Assembly (NCBI GenBank): GCA_964187785.1
Contig: OZ076410.1
Coordinates: 11,842,001 to 11,906,000, forward strand
Length of the DNA stretch: 64,000 nt
Source: Amphiscolops sp. MND2022
Lineage: Eukaryota
Direction of reading: 5' to 3'
Shown here: positions 1 through 64,000 of the stretch, one piece after another
Numbering within the stretch: the first letter of the stretch is position 1
How the letters are laid out: every line of letters starts with the position of its first letter
Program-made: the position numbers and the translations under genes
Notes under the pieces: model-generated
Told to the model about the DNA's origin: nothing
The model's database searches: none
What the model saw: the letters and a program-made list of their open reading frames with translations, nothing else

Positions 1-420
1 TAATAGCACTCTAATTATTTCTTAAGAAAACTTTTCCGAAGTTTCAGTTTGAACCGCACAACTTCCTCGGGAATTTGAGATCCGTTTCATATTTTCTTCT
101 CAAAGCTCGTTTGGTTATACGAACGGCTACCCTAACCATATCCAATTTCATGAGAACTCTTTTTTGACGTCAATACATCACATGGACTTTTAAATACAAT
201 TATTTAATAGAGTTGAAAATTGATTATTCGCATATCAAATGGTAAAGGAAAAGGGAACTTATTCCTTTCCACACCTTTTTGGCTCCGAAAATGATAGCAG
301 AACGCGTTTATCATTGAAAGTTTTTCAGCCAACACAAAATGAGAACGCTGCTCATTTCAATAAAAGTTGTTCAGGCAAATTAATAATGAATTGCCTTTCC
401 TCTGGTTTTGTTCAACTCAC

Positions 421-435
421 TTCCGGATGGAAAAC
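421..435 (-). CDS. Possible 15-nt microexon of the unidentified left-edge gene
   Basis: aaatcag|GTTTTCCATCCGGAA|gtgagt on the minus strand; phase 1-1, compatible with the 1841-2113 exon. Splice signals only. Confidence 0.25.
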
Positions 436-600
436 CTGATTTGTGAAATGAACATAACTGTACGTTCACGACGTGAATGAAAAAATGAAGCAACAAAGAT
501 CTTTCAGGATCATTCCATTTCATTCAAAGCAAGAAACTGTCCAAACTGATTCTAAAAAGCAAGAAAAGATGGGGAAATCATAGATAAAACAATGATTGAC

Positions 601-1093
601 TAGGGTGGGGCCCGTGCCCGTGGCCCGTATCAATGCCCGTACGCCCGTAAAAAATTTTAGGCCCGTATATTTATAAAACATGCCCGTACATACAATTAAC
701 TTATTGATTTGAGAATTTCATGGTTACGACACACCGGTCCCACGAAAACTAGAAATGTTCATCAAGTTCAAACTCAACAAAATTTCAACGAGCGAAGCGG
801 CGGTTGAGCGTTGTTTTAGTTCCCATAAACTGATACATTCTCCAATGAGAGCCAGTTTATCCGATGAAATTGTTGATAAACTCTTATTCATTCGATATAA
901 TCACATCATTAAATACCCTGGTTTTGTAACTTTTGATAAATCTGAGGATGATGCAGCTTTAAATGAGCTAGAGGAATTTGAAGTATTTTGAATTATGTTT
1001 TTTTCAGAGGTGCCCGTAGGTCATGCCCGTTGCCCGTATGTGAAAGCCCGTTGCCCGTACTTTTGAGCCCGTGCCCGTACGGGCCCCACCCAA
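601..1093 (+). mobile_element. Internally deleted hAT DNA transposon
   Basis: TIRs tagggtggggcccgt / acgggccccacccaa; subterminal gcccgt repeats; both flanks carry (a)tgattgac (imperfect 8-9 bp TSD); residual transposase ORF inside. Confidence 0.8.
755..991 (+). pseudogene. hAT transposase C-terminal dimerisation-domain fragment
   Basis: STSEAAVERCFSSHKLIHSPMRASLSDEIVDKLLFIRYN fits the hAT dimerisation pattern (A.VER.FS...R..L....V..L.FI..N). Confidence 0.75.
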
Positions 1094-1840
1094 GATGATT
1101 GACAGTTACTGGTGTGAATTCAGGTTGAAGTAACAGAACAAAAGAAAAGACTTATTCGAGGAAACTTTGAAAAGTAGTTAAATTTGTTTTCAAAGAAATA
1201 TGGGAAGGAATAAGAGCCGAGTAATTATTGGTATCAAAAATGGTGATGTATTCCTGATAAGCGATTTTTTTATTAATTGCTGATTATAACTCAAGTTAGT
1301 TGAATTGGGCAAAAACTATCAAACAGTACGGATACATTGATACAAAGAAACCAAAAATTATTTGGTTTTTCCTGATTCATTATTATTGTACGTTATCAGA
1401 CAAAAGCGCCCAAATTAAAAGCGCTCAAAACACCCAGTCAAAAGCACCCCAATCATGGACTCTCTTCCGCCACCAACTTTAAGTTCCTCACTCCAATAAA
1501 ATAATTAGCTTTTTATTTAAAACCGTGTATTTACTAATTGCTTCAAGAAATTAATATTTTATTGACAGAAATGCCAAAATTTACAATTTAAGTCGGTTTC
1601 AATTGGAATTTGTTAGGTGTTAAAATGTTAAATATGGCATTACCAGTTAACTATTAATTTGTTTGAAACCTTCAATTAGATTCAATTTGAGGCGATAAAA
1701 TCAGCTCAAAAATTAGCGAAGCGCTTTGTATTGGGGCGCTATTGACTGTGTAAAATGGGCACTTTTGTCTGGGGGGGGGTTTGTCTGTACACGATTGTAA
1801 AAGGGGGTTTTGAGAGTCGGGAAAAGAGGTTGGGAGATAC

Positions 1841-2113
1841 CTTGGAAGAACCTGGTGGTAGTGTAGAGTCTGTTGGGGTCCATTCCGATGGCACAGTTGA
1901 GGAGGTAATGCGCAGAGAGGCCCAGGGGCACGAAGGCGCAAGTGAGGGGCCCGTTCTGGAACTCATCGAAGATGTTCATGTCGCCCTCTTTCTCAGGAGG
2001 GTTGTAGCCCAGAGGCGACAGAAACCCCAGCAGGTTCGGCAAAAATTTCATGACCCTCTCAAAAACGAAACGCACGTAAACAACTGAGCAATAATTGGCT
2101 AGGCTTTCGAAAA
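1841..2113 (-). CDS. Probable internal coding exon of an unidentified gene
   Basis: Acceptor ccgtttccag|, donor CAAG|gtatct, 273 nt, phase 1-1, open frame FESLANYCSVV...YTTTRFFQG, G/C-rich third positions like the ALAD exons. Product not recognised. Confidence 0.5.
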
Positions 2114-2139
2114 CTGGAAACGGTAATTTTTGGTAACTT

Positions 2140-2572
2140 TTCATGAAGTGAAACGCTACTATTATAGTGACTATTTTTTTCATTTTTTTTTCAATCCACA
2201 CGAACTGACCAAAATAGTTCTTAAAAGTTCTACGAAATTTCATGGTGTAAAATTGAAGCATCTGACCCAGGGAACTGAACCAAAAAGGTTGTTCCTTTTT
2301 TCCGCGTAACATACAATTCCAAGCGAGACTAAAGGGTCCCAATTTTCAGTTTTTTTGGCGTTGAGACTTTTTCGGGAATTTTTTTCTTCAAAGAGTCCCC
2401 GCTTCAATTTTTTGATATTTTGCAACAGAATGGTTGTTTAAACTCCGAAAGGGTCCCTCTTTTATTGCGCCAATTCGGTCCAACTTTTGTTTTTTTCGGG
2501 TAATGTAAAAGAGAATACTTGACACTTTGAAGTCCTTTGGATATTTTTGAGCCCTAAATATGGCGCCGACTC
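2140..2572 (+). mobile_element. Helentron/HINE-like non-autonomous repeat (degenerate copy)
   Basis: Shares catgaagtgaaacgc.actattatagtgac and ...tatggcgccgact with copies at ~31.5, 34.3, 54.1, 56.2, 60.4 and 63 kb. Confidence 0.55.
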
Positions 2573-2938
2573 CAAACTGTCATATTTCAAATCATTCAAG
2601 CTTAACTGATTTTTAAAGTCGGACTGCATGTAATGAATTTCAACACAACATTGTCGAAATGAAATATTTCATAGAACTTGACATACATAGGAAAATGCAA
2701 ACTTCAAGGAACGAAAAATGAATTCTACTGTATGATAAGGATAATGACAATTTGAATTGAGGATAACAGTTCAACATTTTTGCAACTATTTGTACAATCT
2801 ATTCTGAATGTTGGATGGATGGTTCACTGGAAACAAATACACGGTTCGAGTCAGCATTGAAATAAGTCCTAAATCCCCAGGGTATTCTCACAGATTAATG
2901 AAGACATGATTGACAAATTCGCTATACACGGTGAAAAC

Positions 2939-3350
2939 GGTGTCAGGACATTTCATCCTATACAATTTCAACCTATGCAAGTTCAACCTATTGCATTTTC
3001 AACCTTCCGCAATTTCGACCGAAACTAATTTTGACTGACAGAACCTATTAAATAACCATTTAAGGAGGTTTTCATTTTCATACATGTCCTAATTCGAATG
3101 TGCTAAATTTTACGCCAGTTTTGGTATGTTTTGGCTTCATGAATAAATATCATTAATTAAGGCTATTTGATTCAATACTAACTATTGTACTGAAATAATA
3201 ACTCAACCAAATTAGGACTAAATAGCCAAAACTAGTTAAGGTCGAAATTGCGGAAGCTTGAAAATGCAATGGTTGAAATTGTAAGCGTTTGAAATGGCAT
3301 TAGTTGAAAATGCATAGGTTCAAATTGCGTATGATGAAATGTCATGAATC
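2939..3350. mobile_element. MITE with long TIRs
   Basis: ggtgtcaggacatttcatcctat...gatgaaatgtcatgaatcc; related copy in the opposite orientation at ~61511-61876. Confidence 0.6.
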
Positions 3351-3684
3351 CGGCTCAGATATGCAATTAAAGCTATCCGAAAAAGAGGAACGCTGAGATA
3401 GATAATCGTTAGATAATCCTCTGCAATAAATTCTGTTCAGTTTACAATGTCATGTAACGGGTAAAATCAAACTCGGGAATGAATTGAAATGCTCTCATAA
3501 AGTATAACAAACCTTCATATCTGTTGAACCGGTTGCTCAAATGAAAACGACCAAAAGAAAAAACGGGGCTCAGAAAAAGATGAGACAAAACTTCCAACAT
3601 TCAGATGAACGTGGTCAAAGAGGGATAAGGTAATTACAGTTGATAGCACCGAGGGATGGGGGGATGTGTCTACATCTGTCTGTG

Positions 3685-3897
3685 TTAGGAGAGATAGTGG
3701 GGGTCTGAGCCGCCGGCGAGGATGTTGTTTGTGAGGAGGAGGTTCTGCAGCTTGCAGAGGAACACGGAGAGCACTCGCACGAACCGGTCCATGTCCTTCA
3801 ACACACACCGCTCCATCGTGCAGTAGTCCAGTGCGTCCGTCGACTGGCACAGGGCATTGATGAAGTCCGATCTGTACGGCAACGATTTGAACGCCAC
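3685..3897 (-). CDS. PLEKHA8: FAPP2-like exon 13 (end of GLTP domain, stop)
   Basis: tttcag|GTG; VAFKSLPYRSDFINAL resembles GLTP AALYAAPYKSDFLKAL; TAG at 3685. Confidence 0.85.
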   Translation of the reverse strand: MAFKSLPYRSDFINALCQSTDALDYCTMERCVLKDMDRFVRVLSVFLCKLQNLLLTNNILAGGSDPHYLS

Positions 3898-4381
3898 CTG
3901 AAAGTGCAAGTGCGTGCGTGCGTACGTGCCCAAGATACATTACACTGGCCTTTGTTATGGATCTTCCCCTATATTAACCCTAATTGACCTGGAGCTTTTT
4001 GCGAATTTTTGAAAAATGGGATCAAAATTTTCAATCAATATCTCCAAGATGATTTTTGCATGCCCAAGATGATTTACACTTCTTTCTTGATTTATATATA
4101 TTAACTCTAGATAGCTAACTCTATATACTAGCCTAACGATACTTTAAAGCAGTCTACTTTTTTTCAATTTCTGATCCGTTTTGCCAGTATCCCATATTGT
4201 CCAGCACAGTTTTTTCCCAAATTTGTTGGTACCGCGTTTGATTTGAACGGCACAAGTATTAACACAGAGGCGAAGCGGTGCTTCGCAACACATGACGAAG
4301 ACAACGATTATTTTAATATGCGTATATATATTATTTTAATCGCATGCGTATATATTCAACAGTTCGAATTCATTCAATAAC

Positions 4382-4453
4382 GTCCTTATGGCACAGTGGT
4401 TAACACTTATGCCGCGCAATCGGGAGGCTGCAGGTTCGAATCTCTCTGGGGTT
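4382..4453 (+). pseudogene. tRNA-derived sequence (pseudo-tRNA or SINE head)
   Basis: A-box-like TGGCACAGTGG and B-box GGTTCGAATC at tRNA spacing, followed by T-runs; acceptor and anticodon stems do not pair well. Confidence 0.5.
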
Positions 4454-4694
4454 TTGGCTTTTCTCTAAAAGGCGCTTATTATGAAGTTGGCTACTGTGGA
4501 AAAAAAACTTTCTTAGCTGGACTGCAATGCACATTGACTTCGTCATGTGCAAAAAGATAAAAACTGAAAAAAATGGTTGAACTTTTGCAAAAAGACCTAG
4601 CGCAACAAAAATGTTGTTACAAACTGAAATTCTAAAAAATAGGGCGCACGGCGACAGGGGCTCACCTAGCCAAAATAAAAGCCTAGTACCAGAC

Positions 4695-7600
4695 TGTAGA
4701 ATTTTGAAAAGTAGCTTTAACAGTCTGTCGAATGCTCCACTACTACTCAATTAAACCGAAGGGTACCTCTATCCACGAGACAAAGATAGGGCTGAGCATT
4801 CACATAAATTTATAACTCTAAAGATAATTTCAGAGGTGGTGGGGTTCTATTGCATCATATAGTGCTGAATTCCGTTTTATTCTGTTGACTTGCAAAGGGG
4901 TTGTCTCGTGTGCTCTCGCTGTTAGAAAACTAATATTTAGAAGAAGACGAATCTTCGCTTTATTAAAACATCAATTAATAATAGAGGGTTAATACTTCAA
5001 TAAGAATGGTAACAACAAAATCCACAGAAATGGTAATATATTTCCAATGGTTTGGGGGTACATATAATTTATTAGATACAAAGCAGGTAACGTATCCCGG
5101 AGGATAAATGAGTATTCCCGAGGGAAGAATTGAAAGGTGATCAAATTGATCGATGAAAGATTATCTCAACCCGCCGTACTTTCTCTAACGTTCTTGAAGT
5201 GAATTCTCTCTATCTCACTGTCCCGGACTGTATCGTTTCTACGGATTAACTTCCGCTAAAGTCTCTCTAAGCTAACCCACAGTTAAAGTACTGCTGAACT
5301 CAAACTTTCTCTAACCCGAATCTCACGGCGTTAGGAAATAAAACAATCTCGACAAAATCTGGCGAAGTCCCACTTCCCAATTCTGCAAAGAACGAAATCT
5401 CTATTTTCTTGGCTTGACAAAGTAATCAACTGCTCTCTAGCTCTGATATCCCTTTGTGGCCCTCAAATATGGCCACTTTTCTTAACTTCAGTTTTCTTCG
5501 GTGTTTTAGTCACTTTCGTGACGAGTGGTCAGTCACGTGACTCCGAGTTACTTCGTTATTGTCAGTTATTTTTCATTTCTACGGGAATTTTCCTAAGTGA
5601 TTTAATCATCATCCTTTTCGGTACAATTTTTACGCTCGGTTAAGTGAGTTTATTGAGAATGCCTAGTTGTTTTCATTCGTAGCCACCTAAGATAAGGGGG
5701 TGTGACGTTCTGAGTCAACTTAGATGTCTTAACATCGGATCATTTATCTTCGGTTTTTACTAACTTATGTTGTCATCAACTCGTGTGAATGACTCCTCCT
5801 ATGACTGGCGGAATGTCCCGCTGTAAATAAATCGATTGGAGTGCTCCCTCAATAATTCCAAGGAACGAAAAAAGCATGTATGCATTTCCTTTAACAATGG
5901 CTAATTCTGAGGTTCATTTTCAACTGTTGAAAAATGGGTATTTCCGTGCCTGGGGGCCAAAACTGTTTATATCTTCTGAAAGGTCTATCCAAGGCCTACA
6001 AATTCGTTACTATTCAACATTCATGTATTTCGACTCCTTCGGGTAGAAAAACGGCATCAAAGTGGGAGTGGTCAAAAACAGTGTCTCCACAAGTCAATTT
6101 TTGGGTACTTTCGGGTCAATTTTCTCATCGAGGCTTCGGGAACCAGCCCGGGGGCCTATATACATCGCTAGTCCATTCAATTGTGAGGATTTGGAGCTAT
6201 TGGGGGGCATTCTATCATTGTTGGTTAAAAAGTTATTTGCATTTTCCCAAAAAGTGTCATTTTGGCTATTTTTGTGTCCTGACCTCCAACTTTGCCCTCG
6301 ATTTTCTCAACTCCTATTAGGTTTTGGCGGATTTCCTTTTAACACAAGGTGGACATAGGTCTTAGGAGTATTGGGTGTAAGTTTGGTCCGGATATCTTCC
6401 AAAACGTGCGGGGGGGGGTTAGCGTTTTCATAATCGTGATTTTTGGGAATTTCCCTATGTCTCCATTTTCTTCGCTGGCGGGGTATTACGGTGAATTCAT
6501 ATTAAGCGTTAATTCTATAGCCATTCCCTCCGCCGACCACCGCCACATCTATGCTGAGCTTGGGGAGCGTTTTCATTGGTTATTCGTTGAGCAATCGCAA
6601 CGCACATGCTGAAAATGCCGTTTTTAGGCCAAAAATCGCTGTTTTTACACCATTTCTGATCGAGATCTCAACACTGGGTAAATATTATCAATTTTCCTTT
6701 TTAGGGTAACTGAAGAACTGTTATACCTTCAATTTAAGACTATCCCGAATAATTTTGGTTCACTAGACGTTTCATAATTAAGTTTTGCAAAAATCCGAAA
6801 AGTCGATTTTTGGTCATTTTCCAAAAGCACTTATTTTCAATGTCATTTTTCACCAACTTGTAATCATCCGATTTTAATGCCCTTCCGGACTTAAGCTCTC
6901 CTTTGGATGTAGTTTTGAATGGTGAAAACCGTTTGTTTCTATCTTTCACCATCTTCGAGAAATCGCGTCGCAAACTTTTAGTTGTATTAATCCCACCGGT
7001 ATAGCGTATAGTGGGTGGCGGCCGTGTAAGGCTGTGTGTATAGTGCCGGCGGCTTTCCAAAATCATTTCTCGCTTTCACTCGCTTGCTGCTAGTTGAACG
7101 CTACTCAATTCACTGCATTTTGACTTGATCTACACTCTTCTATTCATTTTGCATACGTTGTGATTTCACTCGTCTTGTATTAATATCTCCATCCTGTTAA
7201 TATAACTTGTCTTGTTTAATAATAATGACGCGTAAAAGCCGTGATTGTCAGTACAGTTCTGATTTTAATACTCGCAGCGTTGATGCTGTTGAACAAATGG
7301 ATGTCCTTTTCTCTCTTCGTGATTGTCCTGATTTTAATATAATACATTCGGGGTGGCGGCGATTCCCCGTTTTAACACATGTAAATTTCGCTTCAATTTC
7401 CCCTACTGAACCTTGTATCCTTTCCGATGTAAATATTGAGTCTCGTGGCGTACTAAAAGAATTAACCGAGCTTCCTAGTCTTACTTGGCAACATTTTGAA
7501 AATCTCCCCGGTCGTCCTTTAACTGGAATTACGTATGGTCCTGATAACGCCGCTACTCGTCATTTTCCTTCATCAATTCAAGCGGACATGGACTTTAAAG

Positions 7601-8373
7601 ATTGTTTAACTGCTTCGTGCTTTTCAGATCAACAAGTTACTAGTAGCCTAGCTCTTTTAATTCACGGTTCGTGGTTTAGTCCAGCACACGTCGAAGTGGG
7701 TGGCGGCGCTGCGTATTCCTATTTACATACGGGTATTAAACTCTGGTGCGCCGCTACAACAAATACCTCTTCTCGCCTACTTGAGCGTTGTTATAATGAC
7801 GTCGCCAGTTTTATTAATCTAGTTCAACGAGGTCCTCGCTCGCGAGAAGCTACATTTTTCACTTTCCATCTTCAACGTCCCGGCGACTTAATTTACATTC
7901 CTCCTCTGCGCACACACTTAGTACTTACGATGAATAATGTTAAACCGACAGTTCTTTCGGGGTGGGACGCTGTTTATACTCGCGATCATTCTATTATTAA
8001 AAGGACGCTAGACGAATATGTAATTGGAGTTAGGCGAACGACTTGGCGGAATATTTTACGTGAACAAGGGAGGGAAGAATTATCTAGATGGGTGTACTCT
8101 GCCGCTGCTGGCCCTCAAGAAACAAAAGAATATTTACAAAAGCACTGGTCTTATTGGGAACGGAATTGTCCGCAGCTTATATCGACGCTATCATTAGATG
8201 ACGAGTAGATGACGAATACTACGAGCCGCGTCGTCCTTTTAAGCTAAGTTATCTTTCTATTTGTTTACGTAATCGATCACCCTTCAATAAGTATAAAATA
8301 AATATCAATACAACTAAATAATAAAATTGAGTAACTCATGCATTTTAGATACGTTAAAAGTAAAAATCTCACA
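4695..8373 (-). repeat. Element 1 3' LTR (3679 bp)
   Basis: Direct repeat of 18828-22506 at offset 14133; 3 substitutions seen by eye (4901/19034, 6353/20486, 7715/21848). Confidence 0.97.
7225..8208 (+). CDS. JmjC-domain Fe(II)/2-oxoglutarate dioxygenase, KDM2/KDM7-like, encoded antisense inside the 3' LTR (327 aa from ATG)
   Basis: SPAHVEVGGG (HxE), HTGIKLW and QRPGDLIYIPPLRTHLVLT match the JmjC pattern of KDM2/7 (TDFHxDFGG...G.K.F...LFIP..W.HAVLT); AATAAA follows at ~8297. Confidence 0.85.
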   Translation: MTRKSRDCQYSSDFNTRSVDAVEQMDVLFSLRDCPDFNIIHSGWRRFPVLTHVNFASISPTEPCILSDVNIESRGVLKELTELPSLTWQHFENLPGRPLTGITYGPDNAATRHFPSSIQADMDFKDCLTASCFSDQQVTSSLALLIHGSWFSPAHVEVGGGAAYSYLHTGIKLWCAATTNTSSRLLERCYNDVASFINLVQRGPRSREATFFTFHLQRPGDLIYIPPLRTHLVLTMNNVKPTVLSGWDAVYTRDHSIIKRTLDEYVIGVRRTTWRNILREQGREELSRWVYSAAAGPQETKEYLQKHWSYWERNCPQLISTLSLDDE

Positions 8374-8386
8374 TTCCCCCCCACTT
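8374..8386 (-). promoter_or_regulatory. Element 1 polypurine tract
   Basis: Minus-strand aagtgggggggaa directly precedes the 3' LTR. Confidence 0.85.
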
Positions 8387-8616
8387 GGACTGCTACTCTC
8401 CCGAGTAGCTGTAATTTCAATTTTATTTTTGTGCCGAGTAACGAAATAGCTATTTCCTATGTAAAAGAAAGAAGCACGCACAAGTTTTATTAATGTTTAG
8501 TATATTTCCACACGCATTGAATAAATAGGATCCATGTGTAATAATATGATGTACGAAAATTATCAGTACGAAAATCTAACGCAACACACACTCAAAAAAT
8601 GGAGTTAGTATTTAGC

Positions 8617-9420
8617 CTAACTGCTGGTAGGGGGCTGGGTTTTCATGGCTCGCTTCTTTGGGGGCAGGAAGGTAACGTGGGTGGCAGCGGAGCCAGCGTC
8701 ACTGACGTTGCCCGAGTCCGCCTCCTCCATTTGATCGGCGATGACTACCTCCGTCGACGAGCCCGTTGTAGTAGGGGTGGTGGTTGTCCCCGTCGAAGTG
8801 GCGGCAGTTGTTGTAGCCGGGGTTTCCGTCACGAAGGGCAGCATCGCCCTTGAATAAAATCTCATATCCACTCTTGGCCGGGCTGGGGGTTGAGGATACA
8901 CTTGGAACGGCACATCCCAGGGGCTCTCCCCCTGTTGGAGCCACTGCCACATTGTCTCGTGCATGGGGCCCCTCCAGTGGAACCGCGTCGACAATGGGTT
9001 GCCTGCTGCCTGTGGGCCTTGATCTGGCAGCGCAAGGATCCTGGCAAAAGTTGCCATAAAATGCGCCCGCTCCGGACGCTCCAACGCCGCCTGCACAACC
9101 GCTAGCAAGAGGTCTCTCGTCAACTGGCAGTAGAGGCTAAGAGTCAGCCACTGGGGGTACCACAGCGCATCCATGGTGCAAAACTTTTCTACATGAAAGT
9201 AGATTTGGTCTCCGTTCGCCTGTGGTGTTTCGATCTTGTTCAAGCGATAAGTGGCGATTGGGGTTCCAGCTCGAACAATCAATGGCAGCACTCCTGTTTC
9301 GGCGGGTAAATACGCCTGCTGGACTTCTGGCGGCGGTTGGTTGTACATTTGAGAGACCTGCGTCTGGCTGGTGGCAATAGGGCGGTTTGTTCTAAGTGGT
9401 GTTGGGCGAATAGGTTGCAT
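8617..9420 (-). CDS. Element 1 accessory ORF downstream of env (267 aa from first ATG), unknown function
   Basis: Open frame between env and PPT; Thr-rich and acidic tail ending PPKKRAMK (NLS-like). No domain recognised. Confidence 0.7.
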   Translation of the reverse strand: MQPIRPTPLRTNRPIATSQTQVSQMYNQPPPEVQQAYLPAETGVLPLIVRAGTPIATYRLNKIETPQANGDQIYFHVEKFCTMDALWYPQWLTLSLYCQLTRDLLLAVVQAALERPERAHFMATFARILALPDQGPQAAGNPLSTRFHWRGPMHETMWQWLQQGESPWDVPFQVYPQPPARPRVDMRFYSRAMLPFVTETPATTTAATSTGTTTTPTTTGSSTEVVIADQMEEADSGNVSDAGSAATHVTFLPPKKRAMKTQPPTSS

Positions 9421-9879
9421 TATAGTTTTTTTTTCTTTTAGTGTGCAAGTGATGAAACAAGGTTTAATAATATGTATGTTTATGTAATGATTTTTTTTTC
9501 TAAGCTGTAGATTGAGCGTCTGGATACTGCAAAAATTTAGAGCTAAATGGCGAGACGCTATTTCGTTCCTCGGCACTGCAATTTTAATCGGATTAACTCA
9601 TGTGACTCGTTCGTTATTTTATGACTTAATTGTCCGCTCGGACGTTCAAGTGGAGGAGAAAGAAAACAAGTGCTCGCGCGAATGAATAATGTCGGGAGGG
9701 GATACACAAAAGAAATTTTTGCGCTCGCACGAGCGAAAGCATTCAACCAGAAAAGAAAGGAAACAAATATCACGCGAATGCATTAAATATCGTTGCATAT
9801 AAAATGAGGCAAATAAATATGGGGGCGGAGCTTGAGTTAGGAGTTTTATGTTCGGCTTACGATTTCCGTCACAGAGAAC

Positions 9880-12144
9880 TCACTTCCCTGGCATCTTACG
9901 TGACTCCTTTAGTGGACCTGTCTTTGCTTCGTGCACACTCGAAGTTGCCGGCTGTTGTTGCGTCGGCACTGGAGTGGTCTCACGTGACTCCTCGTGGACG
10001 TCGTCTACAGCAGCCGCCGTGTCGCGTTGTACTTCGCCACCGCGCAGCACTGCTGTCATCCACCGTCGCACAGCATACATCTTCCCCCACTTGACCGTCC
10101 ACCCCACAACAGCTATAAGTATAAGCATAAGTAAAGTAACAATGCATGGGAGAATAACATCCTTCCAAATCTTTCTGATGACGGTCGAATGGACCTTTTC
10201 CACCTCCACTAGGAAGGGTTGCGCAATTGCATCCAGCATCTCTTCGGTCACCGCTCGATCCGGTAAACCAGCTAAATTCAATTTTAAATGAGAAAGTAAT
10301 TCCTGGTGGACGTCTCCCATTAACGAGGGAGGGATGACTTCTTCGAGGGATTTTAAATTGTCAAACAGGGGTCGTAGCAAAGGAGTGGGTAAAATGCGAA
10401 CGATTTCACTACTGTCAGTTTCCATACAACTAATAGGGTCGGGAGTGAGGAATAACCCGGCATTTGGGAGTTGCAATCGCCCATTACAGGAAGGCCTTAC
10501 TAAGCAACTTTGGCAGCCCGGTACTCTTATTTCTGCTCGAGCAGTCATGTTCTGAATGGTGAAATCTCCCTTTGCGGACGTTAGGAGATATGTAGAGTCA
10601 TAAAGATATACCGCCTGAGGGTGTTGAGGGAGTGCCACGACCTCTTGAGCACATAGTTTCAGAACGGTGGCAGGCAGATTAAAGAACAGACCCGTGAGAC
10701 AGGAGGTCTTTTGCGATTTCGTGGTTGAAAAGGGTTGTTTACAGAGTCTTAGGCGGTGAGAGCCCCAACAGTGCGTCGAAAGTTCCTGCTCACTAACCTC
10801 CGCGAAATTGGTTTTGTCCCACGACATTAGCAAGTGTGTTTTACTAAGTTGATACTGCGTAGCCCTTTCAGTGTTTGGAATGGGCTGAGGGATGGGGGTA
10901 GCTCTATATACCTCGTGCACTCCATGTCCTGTATACATGGGTATTTCTAACAAAAGATGCAATCCTTCATTCGATATATATGCGTCCCTGACTACCTCAA
11001 AAGAGTAATAGGCGGCGATCAATTTCCTGGGTATAGCCTCGTTTAACCCGTTTACGTCGAAGGAATCAAGTATTTTTACCAACGTCGACGGAGGGATTAA
11101 AGATATCGGCAGATATCCGTGCACCAAAGAAGACATAGCGTCCTGCAAAATGGATGCCATATTTGCTAGCGAAATTCGTCTCTGATTAATATCATTTACT
11201 ATGCGTCGATACTGAGTGGTTAGGTTTTGGAACGCTGCCGCCATTATCAAGGTGTTTCGATGGCGATCTTGAGTTAGTCTCGCGACGCACTCCGCTTTTT
11301 CCACGTAATCGTAAATTTCGTCTACTACACTGTTAATCGTTCCGTTTAACATCTGCACATTTTCATCCACGGTCTGTTTAAGTGCAACCAACTCCCTAGT
11401 ACTGACATCTACCGGCATTTGAACCGTGAGCGCTTCAAGCAACTCTGTTTTCAGGTACAACACAGTTTCCTCTAAATACTCGACCTTCCGGGCCAACTCT
11501 TCGATTTTTCGGCGATCTGTTTCCTTACATGTGGAACCGAACGGAATTAACTTGTCCACAAAACATGATACTGAATCGGACCAAGGTTGGAAAAGGGGGC
11601 GAAGAAAAATTCGCGATAGCTCACTCCCTAACATCGATCCGGCGATCGCGCCAACAACGGATCGTGATAAACGGTCAGGTTTGCCGGTGGGAACATCATC
11701 GACCGTATGATTGAGGAACACTGTTAGCGATTTTTTCATGGCCAGCCAATCGTGCTGGAACATTCGATGGCTTTGGAATATTTCCGCTAGGTTGTCTTGC
11801 AAAAAGCGTTTCCAATATTTAAACAAATGAGGGTCAGCGCATTCTCGCGAAAACATCCGTAGGTCTAGGTCGGTCAGCCGGTTTAGCGCATTTTCTAAGA
11901 TTCGGTTCAACGGCTCCGGGTCTAAGTGGGGCACTTGGGGAAAGGGGAGGAAAGTCCACAGCGTTTTTACTGCCTTGACAAGCACCACCGGAGGTTCAGG
12001 AGTAAAAGCCGCTCCGGAGATTGAATGAGTTCCGTTAACGATACCGGGTCTTCCGAGTTTCCTCTGAAAATCGTAAGGATCGAACGAGTTTTGCCCAAAA
12101 ATACCAAAAATAAGGTATAACACAAGGAATAATACGGTTTTCAT
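9880..12144 (-). CDS. env: Element 1 envelope glycoprotein, class I fusion / errantivirus-baculovirus F-like (754 aa)
   Basis: Signal peptide MKTVLFLVLYLIFGIFG; RLSR|SVVGAIAGSMLG cleavage site and fusion peptide; heptad region; Cys-rich region; TM VILPCIVTLLMLILIAVVGWTV; N-glycosylation sequons. Confidence 0.85.
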   Translation of the reverse strand: MKTVLFLVLYLIFGIFGQNSFDPYDFQRKLGRPGIVNGTHSISGAAFTPEPPVVLVKAVKTLWTFLPFPQVPHLDPEPLNRILENALNRLTDLDLRMFSRECADPHLFKYWKRFLQDNLAEIFQSHRMFQHDWLAMKKSLTVFLNHTVDDVPTGKPDRLSRSVVGAIAGSMLGSELSRIFLRPLFQPWSDSVSCFVDKLIPFGSTCKETDRRKIEELARKVEYLEETVLYLKTELLEALTVQMPVDVSTRELVALKQTVDENVQMLNGTINSVVDEIYDYVEKAECVARLTQDRHRNTLIMAAAFQNLTTQYRRIVNDINQRRISLANMASILQDAMSSLVHGYLPISLIPPSTLVKILDSFDVNGLNEAIPRKLIAAYYSFEVVRDAYISNEGLHLLLEIPMYTGHGVHEVYRATPIPQPIPNTERATQYQLSKTHLLMSWDKTNFAEVSEQELSTHCWGSHRLRLCKQPFSTTKSQKTSCLTGLFFNLPATVLKLCAQEVVALPQHPQAVYLYDSTYLLTSAKGDFTIQNMTARAEIRVPGCQSCLVRPSCNGRLQLPNAGLFLTPDPISCMETDSSEIVRILPTPLLRPLFDNLKSLEEVIPPSLMGDVHQELLSHLKLNLAGLPDRAVTEEMLDAIAQPFLVEVEKVHSTVIRKIWKDVILPCIVTLLMLILIAVVGWTVKWGKMYAVRRWMTAVLRGGEVQRDTAAAVDDVHEESRETTPVPTQQQPATSSVHEAKTGPLKESRKMPGK

Positions 12145-12509
12145 CTTTAGTATGGGGTGGTTTCAAGGGGTTTAAGCACCCTAAGCTAACTAATTCGAGG
12201 AGGAACTATATATATATATATATTTTTTTGTTTTTGTTAGTTGATGAGGTATTGTGGAGAACTTCGAATACAGAGGAGAGCTGCTGTATTATTTAAGAAG
12301 TATTCAAGGCAAGAAGGCAACTGGCGTATAAAACAAAAAAATGTGAAGTGGTGAACGTTCACGAGCGTGCGTCGCAAAAGGTGATCATCACTTCACGTAC
12401 CGATTGGCGTCCGTATTTTAGTCAGCCTAATCGGCTTTCAATACGAGGGCGAGTTTGCAGTACTCCGAGCGGTCATACTCGCTAAACGACCTATTCGGAG
12501 TCTTCGGCG

Positions 12510-15500
12510 CTACTTTCGCCGAGAGGTGTAGTCATCGATTCCGAAACGAACGGGCGGTTTACGTTGCCGGGACCTACAAGGTTCCGAGCTACTCTCGCTC
12601 GCTTCTACTTCTTCTATTCTCGGAGAGGGGTCACCACCCTCCGAAATCTCTTCGTAAACATGAGTTTGATCAGCGACTGATCCTTCGGGGATGTCAACAT
12701 ATAAGGGATTAGGTTCAGGGCATTCTTCGTCACTTGCCTTTTCCGCGACTTTCGGTACGTCATCGAACGTCACGTGCGGTTTGTTACGAGCGGCTTGTGA
12801 TTCAGCGGTTGTCGGGTTGAACACATTGAATGGGAGACCATCTATTTCACTTTCAGTCTCCTCTGAAATATTTGGCAATTCTTCGTAATTAGAGACCACG
12901 AGTTTCTTTCGGCGTTCGGATCTGCGAGGCGGAGTATCACCGACGAAAGGTTTTAACCGATTGAAATGGACTTTCTGCCATTTTTCGGGAGCACTTTTCT
13001 TACAGATACGGTAATTGACTTCGCTGGTACGACTCAAGACTTCATAGGGACCTTGCCACGGCAAGTAAAACTTTCGCGACTTTGCCTTATGCGGTTCCAA
13101 TAGCCACACGAGATCTCCTGGTTCGAATGGTTCGCCGTGTACTTTGCGATGATAGTAGTCTTTTTGACGGCGCTGTTCTTTCCCCATAGTCATTTGCGCA
13201 TGTTCATGCACCTCGTACAATTTTTCATTCAATTCAGCGGCTGGTTCGCTTAATTCTAAACGAGGATCGCCAGGCGGTTTTGGATAATACAAATCGATTG
13301 GATACTGCGCTTCTTTGCCGAACAACATCGAGAACGGGGTCGTTCCTGTCGTCCTATGCACCGTAGTATTATACACAAAAACAACATGCGGCAAATATAA
13401 GTCCCATTCCTGAGGTCTCTCTGCACAATACTTGGAAATTGTGTCGGCAATTACGCGATTGAATCGTTCGACTTGTCCATTGCCTTGTGGATGATACGGG
13501 GACGTTCTTGTCTTATCAATCATGAAAATTTTACAGACGTCGTGCATCATTTCACTATTAAAGTTCGTCCCTTGGTCGGTGTGAATCACGTCGGGAGCGC
13601 CGAACTTAGTAATCCACTCCTCTACTATCGCTGTTGCTACTGTAGTAGCCGTCATGTCTTTCAGCGGAACCGCCACAACGTATTTAGTGTACAAGTCAGA
13701 CATTACTAATATATACTTGGACAACGAGCGCTTTGCTAACGTGACTGGTCCTAGAATGTCGGCCGCCATTACTTTAAACGGCGCTTGCACCTCGAAAGGA
13801 TGCAGTTCCGCTCGCCGCGGCTTCCCGGCTGTGGAACGTGCTGCGCAGCGAAGACAACTCGCTACATGCATCTCTACGCTCGAACGTAAAGCAGGCCACC
13901 AAAATCGTTGCTTAATGCGTGCTAAAGTTTTTTCTACAGCGAAGTGACCGCCACTCAATGGCGAGTCGTGTAACTGATAGAGGATCTCTTTTCTCATTTC
14001 CTTTGGCACGACTGCCTGCCAAACTTCATGTGTGCGGTTATTGGGACGCCACCTTCGATACAATACGTTGTTCTCTAATGCTAAACTTTCCCAATTGCTC
14101 CACAGTTCCAATGCCTCGGGGCAGTTCCATGACAACGCTGTTTCCTTGGAAATCGGATTAAGACCGAGATTAGCCATCGAGTCGCTTAGGGACAATTCTG
14201 CATCCTTCATAGCTCGGAAAAGGATTCCCATCGCTGGATCTAAGCGTTGTTTGTTAGCCAGGTCGCTATCGGATTTAGTCCACGATATACGCCTTCCCAC
14301 TTGGCCCGTTGATAACATTTCCTCCGGCATCGCCGTGGCGCAGCACGTATCAGGGTCTCGGGAACGACTAGTCGATGTCCGAGGTTCTACGTTTGGATAT
14401 AGCGGTAAATCTTGTTCGGGAGTGTAAACCGTTACCGTACAATACATTCCTTGAAACACTGTCTCTAAGCAAATTGCCACGTTAATCCATTCCAAACGGT
14501 CATCGATACAGCCTATCCTAGGCATTGCGAAAGCCGACACTCCATGAATATTCGCATGCGACCACATTCGCCTTAAACACTTTTTCAAATCATCGTATGT
14601 GGCTACGTTGTGTTCGTTTTTTCTAGTTATCAACACGTAGATGTATCGCGCCTTCTCTTCGTCTCTATACACAAGAAATCCACCGACTTGATTCAATGAC
14701 TCGGGCAGCGGTCGCAAATGGGAATACCTGCATACAAAAGTTATCATTGGGAGATTAAGCACGCGCATCTCGGCAGATGCACAGAGGACTAGCGCGTCCC
14801 CAGCGTTAATAAATTCTCCGGTCTTATAACGGACGACTTCTCTCGGTGGACGGTGGATATGTAAACGCACGTGTCTATTTACGAACTCGTCGTCCTCGTT
14901 CGCATCGTTTTTCTTGCTTCGGGCTGACTTAACATCCTGTTCCGCATCTAGTAGCGCGGTGTCAAAATTTTCAAATTCGGGAATGGGACCTCTCAAGTCC
15001 TCTTCCTCGCCAGGCATCCATTCTGGCACGTCGTTTGGCCGCCTACTTAATCCGTCCGCGTTACAGTGGTGTTGGCCTGCTCGATGCACTATTTTGTAGT
15101 CGTACTCTTGCAGCTTTTGGATCATTCGGAACGTCATTCCGTCGGCGTTCTGCCGGAATAGCCACTGGAGGCTCGCGTGATCCGTTCTAATTATACACTT
15201 CGTTCCGTATATGTACGGTCTAAACCACTGCACGGCTTGGACTACGCCGAGAGCTTCCCGTTTAGTAGTGGCGTAATTCACTTCGGTTTTTGTCAATACT
15301 CTAGACTCGAAAGCAATCGGGTACTCGGTTCCATCTACTACTTGCGACAGCACTGCTCCAAGAGCAGTTTCGCTTGCGTCCGTATCAATCACAAAAGGGA
15401 GCGAAAAATTCGGAAATGCTAGTATTGGACCGGCTAGCAGTCGCTCCTTGAGTGTACAAAAAGCTTCTTCGTGTTCGTCGTTCCACGTAAATTTCGTTCC

Positions 15501-17360
15501 TTTACTAGTTAGCAAGTAGAGTGGCCGAGCCACTTCGGCAAAATTTTTCACAAATTTCCGATAGTAATTGCAAAATGCCGTGAATGAGCGGACTTGTGTC
15601 ACATTTTTCGGTCGTTCCCATGTCCGAATGGCTTCTAACTTTTTCGGGTCTGGCTGAATGCCTTTTTGGTTAATGACGTGGCCGAGATAGTGAACTTCGT
15701 TTTGGAACAAATTGCATTTTTTTGGCTTCAATTTCAAACCGGCCATTCTCAATACTTGAAATACTTTCCTCAGGTGTGCTAAATGTTCTTCCGGTGTTTT
15801 ACTGTATGTCAAGACGTCGTCAAGAAATATTAACACGAACTGATACAAAAATTCCTTGAAGACATCATTCATGTATCTTTGGAACGTCGGAGGAGCATTG
15901 GTCAAGCCGAACGGCATCTTCAAGCATTCATAGAGTCCTCCATCGGGAGTACAAAACGCTGTTTTATGACGATCCTCCGGTGCGACAGGGATTTGCCAAT
16001 AGCCGCTGGCCAAGTCAAGGGACGAGAAAACTCCCGCTCCCTGTAGCGCGTCTATCGTCTGGCCGATCCGCGGCAACGGATACGCATCCTTCACTGTCAC
16101 TTCGTTCAACTTACGATAGTCGATGCACATCCGATTAGAGCCGTCTTTCTTCGGGACCATTACAATCGGACTGCTATACGGACTTTTACTCGGAACGATT
16201 ACTTTCTTTTCTATCATTTCGTTAATTTCGGCTCGGATCGCATCTAATTTATGTGGAGCGATTTTGTACGGAGGAATTTTTATTGGCGGCGAGTTCTCTA
16301 TATCAATTTTGTGTTCAATTCCTACCGCTGTCCCGAGAGGGTCCTTAGGTAGGGAAAACACATCACGATACTCGCGAATCAGCGTTCGCAGTTCTTCCTT
16401 TATTTCGGCACTTTCGAGATCCGACGTGGCTAAATTGAGAATTTCGTCAACGTCTCTCTCTAATTCGTCGTTTAGTTCGGTGGCCACAGAGACATGGTCT
16501 GGAGCGGGTATTGTGTCGAACACATAAGCTTCGTTTCCAGGGGAAGGGACATGTCTTCCGCCGAGTTGCATTGGCACTACGACCGTAGAACGGTCCGGTT
16601 TTTTAATCACGAGCTCTTGCGATACAACGTTCGGATAAATTTTGCTTTCTATCATGAATTTTAGTCCCATCAGGACTTCTGGGTACAATCCATCAACGAC
16701 GACGAATTCGTCTTCGGCAACGAGATCTCCAATTTTCACCATTGCCTTCATGAGTCCTCTAGTGGACATAACGTTGCCTACCGGACCTATCAACGAACTT
16801 TGGTTCGGAACGATCTCATTTCCTAGCTCGGTCGCTAGAGTACTACTGATTAGGCTGTTACTCGCACCGGTGTCTACTATGGCCCAACAGCATTGGTCCT
16901 CGACTTGATAGGGAACAAGCAAGCCTGAACCTTTGACAAATTTTCCCGCAGCTATTGCATGTGGGGCTTCCCTTTCATTAGATTTTGCGCACGCATTTTT
17001 GACCCCATTGAATTTTTCAAGTTCTTCCGGGTCTCCTTTCGGAAGGATTTTTACGGATCCTGGTTCTAAAGAATTAAAACCGGTTTCGGAGGGTTCTACT
17101 AGGGGACTATTTACATTTGGGGGTTCGATATTAGTATAAAAGCCTCCGGGTCCTGATTCTTGGCACATCTCTTCCCAAGTTTTAGGGTTTACGTACCGCG
17201 ATCTATTTTTAATTCCGTAACGATTTTCGGCGCTGCGGGAGCGTGATCGTGCGTGATACGGCGTGGAACCTTTGTTAAGAATTGTAGCAGACCTAAGAGG
17301 GTTGGGGTCTCCAGCACGGGTGGAACCTGCTACTGCGCACCCGGCCGTTTCCAGTTTAAA
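12510..17360 (-). CDS. pol: Element 1 pol: protease-RT-RNase H-macrodomain-integrase (reached by -1 frameshift from gag)
   Basis: AIVDTGAS; DAYPLPRI, MPFGL, FLDD; DASETALGAVL; TARG1-like insert (~14425-14840); HHCC zinc finger; integrase D-D-E (AADILGP, HTDQG, QVERFN); GPY. Frame is open up to the slippery site at 17360. Confidence 0.95.
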   Translation of the reverse strand, partial: FKLETAGCAVAGSTRAGDPNPLRSATILNKGSTPYHARSRSRSAENRYGIKNRSRYVNPKTWEEMCQESGPGGFYTNIEPPNVNSPLVEPSETGFNSLEPGSVKILPKGDPEELEKFNGVKNACAKSNEREAPHAIAAGKFVKGSGLLVPYQVEDQCCWAIVDTGASNSLISSTLATELGNEIVPNQSSLIGPVGNVMSTRGLMKAMVKIGDLVAEDEFVVVDGLYPEVLMGLKFMIESKIYPNVVSQELVIKKPDRSTVVVPMQLGGRHVPSPGNEAYVFDTIPAPDHVSVATELNDELERDVDEILNLATSDLESAEIKEELRTLIREYRDVFSLPKDPLGTAVGIEHKIDIENSPPIKIPPYKIAPHKLDAIRAEINEMIEKKVIVPSKSPYSSPIVMVPKKDGSNRMCIDYRKLNEVTVKDAYPLPRIGQTIDALQGAGVFSSLDLASGYWQIPVAPEDRHKTAFCTPDGGLYECLKMPFGLTNAPPTFQRYMNDVFKEFLYQFVLIFLDDVLTYSKTPEEHLAHLRKVFQVLRMAGLKLKPKKCNLFQNEVHYLGHVINQKGIQPDPKKLEAIRTWERPKNVTQVRSFTAFCNYYRKFVKNFAEVARPLYLLTSKGTKFTWNDEHEEAFCTLKERLLAGPILAFPNFSLPFVIDTDASETALGAVLSQVVDGTEYPIAFESRVLTKTEVNYATTKREALGVVQAVQWFRPYIYGTKCIIRTDHASLQWLFRQNADGMTFRMIQKLQEYDYKIVHRAGQHHCNADGLSRRPNDVPEWMPGEEEDLRGPIPEFENFDTALLDAEQDVKSARSKKNDANEDDEFVNRHVRLHIHRPPREVVRYKTGEFINAGDALVLCASAEMRVLNLPMITFVCRYSHLRPLPESLNQVGGFLVYRDEEKARYIYVLITRKNEHNVATYDDLKKCLRRMWSHANIHGVSAFAMPRIGCIDDRLEWINVAICLETVFQGMYCTVTVYTPEQDLPLYPNVEPRTSTSRSRDPDTCCATAMPEEMLSTGQVGRRISWTKSDSDLANKQRLDPAMGILFRAMKDAELSLSDSMANLGLNPISKETALSWNCPEALELWSNWESLALENNVLYRRWRPNNRTHEVWQAVVPKEMRKEILYQLHDSPLSGGHFAVEKTLARIKQRFWWPALRSSVEMHVASCLRCAARSTAGKPRRAELHPFEVQAPFKVMAADILGPVTLAKRSLSKYILVMSDLYTKYVVAVPLKDMTATTVATAIVEEWITKFGAPDVIHTDQGTNFNSEMMHDVCKIFMIDKTRTSPYHPQGNGQVERFNRVIADTISKYCAERPQEWDLYLPHVVFVYNTTVHRTTGTTPFSMLFGKEAQYPIDLYYPKPPGDPRLELSEPAAELNEKLYEVHEHAQMTMGKEQRRQKDYYHRKVHGEPFEPGDLVWLLEPHKAKSRKFYLPWQGPYEVLSRTSEVNYRICKKSAPEKWQKVHFNRLKPFVGDTPPRRSERRKKLVVSNYEELPNISEETESEIDGLPFNVFNPTTAESQAARNKPHVTFDDVPKVAEKASDEECPEPNPLYVDIPEGSVADQTHVYEEISEGGDPSPRIEEVEASESSSEPCRSRQRKPPVRFGIDDYTSRRK

Positions 17361-18652
17361 TGGTCCTGTTTAGCCCTCTGCGGGCAGTCTCTGGCAAAAT
17401 GTCCTATTTCCTTACAACTAAAGCACTCAGCAACGGAGGGGGGTGGATTAGTTATAGTTACATGGCCCGAACCTGTCCTAACTTGAGACGCACTACTGTT
17501 AGGAGTTAACTGAGAAAGTAGAGGCTGGGACTGCCACTGTTGCGACTGTACACCACCGCGACTCTGCGCACTCCCCAATGCTCCCACAATCGCTGTGGAG
17601 ATTGAGGTGGGCAAATCTTGTATTTGTTTTACAAAGAGGTCAGTCTGTTTGCAGATATTGGAATCTAAACGGTCTAAGCGACTTGCAACGTTAGTCATTG
17701 AGGTCTGTAGGGCTGCAAATTTTTCTTCGATTACGGGGTTATTGGAGTTGGGATAACCAGCTCGAACTACGTCTAGTTGATCGCAATCTTCCTGACAATA
17801 TCGAATTTTGTCGGCCCGAAGAGGCCTTTTATTTTCCGAATTTTTCTGAATCAGTTCAAGTTCTTGTGCTCTTTGTAGGATTTCACAAAAATTCCTCTCT
17901 GTTTCATCTTCATACAATTTCTGTTGAATTCGAGAATCAAAAAGTCCTTCCAAAAATTGATCACGCAGATCAGGGTCTCTTTCAGCCAGTGTTTTTTCAG
18001 AAAAAGCTAATTCTCCCAATTGACGGACCCGTCGGGCATATTCTTTTAGATTTTCACTTTCTAGCTGACGAATCGCCTTAAATTCGGATCGCGTTGCCCG
18101 TTTACTGCGGTACTGTTGCATTTTAGGTTTCAGCTCTTCCAGCAACCACTCCAAGCGGGGTGCTGTTTGGCCTGGTAATTTTTCAACAAAACGGCGCGGA
18201 ACTGTTTCGAATTCTTCCACTGCCCAAGAAGTTAAACAAGCAGGCAATGCGGCAATGGCTTGGCGATCATTCCAACCATTTGCTTTAACGACGGATTTGT
18301 AGTGTTTAACCCAGAGCTCCCAACGATTAAAATCTTTTCCCGGAAATTTTTCTGGTTTAATAGGCGATTTTTGGTAAACTGCTTTAGTTTTCCCACTACT
18401 CCCGGGGTAACATGATAAAGATTCGTCTGAGTCATATCCGGCCTCCAATTTTACATGTTCCATTTCCAACATCAAATCCATCAATTTTCGTTTCGCTGTC
18501 TCTTTTCGTTCTTTTTCGTTCGTATATTTATCCCAAGAATAAGTAAACGCTGACTTACTAGAGAGGGGTTTACTACCACCTGAGCCGTCGCCTTCGGCGG
18601 GCTTGGAAGAGTCGGGGGGCGAGTCGAGATCGTGGGTTTCTTCTTCTGACAT
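17330..18652 (-). CDS. gag: Element 1 gag (440 aa from ATG)
   Basis: KPEKF...W..HY..V..AN.W capsid-like N-terminus; CCHC knuckle CFSCKEIGHFARDC. Confidence 0.92.
   Translation of the reverse strand: MSEEETHDLDSPPDSSKPAEGDGSGGSKPLSSKSAFTYSWDKYTNEKERKETAKRKLMDLMLEMEHVKLEAGYDSDESLSCYPGSSGKTKAVYQKSPIKPEKFPGKDFNRWELWVKHYKSVVKANGWNDRQAIAALPACLTSWAVEEFETVPRRFVEKLPGQTAPRLEWLLEELKPKMQQYRSKRATRSEFKAIRQLESENLKEYARRVRQLGELAFSEKTLAERDPDLRDQFLEGLFDSRIQQKLYEDETERNFCEILQRAQELELIQKNSENKRPLRADKIRYCQEDCDQLDVVRAGYPNSNNPVIEEKFAALQTSMTNVASRLDRLDSNICKQTDLFVKQIQDLPTSISTAIVGALGSAQSRGGVQSQQWQSQPLLSQLTPNSSASQVRTGSGHVTITNPPPSVAECFSCKEIGHFARDCPQRAKQDHLNWKRPGAQ
17354..17360 (-). promoter_or_regulatory. -1 ribosomal frameshift slippery site U_UUA_AAC (element 1)
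   Basis: Gag frame CAT TTA AAC; the -1 frame opens just upstream and runs into pol; a CGGGTG...CACCCG stem follows. Confidence 0.8.
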
Positions 18653-18809
18653 CTCTGCGGGTGAGAAAAGGACGTGGGGGCAGCCAAAAAACAAGGATGA
18701 TGGAAGATAAGAAGATTGAAATTAGGAAAATCAAAGGAAAGTTGAGGGAATGCAAGAAGGGGGTGTAAATCGAGGATAAAAGGGATTGCAACAGAAATAA
18801 AGGAATAGG

Positions 18810-18826
18810 CCCACCCAGGAGCGCCA
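18810..18826 (-). promoter_or_regulatory. Element 1 primer binding site
   Basis: TGGCGCTCCTGGGTGGG begins 1 nt after the 5' LTR; cognate tRNA not identified. Confidence 0.75.
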
Positions 18827-18827
18827 A

Positions 18828-21800
18828 TGTAGAATTTTGAAAAGTAGCTTTAACAGTCTGTCGAATGCTCCACTACTACTCAATTAAACCGAAGGGTACC
18901 TCTATCCACGAGACAAAGATAGGGCTGAGCATTCACATAAATTTATAACTCTAAAGATAATTTCAGAGGTGGTGGGGTTCTATTGCATCATATAGTGCTG
19001 AATTCCGTTTTATTCTGTTGACTTGCAAAGGGGGTGTCTCGTGTGCTCTCGCTGTTAGAAAACTAATATTTAGAAGAAGACGAATCTTCGCTTTATTAAA
19101 ACATCAATTAATAATAGAGGGTTAATACTTCAATAAGAATGGTAACAACAAAATCCACAGAAATGGTAATATATTTCCAATGGTTTGGGGGTACATATAA
19201 TTTATTAGATACAAAGCAGGTAACGTATCCCGGAGGATAAATGAGTATTCCCGAGGGAAGAATTGAAAGGTGATCAAATTGATCGATGAAAGATTATCTC
19301 AACCCGCCGTACTTTCTCTAACGTTCTTGAAGTGAATTCTCTCTATCTCACTGTCCCGGACTGTATCGTTTCTACGGATTAACTTCCGCTAAAGTCTCTC
19401 TAAGCTAACCCACAGTTAAAGTACTGCTGAACTCAAACTTTCTCTAACCCGAATCTCACGGCGTTAGGAAATAAAACAATCTCGACAAAATCTGGCGAAG
19501 TCCCACTTCCCAATTCTGCAAAGAACGAAATCTCTATTTTCTTGGCTTGACAAAGTAATCAACTGCTCTCTAGCTCTGATATCCCTTTGTGGCCCTCAAA
19601 TATGGCCACTTTTCTTAACTTCAGTTTTCTTCGGTGTTTTAGTCACTTTCGTGACGAGTGGTCAGTCACGTGACTCCGAGTTACTTCGTTATTGTCAGTT
19701 ATTTTTCATTTCTACGGGAATTTTCCTAAGTGATTTAATCATCATCCTTTTCGGTACAATTTTTACGCTCGGTTAAGTGAGTTTATTGAGAATGCCTAGT
19801 TGTTTTCATTCGTAGCCACCTAAGATAAGGGGGTGTGACGTTCTGAGTCAACTTAGATGTCTTAACATCGGATCATTTATCTTCGGTTTTTACTAACTTA
19901 TGTTGTCATCAACTCGTGTGAATGACTCCTCCTATGACTGGCGGAATGTCCCGCTGTAAATAAATCGATTGGAGTGCTCCCTCAATAATTCCAAGGAACG
20001 AAAAAAGCATGTATGCATTTCCTTTAACAATGGCTAATTCTGAGGTTCATTTTCAACTGTTGAAAAATGGGTATTTCCGTGCCTGGGGGCCAAAACTGTT
20101 TATATCTTCTGAAAGGTCTATCCAAGGCCTACAAATTCGTTACTATTCAACATTCATGTATTTCGACTCCTTCGGGTAGAAAAACGGCATCAAAGTGGGA
20201 GTGGTCAAAAACAGTGTCTCCACAAGTCAATTTTTGGGTACTTTCGGGTCAATTTTCTCATCGAGGCTTCGGGAACCAGCCCGGGGGCCTATATACATCG
20301 CTAGTCCATTCAATTGTGAGGATTTGGAGCTATTGGGGGGCATTCTATCATTGTTGGTTAAAAAGTTATTTGCATTTTCCCAAAAAGTGTCATTTTGGCT
20401 ATTTTTGTGTCCTGACCTCCAACTTTGCCCTCGATTTTCTCAACTCCTATTAGGTTTTGGCGGATTTCCTTTTAACACAAGGTGGGCATAGGTCTTAGGA
20501 GTATTGGGTGTAAGTTTGGTCCGGATATCTTCCAAAACGTGCGGGGGGGGGTTAGCGTTTTCATAATCGTGATTTTTGGGAATTTCCCTATGTCTCCATT
20601 TTCTTCGCTGGCGGGGTATTACGGTGAATTCATATTAAGCGTTAATTCTATAGCCATTCCCTCCGCCGACCACCGCCACATCTATGCTGAGCTTGGGGAG
20701 CGTTTTCATTGGTTATTCGTTGAGCAATCGCAACGCACATGCTGAAAATGCCGTTTTTAGGCCAAAAATCGCTGTTTTTACACCATTTCTGATCGAGATC
20801 TCAACACTGGGTAAATATTATCAATTTTCCTTTTTAGGGTAACTGAAGAACTGTTATACCTTCAATTTAAGACTATCCCGAATAATTTTGGTTCACTAGA
20901 CGTTTCATAATTAAGTTTTGCAAAAATCCGAAAAGTCGATTTTTGGTCATTTTCCAAAAGCACTTATTTTCAATGTCATTTTTCACCAACTTGTAATCAT
21001 CCGATTTTAATGCCCTTCCGGACTTAAGCTCTCCTTTGGATGTAGTTTTGAATGGTGAAAACCGTTTGTTTCTATCTTTCACCATCTTCGAGAAATCGCG
21101 TCGCAAACTTTTAGTTGTATTAATCCCACCGGTATAGCGTATAGTGGGTGGCGGCCGTGTAAGGCTGTGTGTATAGTGCCGGCGGCTTTCCAAAATCATT
21201 TCTCGCTTTCACTCGCTTGCTGCTAGTTGAACGCTACTCAATTCACTGCATTTTGACTTGATCTACACTCTTCTATTCATTTTGCATACGTTGTGATTTC
21301 ACTCGTCTTGTATTAATATCTCCATCCTGTTAATATAACTTGTCTTGTTTAATAATAATGACGCGTAAAAGCCGTGATTGTCAGTACAGTTCTGATTTTA
21401 ATACTCGCAGCGTTGATGCTGTTGAACAAATGGATGTCCTTTTCTCTCTTCGTGATTGTCCTGATTTTAATATAATACATTCGGGGTGGCGGCGATTCCC
21501 CGTTTTAACACATGTAAATTTCGCTTCAATTTCCCCTACTGAACCTTGTATCCTTTCCGATGTAAATATTGAGTCTCGTGGCGTACTAAAAGAATTAACC
21601 GAGCTTCCTAGTCTTACTTGGCAACATTTTGAAAATCTCCCCGGTCGTCCTTTAACTGGAATTACGTATGGTCCTGATAACGCCGCTACTCGTCATTTTC
21701 CTTCATCAATTCAAGCGGACATGGACTTTAAAGATTGTTTAACTGCTTCGTGCTTTTCAGATCAACAAGTTACTAGTAGCCTAGCTCTTTTAATTCACGG

Positions 21801-22506
21801 TTCGTGGTTTAGTCCAGCACACGTCGAAGTGGGTGGCGGCGCTGCGTTTTCCTATTTACATACGGGTATTAAACTCTGGTGCGCCGCTACAACAAATACC
21901 TCTTCTCGCCTACTTGAGCGTTGTTATAATGACGTCGCCAGTTTTATTAATCTAGTTCAACGAGGTCCTCGCTCGCGAGAAGCTACATTTTTCACTTTCC
22001 ATCTTCAACGTCCCGGCGACTTAATTTACATTCCTCCTCTGCGCACACACTTAGTACTTACGATGAATAATGTTAAACCGACAGTTCTTTCGGGGTGGGA
22101 CGCTGTTTATACTCGCGATCATTCTATTATTAAAAGGACGCTAGACGAATATGTAATTGGAGTTAGGCGAACGACTTGGCGGAATATTTTACGTGAACAA
22201 GGGAGGGAAGAATTATCTAGATGGGTGTACTCTGCCGCTGCTGGCCCTCAAGAAACAAAAGAATATTTACAAAAGCACTGGTCTTATTGGGAACGGAATT
22301 GTCCGCAGCTTATATCGACGCTATCATTAGATGACGAGTAGATGACGAATACTACGAGCCGCGTCGTCCTTTTAAGCTAAGTTATCTTTCTATTTGTTTA
22401 CGTAATCGATCACCCTTCAATAAGTATAAAATAAATATCAATACAACTAAATAATAAAATTGAGTAACTCATGCATTTTAGATACGTTAAAAGTAAAAAT
22501 CTCACA
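18828..22506 (-). repeat. Element 1 5' LTR (3679 bp)
   Basis: Direct repeat of 4695-8373; adjacent to the PBS. Confidence 0.97.
21358..22341 (+). CDS. Second copy of the LTR-encoded JmjC dioxygenase (5' LTR)
   Basis: Same ORF as 7225-8208 except GAAFSY versus GAAYSY. Confidence 0.85.
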   Translation: MTRKSRDCQYSSDFNTRSVDAVEQMDVLFSLRDCPDFNIIHSGWRRFPVLTHVNFASISPTEPCILSDVNIESRGVLKELTELPSLTWQHFENLPGRPLTGITYGPDNAATRHFPSSIQADMDFKDCLTASCFSDQQVTSSLALLIHGSWFSPAHVEVGGGAAFSYLHTGIKLWCAATTNTSSRLLERCYNDVASFINLVQRGPRSREATFFTFHLQRPGDLIYIPPLRTHLVLTMNNVKPTVLSGWDAVYTRDHSIIKRTLDEYVIGVRRTTWRNILREQGREELSRWVYSAAAGPQETKEYLQKHWSYWERNCPQLISTLSLDDE

Positions 22507-22766
22507 CAGACCTTTCAAACGCGCTATTGTTCAATTTTTTGGAATGCGTCGTTGTGGAGATATTATTGATTGAAAATTCTAAATATGATTTTTCGAAAAT
22601 TTGCAAAAACGCCCAGGTCAATTAGGATTAATTTACACCGATGCACATAAGTTTTCATTACTACAAAGTAATGACACAATTGTATCACATCAATGAAACA
22701 TGAACCTGGCTTTGGAGGCAGTTTTCATAGATTTGAAGAAACTGGGCCACGAATGAAACTATTGTG

Positions 22767-22862
22767 AACTACTGTACTTATCCTTATCCTCATTATGTAA
22801 TTGCTGACGAAACAACTACTGTACTTATCCTTATCCTCATTATGTAATTGCTGACGAAACAA
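22767..22862. repeat. 47-bp tandem duplication
   Basis: aactactgtacttatccttatcctcattatgtaattgctgacgaaac x2, next to the exon 12 donor. Confidence 0.85.
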
Positions 22863-22879
22863 GTGAGAGTGAGACTCAC

Positions 22880-23012
22880 AGCGTAGACACCACGCACCAC
22901 CCAGCCGTTGTATGCCTTCAGCGTCTTGCTGTAGGAGTGGGCAGCGGCGGTGGAGAGAGACACTTCTCCGGTGAGAATCTCCGTCAAAAACTCCCGCATG
23001 AAACTCAGATCT
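22880..23012 (-). CDS. PLEKHA8: FAPP2-like exon 12 (GLTP domain)
   Basis: ttttag|A, GCT|gtgagt; DLSFMREFLTEILTGE...YSKTLKAYNGWVVRGVYA versus human GLKFLKGFLTEVKNGE...YGKTLRQHHGWVVRGVFA. Confidence 0.9.
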
Positions 23013-23028
23013 CTAAAACATACACGAC

Positions 23029-23513
23029 CAGGGATGTAAAAAATATATTGTATTTGAATATATTGACAATAAATTGAAAATGCATTCATTATTTTTAGTT
23101 TTGTACAATACAATATACTTTTTGTTCACATGTACTTGTTTTGCGCCAATATATTTTGATAGTCATTTTAATGTTGGCTTAATAATACACAAATGTATTA
23201 TGAAATGTATTACACGCGAAATGCACGAAACTCAATTCAATTTCTCGGCCAACTGTTGTAAAGTAATTAGATTTAGTTACTAGTCGTGTAGAAAAATCGA
23301 TTCAGTAAGCAAGTATTTTTTAATGGTTAGATATACAGTCCAAGAAGTGTACAAATGAAGTATTTGTTCGAACAAAATATTTTTTCGAACAAAATATTTT
23401 TTCCTCGAACAATATTGGACAATATATTCAATATATTCATTGTTAGCCAGCAACTGTTAAATACATTTATTATTTTGAAAAACCATATTCATATACAATA
23501 TTTCACATCCCTG
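23029..23513. mobile_element. hAT-family MITE (copy at 25319-25803; related copy ~34901-35769)
   Basis: TIR cagggatgt...acatccctg; 8-bp TSD TACACGAC. Confidence 0.85.
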
Positions 23514-23547
23514 TACACGACCACTAGTAGGAGGTACAGGGTTGTGC

Positions 23548-23943
23548 TAGGGCTGTGCAATTATCATTTTTTTGAGTTCGGTCGGCTATCGGTCGGTCAT
23601 TTTTTTTGAAAAATGTGAACAAAATAGTAAATTTCAACTTCATTTTTAAGCAATTTTCTTATAGCAACTTCTCATTAAAACAAGTTCGCGGAAAGTTTCT
23701 GGGCTTAGAGGTTCTCTTTGTGTAGTGATAAAGTTGCCTCAATCAGACCAATGTCGTCCACTAGGAACTGCTGTAGCTGGTATTCCAAGTAAAAACTGAG
23801 CTTTTACACTTAAAACAGGGAATACTTGTCTTTTTTTGGTCGAACGAATTACCCGAAGTCGGTTATCCAATAAGTCGGTCGGTTTCGGTGATTGACAACT
23901 TCGGTCGGTTAATCGAGTTCGGTCGATTAATTGCACAGCCCTA
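23548..23943. mobile_element. hAT-family MITE (copy at 25838-26233)
   Basis: TIR tagggctgtgcaatta...taattgcacagcccta; 8-bp TSD GGTTGTGC. Confidence 0.88.
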
Positions 23944-26900
23944 GGTTGTGCATTATTGCATTGTCAATAACACTGTTCACATAACTATTATCATTGCTTA
24001 AAAAAATCGGATATAGCGCAATACACTTCGGATATGACGTCAAAAATTCGGGTATATTTAGGTATTTGCAGTTTTTGAAGAACTATTTTAGTAAAGTCGT
24101 GTGCATAGAAAAAAACGACGAAAAACCACTAATAGTCGAGCTTTTCATTTTCAATAAAGCGTCGACTAAAAAGGCAATGAACAATGCTATAATTGAAATT
24201 ATTGTAAACCACGAGTGAGGGTTGTTGAACAATCCAAGATTTAGAAAAAAACACTTTTGACCTTTGTTACTAAAACTATGATAGATTCAGTAAAAAAGTA
24301 TTGTACAAAGACAATAAATAAACAATATTGAGGTTAAAATTTTAAAAAACACCCATTACAGGTATAATCTACAGTAGGGTTCTAAAGATCGCGACTCCAT
24401 TACTCAAAATGACAAAATTCAATAACGAGTATCTCGCAAACTGTCACAAATAGAAACATTTAGTCAGCAACACGTTTCACAGAATGTTCAATTTACAAAA
24501 TTATTTGTTTGAAATCTCTACGACGCTATTGAAAAATTGAGAAAGTTGGAAATTGCAATTTTTACGAAATCATAATGGAATTTTGAGGTTTTTTCGAAAA
24601 TCGAGTAGCTTATAATCAAAACTTTCCGAAAATTATTCATTCGGAGACTCCTTATAATCTCCGCAACCAACTGAATTGTCCTGATTCAAATCCTACGAAA
24701 AATCCTTAAAAAAACTTTCATGGCTGACAATTTTTTGTATTTCTGGCAGTTTGGATTTGAAATTCGCTCTTTTGAGCAAGGAGTTGTGATATTTTAGAAC
24801 GCTACTGTTAGAAGTTTTAATCAGTATTCAAATCGAAGGACCACAATTGTAGCAGTTTTGACACCGCTAATCAGCAATTTAGCGAAATAGCGGCCGCGCA
24901 AAAATTTTCAGCGATTCAAATAGCGGCAACTAGTAGATTGTCCATATTCAAAACTTCATCTGAGTACATATGCAGTTCAAAATAAATTTCGAAAAACTTT
25001 TACCCTCGTAAAACCCACGTAGTATCAAAAAAGTATAGTGTTTCTCTTGCAAAAGCCAAATGAGGTTATCGTTTATATTTGAAACATTCTTGTTTCCAAA
25101 CATGTAATAGTTTGCAGGAAAAGCTTTAGAGCGATATAGCGATTTTGAAATCAGAGGTTTAGCGATTAGCGAAGAAATTAGCGATGTCAAAATCCTGCAT
25201 TGTAGTAATAATTGCTCACAGGGGACCATCATTGCAGTCATTTGGAGTCGACAATCAAAAAGGAAATAGGAAAATACCAAACTGTAGTAAATGAATTTGG
25301 CCCCTGATTTTACACGACCAGGGATGTAAAAAATATATTGTATTTGAATATATTGACAATAAATTGAAAATGCATTCATTATTTTTAGTTTTGTACAATA
25401 CAATATACTTTTTGTTCACATGTACTTGTTTTGCGCCAATATATTTTGATAGTCATTTTAATGTTGGCTTAATAATACACAAATGTATTATGAAATGTAT
25501 TACACGCGAAATGCACGAAACTCAATTCAATTTCTCGGCCAACTGTTGTAAAGTAATTAGATTTAGTTACTAGTCGTGTAGAAAAATCGATTCAGTAAGC
25601 AAGTATTTTTTAATGGTTAGATATACAGTCCAAGAAGTGTACAAATGAAGTATTTGTTCGAACAAAATATTTTTTCGAACAAAATATTTTTTCCTCGAAC
25701 AATATTGGACAATATATTCAATATATTCATTGTTAGCCAGCAACTGTTAAATACATTTATTATTTTGAAAAACCATATTCATATACAATATTTCACATCC
25801 CTGTACACGACCACTAGTAGGAGGTACAGGGTTGTGCTAGGGCTGTGCAATTATCATTTTTTTGAGTTCGGTCGGCTATCGGTCGGTCATTTTTTTTGAA
25901 AAATGTGAACAAAATAGTAAATTTCAACTTCATTTTTAAGCAATTTTCTTATAGCAACTTCTCATTAAAACAAGTTCGCGGAAAGTTTCTGGGCTTAGAG
26001 GTTCTCTTTGTGTAGTGATAAAGTTGCCTCAATCAGACCAATGTCGTCCACTAGGAACTGCTGTAGCTGGTATTCCAAGTAAAAACTGAGCTTTTACACT
26101 TAAAACAGGGAATACTTGTCTTTTTTTGGTCGAACGAATTACCCGAAGTCGGTTATCCAATAAGTCGGTCGGTTTCGGTGATTGACAACTTCGGTCGGTT
26201 AATCGAGTTCGGTCGATTAATTGCACAGCCCTAGGTTGTGCATTATTGCATTGTCAATAACACTGTTCACATAACTATTATCATTGCTTAAAAAAATCGG
26301 ATATAGCGCAATACACTTCGGATATGACGTCAAAAATTCGGGTATATTTAGGTATTTGCAGTTTTTGAAGAACTATTTTAGTAAAGTCGTGTGCATAGAA
26401 AAAAACGACGAAAAACCACTAATAGTCGAGCTTTTCATTTTCAATAAAGCGTCGACTAAAAAGGCAATGAACAATGCTATAATTGAAATTATTGTAAACC
26501 ACGAGTGAGGGTTGTTGAACAATCCAAGATTTAGAAAAAAACACTTTTGACCTTTGTTACTAAAACTATGATAGATTCAGTAAAAAAGTATTGTACAAAG
26601 ACAATAAATAAACAATATTGAGGTTAAAATTTTAAAAAACACCCATTACAGGTATAATCTACAGTAGGGTTCTAAAGATCGCGACTCCATTACTCAAAAT
26701 GACAAAATTCAATAACGAGTATCTCGCAAACTGTCACAAATAGAAACATTTAGTCAGCAACACGTTTCACAGAATGTTCAATTTACAAAATTATTTGTTT
26801 GAAATCTCTACGACGCTATTGAAAAATTGAGAAAGTTGGAAATTGCAATTTTTACGAAATCATAATGGAATTTTGAGGTTTTTTCGAAAATCGAGTAGCT

Positions 26901-28032
26901 TATAATCAAAACTTTCCGAAAATTATTCATTCGGAGACTCCTTATAATCTCCGCAACCAACTGAATTGTCCTGATTCAAATCCTACGAAAAATCCTTAAA
27001 AAAACTTTCATGGCTGACAATTTTTTGTATTTCTGGCAGTTTGGATTTGAAATTCGCTCTTTTGAGCAAGGAGTTGTGATATTTTAGAACGCTACTGTTA
27101 GAAGTTTTAATCAGTATTCAAATCGAAGGACCACAATTGTAGCAGTTTTGACACCGCTAATCAGCAATTTAGCGAAATAGCGGCCGCGCAAAAATTTTCA
27201 GCGATTCAAATAGCGGCAACTAGTAGATTGTCCATATTCAAAACTTCATCTGAGTACATATGCAGTTCAAAATAAATTTCGAAAAACTTTTACCCTCGTA
27301 AAACCCACGTAGTATCAAAAAAGTATAGTGTTTCTCTTGCAAAAGCCAAATGAGGTTATCGTTTATATTTGAAACATTCTTGTTTCCAAACATGTAATAG
27401 TTTGCAGGAAAAGCTTTAGAGCGATATAGCGATTTTGAAATCAGAGGTTTAGCGATTAGCGAAGAAATTAGCGATGTCAAAATCCTGCATTGTAGTAATA
27501 ATTGCTCACAGGGGACCATCATTGCAGTCATTTGGAGTCGACAATCAAAAAGGAAATAGGAAAATACCAAACTGTAGTAAATGAATTTGGCCCCTGATTG
27601 TAAAAGATTTAGACTGAAAACAAAAAAAAACTAGAAACCTGACTTATTTTAGAGGTCATCAAAAATGCTCGATCGAATATTATTAAATTTGTGGAAACAC
27701 CTTCAGAATCAGTTTTGCAAACAACTTTATAGCTTGCTAATATCGCTTTCAACAACATGTATTTATCACTAAATCCTGATCTAGGAGCAAGTTTTTGCAT
27801 ATTGATCTCAGAATTTTCAAACAAAAATGTTTTTTTTTGTAATCGGCGTTAAAATTATTAATCATTCAGTTTTTACAGTTTTCTGAAATAACCAGTTCGT
27901 TCAGAAGATTTTGATTTCTTTTATTCTCGAGTCTAGATCAGATCATTTTTACAATCAGGGGTCCAATTCATTTATTACAGTATTGCAGCTGCAGCCCTGA
28001 TATTTTGGTTAATTGCTTGGTCGTTGTCGTAC

Positions 28033-28151
28033 CTGTACAACCAAATGATGCATTGAGTTGATGAATGTTTGGTGGCAGACAGATTCTGCGTCTGTTCGTA
28101 GACTAGCACCTCTTCTATAGTGGAAAAGTCATCGAGCACCATCTGCAGACG
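28033..28151 (-). CDS. PLEKHA8: FAPP2-like exon 11
   Basis: tttgcag|CGT, AG|gtacga; DFSTIEEVLVYE...SSTQCIIWLYR versus human EFTTLQKIVLHE...SATEALLWLKR. Confidence 0.85.
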
Positions 28152-28640
28152 CTGCAAACGAAACGAAACGCTAGCTAATATCTCCAGAATCGGTGAAACC
28201 AACCAACAATGGTAAAGTCAACCAACATGAAAATAAAGTCAGTGGTGATATTCGCAAAAGCAACATGAGGCAAATCTCAAAATCCAAGATCTCTACAACA
28301 GCAGTAATTTTTGAAAAATATCTTCTTCGATTTTTATTTAGTGTAAAAATATGTTTGAAAAATATGCGATGGGCCATTGTAAAAGTTAGGATAGTGCATT
28401 TTTAGCAAAATTTAAGGTACAAATTGAGGTTTTTCTTACTTTTGGTCTACTTCTGCTCAAAATTTTTGAGATATTTCAAATTCAATGGACCCCCGGATCC
28501 TGATTTTACTGAAGCCCCTGATTTGTTTTGATTTACAAATCATTGAAACTTTTTTTGAAAAAGCTGAAAAATTAGGCTTTTTAAAAATAAATGTATTAAG
28601 ATACGATTTTGAAATTTAGATAATGAAATCAATTGATTAC

Positions 28641-28699
28641 CTTTGTGTTCGAGATTATCCCAGACTTGATCGGCGGCAGTATTGTATAATATAACACAT
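28641..28699 (-). CDS. PLEKHA8: FAPP2-like exon 10
   Basis: tttcag|AT, AAG|gtaatc; ILPPIKSGIISNTK versus human VFAPVKMDLVGNIKK. Confidence 0.8.
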
Positions 28700-28785
28700 C
28701 TGAAAGTTTAGAAAAAAAAAGACGTTTTTAGGAGAAAATGTTGCAATTTTCATTCGCTGCTTTTTGAACTAAGTAACTAACTCAC

Positions 28786-28871
28786 CGAAGAACAGAACAA
28801 ATTCGGCACACGCCTTGAGCACATTCCTTAGGGCCAACTCGTGGGTTTCAGATGAGACAGTCGTTTGGAAA
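28786..28871 (-). CDS. PLEKHA8: FAPP2-like exon 9
   Basis: ttttgctag|T, G|gtgagt; VLKACAEFVLFFD resembles GLTP FLEAVSHLPPFFD. Confidence 0.8.
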
Positions 28872-29422
28872 CTAGCAAAAGAAATCATTCAACCAGCTGA
28901 GAAGCAAATAAGCGCGACAAAACGAAATTCATATGGGGGAAATTTCGAAATTTCAAACATCAGATGCGAGCTGAAGTCAACTGAAGCCGGCGGTGTCATT
29001 CTCTTCAATTCATCCCGTTCGTTATTACAGGGTTGGTTGAAAAACATTCAAAAGCATTTTCATACGTGTAAAAGTTTGAGAGCTGAAAACTCAATTCACC
29101 GCATTATCACAAAAAGTAATCAGAAAAGGAAGCTGAATTTAACAAGCTCATACAAAAAGCTCATACAGTTTACGAACTGTCTCAGGTTTCAGTCTATTCC
29201 GAATTTTAGAATGTACTCTCCAGACATGAAAAACACCAGAAAAAAGATTCTGCACAACTGAGAGGTCTGCGAAAATAAAAAATGCCTGGAAAATGGCATT
29301 ATTTTATTAAAACTGTTGCAAAACACTCTGTTTTGAAACGGGCCAACTCTGGTTACTACACTGGATTCCCAACATCGAACTAGCAAAAGTAGAAAGAAGC
29401 AAGTTTATTCGAGTCGACTCAC

Positions 29423-29495
29423 ATTTTTGTGACGGTGGCAAAGAACGTCTTCAAGTGCAGTTCGTTGTCACTGCCAGAGCTGTGTACTGAAGACA
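29423..29495 (-). CDS. PLEKHA8: FAPP2-like exon 8
   Basis: tttcag|TG, AT|gtgagt; LKTFFATV versus human IPTFFSTM. Confidence 0.8.
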
Positions 29496-30479
29496 CTGAA
29501 AGGTAATGCAATAAAATTTCGAAAAGCAAGCCACTGTATAAAGAGTTCAATCTCAAAAACATAGCGACGTTTCTAGGGGAGGGAGGGGGGTCTGAGACTT
29601 TTCTTAGGTTGACATGCGAATCTGGGGGGTTTGAACATGGTTAGGAGTTGGCTTAGCATATAAGGCAAAGGGGTTAATGGGAACCGTTGACATCAGAAAT
29701 GTTCAGTTAGATAATTTTAATGCATTTCTAAAAATTGGATTTTGAGACAGTAGATTGATTCACTCATTGGATAACAAGATTTAATAGGAAATATAGAATA
29801 AACAAAACGACGGTTCGTTGAAATTTTCTTGAGAACCAATCATTTTCCAAAAAATATTGAGATATTTCTAAAAATCTGTGCTCACTAAACCTTGTGCGAG
29901 GCACTAGTTTAGACCAATTGCGGTTTGTTTCATTCTACTGCTCTCTGGAAGTATGGCTAATTATAATGGATTCATCGAATGAATGACTCATTTGAATGAA
30001 CATGACTGAGATCCAGAAAATAGAACGCTAACAAGACGCCTGCTGAGCACGGGATAACTTCCGCCCTGAACTATTTAAGCGAGGACATATTCCTAACACT
30101 CGAGAGTAGTTGAACTGCAAACTTGCAAAAAGTTTTTGAAATGTCGAAACTTTTTGTGACACTTCATTTTTTTTTACTTTAGTAGGTCTCATGAGAAACT
30201 GCTCCTTTTGTTATTTTCTCCGCCAAAAAACTTTTTTCAAGACCATACCACCAATCCAATGACACCTTTTTGTTCATATTATTTTGCGTATTTTGTCGCG
30301 AATAAAATCTTATCCCTACAATTCATTGCTAAGTAGCCGCATTTTTTGTGTTAAGCTCTATGGATGTTCTAACCCGCGGAAATATTTGAAAACTGATCAA
30401 AATTGCACGAAAATGGTCAAAAATTAGGAAATTTTGTTTGGCATTTTTGGCTATTTGGAGCACTTTTTCTAGAAAATAT

Positions 30480-31180
30480 CAACTATACCATTTTTCATCA
30501 AAAACAATGACAAAACTTCAACCAATTTACACACAACTTCGATCACATTGAACCACAGCGATAACGCCATTTGAATTGATCAGAACTTCAACCAAATTCG
30601 ACAAATAGATACATTTTAGTCACATATCGGTTCTTTTGTGAGGCACTTGGGGATGAAGCTCAATGTGTTATTGTACCAAGCTGCACATTTGTCGGGAGTT
30701 ACCACGAAGGCCGAGTTTTCGATAATTCCTTTCATTGGCTGAAACCTATACATCCCTAAGGTGTTCCCACAAGGAGATCGATCCCACATGAAATCCGCCC
30801 TTATTTGATTCAATTTATTCTTGATTTCTGCTTTAAAAGACGAAAAAGCGTTTTCTATCTTAGGAAGAAACAGGCAAAATTTTGGTAGGCCCTTGACTTT
30901 AAGTATACCAGGAATTTATTCTTCAATTTTTGCATGAGCCCTTGCATTGCTGTTAGCGGCATCCACAATTCTTCTTCGATCGTCATTCGGAATTTCTTTG
31001 TACTTGCCATGCTTGAAAACTGCCAACTTAAAGCGGAAACGGCATGAAAAACCGACCAAACTGAGTCTGCTCAATTTGCTTGAAGTTTGATCAAACTGGT
31101 TGAAGTTTGTTCATTTGAAATGAAGACTTCTACTTTTCTTGAAATTTTGACGAATTGAGATGAAAAAGGTATATTTCTCC
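30480..31180 (-). mobile_element. Degenerate Tc1/mariner-like transposon remnant
   Basis: Minus-strand frame with a stop: YKEIPNDDRRRIVDA...FLPKIENAFSSFKAEIK...VTPDKCAAWY...FIPKCL, similar to DDE_3 transposase ends; flanking inverted repeats (aaacttcaacca/tggttgaagttt). Confidence 0.55.
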
Positions 31181-31528
31181 CACAATATTTGATGAATATT
31201 TGAATTCATTTGGTCAGATAAATATAATTAGTATAAACTGAACACAATTAAATGAAAACTGTATTTATTCATTAGTAGACATATCTGACCAGGACGCAGA
31301 AAGGAGCTTTACAGCTCTAGAGTATACGCCCCCAAAAATTAAATACCGAAAAGAAACAAAAGAAAATGAGCTCCAATGAGGAAAGTTACTAGCTAGGAAA
31401 TCTGCAACTTTAGCCAAAAATGGGGTTGAAAGTTGTGTCACTGTCAAGGATGTACAGTTCTTTGAAATTCATTATGAATTTTTTAAACTTTTTTGTCCTT
31501 GTTTTTATCAAATTTAGGCAAAAGAACG

Positions 31529-32048
31529 TTTTTAGTCGGCGCATTTTAGTAGAAAATGTGCCCGACTATTACAGTGGGTAGTTTTTTTTTAGACACGAAA
31601 GGTCCACTTTTTTGTTCATTTGTTCAACAACCTCAAACTTCAACAACTTCAAACCTCAACAACTCCAACCTCAGAAGCGCGTCCAAAACGAAAAAAAAAC
31701 AAAACAGACGTCCACAACCTCGGAAACACACCTTAGCCCCACTTTTTTTGAAGTTTTTTGGATTGCACCAGAGGGTCCCCACTTCATTTGTTTCGATATT
31801 TTGCAACACAATGGATGTCAAAAAATCGCAAAGGGTCCCCCCTTTTACATTTTTCGGCACTGTGACACTGTTCAAAAATCTCATTAAAAATTTTTTTTTG
31901 GGAAATATTTTCATGTCTCCAAGGGGTCCCGCCTTCAATTTTTTTTTAATTTTTTGCAACCAGCTGGAGTTTCACAAAGCCCGAATGGTCCCCCTTTTAA
32001 ATTTTGAGCCTTAGATATGGCGCCGACTTTGGCCGTTCTCGGCTTGTT
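31529..32048 (+). mobile_element. Helentron/HINE-like repeat
   Basis: ttttagtcggcgc...gcgccgact subterminal inverted repeat, then a gccg-ttct-cggc hairpin and ttgtt. Confidence 0.6.
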
Positions 32049-32749
32049 CATTTAAACATTTTAGTACTTTAAATCTTTCCCGGCTAATGAGTTCTTGGCT
32101 GTAACATTTCGGGTAAAATGGGGTCGAAGTAGTCCAGCATTTTGAGATCGAGTCGTCCGTTGGAAAGCTTGATCATGAATATCTCTAATGATTTAATTGT
32201 CGAAAAACCATAAATTTGAAATAGTTTCGTTGAAAATTCCTTCAACGTAAAGTTCATAAACAAATCGGAAACTACATATATACATATAAATAATAACCAG
32301 TAACCGCAAAAATAGTTATTTAACTACAAATAGCTATTTTAACTATTCTCTGATTGTCTAAAAATAACTACTTCAATTATTTCAACATCGTGATGACATT
32401 CGAAAGCTATTTTTGGCACAGATGCAAAAGACAAATTTCAGGAAGTTTTGCGGAAAAATGAACAATTGGTCTATCTCCGCGGAAACAGTGAAAATGTGCC
32501 ATATGCACCAACAAGTAGTTCCGAAATTGAGAGACTGTTTAGTACAATGAAAGCTAAAGAGCTCAATGCACGCAATTTTACCAGTGAAAATTTGAAAAAC
32601 TTGCTTTTCTGAGATTGAAATGATTAACTCTTTTGACTTGATTTAACTATTTTTTTAAACTATTTTTACATTCAAAATTAACTATTTAGTTAACTATAGC
32701 GAGGTTCAAAATAACTATTTTTGCGGTTCATGATAATAACAATACGAAC

Positions 32750-33032
32750 ATGAAGGACTCCGACTGTGGCAATTGACAGTGGTCACTGCGACTGAGTCGA
32801 GGGCGGAGGTGGAACCATTGAACGATTTGAATGCACTTGAAGAGAGTCGCGACTTGCGACTGCCACCACTGCTGTTGGTAGCAGCAGGGGGGAAGAATAC
32901 GTTTGAGTCCGTGGAATCCTTCTTCTGCAGAGGACTACTTTTCCACGAGACACTCGAGGGGGGCTCAGTTTGGGAAGATACCACCTCATCTCCCGCATTT
33001 CGACATTGCACTTCTTCAAATGATGAGTTCTC
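32750..33032 (-). CDS. PLEKHA8: FAPP2-like exon 7 (Ser-rich linker)
   Basis: tttgcag|GAG; open frame; donor T|gttcgt chosen for phase, so the 3' boundary is uncertain. Confidence 0.65.
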
Positions 33033-33176
33033 CTGCAAATTCAATCAATGAAGCACAATGGTTCGAAGGATTCAAGATAAGGGTTCTGAGTAAAGAAACG
33101 ACGTTTTGATTAAACTATTGCTTTCACTTCTGAGATTAAAGGTCAAGTAATTACACCTTCTTTTTTAGTCGGCGCT

Positions 33177-33397
33177 TCATGAAGAGATATGAGGCGCTTG
33201 ACTATAATAGTGGCTTTTTCAGTCCATACTAACTGAACAAAATAGTTCTACAAAGTTTTAAGTGGGCCAAAGTGTACCAAAAGTGTGACACTTTTGGTAC
33301 ACTTTGGCCCCCTTAAAACTTTGTAGAACTATTTTGTTCAGTTAGTATGGACTGAAAAAGCCACTATTATAGTCAAGCGCCTCATATCTCTTCATGA
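33177..33397. repeat. 221-bp near-perfect palindrome (110-bp arms, 1-nt loop)
   Basis: Centred on 33287; one mismatch seen; arms derive from the 5' end of the HINE-like family. Confidence 0.9.
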
Positions 33398-33548
33398 CGG
33401 TGAACAATTCCAACGTTAAATTCAGAATGTAGTTATAAAATGTTGTTGAAGTATAGTTCGGGTATCGGTAACATATTGACAAACAAACCTGATTAGTTGT
33501 CGCTTTTTTTAATTGATATGAGTTGCTGCTATGCCTTTTTAAACATAC

Positions 33549-33716
33549 CATTTGAGGAATAGATCCATTTTGCTTCGATACATTCACAGAATTCGTCACC
33601 GTGGCGCTATGACCCAAGAGAGCTATCTTCGAATCCACCATCACACACAATTCATTCACTGTCATCAGGAATGCTTCGCAAGTCTCTTCGAACAAATTTC
33701 TGTTTTCTTTAAACAT
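33549..33716 (-). CDS. PLEKHA8: FAPP2-like exon 6
   Basis: tttcag|ATG, ATG|gtatgt; LFEETCEAFLMTVNE versus human LLKSTCNTFLKTLEE. Confidence 0.8.
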
Positions 33717-34340
33717 CTGAAACCATGTAGTCAGTGTTGACTAATATAAGGGATCCATTTAAAATCCGTTAAACGGATCCCTTAAATATTCCATTAATTA
33801 AATATACAAAAACCATTAATGGAATCCCTTTTATTTCACGTTAATTCCAACGTATGCATTACGCCGTTGAATTGGCTAGCGTATGTATAGACAGGTTTGC
33901 TAGATCAGTCCTCGGCATCTTGCCTTCGCCTGTCATCGCAGAGCGCATGTTTTCGAAGGCAAAGTTTCTGACTGAAAATTGACGTTTGCTATTGTTTTGT
34001 CTTTGTTCTGAAAATGAATAAATTCATTTTTCCAAGCCATTTTCATGGAAAAATCCATTTACTGGATCCCTTAAATTCAAGGTCTACCCGTTAAATGTTA
34101 AAGTTTCCGCTAAAAATTTAATTGGTCATCACTGCATGTTGTCAGGATCATACACGAATGATTTTATCTCGCCCACTGTTAATCAGTATCAGGATTGTTT
34201 TTTGATCAAATGAAAAAATTTTAATCATTTTCTTCCAATAAAAATTATTATAACCAAAGGTAAATTGATGAAACTTAGGACCAGAATGCAGAAAACTGAA
34301 CGCTTTTCAATTCCACATAAATTCAGAAGTTCCATGAGAA

Positions 34341-34690
34341 AACAAGTTTTTAGTCGGCGCCTTTTCCCTTAAGGAAAAAAGCCCGATTATTACAATGGGT
34401 AGTATTTTTCAGCCTACAATCTCACTCTGAATGGTCCACTTTTCTTACAATTCTTACAATCTTACAATTCTTTACAATTCTTACTTAGCTTACGAAGTAG
34501 TATTTTTGCATCATCTAAGAAACTCAACGGAGCCAAAGGGTACTCCCTTAAAGTATTTTCGGCATTGTGAGACTTTTTTCATTTTTTTTATAAAAGGGTC
34601 CCCAATTCACCAATACTTTGACATTTTGAAGTCCTTTTGCTATTTTTGAGCCTTAGATATGGCGCCGACTTGGGCCGTTCCCGGCTTGTT
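34341..34690 (+). mobile_element. Helentron/HINE-like repeat
   Basis: aacaagtttttagtcggcgcc...ggcgccgacttgggccgttcccggcttgtt. Confidence 0.6.
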
Positions 34691-35785
34691 GGATCTTGCC
34701 AACTCTGAATTGGTTTTAAATGAACCAAGCATAAAGTATCGAAAAGCGTTCCGATTGTACAGAGCTCGGAACGAAAATCAGAAACTGTTAGTAGTACATC
34801 AAAAGTGGCTAATTTTCCCTGGTTTTAATGAACATACAACCTTGTTCAGCATCTCACGAATATTCGGAAACGCAACTTGAGTTTAGAAAACACACAATTG
34901 CAGGCATGTAAAAATTACAATGAAATATTGACAATAAATTTTGTACACAATATATTTATTTTTTGTTCCAATGCATTTGTGCTTTAGGCCAATATATTCT
35001 GGTATTCGTTTTAATATTGACCAGTATTAACACAGATGTATTATTATGATCGTATACGCGAAATGAACAAATGAAAAACTCAATTTATGGGCCAACTACT
35101 ATGAAGTACTTAGATTTAGTTACTAGTCGTGCATAGAAATCGATTCAGGAAGATTGGTAAAAAAATGTTGATGGTTATAAATACATTCCAAGTAGTGTAC
35201 AAACCAAATTTTCGTTCGAACATAATATATTTTCCTCATACAATATATTTGGACAATATATTCAATATATTTATTGCTAGCCTGCAAACAACTAATTTTT
35301 TGTGAAACAATAAATGGAACTTTTTCCTCCCCCCCCCCACACTTTTCAAGATGATGTTTTTGCAATTAATTTTATCTCAATTGCGTTTCCAATGAAACAG
35401 TTCAGTTTCAAATTTATTCTCAGGGTGATAGTTCAGGATTCAGATACAAACTTTGTTCACACCTTTTCCCTATGTAGTTACGCATTTTTGATGAAGAAAT
35501 CAACAGCTTCCTGCTTTGAGTCATCAATAAACACTCAATAGGAACATAATTAGTCAAATTGTGTGAACAATGTTTTGTTCAAGCGGAAAACTACTCTAAT
35601 AGTGTGGAGACAACAAAACAAAGGAAAAGACTTATTCGAAGAAATATTGAATGATAGTCAAATATAATCCTTTATGTTGAGTTTTTCTTTAAAAAGTGTG
35701 TGTGTGTGTGTGGGGGGGGGGGGGGAAGGAAAAAGAGCCCAATAAATAACTGCATTTTTCACATCCCTGATTGCAGAGTACTAAC

Positions 35786-35883
35786 CGCAACATTTTCATC
35801 ACTTTCATCCATGACTGGCTTGGGGCGGTTAATGGATTGTGGTGAACATTCCTCTCTTTTCCCTCTCTCTTTATCTGGAGCAC
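35786..35883 (-). CDS. PLEKHA8: FAPP2-like exon 5
   Basis: gttttag|GT, GCG|gttagt; supplies the phase 1-to-0 bridge needed between exons 4 and 6. Confidence 0.65.
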
Positions 35884-36179
35884 CTAAAACAAACATATTC
35901 AATCATTTTCTCCCTCACCTGTTTTTCCCTCATTCATACATTTTGATACTGATCTTGAAATTGAGAATTGAAAACTTCACAAGTGACGGAAAATTTATAC
36001 CGAAACTCTAAAACAAGTTCAAATTATATTTTAGATTAGAGATGACGACGTTAGAGTACTTTAGGAAGACACTAACAGAGCAGCAGGTATAAAGAGCAGC
36101 CTTAAGAGTAACTGTCGGGATGAAGAATTTAGTGTCCGTCCGTCTGAAGGGATTATGAATCAAAAGGACTTTACAATTT

Positions 36180-37754
36180 TGTCGCACGCATGGGTGAAAT
36201 TTGTTTATTAGTTTTAATCTGTCAAGTCCTTGTTTGCATTTTACAAGGTACTATCTCGCGACGGTTCTGTTATTGATTTAACAAGTATAAGTCCCAACAA
36301 ATAAATTAGCAACTTACTGATAAAGGGGTGCCTTGCGTGTACGTGCGAACAAAGGAAATTGCGTGAGTCGCGCAAGGCGGTGTTTGTAAATGAGCTTCCC
36401 GTTTACTGAAAATGTATGGTGAATAAATATGTTTAATTACGAATGAGTTGAGAATATTGAAAGTGAACAATTTCTGGACATAGCAATATTTCTTTCAATT
36501 GTTACAAATCTCAGATTAATAAAGATTACAACTTCACTTTACAAGAAGAAGTAATATAACTTTTACAATTTATCATTTAAGAAAATGAAACTATTTACAA
36601 ATAATAAGAATTTCCCTTTTTCTTCGGAAATTTTTTTCTCAAACAAAATTTAAAAATCCGTACTATTTTAAACGGAAGAGTTTTGATTTAGATGTCTCTA
36701 TTCAGTAGAAAGTTGAATAGCATTAAGACTTTTTCATAATATGACACTTTAAAACTTCAATCATCCCTTTTCTTATGTGAGTTTATGTAACTTCAACCTC
36801 ATAGAAATTTAGTTCTAATAAGAATAGTCTAAGCTAAAGTTTGGTCAACCGCAGAATTGAAATCAGCGGAAAATAGTCTAAGTTAAGGTTTTGGAAACCG
36901 CCGAGTTTAAATCAGCGGAAAATAGTCTAAGTTAAAGTTTTGGAAACCGCCGAGTTTAAATCAGCGGAAAATAGTCTAAGTTAAAGTCTCAGAGAGAGTG
37001 AAATCTCTACTGAAAGGTCTAAATAGTCAGACTCACCAAACCGGAGACGAAATTGAAGAGAAATTTCTAAGTTAGAAATTTCTTGTAAGGGAAGATTGGT
37101 TCTGGAAGTTGAAGTTAAATCAAGGATGAGTGGAGAAATATTCCAAGATGCAAGGGTATGATCAAAAGAGAATTATTGGATCTGAGTTATTAAGCAAGAA
37201 GTTTTGTTGAGTTAAATAGAAATCGGAATTGAAAGTGAAGGCGAGAAATAGACTTTCTAAGTCTGAAGGGGAAGATAATAGTAAAGGGAGAGGAAAGGGG
37301 GTAAAGTAAGAAAGAAGAGCAGGGGTGAGGGGAGAGAAGTGGAAGAGAAGAGAAGAGAAACGAGAGCTATTAAGTTTAAGCTCTGTCCGTTTCGATAAGT
37401 GAATGAATCTCCTCGCCTGCGTTGGCCGTATATATACAGCCAAGCATTTCTTATCGTGTGCTGCGTAGCAGGCATGGTTTACATGCCACCAATCATAGCT
37501 GTTTTCGTATTTCAAATATACGCGGTATAATATAGAATTCTTCACTTGTGCAATTCCTTTCTCGTCACAGTACTTCATCATCATTATTTCCACGTTATGG
37601 CCGCCGCCTTATGGCCGCCATCTTTATCTACAACTCTCTCCCCCATAAACAAACGTTAGTTCTAGTTCATGTTTGTTTCTGTATTTGTTAGTTAAATATA
37701 GACTGCACTTTAGCACCTAATTATGTTTGTTAAAGCGTTAGTCATAACGCGACA
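36180..37754 (-). repeat. Element 2 3' LTR (1575 bp)
   Basis: Direct repeat of 52316-53890 at offset 16136; one substitution seen (36653/52789). TATATATA at 37429-37436; AATAAA on the minus strand at 36204-36209. Confidence 0.96.
36823..36987 (-). repeat. 3.3 x 49-bp tandem repeats in element 2 LTR, each with a stem-loop (also 52959-53123)
   Basis: Units start at 36823, 36872, 36921, 36970; the minus strand forms CCGCUGA-UUUAAAC-UCGGCGG. Confidence 0.85.
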
Positions 37755-37790
37755 GCTCACCCCCTGGCAGGGTGAAAGAAAATAAATGAG

Positions 37791-38723
37791 TTATGGGTCA
37801 GACTGAAAGGAGGGGGAGTTATGTAGCGCGAGTGACTTAGGGGAAGGTTCTTTAAATTTGATTCTAAATATTATAGAGTCATTGTTTAGGAATGCTTCTC
37901 TGAAGTTGACAAGTAACTTCGTATGAGGGATGAAGTCTTCTTTGAGGAGGTTCGGGTGCGTGTAGAGATTGTGAAGGGTATCTTCGTGGTTGTGGGGGTT
38001 GATTGGGAAAAGTGTGGACCACTTGTTGCCTTCGTCCTTCTGATCAAGGATTTCGACTTCTACTGTTTTATCAAAGGGCCATGTTTGTGGGTGAGTGAAG
38101 TCGCTATAATGAAGTTCACAGCTAATAGAAGAGTGGGTCCCACGGAAGATGTTTATCCCGTAAGGGAATATTCTGAAGGAAATTTTGCAGCCTGATAGGT
38201 ATGTTGGGTAAATAGGGCTCGCGAAGCTGTTTTTGATGTTGTGAAACGGATCGTCTGGAGAGGTCCTTGCTTTTCGGTAAAGTGTGGAGAAGGCGGAAAC
38301 TTGCCAAGTGATAAAATCTTTACCGTTCTCTTCAATCTGGCTGCTGAGGAGGGAGCTTTGGTGTTTGATTGTCGCTCGAAAATCGAAGATAGTGACTTCC
38401 AATTGTTGACGTTTATCTCGTGCCTCTTCGATTGAGGTACATAGCAGTTTGATTCGGTTTTCTAACTTCTTTTGGGGTTGATTAATGTCCGTTAAAGGGA
38501 AGGACTTTCGAAGCGGTGTGCTTTTTGTTCCCTGGTTATAGGTACTAGTTGATTTCTCCCATTCACTAATCCACATATTTAGTCTTTCCACTCCTTCGAG
38601 GTTTGCATGTTCTTCTTGATCGTTTTCTTCAGGCATGGGTGGCCAGTCGGGGTTAGGGTTCGGTAGGTAGGGGTTGTGTTTTGGGATGAAGGGGGTGGCA
38701 TGTGGGTTTAATTTTTGGCTCAT
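37791..38723 (-). CDS. PAM2 motif - coiled coil - TRAF-C/MATH domain protein (310 aa), element 2 accessory gene
   Basis: N-terminal SQKLNPHATPFIP (PAM2 LNxxAxxFxP); coiled coil; FITWQVSAF...SPIYPTYLSGCKISFRIFPYG...GTHSS...WPFDKTVEVEILDQ...FLNNDSIIFRIKF parallels TRAF-C (SPPFYT..GYK.CLR.Y.NG...GTHLS...WPF...VT..LLDQ). No RING or zinc fingers. Confidence 0.85.
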   Translation of the reverse strand: MSQKLNPHATPFIPKHNPYLPNPNPDWPPMPEENDQEEHANLEGVERLNMWISEWEKSTSTYNQGTKSTPLRKSFPLTDINQPQKKLENRIKLLCTSIEEARDKRQQLEVTIFDFRATIKHQSSLLSSQIEENGKDFITWQVSAFSTLYRKARTSPDDPFHNIKNSFASPIYPTYLSGCKISFRIFPYGINIFRGTHSSISCELHYSDFTHPQTWPFDKTVEVEILDQKDEGNKWSTLFPINPHNHEDTLHNLYTHPNLLKEDFIPHTKLLVNFREAFLNNDSIIFRIKFKEPSPKSLALHNSPSFQSDP

Positions 38724-39301
38724 TGTGCAGATATGGATCTTAAGGGAACTGTCAGCCGCTGTCCCTTCAGTGCAGGGTTCTCAATAGTGCATTCTTGTCT
38801 TTTGTTGTCCCAAAAGACGATTTTCCAGGTTGAAAACTGTGGGAGTAGAGAATACTTTAGGTTCGCGTTAAATCTAGGTTTTTTAACGTATCTGGCTCTT
38901 CTAGTGAAGTATTCCCTTTTATGTTGCTTCTGTAAGGGTGCTTCATCGGCTATCTTGTTGTTCCATTCATAATAGTGTTTTTGTGGTGTGTTTCTTCTGA
39001 TGTCCTTTCCACCAAATCTAGGAGGATGTTGTGCGGACGGGATTGGTGGTATTTCTCCTGTGAATGACAAAGGAAAGGGGAGTTGGTCGGATGGCGTAGG
39101 TGTGAAAGTTGGAGTTGGAGATTTTGAGGGTGATGAAGGGACCGTTGAGTCAGGAGGGTCTGGAAGAAAGGTAATTGTTGTAGACGAGTCTGGTGTCAAA
39201 AAGTCTGAAGGAGATAGTGGTTCGATTTCTAGGTCACTTTCTGGGATAGGATCCAGGGTATCGTCGTCCAGGCTTGGTAGGTCGAATAGTGGTTCTAGAT
39301 T
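38720..39301 (-). CDS. ATG-less 193-codon exon: acidic/Pro-rich N-part, Arg/Lys-rich segment, small beta-rich C-part
   Basis: The frame opens exactly at tttattagtttacttttag|AAT (39301); no in-frame ATG; its stop overlaps the TRAF ATG (ATGA). Confidence 0.7.
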   Translation of the reverse strand, partial: NLEPLFDLPSLDDDTLDPIPESDLEIEPLSPSDFLTPDSSTTITFLPDPPDSTVPSSPSKSPTPTFTPTPSDQLPFPLSFTGEIPPIPSAQHPPRFGGKDIRRNTPQKHYYEWNNKIADEAPLQKQHKREYFTRRARYVKKPRFNANLKYSLLPQFSTWKIVFWDNKRQECTIENPALKGQRLTVPLRSISAQ

Positions 39302-39347
39302 CTAAAAGTAAACTAATAAATGAATGAACTTGAAAATGTTTTTGGCT

Positions 39348-41495
39348 TTATATTGGAGCTACGAAGCTCTGTACTGAGGGATAAAGTGATTCTTCCTTTT
39401 TCTTCAGTGCTTGGAGTTCTACTTCTTTTCCATTATCTTCAATTTTCGCGTTTTTATCTTCAACGCTATCCTCGTAAGGGGCCCGCGGGGTGAATACAGA
39501 AGTTAAAACTGAGGTAAAGAAAAGATTGTACGAAGCACTGAGCAATGTTTTAGTGAAGCTCAGTGTATTACCTGTAAGGTGACGAAGTTCAAAGTATCGG
39601 AAGACGAGTACCGTGATATCTATTACGAACTTAATGAAAAGAAAGGCGCCAAAATACGCGCCGCAAAGTTCTAGTACGTAAGATATACTTCCGAATGTTT
39701 CAAGGAACTGATTTTTGAAGTAACCGGGTGATATCATGCCGTCAACATAAAAATCGGTACGGGGTGCATAATACGCGAATGATTCGGGTCCACTATGGGC
39801 CATTGAGGGTGTGATGAGCTCTCGTGAGAACTTCTGGAGGGCGTTGCGAGACGCTGCGCTGATGAGGATTTTGTCCCAAAATTCTGAGAGTTGTTTAGGC
39901 GTGTACATTCCCGCGTCTTGTGAACCAGGGAAGGATCTAGTAATCATTGGTTGTATGTCTTTGGGTCCGAAGATAGCAGGTCGGTCGCGATGTTCGGGTG
40001 AAGGAGTGAGGGTAAACCAGGAGTCTTTGTCTTCCATATCCAATTGAAAGAGGTTCTTAATGCGATCGCTGCAATTTTGGGCGTTCGCGTTAGGATAGGT
40101 CTGTCGGGTGATTGGGTCCACGAAGGCAACCACTCCTTTGTAGAAGATGGGTATGCGGTCGTAGCATCGGTTCATCGTGTGAAGAGGTGAGTGGGATTCC
40201 GGACAGTGGTAGAGCCATGCGAGGCTGCCATCTGTGTTCAGGAACATAGAGCGATTTCCCGTGAGCATGTATCCGGCGAGGCGAGGATTTTCCATTGATA
40301 ACATCAAGATAGTGAGGATTTGAGTTCGTTCTTGTTCACATTGAGCTTTGAGGAGTTGGATTTCTGAGGCTTCGAGGAGACGAGTGCTCTCAAAGAAGAG
40401 ATAATCAAGCTTTGTCCCTTGGTGTAACTCGTAATCCATGTTGAGGTAATGAGGTGTATTAGGGTTGGGGTCGCTCGGGCCTCGAAAGAGGTGGAGTCGG
40501 CCATTACCAGAACCATCTTCGGGTGAATAGTATTGTAGTTTAGATGTCTCTCCCATGGAGATGCCGAGTCGTCTGCCGGACGTCATGTCGAAGCCAGCAA
40601 GTTGGATTGAAACGTACAGGGATTCGTAGTTGGTCGGGTATACATCGTCTGGTTTGTTGCAATACTTTTGTGGTCTGTTGTAGACTTCGAATAAAAATTT
40701 GGTAGTGGAGTCGTTGCCGCTTACGATATAATAGTTAGATCCGTGTTTGATCATGTTCACGATTTCTTTCCTATGTACTGCAAGCACGCAATTATCGGGC
40801 TCCGCCCATGTGTAGGCGTATGGGTCCAGTGACGTCGTTTCGCAACCTAGTTGTTCTAAGGGGCAGGGAAGGACCATCTGAAACGGAGTCAGGACTTTTC
40901 CATCTCGAGTTTTGACTGATAATTCAGCATCTTGGATGTGAGATTCGAATGTTTCTCTTTTGATCCAGCCACCTGTCTTGCATTCATTTCGGGTATCTGG
41001 GTCGCGTACACCGTCCCAACTCTTTCCGTATTTGGCGTTTCTCGTCTGTACTTGTTTCACTCCTTTCTTAAATTTGAGGGGTTGTCCATGGATTATGACT
41101 TCTTTGCCTTCACCCATTGCCTTGCAGGTTTCGGGTGACAGGGAAAGATCGCTGGTGATTCCGTCGTGTAGGATTGACATACTGGAGTGGTCGTGATAAC
41201 CACTATGCCATTCTTCACTCTGATGTTTCACACGGCACATAGTGGCGTTGATAGTGCGGCGGAAATGTTTAGTGTATAACGTTACGCTCGCACGACTTAC
41301 CTCTAAGTTTTCAGGTGCCACATTGCATTGTTCAACTTGATTCAATGCGTAGAGTTTATTTTGGGTCATTTCGCCGCAGTCGAAATGAGTTACTCGCAGT
41401 TTTTTAGCAACGCTAGCGAGGTTTGGCGTTGGACGTTGTAATATCACAACGGGCGCGTAATGGGCGCATAAAAAGAGTAAGTAAAATAATTTCAT
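39348..41495 (-). CDS. env: Element 2 envelope glycoprotein, class III (chuvirus G / herpes gB-like) (715 aa)
   Basis: Signal peptide; THFDC...YALNQVEQC, CRVK..EWHSGYHDH, CPLEQLGCETT...YTW.EPDNC, QCEQER cysteine pattern; C-terminal TM; acceptor aatttcag|aaATG directly upstream. Confidence 0.78.
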   Translation of the reverse strand: MKLFYLLFLCAHYAPVVILQRPTPNLASVAKKLRVTHFDCGEMTQNKLYALNQVEQCNVAPENLEVSRASVTLYTKHFRRTINATMCRVKHQSEEWHSGYHDHSSMSILHDGITSDLSLSPETCKAMGEGKEVIIHGQPLKFKKGVKQVQTRNAKYGKSWDGVRDPDTRNECKTGGWIKRETFESHIQDAELSVKTRDGKVLTPFQMVLPCPLEQLGCETTSLDPYAYTWAEPDNCVLAVHRKEIVNMIKHGSNYYIVSGNDSTTKFLFEVYNRPQKYCNKPDDVYPTNYESLYVSIQLAGFDMTSGRRLGISMGETSKLQYYSPEDGSGNGRLHLFRGPSDPNPNTPHYLNMDYELHQGTKLDYLFFESTRLLEASEIQLLKAQCEQERTQILTILMLSMENPRLAGYMLTGNRSMFLNTDGSLAWLYHCPESHSPLHTMNRCYDRIPIFYKGVVAFVDPITRQTYPNANAQNCSDRIKNLFQLDMEDKDSWFTLTPSPEHRDRPAIFGPKDIQPMITRSFPGSQDAGMYTPKQLSEFWDKILISAASRNALQKFSRELITPSMAHSGPESFAYYAPRTDFYVDGMISPGYFKNQFLETFGSISYVLELCGAYFGAFLFIKFVIDITVLVFRYFELRHLTGNTLSFTKTLLSASYNLFFTSVLTSVFTPRAPYEDSVEDKNAKIEDNGKEVELQALKKKEESLYPSVQSFVAPI

Positions 41496-41562
41496 TTCTG
41501 AAATTCTTCAGTCTTTGACAATCAATCAGGAAAAATGTTTTTTATAGATATGTGGATCCTCG

Positions 41563-41817
41563 GTAAGGCCGTAAAAAGGCAAGCCGTAATATCAAACCGG
41601 CAGCTTAGCTGGCACGACACTAAGCGGAGGTTAAAATTTTATAGTAGTAACCTCACTACTATTGGAAAGTGCCTTATGGAAAGATTTCTGTTTTTGTTTA
41701 AAGTATAGGATCCGGAGTAAGGCCGTAAAAAGGCAAGCCGTAATATCAAACCGGCAGCTTAGCTGGCACGACACTAAGCGGAGGTTAAAATTTTATAGTA
41801 GTAACCTCACTACTATT
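41563..41817 (-). repeat. Two identical 101-bp direct repeats (41563-41663, 41717-41817) with H-type pseudoknot and hairpins
   Basis: Minus strand AUAGUAG-U-GAGGUUA-CUACUAU-AAAAUUU-UAACCUC, followed by GCUUAG/CUAAGC and GCCG/CGGC hairpins. Confidence 0.85.
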
Positions 41818-41874
41818 CAAAGAGTGCCCGAAGAAAAATAGTAAAAGAAACTAACTTCAACCATTTATGAAGGT

Positions 41875-42219
41875 TCAGCTGTAGTTATCACTGATTGATT
41901 TTAGACTGGGAGAGTGTTTGTTACGTCCCTGAGCGTCGAGAAAATCGATTAACTTGCTGAGGAGATGAAGGGTCAGAGGGTGAACGTGATCTAAGTAAGC
42001 GATCTGCCTGTATTCGGTTAGCGCCTTCGCAAGATCTGCTGCTTCTGTCGAGTCTGTGGCGACAGGGATGAGCCAATGTCCCGTTTGATGTGGTCGGAGG
42101 CTGTGGAGTTCAATCTGAAGTGCGGGGGCGCTCTCTTTCCAGGCTATAGAGAGGATCTCAAGAAGTGTGTTTGTTTCCGGGTGACGCCAGAGGAATTTGA
42201 GTTGTATTTTAAACATCAT
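41875..42219 (-). CDS. Element 2 small accessory ORF D (114 aa from ATG)
   Basis: ATG overlaps the end of ORF C by 11 nt; shares a motif with ORFs A-C. Confidence 0.65.
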   Translation of the reverse strand: MMFKIQLKFLWRHPETNTLLEILSIAWKESAPALQIELHSLRPHQTGHWLIPVATDSTEAADLAKALTEYRQIAYLDHVHPLTLHLLSKLIDFLDAQGRNKHSPSLKSISDNYS

Positions 42220-42604
42220 AGGTCTCAACTAGGGTGTGAAGATATTTGATTCTAACCTCTTCTTCAAAGGGGTTAGTAACTAGGGTGATATCCATAAAAT
42301 AAACCAAGTCGTCGAAAGCCTTGTCTTTAAGGACAGCGGGGTGTTGGAGTATGTATTGTTGGAACGATAGGAATAGGTAGGCGTATTCCTTGGACCCGAA
42401 GTGAATAGGGAAGAGGACTAGTGCTTCTTTGTCTTCTGGTGTGAGTATACGGACTTGTATCGCCGAGGTAGTGATCTCGTAAAAGATTGACTGTATTTCG
42501 TATTCACCCGTGAGTTGTATAGGTTTCCAAGGAACCGGAGGTTGAAATTGAGTGTGGAAGTAGTACTTATTTCCTCGAAATACGGCAACTGCGGGAGAGG
42601 ACAT
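42209..42604 (-). CDS. Element 2 small accessory ORF C (131 aa)
   Basis: ATG fused to the ORF B stop (TAATG). Confidence 0.7.
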   Translation of the reverse strand: MSSPAVAVFRGNKYYFHTQFQPPVPWKPIQLTGEYEIQSIFYEITTSAIQVRILTPEDKEALVLFPIHFGSKEYAYLFLSFQQYILQHPAVLKDKAFDDLVYFMDITLVTNPFEEEVRIKYLHTLVETYDV

Positions 42605-42825
42605 TAAAGGACTGACTTGGCTCTTGTGAAGACTTCGGTAGGAGTGTTATTATATAGTAGACTCTCCAGTAGTGGGTAGATAGGTGATGCTGGCACACAC
42701 GTGTAGGTTTCACTCACTTCCTCTGCGATTGCATAGGCTTGTATGATTATGTTCTGTGTTGAGGGTTCCTTCTGAATGTCAGTGATCTGGGAAAGTCGGT
42801 TGTCGATTTTGAATATTATGATCAT
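42604..42825 (-). CDS. Element 2 small accessory ORF B (73 aa)
   Basis: First of three coupled ORFs; shares a motif with A, C and D. Confidence 0.6.
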   Translation of the reverse strand: MIIIFKIDNRLSQITDIQKEPSTQNIIIQAYAIAEEVSETYTCVPASPIYPLLESLLYNNTPTEVFTRAKSVL

Positions 42826-43099
42826 CAGTGAGCTGTTATGCCTTTTGGTGTGTGTTCATCAAACATAGCAAATCTGAGAATGGAATCATCAGTTATTTCA
42901 TTGCGTTTTTGGGGGTATTTGTAGAGGAGGGAGGATTACGACTTCATGAGTCGTCGTAGTAAACTAGACAAATGTCCGGGTAGGATATTATATTTTATAT
43001 CTGATGACTAGGTTGAATAGTGATATATATATGGTTTGCTTCAATCGATAATTATAAATAATTTGCATGACTTTAAATAAATCGTATTTGTATTTAGGG

Positions 43100-43773
43100 A
43101 TGAGCAACAACTTCTCCGATTATTACGAAGAATCTTCAACGGATGAGGAGCAAGGAGGTGGCCCTTCAACTTCCGCGTCCACTACATCTGCGGGGTCCTC
43201 CTCTACTGGTGTAGTGTCGGCTAGTGGGACGTCTTCGTCTTCTGTGAGGCCTTCCGTGGCTGGGCAGTCGTCGTCCGCTGGAGCTCGTGGGGGCTCGTCT
43301 ACTACTTCATCATCTGGAGCCCGCGCTGCACCTGCGTCTTCTGGGTCGCTTGTGGGTACTGTAGCCCCGCAGGCTGGGTCTGTCACCATGGCTCAGGGGA
43401 GTTTGGAGGACTCCAGCCTCCAACACTTCTTGAATCTCTTTACTATGAGAGTATAGACAGGCTGGAAAATTGGGCGAATATAGCGAGTTCTCTTCGGGGA
43501 ACACCGGGATTCGCTGTTCCTGTAGCGCCCATTCCTAACCCTTTGATTAGTTTCCTCCGGGCAAACTGGGGAGCCAGGTGGGAGGGAACTCTGCTGTCAC
43601 CCATAGGGGAGATGGTCATTTTCCAATTACGAGCATATATCCGTGGCTATGCTCAACTCACTGGTTTTGAGCGGGGACAGTGGATGCGTCTCTATTCTGT
43701 ATGGTCTATGCAAGAGCGGGCGGCTCAGCTGCGGAAGCTTGCCGAGAGGGGCGGTTTCCTGGAGATTGAGTAG
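43100..43773 (+). CDS. Internal antisense gene of element 2, split over two frames (acidic/Ser-rich N-part + globular C-part)
   Basis: ATG at 43100 after tgtatttag|; first frame ends at 43456; the -1 frame is open from ~43225 to 43773; one extra G in GGGG (43396-43399) would fuse them (MAQG-EFGGLQPPTLLESLYYE...); AATAAA at ~43900. Confidence 0.5.
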
Positions 43774-43938
43774 GCATTATTGCCTCTCATCTCCAGGAAA
43801 TACTTTATTTTTCTACGCTTTTGTGTTTGCTGCTTTTCGTAAGTTCCTTCTCGGGGTTGCACAAATTGTATAGATAAAAAGTCTAATAATAATAATAATA
43901 ATAAAGATAATATTTTTCAAATAAGCGGTAATATCCGG

Positions 43939-44325
43939 CTAGGAGCTAGGCGAGGAGATAGTAGAACAGCAGAATAAGTCTTTTTGGGTGTTAGGTAATG
44001 AAGGTTGTAGGTCAGGTATCAGGGTAGGCATGTAGGATAGGAGTTCCTCTAGGATAGGGACATGGTGGGTGACGGCATAATAGGCTAAGTGTTGATATAA
44101 GCGGGCGAAAGTAGGTGATTCTGGGTGTATATGAAGGTTAGATTTTCTAGGCGTAGGTTGTTTATGTGGGCTAGGATCTGGGTCGTTGGAGTAGAAACAA
44201 ATTCTAACTATTTTGTTTTTGTAGGTCCAGTAGATTTTAGTAATCGTAACCTGTAGGACTCCTAAGGACTGGGGTTCTCGCGGGACTTGCCAAGGTAAGT
44301 TTAGATAGACTTTATGGCACGCCAT
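43939..44325 (-). CDS. Element 2 small accessory ORF A (128 aa from ATG)
   Basis: ATG lies 7 nt after the stop of the integrase C-terminal frame; shares a motif with B-D. Confidence 0.65.
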   Translation of the reverse strand: MACHKVYLNLPWQVPREPQSLGVLQVTITKIYWTYKNKIVRICFYSNDPDPSPHKQPTPRKSNLHIHPESPTFARLYQHLAYYAVTHHVPILEELLSYMPTLIPDLQPSLPNTQKDLFCCSTISSPSS

Positions 44326-44332
44326 AGTAAGG

Positions 44333-44917
44333 TTATTCTTTGTAACCAATTCTAGTCCTTTCACGAAGTATGGACTGTAGCGCTGGTTGATTGGGTTGTG
44401 CTCGCTGATAACGCGGATTTCTTTCTATTTGGCGGGCAACGGCTCTTCGTAATTCTTGCAAGGGAGTCGTTGACTTGGTAGAAGATGCCGGGGTGTTAGT
44501 TGGGGGTGCTGGAGTTGGTTGACGTTGAGTTAATGTCAGGATAGGGGTTGCTGCGTTTTGAGGATGTGATGTAGAAGGCTGATCGGGGGTCTTGGGAGTT
44601 GACAACAACTGATTTTCTGGAGAGATGATACCAGAGTCTGTGCTCTGGGGGGTTTGCGTTCTTTTGCGGGCAAGTATTTGGTTTTGTTGATTCCGTACTG
44701 GCAATATGCAGAGGTCTCCGAGTTTTTGTGGTTCTGAAACATTAAGTTGTTCAATTCTTCCTTTGACAAGATTGTTATAAAAATCCGTGTCTCCACGGTG
44801 GGGAGTAGTGTATTCTTCGATAAGAGGCGGGAGTGTTTCTTCTTTAGGAAAGTATTCTATTAGATGATTCCTATGTACAGTTCGGAGATTCTCGGGGTTT
44901 TGATCTTCTATTATTTG
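44333..44917 (-). pseudogene. Frameshift-separated C-terminus of element 2 integrase
   Basis: After GPFTVTKRITNTT the -1 frame reads QIIEDQNPENLRTVHRNHLIEYFP..., the usual continuation of a Gypsy integrase; open to TAA at 44333. Confidence 0.8.
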
Positions 44918-47900
44918 GTTGTATTTGTAATTCGTTTGGTAACCGTAAAGGGTCCTAGTCGCAGTTGTTGGAGTTTTTGGCTTTTGGAGAGATCTTTTCT
45001 ATGGTTTTCTAGCAGAACCTTTTGTCCTATGTTGAGGTGGTTTCCAAGTTTAAATCTGTTCCTGTAGGCGTGTGATTGAGCTGTTTGTTTTCTGCACTTT
45101 TCGTATGTGGATGAGTAGACCTTTTTGAAGGCTGTTTCTCGTTCCAATAAGCTTTGTGATAGTTGTGGTCGTAATAGTCCATTTAGTAGTTCGTTTTTGA
45201 CTTGGTTTTCGCTATGGCAATGAGGAGGTAATCCTTGACAGAATTGTGATTTGCAGTTCTTGTTTTTGTTCCTGTAGAGTCCCAGCTTCAGACTCATAGG
45301 TATCTGTGGTTTGTTGCAAAACACTATCTCGTAGGGGGTCTTTCCAGTTGTGTAGTTGACGCTTGTGTTGTGGGCGAATGCAAATTTGGCAGCTAGTTGG
45401 GCCCAGTTGTTTCCTGATTCGTTTAAGAAGTTTCTCCAGTATCTTGCAATGTGTTGATTTTGAGTTTCTACTTTGCCATTTGTCCAGGGTGAGTGTGCGG
45501 TTCTTGGTCGAAGTGTAATGCCAAACTCTTTAGCCCAATTGACGAATTCAGTGTTCACGAAAGCTGTTCCTCTATCATGTACGATAGATTGAGGGATGCC
45601 ATAGTGCATAATCCATTTTTCCATCGCGTTGATTGTAGATTGTGCTCCTGTGTCTCTGACTGGGTATGCCATCAGGTAACGTGAGAAGGCGTCGATGATC
45701 AGAAGGCAATGTGAATTTCCACGACTGGGAGGATTGAGTGGTCCTTTGTGATCAATGTGGATGGTTCTGAAAACTTGAGTTTCGGTTTCGCAGTCTTCCA
45801 GTGGGACTTCGTTGTTTCTCCGTTGTTTGGATTTGTTAGATTGGCAGCTAACACAATCTTGTGTGAGGGCACAGATCCAGTTGTGCATCCCTGGCCAGTA
45901 GTAAAATCTCTTAGCATTGAGGAAGGTCTTTTCTGCTCCCATGTGGCCGCCGAGGTCGTTGTAATGTCCCATACGAAAGCAAGCTAAAAATAGAGAGAGG
46001 GGTAGACAGATTCTCAGATTCTCGTCTGTTGGGTCATCAGTTGGCTCGTTATAACAAAGGAGGTTTCCTTGGCCTTCTATAGATAATCTGTCGAATTGCT
46101 GAAAGTAACGCATGAGGCCTTTTGAGTGTTGTAACTCTGGTGATTTTGGTTCGGGTTTGTTTCCTGTTCTTACCCATTGTCGGACTACGCTGAGTACCGG
46201 GTCATTAATTTGTTCTTGTAAGATCGTTGTAACGTTTAGTTCTACTTCTTTGGATAGTTTATCAAGTTGTCTGACGAGTTCCTGTGTTGGTGTCTTTTGT
46301 TTTTCAGTTGAATTTGTAGGTAGATCGAGGTGTTCTATTGCCTTTGCGTTTTTGGGAAGACCTGGGTTACGCGCGATGAGATCTTCTGTGTTGAGCTCGT
46401 AGTTGGTCTCGTTAATTTCATGACTCTGATTGTCTGTGAGGGCTTCGTCATCCGTATCACTGTTGATGGAGCTGTAAGTGTTTTGTGATAAATCCGATGT
46501 GCTATCCCGTGTTCCAGACCTGATTCTTAGTTCTTCGAATTTTCCAAGTTCTCTTCCAGCGTCGAGGCAACTCTGTGCTGACTCTACTTTCGGCAGGTTA
46601 GGTTCCTCGTAGATAGAGTTAACTGTGAAGTTTTTCCCATCATTTTGGAGATGAAGTACTTTCCGTTCTTTTCCCTTCTCGTACAAGATGGGGTAAAAGT
46701 CGTTCTTGGATGTCTCTTCATTTTCTTCGTGTTTGATTTTGTAGTGTACTTGGGTTCCATGTTCGTCGAAAAAGTGTATGTCAGTTGGGATGACTTTGTG
46801 ACTGAGTTGATGTTTCTTGTGTTCCTCGATGGAGACGTTTCGACTGAGTATATCAGGGAAGGCTAGGTTGCTTCCTGGAGTCCAAATTATCTTGAGATTC
46901 GGGAATTTAGATATAATTACTTGGTACCGAAAAAAACGGGGTGAAACTTGTCCCTTTCTTCCCCAGAAATAAAGAATCGGCTTGTGATCGCAGTATAGGT
47001 AGATGGGGAAGGGAGATCCGATGATGTAGTGTTCATACGTCTGAAGAGCTGAGACTATGCCACATAATTCTCTGTGTAGTGTGGACATCTTTTGTTCTTC
47101 CTTTGCGAAAACTCTTGAGTTGAAGGAAATGATCCGTTTCCCTTCTGGGAATTGTTGGATGAGGATACATCCTGTCCCAACGTTTGACGAGTCGACGTGT
47201 ATGTGAAAGGGGTATTTTGTCGAGGGTATTGCGAGCACTGTGTCTTCGGTAATTCTTTTCTTTATTTCCTGGAAAAGGTCTTCGTGTTCTTGGTTCCAGC
47301 AAAAATTTGTATCTTTCTTGGTGAGTTCGTAAAAAGGTCGACTATCGACGTGAAGATTCTTGATGTAGCAGCTATAGAAGCCCAAAGCTCCTAAGAAGCT
47401 TTTCACTTCGGTTTTGGTCTTTGGTGATTTGAGATTGTGTAGGTCTTTTACTCGTTTTGCTACGGGTTGTATTCCTTCGGCTGCTATCACGTGTCCCAAA
47501 AACTTGACTTTCCTTAAGAAGAAGAGTGTCTTATCTGGTGCTGCCTTGAGTCCGGCTTTCCGCAGTAAGTTATGGTATTCTTGAATTACCGTGAACATTT
47601 CTTGTTTGTTTTTGGCTTGCATCAACGTGTCGTCGATGTATGTAATTGCCTGTTTCCTTTTGATGAGGGGTTCGAAGTGGATAGTCATCATTCTGCTAAA
47701 GAAGCTTGGTAATCCCTTGAGTCCATAGAATCCCCTGGTGAAGGTGTATTGTTTTCCGCCAATGATGAAGCTGGTGAGTTTTTGCGTGGGCTCGTCTAAT
47801 GGGACTTGGTGAAATGCACAGGAGAGATCACTTACTGAGAAGATGTTTCCATTTATTAGTGTCATTATGGTTTGGATCGGTTCTAAGGGCCAGGAATAAT

Positions 47901-49836
47901 TTGTTAGATCTGTCACCGAGTTTAGATATCTCGCATCTATGATCAGCTTGACATAGTCATGTTTTGGTTGTAGTATAATAGGATTCACAAATAAGGATCC
48001 CATTTCTTCATCGTCGCCCATTTCTCTGATGATATCAGCGTCTTTGAGTTGTGTGAGTAGCTTCTCTAGCTTTTCTCGTAGGTGAAGTGGTACTTTGCTG
48101 GGTCTCTGTCTCTTTAGAATTGCTCCAGGTTCTAGTTTAATGTTAAATTTTTGTCTGGTTTTCCCTACGTCAAATTTGTGTTGGGAGTATACATCTCTTG
48201 CGTCCATTAGTAAGTCTATTAGGAGAACCAGTTCTTCGTCTGTGAGGTCTGAGTAGCGAAAGTCGAATTCTTTAATGTATCGCACTGCTTCTTTATTTTG
48301 ATACTGAAGGTAGTACTCGATCAGTCGTTCGTTGTCTTCTTTTGGCCTGAAGATTTTAAATTGCTCATCGCAGGGTGGTTGACAGGACTTTGCGTCGCTT
48401 GTGAAGTCTGTCTCCAGCTCTCTATGTTTGAGATGAAATTGCTCGGAAAATTGTTGTATCTCATCTAGTACGTATTCGGGGTCTCCTCTTGTAGTCATGG
48501 CATAGACATCTAGTTCGTTTCTTGTATAAATTCGGAGTTGTAATTCTGAGTATGCAAATACGTCTTGAATGAGTTGAGTGACGTCTTGCCATTGGAAGTC
48601 TTCTAGCTCTGAGGCTTCCCGTAGCATGGATATAGTCTTGATGCCGCTCATTTTGGCGTGTGCTTTTAGAGTTTCGAGAGATTGAACTAGCAATTGTGGG
48701 TCAATCTTGTCTTTTGATTTTGCTTTCGTAATCAGAACATATATAAATCGTTTCAGAGTTTCGTCCCAGTAGGGTATGATTTCTCCTTTCTGTGGTTTCT
48801 GTTTTGCGCATGTATCCTTAAGTGAAGGTATTTTCGTTAGGATTTCTTTTGAGAAACCTTTGGCTGGTTTTAGGTCGGCCGGGACGAAGATGATGATAGG
48901 GTCTGGTCTGCTGAGTATTGTTTTCGAGTTTCCTCCTTCTATTCTGAGGCAATCGTTCATATCTTGTGAAGGGATGGTAGAGTGTAATAGGAAACAGTCG
49001 TTGTATTCTTCGTTTTCGTTTAGGATAGCATAGGCGAGTTCTGTCGGGTTTCTAATTTGGTATTTCGGAATTTCTTGGTCTAATACGTCAAGCATTGAGT
49101 ATCCGATAGTTCCTTTTACTAAAGTGATTGTATGGTTTTTGTTGTTTTCCATGACGATTGGTAAAGTCTTCTCAAATCGTGTGCAGAGGACATTAATGAA
49201 GTTAAGTCCAGTAGAAACTGCCTTCCTGTTCGGTAGGAACGTAGATCCAGGAGGAAATGAGTTATTAGTGTTTTCCGGTGCGAATTTGTAACATCTTGTC
49301 GTCTTTGGTTCGATATACATTGAGTGAGGAATTCGAACTGAGAGAATTTGTGATAGATAGGGGTAACATTTGTTGAGTTGTAGGCTACCATAGCAAAAAG
49401 TATTTATAGGTCTTTTGAGTTCTATGCCAGGAAGATCAAAGTGTATTTTGTTAACTTGTTCTTGGCAGAAATTCATTCCAAGGAGGTTTTGGGTTTTCAT
49501 CTCTGTTATCCAGACTGTTAATGGGAAGTTATGTTGTCCATCGGAATCGTAGTAGAGTTTGAGGGTGATGTATCCCATCATAGGGATGATCTGCCCAGAG
49601 TAGTTCCGTGTTGTGTTATTGCTTCTACTAAGTTCTAGGTCTTGTTGAAACTGGCAAAGTTCTCTAAAGGTCCTGTAGTTGATGATTGAAGATGTTGCCC
49701 CAGTGTCTAGTAGAAATTCGATTTCTAAGCCACTATCTTTTTGTGGGTCTCCGGCAGCAAAATAATAAAGATTAAGACTAAATTTTAGTGGGGCTGTGCT
49801 GCTGTTACGATTTTTCGGAGACCTTAGTAGTTTAAA
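44911..49836 (-). CDS. pol: Element 2 pol: protease-macrodomain-RT-RNase H-integrase (via -1 frameshift)
   Basis: FLLDTGATSSII (~49700, upstream of the listed ORF start); TARG1-like domain ~48525-48915; YIDD; HVDSSNVGTGCIL; HHCC; HIDHKGP / HDRG / KVETQN. Confidence 0.93.
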   Translation of the reverse strand, partial: FKLLRSPKNRNSSTAPLKFSLNLYYFAAGDPQKDSGLEIEFLLDTGATSSIINYRTFRELCQFQQDLELSRSNNTTRNYSGQIIPMMGYITLKLYYDSDGQHNFPLTVWITEMKTQNLLGMNFCQEQVNKIHFDLPGIELKRPINTFCYGSLQLNKCYPYLSQILSVRIPHSMYIEPKTTRCYKFAPENTNNSFPPGSTFLPNRKAVSTGLNFINVLCTRFEKTLPIVMENNKNHTITLVKGTIGYSMLDVLDQEIPKYQIRNPTELAYAILNENEEYNDCFLLHSTIPSQDMNDCLRIEGGNSKTILSRPDPIIIFVPADLKPAKGFSKEILTKIPSLKDTCAKQKPQKGEIIPYWDETLKRFIYVLITKAKSKDKIDPQLLVQSLETLKAHAKMSGIKTISMLREASELEDFQWQDVTQLIQDVFAYSELQLRIYTRNELDVYAMTTRGDPEYVLDEIQQFSEQFHLKHRELETDFTSDAKSCQPPCDEQFKIFRPKEDNERLIEYYLQYQNKEAVRYIKEFDFRYSDLTDEELVLLIDLLMDARDVYSQHKFDVGKTRQKFNIKLEPGAILKRQRPSKVPLHLREKLEKLLTQLKDADIIREMGDDEEMGSLFVNPIILQPKHDYVKLIIDARYLNSVTDLTNYSWPLEPIQTIMTLINGNIFSVSDLSCAFHQVPLDEPTQKLTSFIIGGKQYTFTRGFYGLKGLPSFFSRMMTIHFEPLIKRKQAITYIDDTLMQAKNKQEMFTVIQEYHNLLRKAGLKAAPDKTLFFLRKVKFLGHVIAAEGIQPVAKRVKDLHNLKSPKTKTEVKSFLGALGFYSCYIKNLHVDSRPFYELTKKDTNFCWNQEHEDLFQEIKKRITEDTVLAIPSTKYPFHIHVDSSNVGTGCILIQQFPEGKRIISFNSRVFAKEEQKMSTLHRELCGIVSALQTYEHYIIGSPFPIYLYCDHKPILYFWGRKGQVSPRFFRYQVIISKFPNLKIIWTPGSNLAFPDILSRNVSIEEHKKHQLSHKVIPTDIHFFDEHGTQVHYKIKHEENEETSKNDFYPILYEKGKERKVLHLQNDGKNFTVNSIYEEPNLPKVESAQSCLDAGRELGKFEELRIRSGTRDSTSDLSQNTYSSINSDTDDEALTDNQSHEINETNYELNTEDLIARNPGLPKNAKAIEHLDLPTNSTEKQKTPTQELVRQLDKLSKEVELNVTTILQEQINDPVLSVVRQWVRTGNKPEPKSPELQHSKGLMRYFQQFDRLSIEGQGNLLCYNEPTDDPTDENLRICLPLSLFLACFRMGHYNDLGGHMGAEKTFLNAKRFYYWPGMHNWICALTQDCVSCQSNKSKQRRNNEVPLEDCETETQVFRTIHIDHKGPLNPPSRGNSHCLLIIDAFSRYLMAYPVRDTGAQSTINAMEKWIMHYGIPQSIVHDRGTAFVNTEFVNWAKEFGITLRPRTAHSPWTNGKVETQNQHIARYWRNFLNESGNNWAQLAAKFAFAHNTSVNYTTGKTPYEIVFCNKPQIPMSLKLGLYRNKNKNCKSQFCQGLPPHCHSENQVKNELLNGLLRPQLSQSLLERETAFKKVYSSTYEKCRKQTAQSHAYRNRFKLGNHLNIGQKVLLENHRKDLSKSQKLQQLRLGPFTVTKRITNTTK

Positions 49837-51278
49837 GGGCGAAAATCGGAGACAGAGTTCACCGAGTAGTCAGTTTCGAGAAACTGTACTGTGTTGGATC
49901 TTCCCATGTCATTAGTTTTAGGGAACCTTTGATCGTAAGTTTGAGTTGGGGTGTTTGGTCTTTCGTTTCTGTTTAGTGGTCTGTGAAAGACTGAGTTATT
50001 CCTTGGTGGAAGAGGCTGTATGTTGCGATTAAAGGAGCTAGACTGGTCTCTGTTGAAGTTGAACGGAGATCTTGCTCTTTGGGGTCCAGGGGAAACACTC
50101 CTGGAGTTGTTAGAATTGTTTAGGAAGGGTCTTCTCCCTTCTTGTGAAAATCTTCGGTTACCAGGATTGAGTCTTGTATTCGTAGGTCGGCGTTCTGGGT
50201 TGAAATTTTTTCTTTGTGGTCTATCGTATTGATTCCAGGCAGGATTTGACTGCATAGCTCCAGCCAGTGCTAGTTGACGTGCCACAGCCATATGTTTTCT
50301 GATTTCTGAATCTGGTAATCTTGGTAGAAATCTAGAGCCATGTTCAGGTCCAGTTCTTTTGTTGTAGTCGTTGGTGAATGTTATTCTTCTTTCTGGGTTA
50401 GCTTCGTTTTGAACCTTCTTCACTTCTTCATCTCTCATCTTCTTTCTGCACCAGTTAGGTGTGTGCCCATTTGTCCGGCAGTAGCCACAGAATCGTGTGG
50501 CCATCCTTCGACCTGTAGCATTAGGGTCTACAGTTTTCTCTACTGCGTTGATTGTGTTATTCATCTGTTCTTTGATTTGTAGTTTGATTCCCTTCAGGTC
50601 GTCTCGCATTTCTTGTATGAGTGGGTCCGAATGTGATTCTCCGCCAGTTAGGGCGGTAGTTACCGTGTAGGAGAGGTCTTTGTTTATTACAGCTTGGGAG
50701 AATTGTTCCCAGGTTGCATTCGGGTGATCCATTAAATATTCGTGTGCCTTTTCTCTCAGTTTTGGAGGTCTTAGGCCTCTCAGTGAGTAGTCGATGCACC
50801 TTTGTCTTCTTTGTCGGTCTTGTGCTGCTCTTTCTGCGTTTCTGTCGTTTTGTGCGACGCCGGCAAGATCATCTGGCCAGCCTTTCCCCACAACAATTTT
50901 GATTCTGTGTAGAAAATTCTTTATCTCTTCTCCATCTCTTCTGGTGACATGTTCTGCTTCCATTCTGTGTCTGAATTTATTTCGGCCATCTGCGAATCTT
51001 GTGATGAACCTTTCTCTGATTTCTTGCCAGGTGTTAGCGTCTGTGATACTTGTCTCGAACCACTCCGCTGCTGGTCCTCTTAGTAGTGTAGCAAAGTAGG
51101 ATTTTCTCCTGAAGTTGTAGTCGTCAAGTGCTGCTCCGTTTGCTGGGGTATCACCATGAGAGAAACGGAACTTCTTTTCAATTAGCTGTATAAATTGTTC
51201 AGGATCTTGATCTGGGTCTGTTCCTGTGAATTGGTCTCTGCCGAGGTCTGGATAAGCCAAGTAATTTTGCGCAGCCAT
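49824..51278 (-). CDS. gag: Element 2 gag (484 aa)
   Basis: Capsid-like region (F.TLLRGPAAEWF); CCHC knuckle CGYCRTNGHTPNWC; basic C-terminus. Confidence 0.9.
   Translation of the reverse strand: MAAQNYLAYPDLGRDQFTGTDPDQDPEQFIQLIEKKFRFSHGDTPANGAALDDYNFRRKSYFATLLRGPAAEWFETSITDANTWQEIRERFITRFADGRNKFRHRMEAEHVTRRDGEEIKNFLHRIKIVVGKGWPDDLAGVAQNDRNAERAAQDRQRRQRCIDYSLRGLRPPKLREKAHEYLMDHPNATWEQFSQAVINKDLSYTVTTALTGGESHSDPLIQEMRDDLKGIKLQIKEQMNNTINAVEKTVDPNATGRRMATRFCGYCRTNGHTPNWCRKKMRDEEVKKVQNEANPERRITFTNDYNKRTGPEHGSRFLPRLPDSEIRKHMAVARQLALAGAMQSNPAWNQYDRPQRKNFNPERRPTNTRLNPGNRRFSQEGRRPFLNNSNNSRSVSPGPQRARSPFNFNRDQSSSFNRNIQPLPPRNNSVFHRPLNRNERPNTPTQTYDQRFPKTNDMGRSNTVQFLETDYSVNSVSDFRPLNY
49830..49836 (-). 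promoter_or_regulatory. -1 frameshift slippery site U_UUA_AAC (element 2)
   Basis: Gag ends CCT TTA AAC TAC TAA; the -1 frame continues into the protease. Confidence 0.8.
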
Positions 51279-52294
51279 TGTGAGCTATTGAGATTATAAA
51301 GGATAGAAGATGAAGCAAAGAACAATAAGCCAAAGACTCTGTGAGGTATGATACTCTTGGCTTTTGAGAATAACAGCAAAGAGTTAAAGTAAAAATTGTT
51401 TGTACTATGATTCTAATAGTGATAATTATTAGACAGGTCTGACAAATCATAAAATCCTTAATACACTGCTAGCAAAAATGAAAATAGCACTTCTCAGTCG
51501 AAGTTAGGCTCATTTCCGGTATTTCGTACTCTGATTCCAAAGTTTAGGGGATACTTACAAATCCCACTAGTGTTGAGATTATCGTAAAAAGGGTAGTTCG
51601 GGGTATACTAATCCTCCGAGTTAACCCAAAGAAAACCCATGAAGAGTACAGTCAGTCCACTAGGTCTTTCATCCGCTCGTTGAGCCTTTCTTTAACTTTA
51701 GGAAAATAACTACGGCTAGTTCACAGAGGGAGTTACTCTCGTCTTTAGGATTAAGTGCGTGGGGCCCAGATCACTATCATGCAATCACTTGGGTACTATC
51801 ACTAGAATACTAGGTTTCCCACTCGGAATGCTACATAGGTTCCAAGATACCCACTGGGCTCACGGCCTTCAAACAGCCTCCGAGGAGACCTAGGCGGGCT
51901 TTTACTTAATTTGTGTCCGTCCGGACTAGAGTGTATTTCCCAACTGTGCCTTTAAATAAAGCGTATAGAGTCAGTTTCATTCTTGTTTAGGACTGATTGT
52001 AATCTCATAGTATTTTCGTAAAGGTAAATCATTTCTAACAAATGGTTTTGGGGATTGAAAGAAAAAGAGTAGTGCATAAACTCTTCCGAAAGCTGTTAGG
52101 CTGGAGAGATTCTGTTAGAGTATTTACTAGCAGTTTTACGATTTATATAGATTAGAGAAGCCACATATTGAGGCAGTAGGAGAAAGAAGAAAATTAGAAG
52201 TAATGTTAAGAGAAATAAGTAATTAACCCTTACTTCTGAGAGTAGGGATTCTAACAGATAGCTCATTTACTTCTCTATTACAAGAGAAAAAGGT

Positions 52295-52312
52295 GCCTCA
52301 CTGGTCGCACCA
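52295..52312 (-). promoter_or_regulatory. Element 2 primer binding site
   Basis: TGGTGCGACCAGTGAGGC begins 3 nt after the 5' LTR; cognate tRNA not identified. Confidence 0.7.
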
Positions 52313-52315
52313 GTT

Positions 52316-53890
52316 TGTCGCACGCATGGGTGAAATTTGTTTATTAGTTTTAATCTGTCAAGTCCTTGTTTGCATTTTACAAGGTACTATCTCGCGACGG
52401 TTCTGTTATTGATTTAACAAGTATAAGTCCCAACAAATAAATTAGCAACTTACTGATAAAGGGGTGCCTTGCGTGTACGTGCGAACAAAGGAAATTGCGT
52501 GAGTCGCGCAAGGCGGTGTTTGTAAATGAGCTTCCCGTTTACTGAAAATGTATGGTGAATAAATATGTTTAATTACGAATGAGTTGAGAATATTGAAAGT
52601 GAACAATTTCTGGACATAGCAATATTTCTTTCAATTGTTACAAATCTCAGATTAATAAAGATTACAACTTCACTTTACAAGAAGAAGTAATATAACTTTT
52701 ACAATTTATCATTTAAGAAAATGAAACTATTTACAAATAATAAGAATTTCCCTTTTTCTTCGGAAATTTTTTTCTCAAACAAAATTTACAAATCCGTACT
52801 ATTTTAAACGGAAGAGTTTTGATTTAGATGTCTCTATTCAGTAGAAAGTTGAATAGCATTAAGACTTTTTCATAATATGACACTTTAAAACTTCAATCAT
52901 CCCTTTTCTTATGTGAGTTTATGTAACTTCAACCTCATAGAAATTTAGTTCTAATAAGAATAGTCTAAGCTAAAGTTTGGTCAACCGCAGAATTGAAATC
53001 AGCGGAAAATAGTCTAAGTTAAGGTTTTGGAAACCGCCGAGTTTAAATCAGCGGAAAATAGTCTAAGTTAAAGTTTTGGAAACCGCCGAGTTTAAATCAG
53101 CGGAAAATAGTCTAAGTTAAAGTCTCAGAGAGAGTGAAATCTCTACTGAAAGGTCTAAATAGTCAGACTCACCAAACCGGAGACGAAATTGAAGAGAAAT
53201 TTCTAAGTTAGAAATTTCTTGTAAGGGAAGATTGGTTCTGGAAGTTGAAGTTAAATCAAGGATGAGTGGAGAAATATTCCAAGATGCAAGGGTATGATCA
53301 AAAGAGAATTATTGGATCTGAGTTATTAAGCAAGAAGTTTTGTTGAGTTAAATAGAAATCGGAATTGAAAGTGAAGGCGAGAAATAGACTTTCTAAGTCT
53401 GAAGGGGAAGATAATAGTAAAGGGAGAGGAAAGGGGGTAAAGTAAGAAAGAAGAGCAGGGGTGAGGGGAGAGAAGTGGAAGAGAAGAGAAGAGAAACGAG
53501 AGCTATTAAGTTTAAGCTCTGTCCGTTTCGATAAGTGAATGAATCTCCTCGCCTGCGTTGGCCGTATATATACAGCCAAGCATTTCTTATCGTGTGCTGC
53601 GTAGCAGGCATGGTTTACATGCCACCAATCATAGCTGTTTTCGTATTTCAAATATACGCGGTATAATATAGAATTCTTCACTTGTGCAATTCCTTTCTCG
53701 TCACAGTACTTCATCATCATTATTTCCACGTTATGGCCGCCGCCTTATGGCCGCCATCTTTATCTACAACTCTCTCCCCCATAAACAAACGTTAGTTCTA
53801 GTTCATGTTTGTTTCTGTATTTGTTAGTTAAATATAGACTGCACTTTAGCACCTAATTATGTTTGTTAAAGCGTTAGTCATAACGCGACA
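52316..53890 (-). repeat. Element 2 5' LTR (1575 bp)
   Basis: Direct repeat of 36180-37754; TATA at 53565-53572 with an Inr-like sequence ~30 nt downstream. Confidence 0.96.
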
Positions 53891-54057
53891 ATTTCATTGG
53901 TTAATATGGTAGACAAAGTATACACGTCATTGGTCTGAATATATGGCAAAAAGATAATATGTGAATGGTGAATTATTTCAGCGAATGGATGAAGATGAAT
54001 TGAGAGTTTATCAACTCTGAGGGAGCTCGAGCAGATCTGCGGTATAGATGCCACCTT

Positions 54058-54423
54058 ATTTTTAGTCGGCTGTGGCAAATTTTTTCTTGCTCGGAGGTTT
54101 TCGGTTAAGGAAAATAGTAGAAAAAGTAAATATGTCTTCAAAGCAGAGAAAAATGTTTTTTTTTTTGCACAAAAAATGGTTATATTTTTCCAAAATTCAG
54201 TTTTCTCGAAAGTCTTCGACCAATAGAAAAAAAGCGACCCGAAAAAACTCCGAAGTTTGGATTTTTCAAGTTAGGGTAAAAAGGTTTTCGAGTATCATAG
54301 GTATTCCTTCGGGTATTTTCTGGCACTGAAATTGATAAAATTTGTCACAATACTGTCCGTTCGCATATTCAAAACACTTTGCTCTTTTTGAACCTTGAGC
54401 GGGGCACCGACTTGGGCTTGTTT
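54058..54423 (+). mobile_element. Helentron/HINE-like repeat (degenerate)
   Basis: ttttagtcggc...gcaccgacttgggcttgttt. Confidence 0.45.
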
Positions 54424-54572
54424 AAAATGCCCTCCTTTCAAGGTGGGGTATTTTCTCTGACGGCTTTTTCTTCAACAAACGGATCCCGATTTTTCTCAAT
54501 TTTCCAAATCATTTACGCACACTTTCTGATGAACCGAATAGCGACAACGTGAACACAAAGATGACGACTAAC

Positions 54573-54767
54573 TTTGTGGGACAAGGGATCTTTCCGCAGA
54601 CATTTCCTCCAAGTTTTCGCCGCCGCCGCCGCTGTGCTGATTATCAGGGGCGGCCACTAGAGAAGAGTTGAAGTCTGTCTTGAGTGAAGACAGCTGCTGA
54701 CTCAGCAGATCGGCAAACAGTCGCATTTGTCCAGCCTTCTCGCGAATATCCTCAGAAACATCGTCTG
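54573..54767 (-). CDS. PLEKHA8: FAPP2-like exon 4
   Basis: gtttag|CAG (NAGNAG), A|gttagt; IREKAGQMRLFADLLSQQL versus human LKTKMSELRLYCDLLVQQV. Confidence 0.82.
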
Positions 54768-55910
54768 CTAAACATCATCAAGGTTCTTGCTACTCCTAAC
54801 CACTTTTGACATTGCTGAGTTCTTTCGCTAATCGCTAAAACGCTAAATTAATTTCAAAATCGCTATTTCGCTGAAAAACTTTTTCTTCAAACTATTAAAT
54901 GGTTTTTTGAAGTTGGTTTTAAAATAACTTAATTCAGTTTTGCAAGAGAGAAGACTATAATTTTTCATACTGCATGGGTTTTAAAGATGAAGAGCTGGAA
55001 TTTTCGATAATCATTTTGAAACCCCGTGTTAGATTCTGAGGAATTTTGATTCTGGACATTCTATTAGTAGCCGCTAATTTGAATAGCTAATGTAATCGCT
55101 AAAAAACCCATACGCGGCCACTAAATCGCTAATTAGCGGTGTCAAAACTCTGATCCTAGCGATTAAATTCTTGAGGAAAGAGGAAAACCGAAGGAAACCA
55201 CGTTCAACAGTTAATAGAATGATAACTCATCAAATGATAACTCATCATGATAACTCATCAAACCAAATTTATCACAATGAATTATTACTTCGATAAACCT
55301 GCAGCAAGATTTGAATGCCATAGCCAGAAATGATCATTTTTATAAAATGATTAAAAGGGATTAAAATGATTAATTTATTTCAAAAATTAATTCAATGATT
55401 CTACAATTTCTATGAATAGAAATAACTTCTTGAGCTTCTAACTATTCCTGATATCACATTGGCGGCAGGTTTGCTGAATCCCCAGAAAAGTTGTGGAAAT
55501 TTGATGACTGTTGAAAAACAGAGAAAGGAGCATTATTTTTAAATGAAAAACGATAGCTTTTGATTAACTCTGATTTATAGAAGAATATGTTCAAAAGAGT
55601 ATTCTGAGACAATTTTGAATTATTTCATCATTGTTTTGCGGATAATTTTCGAGGAATTAATCATTTCTGGAATAATTCGAGGAATCTGAACCCTGTCGAA
55701 CATTCGATTGTTAGAGAAAAACATTTCCAGCGAAATAGCGAATTTGAAATAAGCGGTTTAGCGAAAAAAAAATTAGCTATGTCAAAATCTTCCTGGGAAG
55801 ATCGGAAAACTGAAGAGATTACTCAAACAATCATTTCTCCAAATTGATCACAATTACATTTTGATTAATCTCCAACAAGATTTGAATGCCATAGCAGACA
55901 GACATCATAC

Positions 55911-56169
55911 CTTGGTATTTGGCGGCTTTGTTGAGAATTAAGTTATTGTTACTACTATTGCACAGAGGGCCAGAGTTGCCGGGAAGAGAGGATGAAACGA
56001 TGACGTCACTGGACCTGACAGCGGCGGCATGTTCATGTCCATTTGTGGTAGCTGCGGTGGGCGAGAAGCTGCTACTCTTGCGGCTCCGGCAGGCCTTGGC
56101 CGTGGAGAACGCCACCAACCAGTCCTGTCTGTCCCGCGCAGACTGCGCTCGGATGCAGTAGCAGATGCT
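55911..56169 (-). CDS. PLEKHA8: FAPP2-like exon 3 (end of PH domain)
   Basis: tttcag|AGC, G|gtatga; IRAQSARDRQDWLVAFSTAKAC versus human LKARSVAERQRWLVALGSAKAC. Confidence 0.88.
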
Positions 56170-56246
56170 CTGAAACATAGCACAGGCTTAGTTAGTATCC
56201 ACAAACTATAGAGGCAGAATGCTTTTGCACACGATCAAAAGACCTC

Positions 56247-56708
56247 TTTTTTAGTCGGCGCTTCATGAAGTGAAACGCGACTATTATAGTGACTCTTTTT
56301 TTCAATACACGCGAACTGACCAAAATAGTTAAAAAGTTCTACGAAATTATATTGTCCCAAATTGAATCATTCGGCCTAGCGAACTGAGCCAAAAAAGTTT
56401 TTCATTTTTTTCGCGTAACATACAATACCGGGCGAGACTAAAGAGTTCCCCCTTCCAGTTTTTTTCGGCATTGTGGGACTTTTTTTCGAATTTTTTTCAC
56501 CAAAGGGTCCCCCCTTCAAGTTTCTTGATGTTTTGCGATAGAATGGATGTTGAAAACTCCCAAAGGGTCCCCCCTTTTACCGCACCAATTCGGTCCAACT
56601 TTTGGGTTTTTCGGGTACTGTAAAAGAGAATACTTGACACTTAGCTAGTCCTTTTGCTATTTTTGAGCCTTAGATATGGCGCCGACTTATGCCGTTCCCG
56701 GCTTGTTT
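56247..56708 (+). mobile_element. Helentron/HINE-like repeat
   Basis: ttttagtcggcgc...ggcgccgacttatgccgttcccggcttgttt. Confidence 0.6.
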
Positions 56709-57226
56709 GACAACTCATTGCTAGCCAAAAACTTGGACTTGGTTGGTTTAAAATGGACTTTCAGAAAACTTCGAACAGTTCTCTGGATGTTCTAGATTTA
56801 GTTGTTGCTAACACATCGAACGCCAAGAGATAGGCGACAGTTCATTTGGCCGACCCGATTGAATATGATTGCATATCAGCAAAAAATTCTCAACTTTGTT
56901 ATATAACTAGAATCAAAAGTTATATGTGCATCAAAAGTTTGTTTGTGGACACGCGTACTATTTCTCATTTTATTTTAAAAGGATACAAAATAAATTGAAT
57001 GATTTTGTGTCAAGATCAGCTCAATTTCCTCATTTTTATGAAAACCTAATTTCATTCTTTTCAAATTATGAACTCAATTTTAGTTCTAATTCCGCTGTTC
57101 TCAAATTATTTAGTCGGCCAATTGACCTAGCACCCAAGAACCAAGAAACATTCCATTCGAGAACCCCCCCCTCCAACCCCTTCGTGACGTCAGTGATAAG
57201 TGACAGAGAGACAGATGTAGACGTAC

Positions 57227-57396
57227 CTGAGAGGGGATGGTGAGGTCCAGCCTGCACTGGTCGGAGGGGTGCACGTTCAGTTGGCAGGAGGACAGTTTCA
57301 CGGCCCCTCTGCACCCTCTGCCGACCTCGTCGGGGCTGCGGAAGTAGGTCAGCGAGTCCTTGTCCGACTCCAACACGAAGTACCTCTGCTGCCAGC
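57227..57396 (-). CDS. PLEKHA8: FAPP2-like exon 2 (PH domain)
   Basis: tttgcag|GC, CAG|gtacgt; WQQRYFVL...RGCRGAVKLSSCQLNVHPSDQCRLDLTIP. Confidence 0.9.
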
Positions 57397-58604
57397 CTGC
57401 AAACACCAAACACACACACACTTCAGAAATGGTGATATCAAAAGTTAGTTGCTACCATGATGAAGTATCAGTAGTCTACATAACAGATAATGAAACTTCA
57501 AATAGTATCTTTTAGGACTGAAAGTATACCTTTCCCACTCAAGATATACAGTAGGATGCCAAAAGTTTACGAACACCTAGTATTTTGTAGATTTCTCAAA
57601 TTTACAGTGAAAAAAAAAACATGTTTAAAAAGTCACGGTTCGGTGTTTGTTGCTCAAGCATCTCTTGATCAAGCGGGCTTCCACAATGGATACCCGGTAC
57701 TAGAATTCAGTGTGCTGTTTTATTGCAATTTTACCTTTGTTCGATCATGACTTTAAAACTCATGCTTTATTGAAATGCTCTGAAAAACAGCAATACATAG
57801 TGTCATCTGTTTCAACAATGCCAAACTACCGAACTTTTTCAAAAATACATCAAATTTCTCGTCGTTGCAGGACATCATCAGCACGTTATAATTAAACTAT
57901 CACTCAGCCGCTTTTGCTACACAACGAGGACACGTAAGTTGGTTTTCACAGGGTTGTCAGACCGAGCCAATGGAATTCGAGAAATTCAAAACTAACCTTT
58001 GGCACAATTTCCGCTAATTTTAAAGATTATAATACCATTTAGTGCTATTTTGATGTTTGGAAGCAATGCAATGTTCTAGGGTTTTCATTGAGTAATATTG
58101 CGCTCCATCAACAGCATCGCCAAATAAGCAATATCATACGGAGAACCAACGGTAAAAGGACATAATTGTTAAAATTTCATCAATTTTACAGCGCAAAAAA
58201 ATACCCGAAGGGATACGCATAAATCTCGAAAACCATTCTTCCCCAACTGGAAACATCAAAAAAACCCATCTTTCTAAACCGACATTTCAAAAAAGTTACG
58301 TACTTTATTGTAAATTGGTCATTTTTGGACTAAATTTGGCTAGGTTTCTCAGATCCCAGTCATGCCATTTTTAATGCCATTGCACACGCAAGAGCGCCTT
58401 TGGGGGCAGAATGACTGTGCAAAATGTTATAAAAATCGTATGTACGGTTTTTGAGAAATTCGGATGTTCTCATTGAAAGGTCCAGAAAAAAAGGTACCAG
58501 TGCATAAGTAGTCGAAAATTTTTGACGGACTCCTTAAAAATGTCGAACACCAATGCTGAAATTGGCATAGATAATATGAATACTGAGATGACTGACTAAG
58601 TAAC

Positions 58605-58671
58605 CTGATAAATAGTTGGTCCATTTATACAGATAGCCTTCCTTCTTCGTTGTCACCATTGGCGATTCCAT
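58605..58671 (-). CDS. PLEKHA8: FAPP2-like exon 1
   Basis: [23 protein letters not shown]|gttact versus human [14 protein letters not shown]. Confidence 0.85.
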
Positions 58672-59632
58672 GCTGCGGCGGCTGTTGCTTCGAGATCTGG
58701 CACATCTCACCAATGCGAAGCTTCACACCATTGTACTTAGCTCACATTCTCCCAAATCTGAAAAACAATCGCTATGGTTGGTTCACTACGGCCATAAACC
58801 AAGGAAATCAAAATTATACACTAGGGTACCAAAACGTTAGACACTCAATTTCGCGGAAAAAAATTCAAACGGCAATAAACTTTGCATTTTATTTCGATCA
58901 AAACTAAAGGTATATTTTCTTCATTTTGACTAGAATTACAATGTTGTTTTGTTTTAAAATCAGGCAAAAATTATAACACCTAGCTTATTTTTGACTTTTG
59001 TCTTCTATTAAATTTACTATGCACTATCTCAAAAACAATTTTATCTCTGTTCGTAACAAAAAAAGTTGGGACAAACTTTGTACACTTGATTCAGATCCAA
59101 AACTGTTGATTTCAACTTTTTCTGAAAACACCCTCCTTGAAAATTTACACCACAAAATGATCGCAAAATGCGAATCCCTCACTTTTTATTCTGTAAAATA
59201 TATTGTTTCGACGGAATGACAACAGTTTTCGTCTGTTAATTTCTGAAGGAAGCATCTTCAGAGAAAGATTTCAAATTGAAAGTTCAAGAACAGTGTCAAA
59301 GCTACAAAAATGATCGAAAGAGCTTTTTATCCTGACCAATAGTTTTTGAGACGTTGCGTAATGAAATTCGATAACTTTTGAAATTCAGATTCGAATTCGA
59401 AACAAAAATACAGTTGTACTTCTGATCAAAATTCGAGACTTTTTTGTAAAACGAACATAAAAAATATTGCGCTTCGAAAATTTTCGTTGGCCAAGTCAAG
59501 TTTCTTTAGCTTTTTGGTACCCTAGTCCAACGCTTTTTGGAACCCACCAAAAAAGCGCAATTCAAAAATAGACAATTGTTGATAATTATAGACAAAAATA
59601 ATATTTAGTTGAGAGAAGTAAAATAGAGGAGA

Positions 59633-59922
59633 CTAGAGTTTGTCCAATAGATAGGGTGTGAAATAAGAAATGACGATGTTGGCTCCTGCCCTGTGAAAAG
59701 CGTGAAGAGCTTCCATGACCACTGCGTCCAGATTGAGAGCTCCGGCATTTGCGGCGTGCATCAACATGGCGTACTCGCCAGACACCTGGTAGACAGCCAG
59801 AGGATAGTCCGGATACTTGTCACGTGCCGATTTGACCACATCCAGATACATCATGCCAGGCTTGACCATGATGATGTCAGCGCCTTCCTCCACGTCTCGT
59901 TTCAACGCCCTGTTCGCCAGAC
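59633..59922 (-). CDS. ALAD: ALAD last coding exon
   Basis: tttcag|GT; [11 protein letters not shown] (catalytic Lys), [21 protein letters not shown]. Confidence 0.95.
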
Positions 59923-60386
59923 CTGAAAAAGCGAAAGTACAGTCGAACTCGGATAAAAGAAACATTCGGATATAAGAAACGTTTTCACACCTCCGCTTTT
60001 ATGCAAGGCAAACTTTCCACGTTAATAGGGCAACTGATAAAAGAAACTATGGATAAAAAAACTCTTTTCGTACCGCCCTATGTGTTTCTTTTATCAGAGT
60101 TTGACTGTAATTCATTTCCGCAATGCAAAATGATTTATCAAGTTCATGATTTAGAGCATTCAAAGACGCAATCTTCGAAAACAATTGATTTCCAACAATT
60201 TAAAGCAACAAAACAAAATTAAATCCAGAGCAGGAAACAGGTGTACGAGAGAGTTTGGCGTGCTTCTTTAGAAAGCCAGATTTTTTGCGGCGTATATTCA
60301 AAAGAGAAATACAACAAAGGCTTCATTTGTGGTATTCTCGGCACAGGGAAACATTCTTCGAGCAAATTATAATCCGAAAAACTATC

Positions 60387-60835
60387 TTTTCAGCCGGCGC
60401 TTTATGAAATAATTGTGAAATAAAACTATCATTAGGAACTTTTCGTGACCATTCGATGCCGAATGCCACAATCCAGAACTCTACCAATTGGCAAATTAGT
60501 CGGAAGAAACTATACTTATTCGCATTAAAGGAAATTTGAGTGTTATTTTTGGAAATGGGCCACTTTTTTCGAAAATCAATTTTACAAAAGGGTCCCTTTT
60601 GATATTTTTGGAATAAGAAAAGGGTTCTTTTTTGGTAATTTCAGGATTTCCCCCTTTGGATTTTTCGGCACTGTGCGACTTTTTTTGGGGAAAATTTTTA
60701 TTTTATTTCTTGCTGTGGTTTTTTCCGGTACCGTGATATTGAGAATTCAGTCAAAAGAGAATCTTTGAGGCTTTGGTTTCTGTGTATTTTTTGAGCCTTC
60801 AGCCGGGCACCGACTTATCCGTTATCGCCTCGTTT
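60387..60835 (+). mobile_element. Helentron/HINE-like repeat (degenerate)
   Basis: ttttcagccggcgc...gcaccgacttatccgttatcgcctcgttt. Confidence 0.45.
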
Positions 60836-61243
60836 GCAGTAATTAGCTTTGATCGCAGTGTTGGAAAAAAATCGGAATTTTATTTAAAAAATAAAAAAAA
60901 AACGGATTTTTTCATTTAAATCGGATTTTTAAAATTTAAATCAAAGTCACATACAGTGTTAGTTTGAAAACATTTTTACTGCGCAACCTTTCATAATTTA
61001 GATGGTACACTTAGAAAGCATAATATAATACTTCACAATCATCGGGAGATGTTCAGGATTTTCAGAACGAATGTGTATTTTCATGTATTAAATGGCAATT
61101 TAACGTGTATTCAATTCCTATTCAAATATTTAAATCAGCCAACAATGCTTGACCGGGGTACCAACTAGATTCAACTGTTCTCAACTTGGTAAGTGTTGGA
61201 AAAAATTGCGGGAAGTTTTCGGCATTGGCAAATACATTTTTTA

Positions 61244-61876
<633 letters not shown>

Positions 61877-61935
61877 AGTTTTCCGCCTAGTATTTTTAAC
61901 CATATGTTTTCGACGAGTTTCCTAGATTCGTGTAC

Positions 61936-62189
61936 CTGCGTGGGCGTACTTCAGAGCGACTTCGGCTATCCTGCGAATGGATGACGCATTATCTATCACT
62001 GAACTGCCTTCGCCTTGGCTCCCTACTGTTGTCGTGAGTACCCCGCAATGTCCGTGACTAGTGTAGGCACATAGGCACACATCCGCACACACCAACAGAG
62101 AAGGGAATGTCTTCCTGAGCAGTTTGATGGCTCTCACCACCGGGTTCTCGTCACAGTCGCCCGCTTGGCCATCCCCCGATTTTTGGAGT
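61936..62189 (-). CDS. ALAD: ALAD coding exon 2
   Basis: ttccag|A, G|gtacac; ADVCLCAYTSHGHCG Zn-binding motif. Confidence 0.95.
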
Positions 62190-62954
62190 CTGGAAAGGAA
62201 AAAAAAACAAAATTTTGATGAAACGCTGAGAAGTTGAGTGTCTACGAATTTTTGGAAGTCTGAAGCAGTGGTGGACTTTCTAAATAAGATTTTAGTGCCA
62301 AAATGTCATCGATCTACAGAAATCGTTTGGCTACGACAGCCTTCCCTCGTGGACTATGGCACTTATAGAGAACTGTACCGTATCTGCTTGACGACGGGTC
62401 GAGCTACAGCACCACAGGCAGAGAACTTAACAGTGAGATTCACTTGCCTCGAAATTTTGTTAGAATATTGTTCTGTTTTCCAACTACGACCGAACAAATT
62501 TTTTTTTGCACACGCAGAAAGCCAAAAAATACTGTACATCATTTCCACATGTGTTGAGAAAACTCTCACTTCTCCACAAGACCAAAAAATGATCAATGAG
62601 GTCACCCTTATGACTAGGAAAAGAAATTTCCTCATAGAAAGCCTCAAAAATTGGAAAAACATGAAAATTTTCCACAACTTTCAAATGAACCTTCGATAAG
62701 TCGCATTGTCGAAAAAACCTAAGGTGGCCTTCTATTCTCGCAAAACGCTTTGTTTCCGCTTAAAATCCAAAGGGGTACTCCGGTTGAAAAAACTGCTCAA
62801 AAAAGTCGCACAGTGCCGACAACATCTCAACGTTGGTCTCCCCTCTCTTTTGCAAACAAACTAAAAAATTTTGTTTAGTGCGAGACTCAAACCCTGGTGC
62901 TCCTGCTCCTCAGACCCCTCACGAGGCCTGGAAATCTGAGTTTTCTTGAAAAGA

Positions 62955-63388
62955 GCCGACTATAGTCATGGCTTTTCGTCAGTGTTTTTTTAATTCCTGA
63001 AGAGACCAAAATAGTTCTACCAAAAGTTCTACAAAATTTTAAATTGCCCCTGTTGGCCCAGGGAACTGAACCAAAAAGAATTTCCGCGGAACATACAATA
63101 CCGGACGAGACCAAAGGGTCTCCCCTTTAGATTTTTTTGGCATTGAGACTTTTTTCGGAAAAAAAATTTCCCCCGAAGGGTCCCCCTTTCAATTTTTTTT
63201 GGAATTTTGCGACAGAATGGATGTTGAAAAATCCCAAAAGGTCCCCCCTTTCAATTTTTTTCGGCATTGTGACACTTCAAAAAATAATTTTCGGGGGCTG
63301 TAAAAAAGAATACTTTGACACTTTGAAGTCTTTTTGCTATTTTTGAGCCTTGGATATGGCGCCGACTTGGGCCGGTCCCAGCTTATTT
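62955..63388 (+). mobile_element. Helentron/HINE-like repeat
   Basis: Same internal sequence and 3' end gatatggcgccgacttgggccggtcccagc as other copies. Confidence 0.55.
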
Positions 63389-63602
63389 TAAAATGGTTTT
63401 GCTTCGTCGCGCGTAGAAAACACTATCTATGCTTTCTTCTCAACTTCGGAGTGATTAAGTTGAATTGATCTTATTTGCTTAGATTAGGATCCGTTGAGAT
63501 CCTGTCGTATCGAATCCCCGTCAAAATTGAAACTCCCTGTCACCTCTTTTTCTTCATTCGCTCGCAATAATAATTGCACAATACATGAACATGCAAACTA
63601 AC

Positions 63603-63880
63603 TTTTCAATAACGCCAAACAAGAGCACACTCTTCAAACCCTTCGCGATCAAAGGCTGCACATTCTCGACCAACTTGTCGACACTGAAGCGCATTTGTCC
63701 GGGCAGAGAGTCAATCTTTTCCACAGTGGCCTCGCCATCTGTCACAAACAGGGGGTAGATCAAGCTGTCTGCACAGGGGCCGGGGTTGCACGAGGACTGC
63801 CATTTGCGCAACAGGGGGTGGAAGAACCCAGAGTGCAGACTGCTTACGTCATAGCCCCCTGCCCTCTCAGCCACCGACAT
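63603..63880 (-). CDS. ALAD: Delta-aminolevulinic acid dehydratase (porphobilinogen synthase) coding exon 1; the four exons total 344 aa
   Basis: LHSGFFHPLLRKWQ...LIYPLFVTD...SLPGQMRF...GLKSVLLFGV; AA|gttagt; the ATG follows an acceptor, implying an upstream UTR exon. Confidence 0.93.
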
Positions 63881-64000
63881 CTGAAAATGGTAGGAAGTGT
63901 TCAGTACATGTCATGACTAGGTTAAACTAATGAAAGTTTATCTCAACTCCAGTGAATTGATGTATGAAACATTACTAAGATAACGAGTATCCGTATACTG

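What the first reader, a model, noticed from the sequence alone, without database searches (positions are those of the whole stretch)
7225..8208. A JmjC (KDM2/7-like) dioxygenase gene carried inside the LTR of an env-bearing retroelement
Seen: an intact 327-aa ORF, antisense to gag-pol at the U3 end of both LTRs, with the full Fe(II) triad (H-V-E...H), the G-x-K-x-W motif and its own AATAAA. Known: HxD/E-x-GG plus H(A/L)VLT is the signature of KDM2/KDM7(PHF8)-type JmjC demethylases acting on H3K9me/H3K27me/H3K36me; element-encoded anti-silencing factors exist elsewhere (VANC of Arabidopsis VANDAL, TET/JBP on fungal transposons); and antisense LTR-driven genes exist (HTLV-1 HBZ). Inference: the element may carry its own eraser of repressive chromatin marks, stripped of PHD/CXXC reader domains and duplicated at each integration. 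I know of no described LTR-embedded JmjC but could not search. One of the three LTR differences changes this protein (Y/F next to the HxE loop).
Basis: partly seen in the sequence, partly recalled or inferred. Interest (0 to 1): 0.92.

Follow-up and report, generated by a model that had tools for sequence, protein, structure and literature searches.

The report
Oxygenase gene carried inside retrotransposon LTRs
A young, intact LTR retrotransposon carries, inside each of its 3.7-kb terminal repeats, a conserved stand-alone gene for a JmjC-like iron/2-oxoglutarate oxygenase; the layout looks undescribed, but nothing here shows that the enzyme is a histone demethylase.

Summary
A 17.8-kb Ty3/gypsy-type element lies on the minus strand at 4695-22506. 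It has a 5-bp target duplication and two 3679-bp LTRs that differ at 3 bases. Each LTR holds an intact 327-codon ORF, antisense to gag-pol, ending 165 bp from the U3 edge.

The ORF is a real, selected gene:
- Sister families with pol 66-70% identical keep an intact 330-360-aa homologue (50-57% identical) at the same LTR position. This is seen in three assemblies, in full elements and in solo LTRs.
- dN/dS between families is 0.13-0.22.

JmjC fold is moderately supported:
- The H-x-E...K...H residues are conserved.
- Pfam JmjC/JmjC_2 hits are below threshold in 68 of 101 relatives.
- An AlphaFold model (pLDDT 57) gives JmjC proteins almost exclusively among its top 50 PDB neighbours.

Those neighbours are led by JmjC-only hydroxylases (TYW5, JMJD6, FIH), not KDM2/7. 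The substrate and the anti-silencing role remain untested.

One lineage transposed with the gene deleted from both LTRs. A distant homologue lies on a virus-like DNA contig that encodes an adenovirus-type protease.

Verdict: real, apparently undescribed, mechanism open.

The parts
4695..22506 (-). Complete LTR retroelement, 17,812 bp, Ty3/gypsy gene order
   Evidence: Direct repeats, TG..CA ends and flanking CAGAC duplication; gag, pol and two further ORFs between the repeats
4690..4694 (.). Target-site duplication CAGAC, left copy (right copy at 22507-22511)
4695..8373 (-). 3' LTR in element orientation, 3679 bp
   Evidence: 99.92% identical to 18828-22506, 3 mismatches
18828..22506 (-). 5' LTR in element orientation, 3679 bp
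7225..8208 (+). JmjC-like oxygenase ORF, 327 aa, in the 3' LTR; residue 164 is Y
21358..22341 (+). Second copy of the JmjC-like ORF, in the 5' LTR; residue 164 is F
8297..8325 (+). Two AATAAA hexamers between the stop codon and the LTR edge, candidate poly(A) signals (same in the other LTR at 22430-22458)
   Evidence: inference only
6845..6968 (.). Conserved non-coding LTR block 260-380 bp upstream of the ORF's ATG (copy at 20978-21101); candidate promoter or cis element
   Evidence: 76-86% identical between LTR families whose other non-coding DNA does not align. An invariant core at about 6920-6961 is also kept in the gene-less LTR of L013. ORF108, which overlaps it, is not consistently open in relatives.
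17330..18694 (-). gag with CCHC zinc knuckle
   Evidence: Pfam zf-CCHC, E=7e-7
12510..17168 (-). pol, 1552 aa: protease, RT, RNase H, integrase; intact
   Evidence: Pfam, E 1e-38 to 1e-9
9880..12144 (-). Env-like ORF, 754 aa, type I membrane glycoprotein topology, no family match
   Evidence: 71% identical homologues in L013 and L014
8617..9576 (-). ORF319, unknown function
   Evidence: No Pfam match; 61% identical over 168 aa in L014; absent from L012 and L013
18810..18827 (-). Primer-binding site next to the 5' LTR
   Evidence: Read; the same sequence is found in L012 and L013
8374..8388 (-). Polypurine tract next to the 3' LTR
   Evidence: identical in L012

Best explanation
What is shown: a lineage of Ty3/gypsy-type LTR retroelements has a self-contained accessory gene inside its unusually long LTRs (3-4.5 kb). 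The gene sits at the U3 edge and reads antisense to gag-pol. It encodes a stand-alone protein of about 330 aa with a JmjC-type Fe(II)/2-oxoglutarate oxygenase core, including the H-x-E...H metal triad and a Lys 15 residues after the Glu. Because it lies in U3, reverse transcription copies it into both LTRs at each integration. It also survives in solo LTRs after the internal region is lost.

What is inferred: the gene is transcribed from its own promoter in the LTR, possibly back-to-back with the element's promoter near the conserved block at 6845-6968. It would terminate at the AATAAA signals before the LTR edge. The protein would act in trans to the element's benefit by oxidising (hydroxylating or demethylating) a host or element macromolecule. 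Candidate substrates are a methylated histone or other protein, or an RNA. The substrate is not determined. Removal of repressive chromatin marks is one candidate, not the favoured one on structural neighbours.
For: Element anatomy and youth.

The exact protein occurs in at least three more full-length copies, in both LTRs where both were seen. Their LTRs are 99.6-99.8% identical to the window's.

The same architecture is found in relatives:
- L012: pol 67% identical, TSD CGTGG, same PBS and PPT, intact 332-aa ORF in both LTRs, no env-like ORF.
- L014, a third assembly: pol 70% identical, intact 333-aa ORF.
- L002 and L010, a second assembly: 4.1-kb solo LTRs with TSDs GTAAT and CTGGT and intact 359- and 356-aa ORFs.

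Purifying selection: dN/dS 0.13-0.22 between families, with dS about 2. Non-coding LTR DNA is largely unalignable between the same families.

Fold:
- Pfam JmjC, E=0.022, over residues 148-236.
- 47 of 101 relatives hit JmjC_2 and 21 of 101 hit JmjC.
- The AlphaFold model has pTM 0.52. Its Foldseek top 50 in the PDB is almost entirely JmjC-domain proteins, with TYW5 best (E=1e-3, probability 0.96).
- The best viral match is a JmjC-domain protein of Leptopilina boulardi filamentous virus, E=2e-4.

Catalytic residues are conserved at 90% or more.
Against: - No Pfam hit checked reaches the curated cut-off: 15.6 bits against 24 for the window protein.
- A profile search of PDB sequences finds nothing.
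- The model is only moderately confident (pLDDT 56.8), and the H-x-E loop lies in a segment with pLDDT below 50. TM-scores are 0.2-0.38.
- There are no expression data.
- L013 is a full element whose two LTRs both lack about 1.1 kb including the ORF. The gene is therefore dispensable in cis.
- The distant homologue P0230 lacks the first His.
- mRNA from the gene would be complementary to the 3' end of the element's genomic RNA. That is a possible cost (inference).
Confidence: 0.8

Rival explanations
1. One reading: the protein is a KDM2/KDM7-type histone lysine demethylase. It would erase H3K9, H3K27 or H3K36 methylation over the element's copies, acting as an element-encoded anti-silencing factor.
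For: JmjC-like fold and conserved triad. KDM7A, PHF2 and KIAA1718 chains are among the structural neighbours (ranks 12-37). The gene is long retained by the element. A basic C-terminal tail in the P0005 family could be a nuclear localisation signal (inference).
Against: KDM2/7-type chains rank behind TYW5, JMJD6 and FIH, with probability 0.41 or less. More relatives hit Pfam JmjC_2 than JmjC. No histone-reader domain is present. The acidic triad residue is Glu, whereas as I recall KDM2/7 use Asp; this is memory, not a test. No chromatin data are available.
Confidence: 0.2
2. The protein is a JmjC-only hydroxylase of the JMJD6, FIH, JMJD5 or TYW5 kind. It would act on a non-histone protein or on RNA or tRNA, for example a host restriction or splicing factor, the element's own Gag or Env, or the primer tRNA.
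For: The top structural neighbours are exactly these stand-alone hydroxylases. The protein is about 330 aa with a single domain, like them. Viruses also carry stand-alone JmjC proteins.
Against: The structural matches are weak: TM-score 0.38 or less, identity 17% or less. No match to Pfam Cupin_8, the family that as I recall covers these proteins, was reported. No substrate evidence exists.
Confidence: 0.35
3. The protein keeps the cupin scaffold but acts non-catalytically, as a binding or decoy protein. The conserved residues would be kept for fold or metal-dependent stability.
For: The distant homologue P0230 has lost the first His yet keeps an intact ORF.
Against: Within the LTR-borne clade, H155, E157, K172 and H231 are 90% or more conserved. 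The exceptions are fragments of decayed copies.
Confidence: 0.1
4. The ORF is a passenger: a host gene fragment recently picked up by one LTR and not maintained, or a chance ORF.
For: One lineage lost the gene and still transposed. dN/dS is 0.61 against the decayed copy L003.
Against: The ORF is intact at the same LTR position in at least four families across three assemblies. Protein identity between them is 50-57% and dN/dS is 0.13-0.22.
Confidence: 0.02

Closest known systems
JmjC-only 2OG oxygenases (TYW5, JMJD6, FIH, JMJD5)
   Same: Best structural neighbours. Single-domain size, a His-x-acid...His triad, and a Lys after the acid residue.
   Different: Identity is 17% or less. No Pfam threshold is reached. 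The acid residue is Glu. These are cellular single-copy genes, not carried on a mobile element.
KDM2/KDM7 (PHF8, PHF2, KIAA1718) histone demethylases
   Same: JmjC fold. Some chains appear among the weaker structural hits.
   Different: They are not the closest neighbours. PHD, CXXC and F-box modules are absent here. Demethylase activity is untested.
Virus-encoded JmjC proteins (Leptopilina boulardi filamentous virus, giant viruses)
   Same: Best matches in the viral structure library. A parasite genome carries a JmjC gene.
   Different: Those are large DNA viruses. The gene here is inside a retroelement's LTR. Similarity is seen at fold level only.
ORFs in retroviral U3 (MMTV sag) and antisense retroviral genes (HTLV-1 HBZ); from my own knowledge
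   Same: Coding capacity placed in, or driven from, an LTR. Antisense orientation, as for HBZ.
   Different: sag is in the sense orientation and encodes a superantigen. HBZ is only promoted from the LTR and is encoded in the internal region. Neither is an enzyme lying wholly within the LTR. No sequence comparison was made.
Transposon-encoded epigenetic modifiers: TET/JBP dioxygenases on fungal DNA transposons (PMC12730594, listed) and VANC of Arabidopsis VANDAL (my own knowledge)
   Same: A mobile element carries a factor that may counter host silencing. TET/JBP enzymes are also Fe(II)/2OG dioxygenases.
   Different: Different fold family (TET/JBP, not JmjC), different element class (DNA transposons) and different position (not in a terminal repeat). 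The function here is not shown.

Membership tests
JmjC-domain Fe(II)/2OG oxygenases | Double-stranded beta-helix (cupin) fold of the JmjC type | tested here: met
   The AlphaFold model with a 101-sequence alignment has pLDDT 56.8 and pTM 0.52. Its Foldseek top 50 in the PDB is almost entirely JmjC proteins; the best is TYW5 (E=1e-3, probability 0.96, TM-score 0.38 or less). The top viral hit is a JmjC-domain protein. Confidence is moderate only.
JmjC-domain Fe(II)/2OG oxygenases | Significant match to a curated JmjC profile | tested here: not met
   Pfam JmjC scores 15.6 bits against a cut-off of 24, E=0.022. Relatives: 47 of 101 hit JmjC_2 (best E=7e-4) and 21 of 101 hit JmjC (best E=7e-4), all weak. 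A PDB profile search gives no hit.
JmjC-domain Fe(II)/2OG oxygenases | His-x-Asp/Glu...His metal triad | tested here: met
   H155, E157 and H231 are present. E157 is invariant, and both His residues are 90% or more conserved.
JmjC-domain Fe(II)/2OG oxygenases | 2OG-binding Lys about 15 residues after the acidic triad residue (the spacing is from my own knowledge) | tested here: met
   K172 lies 15 residues after E157, within G-I-K-L-W, and is 90% or more conserved.
JmjC-domain Fe(II)/2OG oxygenases | 2OG-dependent oxidation activity | not testable with these tools
   No biochemical data.
KDM2/KDM7 subfamily | Closest sequence or structure neighbours are KDM2/7 members | tested here: not met
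   TYW5, JMJD6 and FIH rank first. KDM7A, PHF2 and KIAA1718 appear from rank 12, with probability 0.41 or less.
KDM2/KDM7 subfamily | Associated reader modules (PHD, CXXC) | tested here: not met
   Pfam finds no other domain in the 327 aa.
Ty3/gypsy (Metaviridae-type) LTR retrotransposons | LTRs with TG..CA ends, a short target duplication, a PBS and a PPT | tested here: met
Ty3/gypsy (Metaviridae-type) LTR retrotransposons | gag with a zinc knuckle; pol in the order PR-RT-RNase H-IN | tested here: met
Env-bearing retroelements | Envelope or fusion glycoprotein homologous to a known viral class | tested here: inconclusive
   ORF754 has a signal peptide, a C-terminal membrane span, and Cys and N-glycosylation sites. 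It has no Pfam or PDB match and no similarity to the fusion protein of the neighbouring element.
Element-encoded anti-silencing factors | Loss of repressive marks, or derepression, that depends on the factor | not testable with these tools
   No chromatin or expression data.

The most novel reading that the evidence does not exclude
A clade of mobile-element-borne JmjC-like oxygenases serves as a parasite-encoded modifier of host chromatin or host defence proteins. In retroelements it is built into the LTR, so every integration deposits two gene copies. Solo LTRs left by recombination would then remain as dispersed, expressible copies that supply the enzyme in trans, including to gene-less relatives. 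A distant branch of the same protein family is carried by a virus-like DNA element.
Probability: 0.3. Interest if true: 0.9.

Novelty: new variant of a known kind. Interest (0 to 1): 0.78.

Why it matters
LTRs are normally regulatory DNA only. A conserved enzyme gene wholly inside the LTR changes what an LTR, and especially a solo LTR, can be. Hundreds of solo LTRs would then be potential protein-coding loci rather than inert scars.

If the oxygenase acts on chromatin or on host restriction factors, it would be an animal-type retroelement counter-defence enzyme. That would parallel TET/JBP on fungal transposons and VANC in plants.

The system also offers natural comparison groups, all open to purely descriptive study:
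- lineages with the gene,
- a lineage without it (L013),
- an env-less lineage (L012),
- a distant homologue on a DNA virus-like contig.

Tried and rejected
- PDB sequence searches with the protein and with the family profile found no JmjC hit.
- The first AlphaFold run, with 27 sequences, gave pLDDT 37.5 and was unusable.
- The profile search of 1.8 billion representatives returned 389 hits. The 150 listed are almost all fragments of decayed copies, so more distant cellular relatives and the donor of the capture could not be seen.
- Pfam finds nothing in the divergent clade P0227, P0229 and P0230.
- ORF108 and ORF128 in the LTR were considered as further genes. ORF108 overlaps a conserved block but is not open on a consistent strand in relatives, so the block is read as non-coding.
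- L001, L002, L010 and L011 have no gag or pol within 10 kb. At first this suggested a host gene. L002 and L010 were then resolved as solo LTRs by their shared boundaries and target duplications. L001 and L011 were not resolved to that level.
- The host species was not identified. Rfam and tRNA scans of the window were empty, and the assembly accessions appear in no paper. An animal host is suggested by a LINE reverse transcriptase in the flanks that carries a Pfam domain named HTH_animal. The nearest named pol relatives are mostly animal, with some green algae.
- Four literature searches found no described LTR-borne or retrotransposon-borne JmjC gene. The library is incomplete, so this is absence of evidence only.
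- The Logan contigs of P0227 and P0229 could not be read.
- The nature of the L009 contig could not be settled beyond the adenovirus-type protease.

Possible slip: my scripts printed tblastn tables in which broken genes of related loci appear as separate pieces with coordinates. I used these only for counts and identities.
Full report
**1. The observation**

The + strand ORF 7225-8208 (327 aa) exists as described. It has an identical-length twin at 21358-22341.

An offset scan shows one long direct repeat, 4695-8373 and 18828-22506. Each copy is 3679 bp, begins with TG and ends with CA. The copies differ at three bases (4901, 6353, 7715). The repeat pair is flanked on both sides by CAGAC.

The following ORFs lie between the repeats, all on the minus strand:
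- gag, with a CCHC knuckle;
- an intact 1552-aa pol, in the order protease, RT, RNase H, integrase;
- a 754-aa ORF with a signal peptide and a C-terminal membrane span;
- a 319-aa ORF.

A primer-binding site (18810-18827) and a polypurine tract (8374-8388) abut the LTRs.

The unit is therefore a complete, very young Ty3/gypsy-type element on the minus strand. The ORF lies antisense, ending 165 bp from the U3 edge of each LTR. The mismatch at 7715 makes residue 164 Y in one LTR and F in the other. Relatives mostly have F at that column.

Two AATAAA hexamers follow the stop codon, before the LTR end. AATAAA is not enriched in the window, so this is only suggestive. Similar signals lie 68-118 nt after the stop in three other LTR families.

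**2. The ORF is a conserved gene of the LTR**

A search of 5.8 billion proteins gave 81 homologues, all unnamed but one and nearly all from ENA assemblies.

The exact 327-aa protein is encoded at five further places in assembly ERZ25074608. These belong to at least three more full-length copies, whose LTRs are 99.6-99.8% identical to the window's. Where both LTRs of a copy were seen, both carry the gene.

| Locus | Assembly | What it is | pol identity to window | LTR-borne ORF |
|---|---|---|---|---|
| L012 | ERZ25074608 | Full element, TSD CGTGG, same PBS and PPT, 99.8% identical LTRs, no env-like ORF | 67% | Intact 332 aa in each LTR, 56% identical, antisense, ends 116 bp from the U3 edge |
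| L014 | ERZ26696514 | Element with pol, an ORF319 homologue, and an env-like gene broken into three pieces | 70% | Intact 333 aa at the same position |
| L002, L010 | ERZ26859043 | 4.1-kb solo LTRs, 90% identical to each other exactly between their ends, TSDs GTAAT and CTGGT, termini homologous to the window's | none (solo) | Intact 359 and 356 aa, 52% and 51% identical to the window protein |
| L013 | ERZ26859043 | Full element, env-like gene 71% identical; both LTRs are the L002-type LTR minus about 1.1 kb that includes the ORF | 66% | Absent from both LTRs |
| L003 | ERZ25074608 | Decayed relative, LTR 94% identical, pol called in several pieces | not computed | Shortened, 307 aa |

L013 shows that a gene-less derivative has transposed.

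Between families, non-coding LTR DNA is mostly unalignable, whereas the ORF stays open. dN/dS is 0.13-0.22 with dS about 2, which is saturated.

The gene is therefore an old, selected LTR component. It is not needed in cis.

**3. What the protein is**

- Pfam gives only a sub-threshold JmjC hit for the window protein (E=0.022, residues 148-236).
- Across 101 relatives, 47 hit JmjC_2 and 21 hit JmjC, all weakly. No other family recurs meaningfully.
- PDB sequence searches are empty.
- AlphaFold with 27 sequences failed (pLDDT 37.5). With 101 sequences, including a divergent clade, it reached pLDDT 56.8 and pTM 0.52.
- Foldseek of that model against the PDB returns JmjC-domain proteins almost exclusively among its top 50 hits. 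TYW5 is best (E=1e-3, probability 0.96). JMJD6, FIH, JMJ14, KDM7A, PHF2, UTY, JMJD5 and KDM4A follow. TM-scores are only 0.2-0.38.
- Against viral models, the best hit is a JmjC-domain protein of Leptopilina boulardi filamentous virus (E=2e-4). Two giant-virus JmjC/cupin proteins and one phage JmjC protein also appear in the list.
- H155, E157, K172 and H231 are conserved at 90% or more.
- The Glu-to-Lys spacing of 15 residues, and the 74 residues from the Glu to the second His, fit JmjC enzymes as I know them (my own knowledge).

I conclude that JmjC fold is likely, at about 0.85. The subfamily is unresolved, and the KDM2/7 label is unsupported.

**4. A wider family**

The profile search also found a divergent clade:
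- P0227 scores 94 bits against the profile.
- P0229 is 66% identical to P0227.
- P0230 is 38% identical to P0227. hhalign against the LTR clade gives probability 97.9% and E=4e-13.

P0230 lacks the first His. It lies at the end of a 14-kb contig (L009) of closely packed ORFs. These include an adenovirus-type cysteine protease (Peptidase_C5, E=1e-7) and a 1446-aa protein with a zinc finger and a weak endonuclease VII match. This looks like a Polinton-like or other DNA virus-like element, but I could not confirm it.

**5. Mechanism**

Shown:
- the position and duplication of the gene;
- its persistence in solo LTRs;
- selection on the protein;
- conserved catalytic residues.

Inferred:
- The gene has its own transcription unit. 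A conserved non-coding block (6845-6968, invariant core at about 6920-6961) lies 260-380 bp upstream of the ATG. It is kept even in the gene-less LTR of L013, so it more likely serves the LTR as a whole, perhaps as a bidirectional promoter.
- Minus-strand AATAAA hexamers cluster at 4876-5068 and 5649. This fits a sense poly(A) site near the U5 end and puts the gene in U3.
- The protein would act in trans.

Its substrate is open. The structural neighbours slightly favour a hydroxylase-type JmjC over a lysine demethylase.

**6. Comparison and novelty**

Known precedents, from my own knowledge unless a call is cited:
- ORFs in or driven from LTRs (MMTV sag, HTLV-1 HBZ);
- transposon-borne epigenetic modifiers (TET/JBP on fungal DNA transposons, PMC12730594; VANC in plants);
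- viral JmjC genes.

Four literature searches found no JmjC gene described within an LTR or on a retrotransposon. I rate this a new variant of a known kind.

**7. Caveats**

- The host species is unknown.
- There are no expression or chromatin data.
- Structural confidence is moderate.
- The donor of the gene was not found.
- My scripts printed piecewise tblastn coordinates for broken genes in relatives.

Noticed in passing
window 36178-53890 (minus strand): A second, unrelated young LTR element. Its LTRs are 1577 bp with 1 mismatch. It has gag, pol, a 715-aa ORF matching Pfam Monjiviricetes_fusion (a viral fusion glycoprotein, E=4e-30), and a downstream 310-aa ORF with a MATH/TRAF domain (E=2e-9). 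It has no JmjC gene. The 3.4 kb between the env-like ORF and pol (41495-44911) was not examined.
   Followed up: partly
L009 (ENA ERZ17099311, 14-kb contig), gene at 82-1074: A distant homologue of the LTR protein (P0230; hhalign probability 97.9%; first His of the triad missing). It sits at the end of a densely coded contig with an adenovirus-type protease and a 1446-aa zinc-finger/endonuclease-VII-like protein. This may be a Polinton-like or DNA virus-like element.
   Followed up: partly
L013 (ENA ERZ26859043), LTRs 4414-7419 and 16711-19716: A full element with gag, pol and an env-like gene. Both LTRs are the gene-bearing LTR type minus about 1.1 kb that includes the JmjC-like ORF. The two LTRs are 98.9% identical, so a gene-less derivative has transposed.
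   Followed up: yes
L012 (ENA ERZ25074608), element about 4609-20054: A sister family that keeps the LTR gene in both LTRs but has no env-like ORF between pol and the 3' LTR.
   Followed up: yes
window 6845-6968 and 20978-21101: A non-coding LTR block conserved across all LTR families examined, with an invariant core at about 6920-6961. L002 has a second partial copy of it.
   Followed up: partly
window 8617-9576 (minus strand): ORF319, between the env-like ORF and the 3' LTR, has a 61% identical counterpart in L014. It has none in L012 or L013, and no family match.
   Followed up: partly
window 23021-27602: A tandem duplication of a 2.29-kb unit, 99.96% identical. Part of the unit recurs at 34939-35287 and, inverted, at 54804-55088.
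   Followed up: no
window 2140-2571, 56262-56687, 62973-63367: A dispersed repeat of about 400 bp, 71-82% identical between copies.
   Followed up: no
L001 10483-11818: A tandem duplication (98% identical, 670 bp) covering the 3' half of the JmjC-like ORF and the LTR tail in the P0002-family copy.
   Followed up: no
one search hit list (P0243, P0246): Some related pol proteins (about 50-59% identical over part of their length) carry GDSL lipase/esterase domains. This is another enzyme acquired by this group of retroelements.
   Followed up: no

Follow-up and report, generated by a model that had tools for sequence, protein, structure and literature searches.

An env-bearing Ty3/gypsy retrotransposon encodes a RING-less PAM2, coiled coil and TRAF-C protein, a probable captured host TRAF and candidate PABP adaptor

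The minus strand of the window, meaning the whole stretch of 64,000 nucleotides that was analysed, harbours at 37791..38723 an open reading frame (ORF) for a protein of 310 aa. A first-pass annotation saw in this protein a retroelement-encoded PAM2 motif followed by a coiled coil and a TRAF-C/MATH domain, and read it either as a captured TRAF turned into an innate-immune decoy or as a trimeric adaptor between PABP and signalling or ubiquitin machinery. The locus raises the question of whether this combination is maintained in related elements, where its TRAF domain came from, and which of these readings fits it.

The ORF is indeed retroelement-encoded. It lies between env and the 3′ LTR of a 17.7-kb Ty3/gypsy LTR retrotransposon, which possesses LTRs with TG...CA ends, gag, env, and protease, RT, RNase H and integrase in this order. 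The LTR pair shows a single difference over 1575 nt, and a 4-bp target duplication (ATTT) is present on both flanks; with LTRs this close, the element is young. The following features were identified, all on the minus strand and given from the 5′ to the 3′ end of the element.

52316..53890, minus strand: 5′ LTR, 1575 bp
52295..52312, minus strand: putative primer-binding-site-like stretch (TGG...), just inside the 5′ LTR
49824..51278, minus strand: gag, 484 aa
44333..49869, minus strand: pol (protease, RT, RNase H, integrase), 3′ end in two frames near 44911-44998
43939..44325, minus strand: accessory ORF, 128 aa, no family over cut-off, found in related copies
42209..42604, minus strand: accessory ORF, 131 aa, no family, kept in the PAM2-TRAF lineage
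41875..42219, minus strand: accessory ORF, 114 aa, no family, kept in the PAM2-TRAF lineage
39348..41495, minus strand: env, 715 aa, Monjiviricetes-type fusion glycoprotein (PF24664, E 4e-30)
38720..39301, minus strand: upstream cassette frame, 193 codons, no ATG, preceded directly by an acceptor-like TTTTAG, its stop (TGA) overlapping the start codon of the PAM2-TRAF ORF as ATGA
37791..38723, minus strand: PAM2, coiled coil and TRAF-C ORF, 310 aa, last gene of the element
38682..38711, minus strand: PAM2 motif LNPHATPFIP, residues 5-14
38535..38618, minus strand: predicted helix, residues 36-63 (AlphaFold2 model), conserved in the PAM2-TRAF lineage
38346..38483, minus strand: TRAF-N-like coiled coil, residues 81-126 (AlphaFold2 model and heptad count)
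37851..38315, minus strand: TRAF-C/MATH domain, residues 137-291 (Pfam, Foldseek), canonical groove remodelled
36180..37754, minus strand: 3′ LTR, 1575 bp, one difference from the 5′ LTR

In related copies one frame covers the 3′ end of pol, which in the window copy is divided between two. A macro domain suspected by eye in this pol found no match in Pfam. The accessory ORFs of 114 and 131 aa show dN/dS values of 0.04-0.23. Both LTRs contain a 49-bp tandem array (36774-37036 and 52910-53172). The window also harbours a second young env-bearing gypsy element at 4695-22506, with LTRs of 3679 bp that have 3 differences; both of these LTRs contain, in antisense, an ORF of 327 aa that matches JmjC weakly (E 0.022, below cut-off), and the pol of this element has a weak macro-domain match (E 0.003). 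Other features of the window are a further accessory ORF without family at 8617-9420, and a tandem duplication at 23021-27602 with a period of 2290 bp and 99.96% identity.

Several analyses agree on the domains of the protein. Pfam detected MATH_2 (residues 139-289, E 2.1e-9) and TRAF-mep_MATH (E 3.6e-8) over the cut-off, and a profile search with the protein reached TRAF5 with an E of 2e-36. The AlphaFold2 model, built from an 11-row alignment (mean pLDDT 66, pTM 0.48), consists of a disordered N-terminus, a helix at residues 36-63, a long helix at 81-126 and a beta-sandwich at 137-291, and its top Foldseek matches are TRAF4 and TRAF5 domains (E 4e-11, probability 1.0). The Atlas lookup placed the ORF with TRAF-MATH clusters at 0.91, at a recognition value of 1946, which is below the 2300 mark of the tool. 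The long helix is modelled with pLDDT 72-88, has hydrophobic residues at 11 of 15 a/d positions in the best heptad register, and sits directly N-terminal of TRAF-C, as a TRAF-N-type coiled coil. RING and zinc-finger families were not detected in the protein by Pfam, and residues 1-135 contain no cluster of Cys and His. The layout is confirmed as PAM2, coiled coil and TRAF-C, RING-less and without zinc finger, as first annotated.

The stretch LNPHATPFIP (residues 5-14) agrees with the published consensus, LNxxAxEFxP, in its L, N, A, F and P and deviates at position 9, where Pro takes the place of Glu. All six anchors known from structures, namely the hydrophobic residue at position 3 (L3), N4, P/V5, A7, F10 and P12 (PMC7356810, PMC2854688), are present. 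Residues 1-35, in which the motif is embedded, have no secondary structure in the model (pLDDT 39-51) and form a disordered, accessible stretch. The Pfam PAM2 model aligned to residues 2-14 with 13.7 bits (E 0.053) against a cut-off of 20, which was exceeded in none of the proteins scanned. A six-frame translation of the window contains the strict motif once. When the protein was shuffled 200,000 times, the motif arose anywhere in 0.03% of cases, and within the first 20 residues in 0.0015% (1.5e-5).

The genome contains 128 scored matches of the protein, in subfamilies near 97%, 57% and 34% identity. Motif and frame counts were made on 54 distinct loci drawn from the 60 best-scoring ones. In this sample of best-scoring copies, the N-terminus was covered in 52 loci, an open frame of at least 300 aa was found in 42, and the strict motif LNxxAxxFxP is kept in 50 of the 54. 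In every long locus fetched with env, the ORF stands behind env and the upstream frame. Five pairs from different subfamilies gave dN/dS values of 0.17-0.24, to be taken as rough since dS, at 1.6-3.7, is near saturation; among 21 young copies, pN is 0.008 and pS 0.018. The ORF is under purifying selection (dN/dS about 0.2, rough), which together with the 42 open frames rules out a chance or decaying ORF. A host gene dropped by chance into one copy is likewise ruled out by the identical position in every long locus with env.

The upstream frame of the cassette (38720-39301) encodes an acidic N-terminus, a basic helix and a small beta-barrel. Pfam and PDB sequence searches gave no match for it, and the fold search gave a best Z of 4.5 to SH3/KOW/Tudor barrels, a weak match to be taken as a lead only. 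The frame is conserved across all lineages that carry the cassette; it has its own ATG in the lineages named B and C and none in the window lineage, where a spliced 5′ exon would thus be needed. The acceptor-like TTTTAG start and the ATGA overlap are kept in the other subfamilies of the window lineage, and one decayed copy differs at the 5′ end. A spliced subgenomic RNA would express the PAM2-TRAF ORF, which may be translated via re-initiation at the ATGA overlap or via a second acceptor. The upstream frame is possibly a regulator.

A family search covered 150 listed matches out of 440 candidate TRAF-MATH matches, mostly from other multi-copy families. Twelve of the fifteen loci fetched with context are related gypsy elements, with pol about 57% identical where fetched, and these possess env, the upstream frame and the coiled coil and TRAF layout as in the window element. 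In lineages B and C, the TRAF cassette lacks both PAM2 and the ATGA overlap; the RT tree puts the two lineages together, beside the PAM2-TRAF lineage. They are at least as abundant as the latter, so the clade succeeds without PAM2 and its TRAF domain serves a purpose independent of it. In three close comparisons with the window copy (L034/L035, L046/L049 and L031/L033), dS is higher in the cassette (1.6-3.2) than in env (0.45-0.64). A gap of several fold between genes of one element pair points to module exchange, and this suggests that the cassette has been exchanged between elements.

The profile search of 1.84 billion representatives revealed further TRAF families, including two PAM2-bearing families that are absent from this genome (best identity 44% and 39%). 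Starts of the type LNPHAPIFKP are found in 67 of the 120 listed proteins of the first family, and of the type LNPLAPAFLP in 76 of the 120 listed for the second; many of the proteins without a PAM2 match were called from a later start. Both families keep the PAM2 anchors and have changed the free motif positions. When read in the shifted frame, the upstream extensions of 10 of the 11 proteins tested agree with the C-terminal motif of the upstream frame at 22-26 of 29 positions (shuffled maxima 16-22); the eleventh protein is too short. As the upstream frame is overlapped in the same register, both families likely carry the same cassette, known here from protein sequences alone.

The PAM2 match could nevertheless be incidental, with the N-terminal codons kept for an RNA-level reason, such as a re-initiation signal at the ATGA, and the protein itself a diverged TRAF cargo. 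The location of the motif, 3-5 codons after the conserved stop-start overlap, would agree with this, as would the Pfam score below cut-off. However, the motif lies past the stop of the upstream frame, so no overlapping frame constrains it, and constraint of that kind is ruled out as the source of its conservation. The anchors are kept while their codons differ by synonymous changes between subfamilies, and they persist across three families that differ at other motif positions. Over 15 pairs from 6 representatives, amino-acid identity falls from 0.77 within the motif to 0.34 over the 21 residues that follow, and the anchors are the best-kept residues outside the TRAF-C domain. Together with the chance level of 1.5e-5 for the first 20 residues, this makes an incidental match very improbable. 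From its sequence, we predict with good confidence that PAM2 of the window protein binds an MLLE domain.

The TRAF part has a counterpart among the genes of the host. At G000:C3:90.867 Mb, the genome encodes a TRAF gene with a TRAF zinc-finger exon, a coiled-coil exon and a MATH domain, separated by GT-AG introns. The signature PYG is common to this gene and all element ORFs. A coiled-coil motif shared with the host gene is clear in lineages B and D; in the window protein it scores 1.9 bits, with 8.2 in the best member of the lineage and 9.9 in the best of 1000 shuffles. Both the host gene and a paralogue family retain the last intron, which is read through in all LTR-borne ORFs aligned, as predicted by capture from mRNA. 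This intron-containing TRAF of the same subtype is the likely donor, judging from the sequences, and it would have been captured through its mRNA, in line with the capture that had been proposed from the element alone. The 5′ exons of the host gene were not found within 80 kb upstream, a stretch filled with other elements, so PAM2 itself may be of host origin. A zf-TRAF search of the genome gave two matches, neither near the candidate donor.

Phylogeny against host TRAFs is compatible with several placements of the element ORFs. One clade of all LTR-borne lineages is not rejected (p 0.27), the deep branches being weakly placed, and in the tree of the MATH region only, the PAM2-bearing families fall on one side of a branch (96/86). 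The window lineage is long-branched, and AU tests allow it to group with B and C (p 0.15) as well as with the canonical TRAFs (p 0.49); a single PAM2 origin and the donor are thus not proven by these trees.

The surroundings of the host TRAF gene are themselves rich in mobile sequences, since frames in the region upstream (L103-L105, L152-L154) were assigned by eye to BEL/Pao-like and Polinton-like elements. One multi-copy paralogue of the host TRAF subtype (L157:6090-7190, L159:5332-6387, L110-L139) keeps the last intron, and in both loci scanned it lies in the middle of near-perfect inverted repeats of at least 2.8 kb. Here a foldback-like element has likely made a second capture, this one at the level of DNA. 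The case is a warning that, in such a genome, hundreds of seeming TRAF genes belong to the cargo of mobile elements.

Coiled-coil TRAF domains trimerise and bind receptor motifs via three hot spots, which for Px(Q/E)E are an Arg/Tyr polar pocket, a serine triad and a hydrophobic pocket (PMC6125299). In the alignment of the window protein with TRAF5, Arg184 is kept, Tyr395 corresponds to Phe186 and SSSF is aligned with NHED, with residue numbers putatively transferred through the alignment. The serine triad and the following Phe-x-Arg-Pro loop of the TRAF1/2/3/5 groove are replaced in the PAM2-TRAF lineage, and the remodelled MATH surface is conserved within it. The host gene has no serine triad and keeps the loop (FQRP), which was lost in the PAM2-TRAF lineage.

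These residues bear on the decoy reading, according to which the protein assembles together with host TRAFs, or sits on the tails of receptors, and thereby dampens signalling of the TIR or TNFR type, while PAM2 only localises or stabilises it. Loss of the RING and zinc finger agrees with this, whereas the host gene possesses a TRAF zinc-finger exon. The PAM2-less lineages keep the F-x-[RK]-P loop like the host gene, and possible targets for a decoy exist, since 33 TIR_2 matches were counted in the genome. A Rel-homology search aimed at NF-kB gave 0 matches, but it detected no control either and carries no weight. TRADD and caspase 8 are acted on by viral TRAFs (PMC3352826), and the planarian Burro elements pair TRAF with BIR and BCL2 domains (PMC6431247). 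However, with the triad, the following Phe and the Arg-Pro loop replaced and Tyr395 aligned with Phe, canonical Px(Q/E)E binding is unlikely, and a decoy leaves unexplained why the PAM2 anchors are the best-kept residues outside the domain. The absence of RING and zinc fingers on which the first-pass annotation had based its decoy stands, but the reading itself is weakened by the groove and we hold it to be unlikely.

An adaptor predicted to bind PABP or ubiquitin machinery fits better than a plain immune decoy. The host genome encodes MLLE domains both in PABP and in a UBR5-like gene. A ubiquitin-ligase adaptor would use PAM2 to recruit the MLLE domain of UBR5 (HECT) and the remodelled TRAF-C to bind a host restriction factor, the borrowed ligase replacing the lost RING. 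It finds support in the UBR5-like MLLE, in the conserved remodelled surface, as expected of a new substrate site, and in the use of MATH domains as substrate adaptors, SPOP being among the fold matches. Nonetheless, it names no substrate. PABP is also far more abundant than UBR5, which counts against this adaptor. A further point against it is that validated viral PAM2 ligands pulled down PABP1 and PABP4 (PMC10132805). Recruitment of UBR5 is therefore a minority reading, to which we give little weight.

The remodelled groove, the MLLE domains of the host and the viral precedent, in which PAM2 peptides bind PABP and compete with cellular ligands, one of them with Pro at position 9 (PMC10132805), favour a trimeric PABP adaptor over the decoy, UBR5 and incidental-motif readings. 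To this PABP-binding adaptor acting on mRNA fate we assign an even chance. By homology, the protein would form a trimer, and its PAM2 would bind the MLLE domain of PABP and compete with eRF3, PAN3, Tob or Paip-type ligands. The remodelled TRAF-C would bind some ligand, whose identity is among the least certain points. Least certain is also the outcome, which may be protection of the element RNA or titration of PABP away from host mRNA. The elements likely act on how host mRNAs are translated or how stable they are, rather than just blocking immune signalling. More tentatively, and with appreciable doubt, the protein may be a captured immune adaptor rebuilt as a trivalent mRNP tool, whose three PAM2 hooks serve to cross-link PABP, or else to recruit UBR5, and whose remodelled TRAF-C has acquired a new target. 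It would then be a post-transcriptional or degradation effector that persists from one host genome to another and whose translation is coupled to that of an upstream regulatory frame.

Most accessory genes in the env-bearing retrotransposons of invertebrates have yet to be characterised, and PAM2-TRAF is a readable case, because a host TRAF, a likely donor gene, lineages with and without PAM2, and a motif kept across genomes are at hand. The lineages with and without PAM2 are a natural controlled experiment. If PAM2 binds PABP, viral PAM2 mimicry would extend to retroelements, and a signalling scaffold would have been repurposed for mRNA control.

Among known systems, the planarian Burro/GYPSM1 elements are similar in being env-bearing gypsy elements with MATH_TRAF_C, which in Dugesia tigrina forms a separate accessory ORF (PMC6431247). 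The first-pass annotation knew of no described TRAF-bearing LTR element, but these are such elements. Burro elements measure 25-30 kb, and their TRAF domain, accompanied by BIR, BCL2 and ankyrin domains, is either part of a giant polyprotein or encoded upstream of it, whereas the window element measures 17.7 kb and has its ORF 3′ of env and with PAM2, which the available text on Burro does not mention (PMC6431247). The window element, in which gag, pol and env are separate, lacks the hallmarks of Burro: it has no giant polyprotein in which env lies between gag and pol, and no BIR, BCL2 or ankyrin domain. Planarian piRNAs cut traf-6 mRNAs (PMC11663942), possibly a side effect of TRAF cargo, by analogy.

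Iridovirus TRAFs, such as ISKNV ORF111L, are also virus-encoded TRAF-domain proteins derived from a host gene; they differ in belonging to a large DNA virus, and in binding TRADD and promoting apoptosis, with no PAM2 mentioned in the text available (PMC3352826). They share 14-17% identity with the window protein and are among its fold matches. In the viral PAM2 mimics of Hendra/Nipah P/V, HCoV-229E N and Berne virus N2-17, PAM2 binds the MLLE of PABP; one is N-terminal and one has Pro at position 9, as in the window protein, but they belong to structural or replication proteins of RNA viruses, and are neither retroelement accessory proteins nor joined to TRAF (PMC10132805).

Cellular TRAF1-6 likewise possess a coiled coil followed by the TRAF-C sandwich (PMC6125299), and TRAF1 is described as RING-less. 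The window protein differs from them in its identity of about 20%, in the receptor hot spots, which are not kept, in PYG for LNG after strand 3, as in the host subtype, and in having PAM2 where RING and zinc fingers would stand. Foamy viruses have two accessory frames, bel1 and bel2, between env and the 3′ LTR, and their likeness to the window cassette is an analogy of layout only. The literature search, with Repbase and the Burro supplements outside its scope, found no PAM2-TRAF fusion and no PAM2 in a retroelement protein among the matches listed, in agreement with the first-pass annotation, which knew of no such fusion. TRAF-bearing LTR elements, viral TRAFs and viral PAM2 mimics are thus already known, and what appears new here is the combination of PAM2 with TRAF.

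Follow-up and report, generated by a model that had tools for sequence, protein, structure and literature searches.

A TARG1-type macrodomain with a remodelled pocket in the pol of a Ty3/gypsy element of Amphiscolops

Two LTR elements and their coding capacity

The window, by which we mean the whole stretch of 64,000 nucleotides analysed here (Amphiscolops sp. MND2022, contig OZ076410.1), contains two LTR elements, A and B, both on the minus strand and surrounded by AT-rich and repeat-rich DNA. A search for tRNA genes across the window returned none. Both elements can be regarded as recent insertions, since their LTRs differ by only three mismatches (A) and one mismatch (B) and target duplications are present. 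Each has gag, pol (protease-RT-RNase H-integrase) and an env-like ORF. The features that matter here are the following.

4695..22506, minus strand: element A, Ty3/gypsy, with LTRs of 3679 bp (3 mismatches) and the target duplication CAGAC
14418..14846, minus strand: element A's TARG1-like macrodomain, flanked by RNase H and integrase (TARG1 match, E 8e-19)
36180..37754, minus strand: 3' LTR of element B, with ATTT duplicated at both flanks of the element
37791..38780, minus strand: accessory ORF of element B, just inside the 3' LTR, with a MATH/TRAF domain (PF22486, E 2e-9) and a weak PAM2 motif (PF07145, E 0.05)
39348..41507, minus strand: env-like ORF of element B, a viral fusion glycoprotein (Pfam PF24664, E 4e-30)
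44911..49869, minus strand: pol ORF of element B, 1652 aa
45370..45990, minus strand: integrase of pol B, zinc finger and core (Pfam PF17921, PF00665)
46903..48072, minus strand: RT (YIDD) and RNase H of pol B (Pfam PF00078, PF17917/9)
48523..48957, minus strand: TARG1/OARD1-type macrodomain of pol B, residues ~305-449, in frame, pocket remodelled
48973..49452, minus strand: dUTPase-like beta domain of pol B, between protease and macrodomain (weak structural match only)
49462..49731, minus strand: aspartyl protease domain of pol B (Pfam PF13975, E 1e-5)
49824..51284, minus strand: gag ORF of element B (PF03732), overlapping pol in the -1 frame
49830..49836, minus strand: TTTAAAC heptamer in the gag/pol overlap of element B, a candidate -1 frameshift site
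52316..53890, minus strand: 5' LTR of element B, 1575 bp, with 1 mismatch to the 3' LTR

Element B spans 36180-53890 and can be placed in Ty3/gypsy by its LTRs, its target duplication and the order PR-RT-RNase H-integrase. Like an errantivirus, it also has a fusion-type env-like ORF downstream of pol; PDB sequence searches with the env ORFs of A and B gave no match that would assign the env to the gB or the F type. Both elements resemble the env-bearing errantiviruses described in the available text of PMC13524379, in which gag, pol and env are likewise combined with LTRs, an env of the viral fusion type and recent insertion. The frame of pol stops just past an SH3-like stretch, and sequence resembling the tail of a relative, P0002, continues in another frame at 44333-44998.

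The overlap of pol with gag in the -1 frame lies over the TTTAAAC heptamer, a pattern that is presumably of the slippery -1 frameshift type, and the macrodomain of B is therefore probably made within Gag-Pol. No significant RNA structure was found 3' of the heptamer (fold z +0.54). The base composition of the macrodomain equals that of the rest of pol (GC 0.41, GC3 0.40) and so gives no sign of a recent foreign origin. A DarT-like ADP-ribosyltransferase was also sought, and no Pfam match to one was obtained in the 13 ORFs scanned from the two elements, shorter ORFs lying outside the scan.

Identity and fold of the macrodomain in element B

A first-pass annotation, made from the sequence alone, had proposed a TARG1-like macrodomain inside the pol of element B. 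The peptides that it quoted lie in one open frame (pol residues 324-449), and TARG1 is the best match in both sequence and fold. The same domain is meant by its interval of 48525..48915, although the domain starts some 40 nt before that boundary and occupies 48523-48957. Likewise, the placement between protease and RT is right as far as it goes, but a dUTPase-like domain lies between the protease and the macrodomain and had been missed, so that the macrodomain sits between the dUTPase-like domain and RT.

Several lines of evidence bear on identity. Pfam gave no match to the B macrodomain even at E 1. A phmmer search of the PDB listed nine sequences, and the only ones below E 0.7 were the five from TARG1/C6orf130 (E 1.1-1.4e-11); a profile search gave E 6e-30 for TARG1 against 3.5e-4 for the next family. 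The best ESM Atlas match is an OARD1 cluster, with a score of 0.92. A single-sequence AlphaFold model has macro topology at a mean pLDDT of 60.5, with loop 120-125 below 50. Absence of a macro fold would have spoken against the annotation, and on this model the fold was found, with TARG1 closest: Foldseek places TARG1 at the top (E 4e-10, TM 0.68-0.76), and VIA-align superposes the model on 4j5q at Z 15.9 and rmsd 2.5 over 142 aligned residues, compared with a Z of ~14 for DarG. Across TARG1 entries overall the values are Z 15-16, rmsd 2.4-2.5 and ~140 residues aligned. These results confirm that 48523-48957 encodes a TARG1/OARD1-type macrodomain, as a member of the fold family.

Comparison with known macrodomains sharpens this picture. 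Human TARG1/OARD1/C6orf130 (PDB 4J5Q, 4J5R, 2L8R) is 25% identical to the B domain and has in common with it the fold, Lys84, Asp37 and Gly43. Unlike the human protein, the B domain lies inside a retroelement pol, has Glu at both 123 and 125, and has lost the GCG loop, with His32/Cys33 and Pro118 replaced. DarG (5M3E, 5M3I), SCO6735 (5E3B) and yeast Poa1p (6LFR) are in the same macrodomain class as B (Z 13-14), and DarG is also without the Asp; they are only 15-19% identical to B, below TARG1, and give no single-query sequence match.

The neighbouring dUTPase-like domain has a weaker basis. Its model (160 residues) reaches a pLDDT of 74.8, and all 38 of the 38 Foldseek rows shown are dUTPases, the best at E 8e-4 and TM ~0.4; the PDB sequence search was blank, and nothing in the Atlas scored above 0.79. 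The domain is also present in sister elements that have no macrodomain. Retroviral dUTPase is a captured, nucleotide-handling accessory domain that is mobile among pol positions. It resembles the macrodomain in being a captured pol domain at varied positions, differs from it in fold, and seems to have a counterpart in B itself.

A single gain followed by remodelling of the pocket

A search with the linker-RT-RNase H region of B found 164 proteins, and among the best 120 of the 164, which were listed, 14 have the macrodomain, in every case placed between protease and RT. A tree of RT-RNase H was built from 50 regions, two from the window pols and 48 from hand-picked proteins. In it, a single branch (93/89) sets the 14 bearers and the window B pol apart, and this group is nested among relatives without the macrodomain. 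Where both protease and RT were matched, 9 proteins with the macrodomain have 421-446 aa between the two, and 39 proteins without it have 232-342 aa. One clade of bearers among macro-less relatives, together with this spacing, implies a single insertion at a domain boundary and shows that the macrodomain was gained once in the B lineage. Inside the lineage, the branching of the macrodomains agrees with that of RT, with weak support (81/67). Since macro-less sisters exist, the lineage as a whole can do without the macrodomain.

The state of the pocket can be read from an alignment and motif table, in which three codons of element B are central.

48724..48726, minus strand: Lys codon corresponding to the catalytic Lys84 of TARG1, kept in B
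48607..48609, minus strand: Glu codon aligned with Gly123 of TARG1, in phosphate-binding loop 2
48601..48603, minus strand: Glu codon aligned with Asp125 of TARG1

It had been claimed that B keeps Lys84, has Glu for Asp125 and has lost the GCG loop. All of this stands; what went unnoticed is the Glu at 123. In place of the GCG loop the B domain has ASE, and relative to TARG1 the HC motif (His32/Cys33) and Pro118 are replaced while Asp37, Gly43 and Lys84 are kept. Residue 44, Ile in TARG1, is Phe in 19/19 domains of the lineage, including those with an intact pocket. Among 145 other homologous domains, Gly123 is present in 140, Asp125 in 136 and Lys84 in 142, and Glu at 123 in none. By sequence, then, the B macrodomain fails two defining features of an active TARG1 enzyme, Gly123 and Asp125. 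In human TARG1, any one of the changes G43E, I44E and G123E does away with both ADP-ribose binding and catalysis, according to the available text of PMC5928194. The B copy has the residue of the G123E mutant at the same aligned position, but its change is natural and fixed in a clade of elements, and it is accompanied by further changes in both pocket loops.

The 19 aligned lineage domains comprise 15 from long pols, the window copy included, and four or so from fragments assigned by homologous flanks or tree position. Lys84, Gly123 and Asp125 are all kept in 14 of the 19, and Gly123 in 15. Departures occur elsewhere too: P0180 is without Asp125, P0162 has Arg43, and P0164 keeps the three key residues but has Lys43 and Glu121. 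Four domains are acidic at 123, namely the window copy, P0001 and P0002 (Glu123 and Glu125) and P0020 (Asp123 and Glu125), and these form one derived clade on a long stem (100/100). The lineage thus appears to have started with an intact pocket, since most members retain it and the acidic-123 state is confined to this clade. In element A, both loop-1 glycines and Gly123 are replaced in every family member shown; the A domain of the window has Arg at 84 and keeps Asp125. The A and B window copies are both pocket-damaged by these residues, the intact ones being sisters of B. Having lost residues needed for ADP-ribose binding, both are unlikely to be erasers now.

Rates of change can be compared by dividing the domain into three pocket segments (40 sites) and the rest (105 sites). 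Between pocket-intact families, the pocket changes slowly: P0160 or P0163 against P0165 differ at 12/40 pocket sites, compared with 64/105 and 72/105 elsewhere (p 0.001 and 6e-5), although the closer intact pair P0160 and P0163 shows no significant contrast (p 0.14). This fits selection on the pocket in the pocket-intact sister families, as would be expected of a working eraser. The window copy differs from P0160 at 29/40 pocket sites against 62/105 elsewhere, and from P0020 at 17/40 against 61/105 (p 0.10, not significant). The suggestion of recurring selection in the first-pass annotation is hence borne out in the intact sisters, where the pocket is conserved, but not in the two window domains, which have lost ADP-ribose-binding residues.

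Faster change on the window branch is partly supported by such comparisons. The window domain differs from those of P0160, P0162 and P0163 at 61-63% of sites, and the flanks at 36-38% (p <1e-5), compared with p values of 1, 0.29, 0.14 and 0.001 for the same comparison in pocket-intact pairs. Relative-rate tests on the window branch gave p 0.002, 0.004, 0.07 and 0.30 in four trios, with RNase H also faster in one trio. Searches for the DNA of relatives gave 49 pattern matches in JGI metagenomes and 6 in IMG/VR, none of which was confirmed.

We consider that the following sequence of events best accounts for these data. The ancestor of the B lineage would have taken up an intact TARG1-type hydrolase domain in frame, between the dUTPase-like domain and RT. 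Made within Gag-Pol, probably via -1 frameshifting, the domain would travel in the particle with RNA and cDNA. In most families it would retain a selected pocket that, judging from the chemistry of TARG1, most likely strips ADP-ribose from the nucleic acid or proteins of the element. In the window sub-lineage the pocket was rebuilt, with an acidic residue for Gly123 and neither the GCG loop nor the HC motif retained; by analogy with human G123E, the domain of this clade has most likely given up both binding and removal of ADP-ribose and survives in pol as a folded module without catalysis. Since Glu at 123 is the very change that abolishes binding and catalysis in human TARG1, we lean towards the view that the window B domain is a pseudo-enzyme kept for its fold. 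The fold itself is probably still constrained: among the close copies (window B, P0001 and P0002) there are no gaps, and 24/145 domain sites vary against 54/140 in the RNase H-integrase spacer (p 3e-5). Several observations run against a pseudo-enzyme. The B domain retains Lys84, Asp37 and Gly43 and is still acidic at 125, and DarG needs no more than its lysine to work (PMC9411070, as available). The rebuilt pocket segments hardly vary among the three close copies; against P0020 this contrast is not significant. Also, the effect of G123E is known from a human protein only 25% identical to the B domain, and loop 120-125 of the model has low confidence.

Alternatively, the domain could be an enzyme of changed specificity that uses the Schiff-base chemistry of Lys84 and Glu125 on nucleic acid bearing ADP-ribose or another sugar aldehyde, without the glycine-rich pyrophosphate loop. 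We think this unlikely, at perhaps the upper end of that word. All four domains of the derived clade have Lys84 and Glu125, even P0020, which is 54% diverged, and the rebuilt pocket is variable at only 1/40 sites among the close copies compared with 23/105 elsewhere (p 0.005), near-invariance that suggests a used surface. The available part of PMC9411070 adds that catalytic residues differ across the TARG1 macrodomain class: TARG1 uses Lys84 and Asp125, and DarG keeps the lysine alone. However, Lys84 is so widely kept among homologues (142/145) that its retention says little, residue 123 is acidic in all four clade members, and the domain is more variable than its neighbours in pol (24/145 against 24/290, p 0.014) and than RT-RNase H (21/390).

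The domain may instead be a neutral passenger, inserted in frame and slowly decaying, kept only because the frame must stay open. This is improbable in our judgement, even though macro-less sisters exist, damage to the pocket arose separately in the window clade, in P0164, in P0180 and throughout the A family, and the changes that distinguish the close copies are not more conservative than those of the spacer (mean BLOSUM 0.25 against 0.03, p 0.59). Against it stand the pocket-specific conservation in intact families, the lack of any gap over 145 residues when the window domain is compared with 12 relatives, and a level of variation less than half that of the spacer.

Least probable, and by our estimate very much so, is that the surface of the domain binds RNA independently of ADP-ribose and helps in packaging the genome or acts as its chaperone. 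The particle would contain the domain, and the available text of PMC5928194 reports that TARG1 G123E still binds RNA. Yet K50, R86 and R126, the basic TARG1 residues that the accessible part of bioRxiv 10.64898/2026.03.31.715305 links to RNA binding, correspond to Thr, Lys and Asp in B, and the net charge of the B domain is about +2 compared with +9 in the TARG1-like P0069. As a pseudo-enzyme or otherwise, the window B copy, read from its residues, argues for turnover of function rather than a present eraser role.

Recurrent capture and its possible meaning

Elements A and B had been described as distantly related elements carrying the domain at different insertion points, and this holds. The domain of A lies between RNase H and integrase, the two pols are ~31% identical over RT-RNase H (measured via the 94%-identical P0002), and they fall far apart in the RT tree. 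To look beyond the window, a profile of 8 domains was searched against 1.84 billion proteins, giving 2632 matches; among the best 150 of the 2632, which were listed, 9 match window pol domains, and 63 of the longer ones were scanned with Pfam. These include fragments of the A and B types as well as four further arrangements. P0049 has the order RNase H-macro-integrase and P0155 has the macrodomain before the integrase. In P0067 and P0096 it follows the integrase, in P0096 with a Tpt1/KptA-like domain after it. All four keep the three key residues. In a 51-row mixture-model tree each of the four stands at a place of its own, and three lie in starred branches together with non-pol rows. Four such rows (P0057, P0086, P0134 and P0159) are probably element fragments.

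Pol-borne TARG1-like domains are thus found at three pol positions, at least, and the element groups that carry them number six or more. A common origin for the whole set is rejected (87 log units, p-AU 2e-5), in a grouping that included P0134 and P0159, added after inspection of the tree. These results support recurrent capture of TARG1-type domains among Ty3/gypsy elements at large. The recurring acquisition proposed earlier for A and B is in this sense wider than claimed, but for those two elements themselves separate capture and transfer are not told apart: holding A and B together is not rejected (AU p 0.53), and a second tree leaves a polytomy.

It is nearly an even question, tilting slightly to the negative, whether A and B go back to one capture, the domain having been passed between elements or drawn from a single host gene, and not to two unrelated captures. 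The tree constrained to hold A and B together scores 0.99 log units higher, for a group that included P0129, chosen after tree inspection, and an aromatic-W-D hairpin has a length of 15 residues in 19/20 A/B rows against 18/145 others. However, the free trees place A apart from B or leave their relation as a polytomy, both are long branches, which attract, and the two macrodomains are only 28% identical over 90 residues. The host lineage's own OARD1 is absent from the tree set.

Captured macrodomains are not new to retroelements. Macro-domain ORFs were described in epsilon-like endogenous retroviruses of fish (Basta et al. 2009, via the available text of PMC4977317); set beside B by description, these are likewise captured domains in a retroelement, but they are additional ORFs of vertebrate retroviruses, whereas that of B is in frame in a Ty3/gypsy pol. 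Alphavirus and PARP14 macrodomains have recurrently lost activity (PMC10221186, as available), with the domain kept and catalytic residues lost in several lineages, as in the B lineage; those cases are MacroD-type domains of RNA viruses and host PARPs, and TARG1 and transposons are absent from the main text. The main text of the errantivirus survey PMC13524379 does not contain the word 'macro', although its supplements may list such elements. A literature search found no report of a macrodomain inside a Ty3/gypsy pol, with subscription papers, Repbase/Dfam notes and supplements outside its scope. What is known, then, is that retroelements can bear macro domains and that activity is recurrently lost; what appears to be new is a TARG1-type domain in frame in a Ty3/gypsy pol.

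In the available text of bioRxiv 10.64898/2026.03.31.715305, TARG1 is a hydrolase selective for base-linked ADP-ribose, which it takes off uracil and guanine in RNA; this makes the RNA and cDNA of an element an attractive substrate for the intact domains. From this and the conserved pockets we infer eraser activity in the intact sisters. Repeated, separate capture hints that ADP-ribose tags matter to these elements, and a host defence against them based on ADP-ribosylation is plausible. A more far-reaching proposal is that hosts ADP-ribosylate retroelement RNA or cDNA, and that for this reason TARG1-type erasers have been taken up many times, at several pol positions, by the Ty3/gypsy elements of animals; the counter-defence would be packed in the particle, and pocket-rebuilt copies would be later stages of the conflict, acting as decoys or changed-substrate enzymes. 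We put this forward tentatively, as a possibility more doubtful than not. If it is true, the counter-defence would point to an undescribed, ADP-ribose-based immunity against retrotransposons.

Repeated capture of TARG1 in pol, once beside a Tpt1/KptA-like domain (P0096), offers a testable case for nucleic-acid ADP-ribosylation acting on retrotransposons. The B lineage itself provides a natural series of elements with no domain, an intact pocket or a rebuilt pocket, and this opens the question to tests with isolated domains, in elements that are 64-98% identical in RT.

Macrodomains in homologous proteins

Bioinformatic searches also place TARG1-like macrodomains in other retroelements, among them the gypsy pol P0049 (P-numbers denote homologous proteins from the profile search). 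Its macrodomain sits between RNase H and integrase, groups inside PAM2-bearing non-pol proteins in the domain tree (support 98/95), and is a separate, probably host-derived capture. A second example is P0096, an LTR-element pol of 1651 aa in which RT, RNase H, integrase and SH3 are followed by a TARG1-like macrodomain retaining Lys84, Gly123 and Asp125 and then, C-terminal to it, by an RNA 2'-phosphotransferase (Tpt1/KptA)-like domain (Pfam PF01885, E 3e-6). These last two domains are a possible writer/eraser pair within a single pol.

Among the matches listed (best 150 of 2632), P0041, P0051, P0058, P0066 and others carry the TARG1-like macrodomain as a fusion, with a DNA ligase domain on one side and a LIG3-type BRCT domain on the other. 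Further fusions among these matches are with NADAR (P0043), TBP (P0082), an HMG box (P0090) and PAM2 proteins.

Open reading frames and flank of element A

The env-like ORF of element A, an env-bearing Ty3/gypsy element, has neither a fusion match in Pfam nor a PDB match. Judged by eye, it has a basic site with a hydrophobic stretch after it, unlike the env of element B. The JmjC-like ORFs (weak Pfam match, E 0.02) are antisense relative to gag-pol. The exact duplication immediately past the element is either a recent event or an assembly artefact.

9880-12162 (-), env-like ORF, 760 aa
7201-8208 and 21334-22341 (+), JmjC-like ORF, 335 aa, one per LTR
23021-27599, tandem duplication, 2289 bp, 100% identity

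Accessory domains and repeats of element B

The second env-bearing Ty3/gypsy element, element B, carries a MATH/TRAF ORF downstream of env, which is a further captured host-type domain. Its predicted dUTPase-like fold, between protease and macrodomain, also occurs in macro-less sisters. The pol-env interval spans about 2.8 kb (41500-44400; a second region, 38720-39301, was noted along with it), with short ORFs on both strands that gave zero matches in Pfam.

37791-38780 (-), MATH/TRAF-domain ORF with weak PAM2 motif
48973-49452 (-), predicted dUTPase-like fold
43225-43773 (+), short pol-env ORF
43939-44424 (-), short pol-env ORF
41554 and 41708, direct repeat, 110 bp, pol-env interval
36774-37036 and 52910-53172, 49-bp tandem repeat, in each LTR
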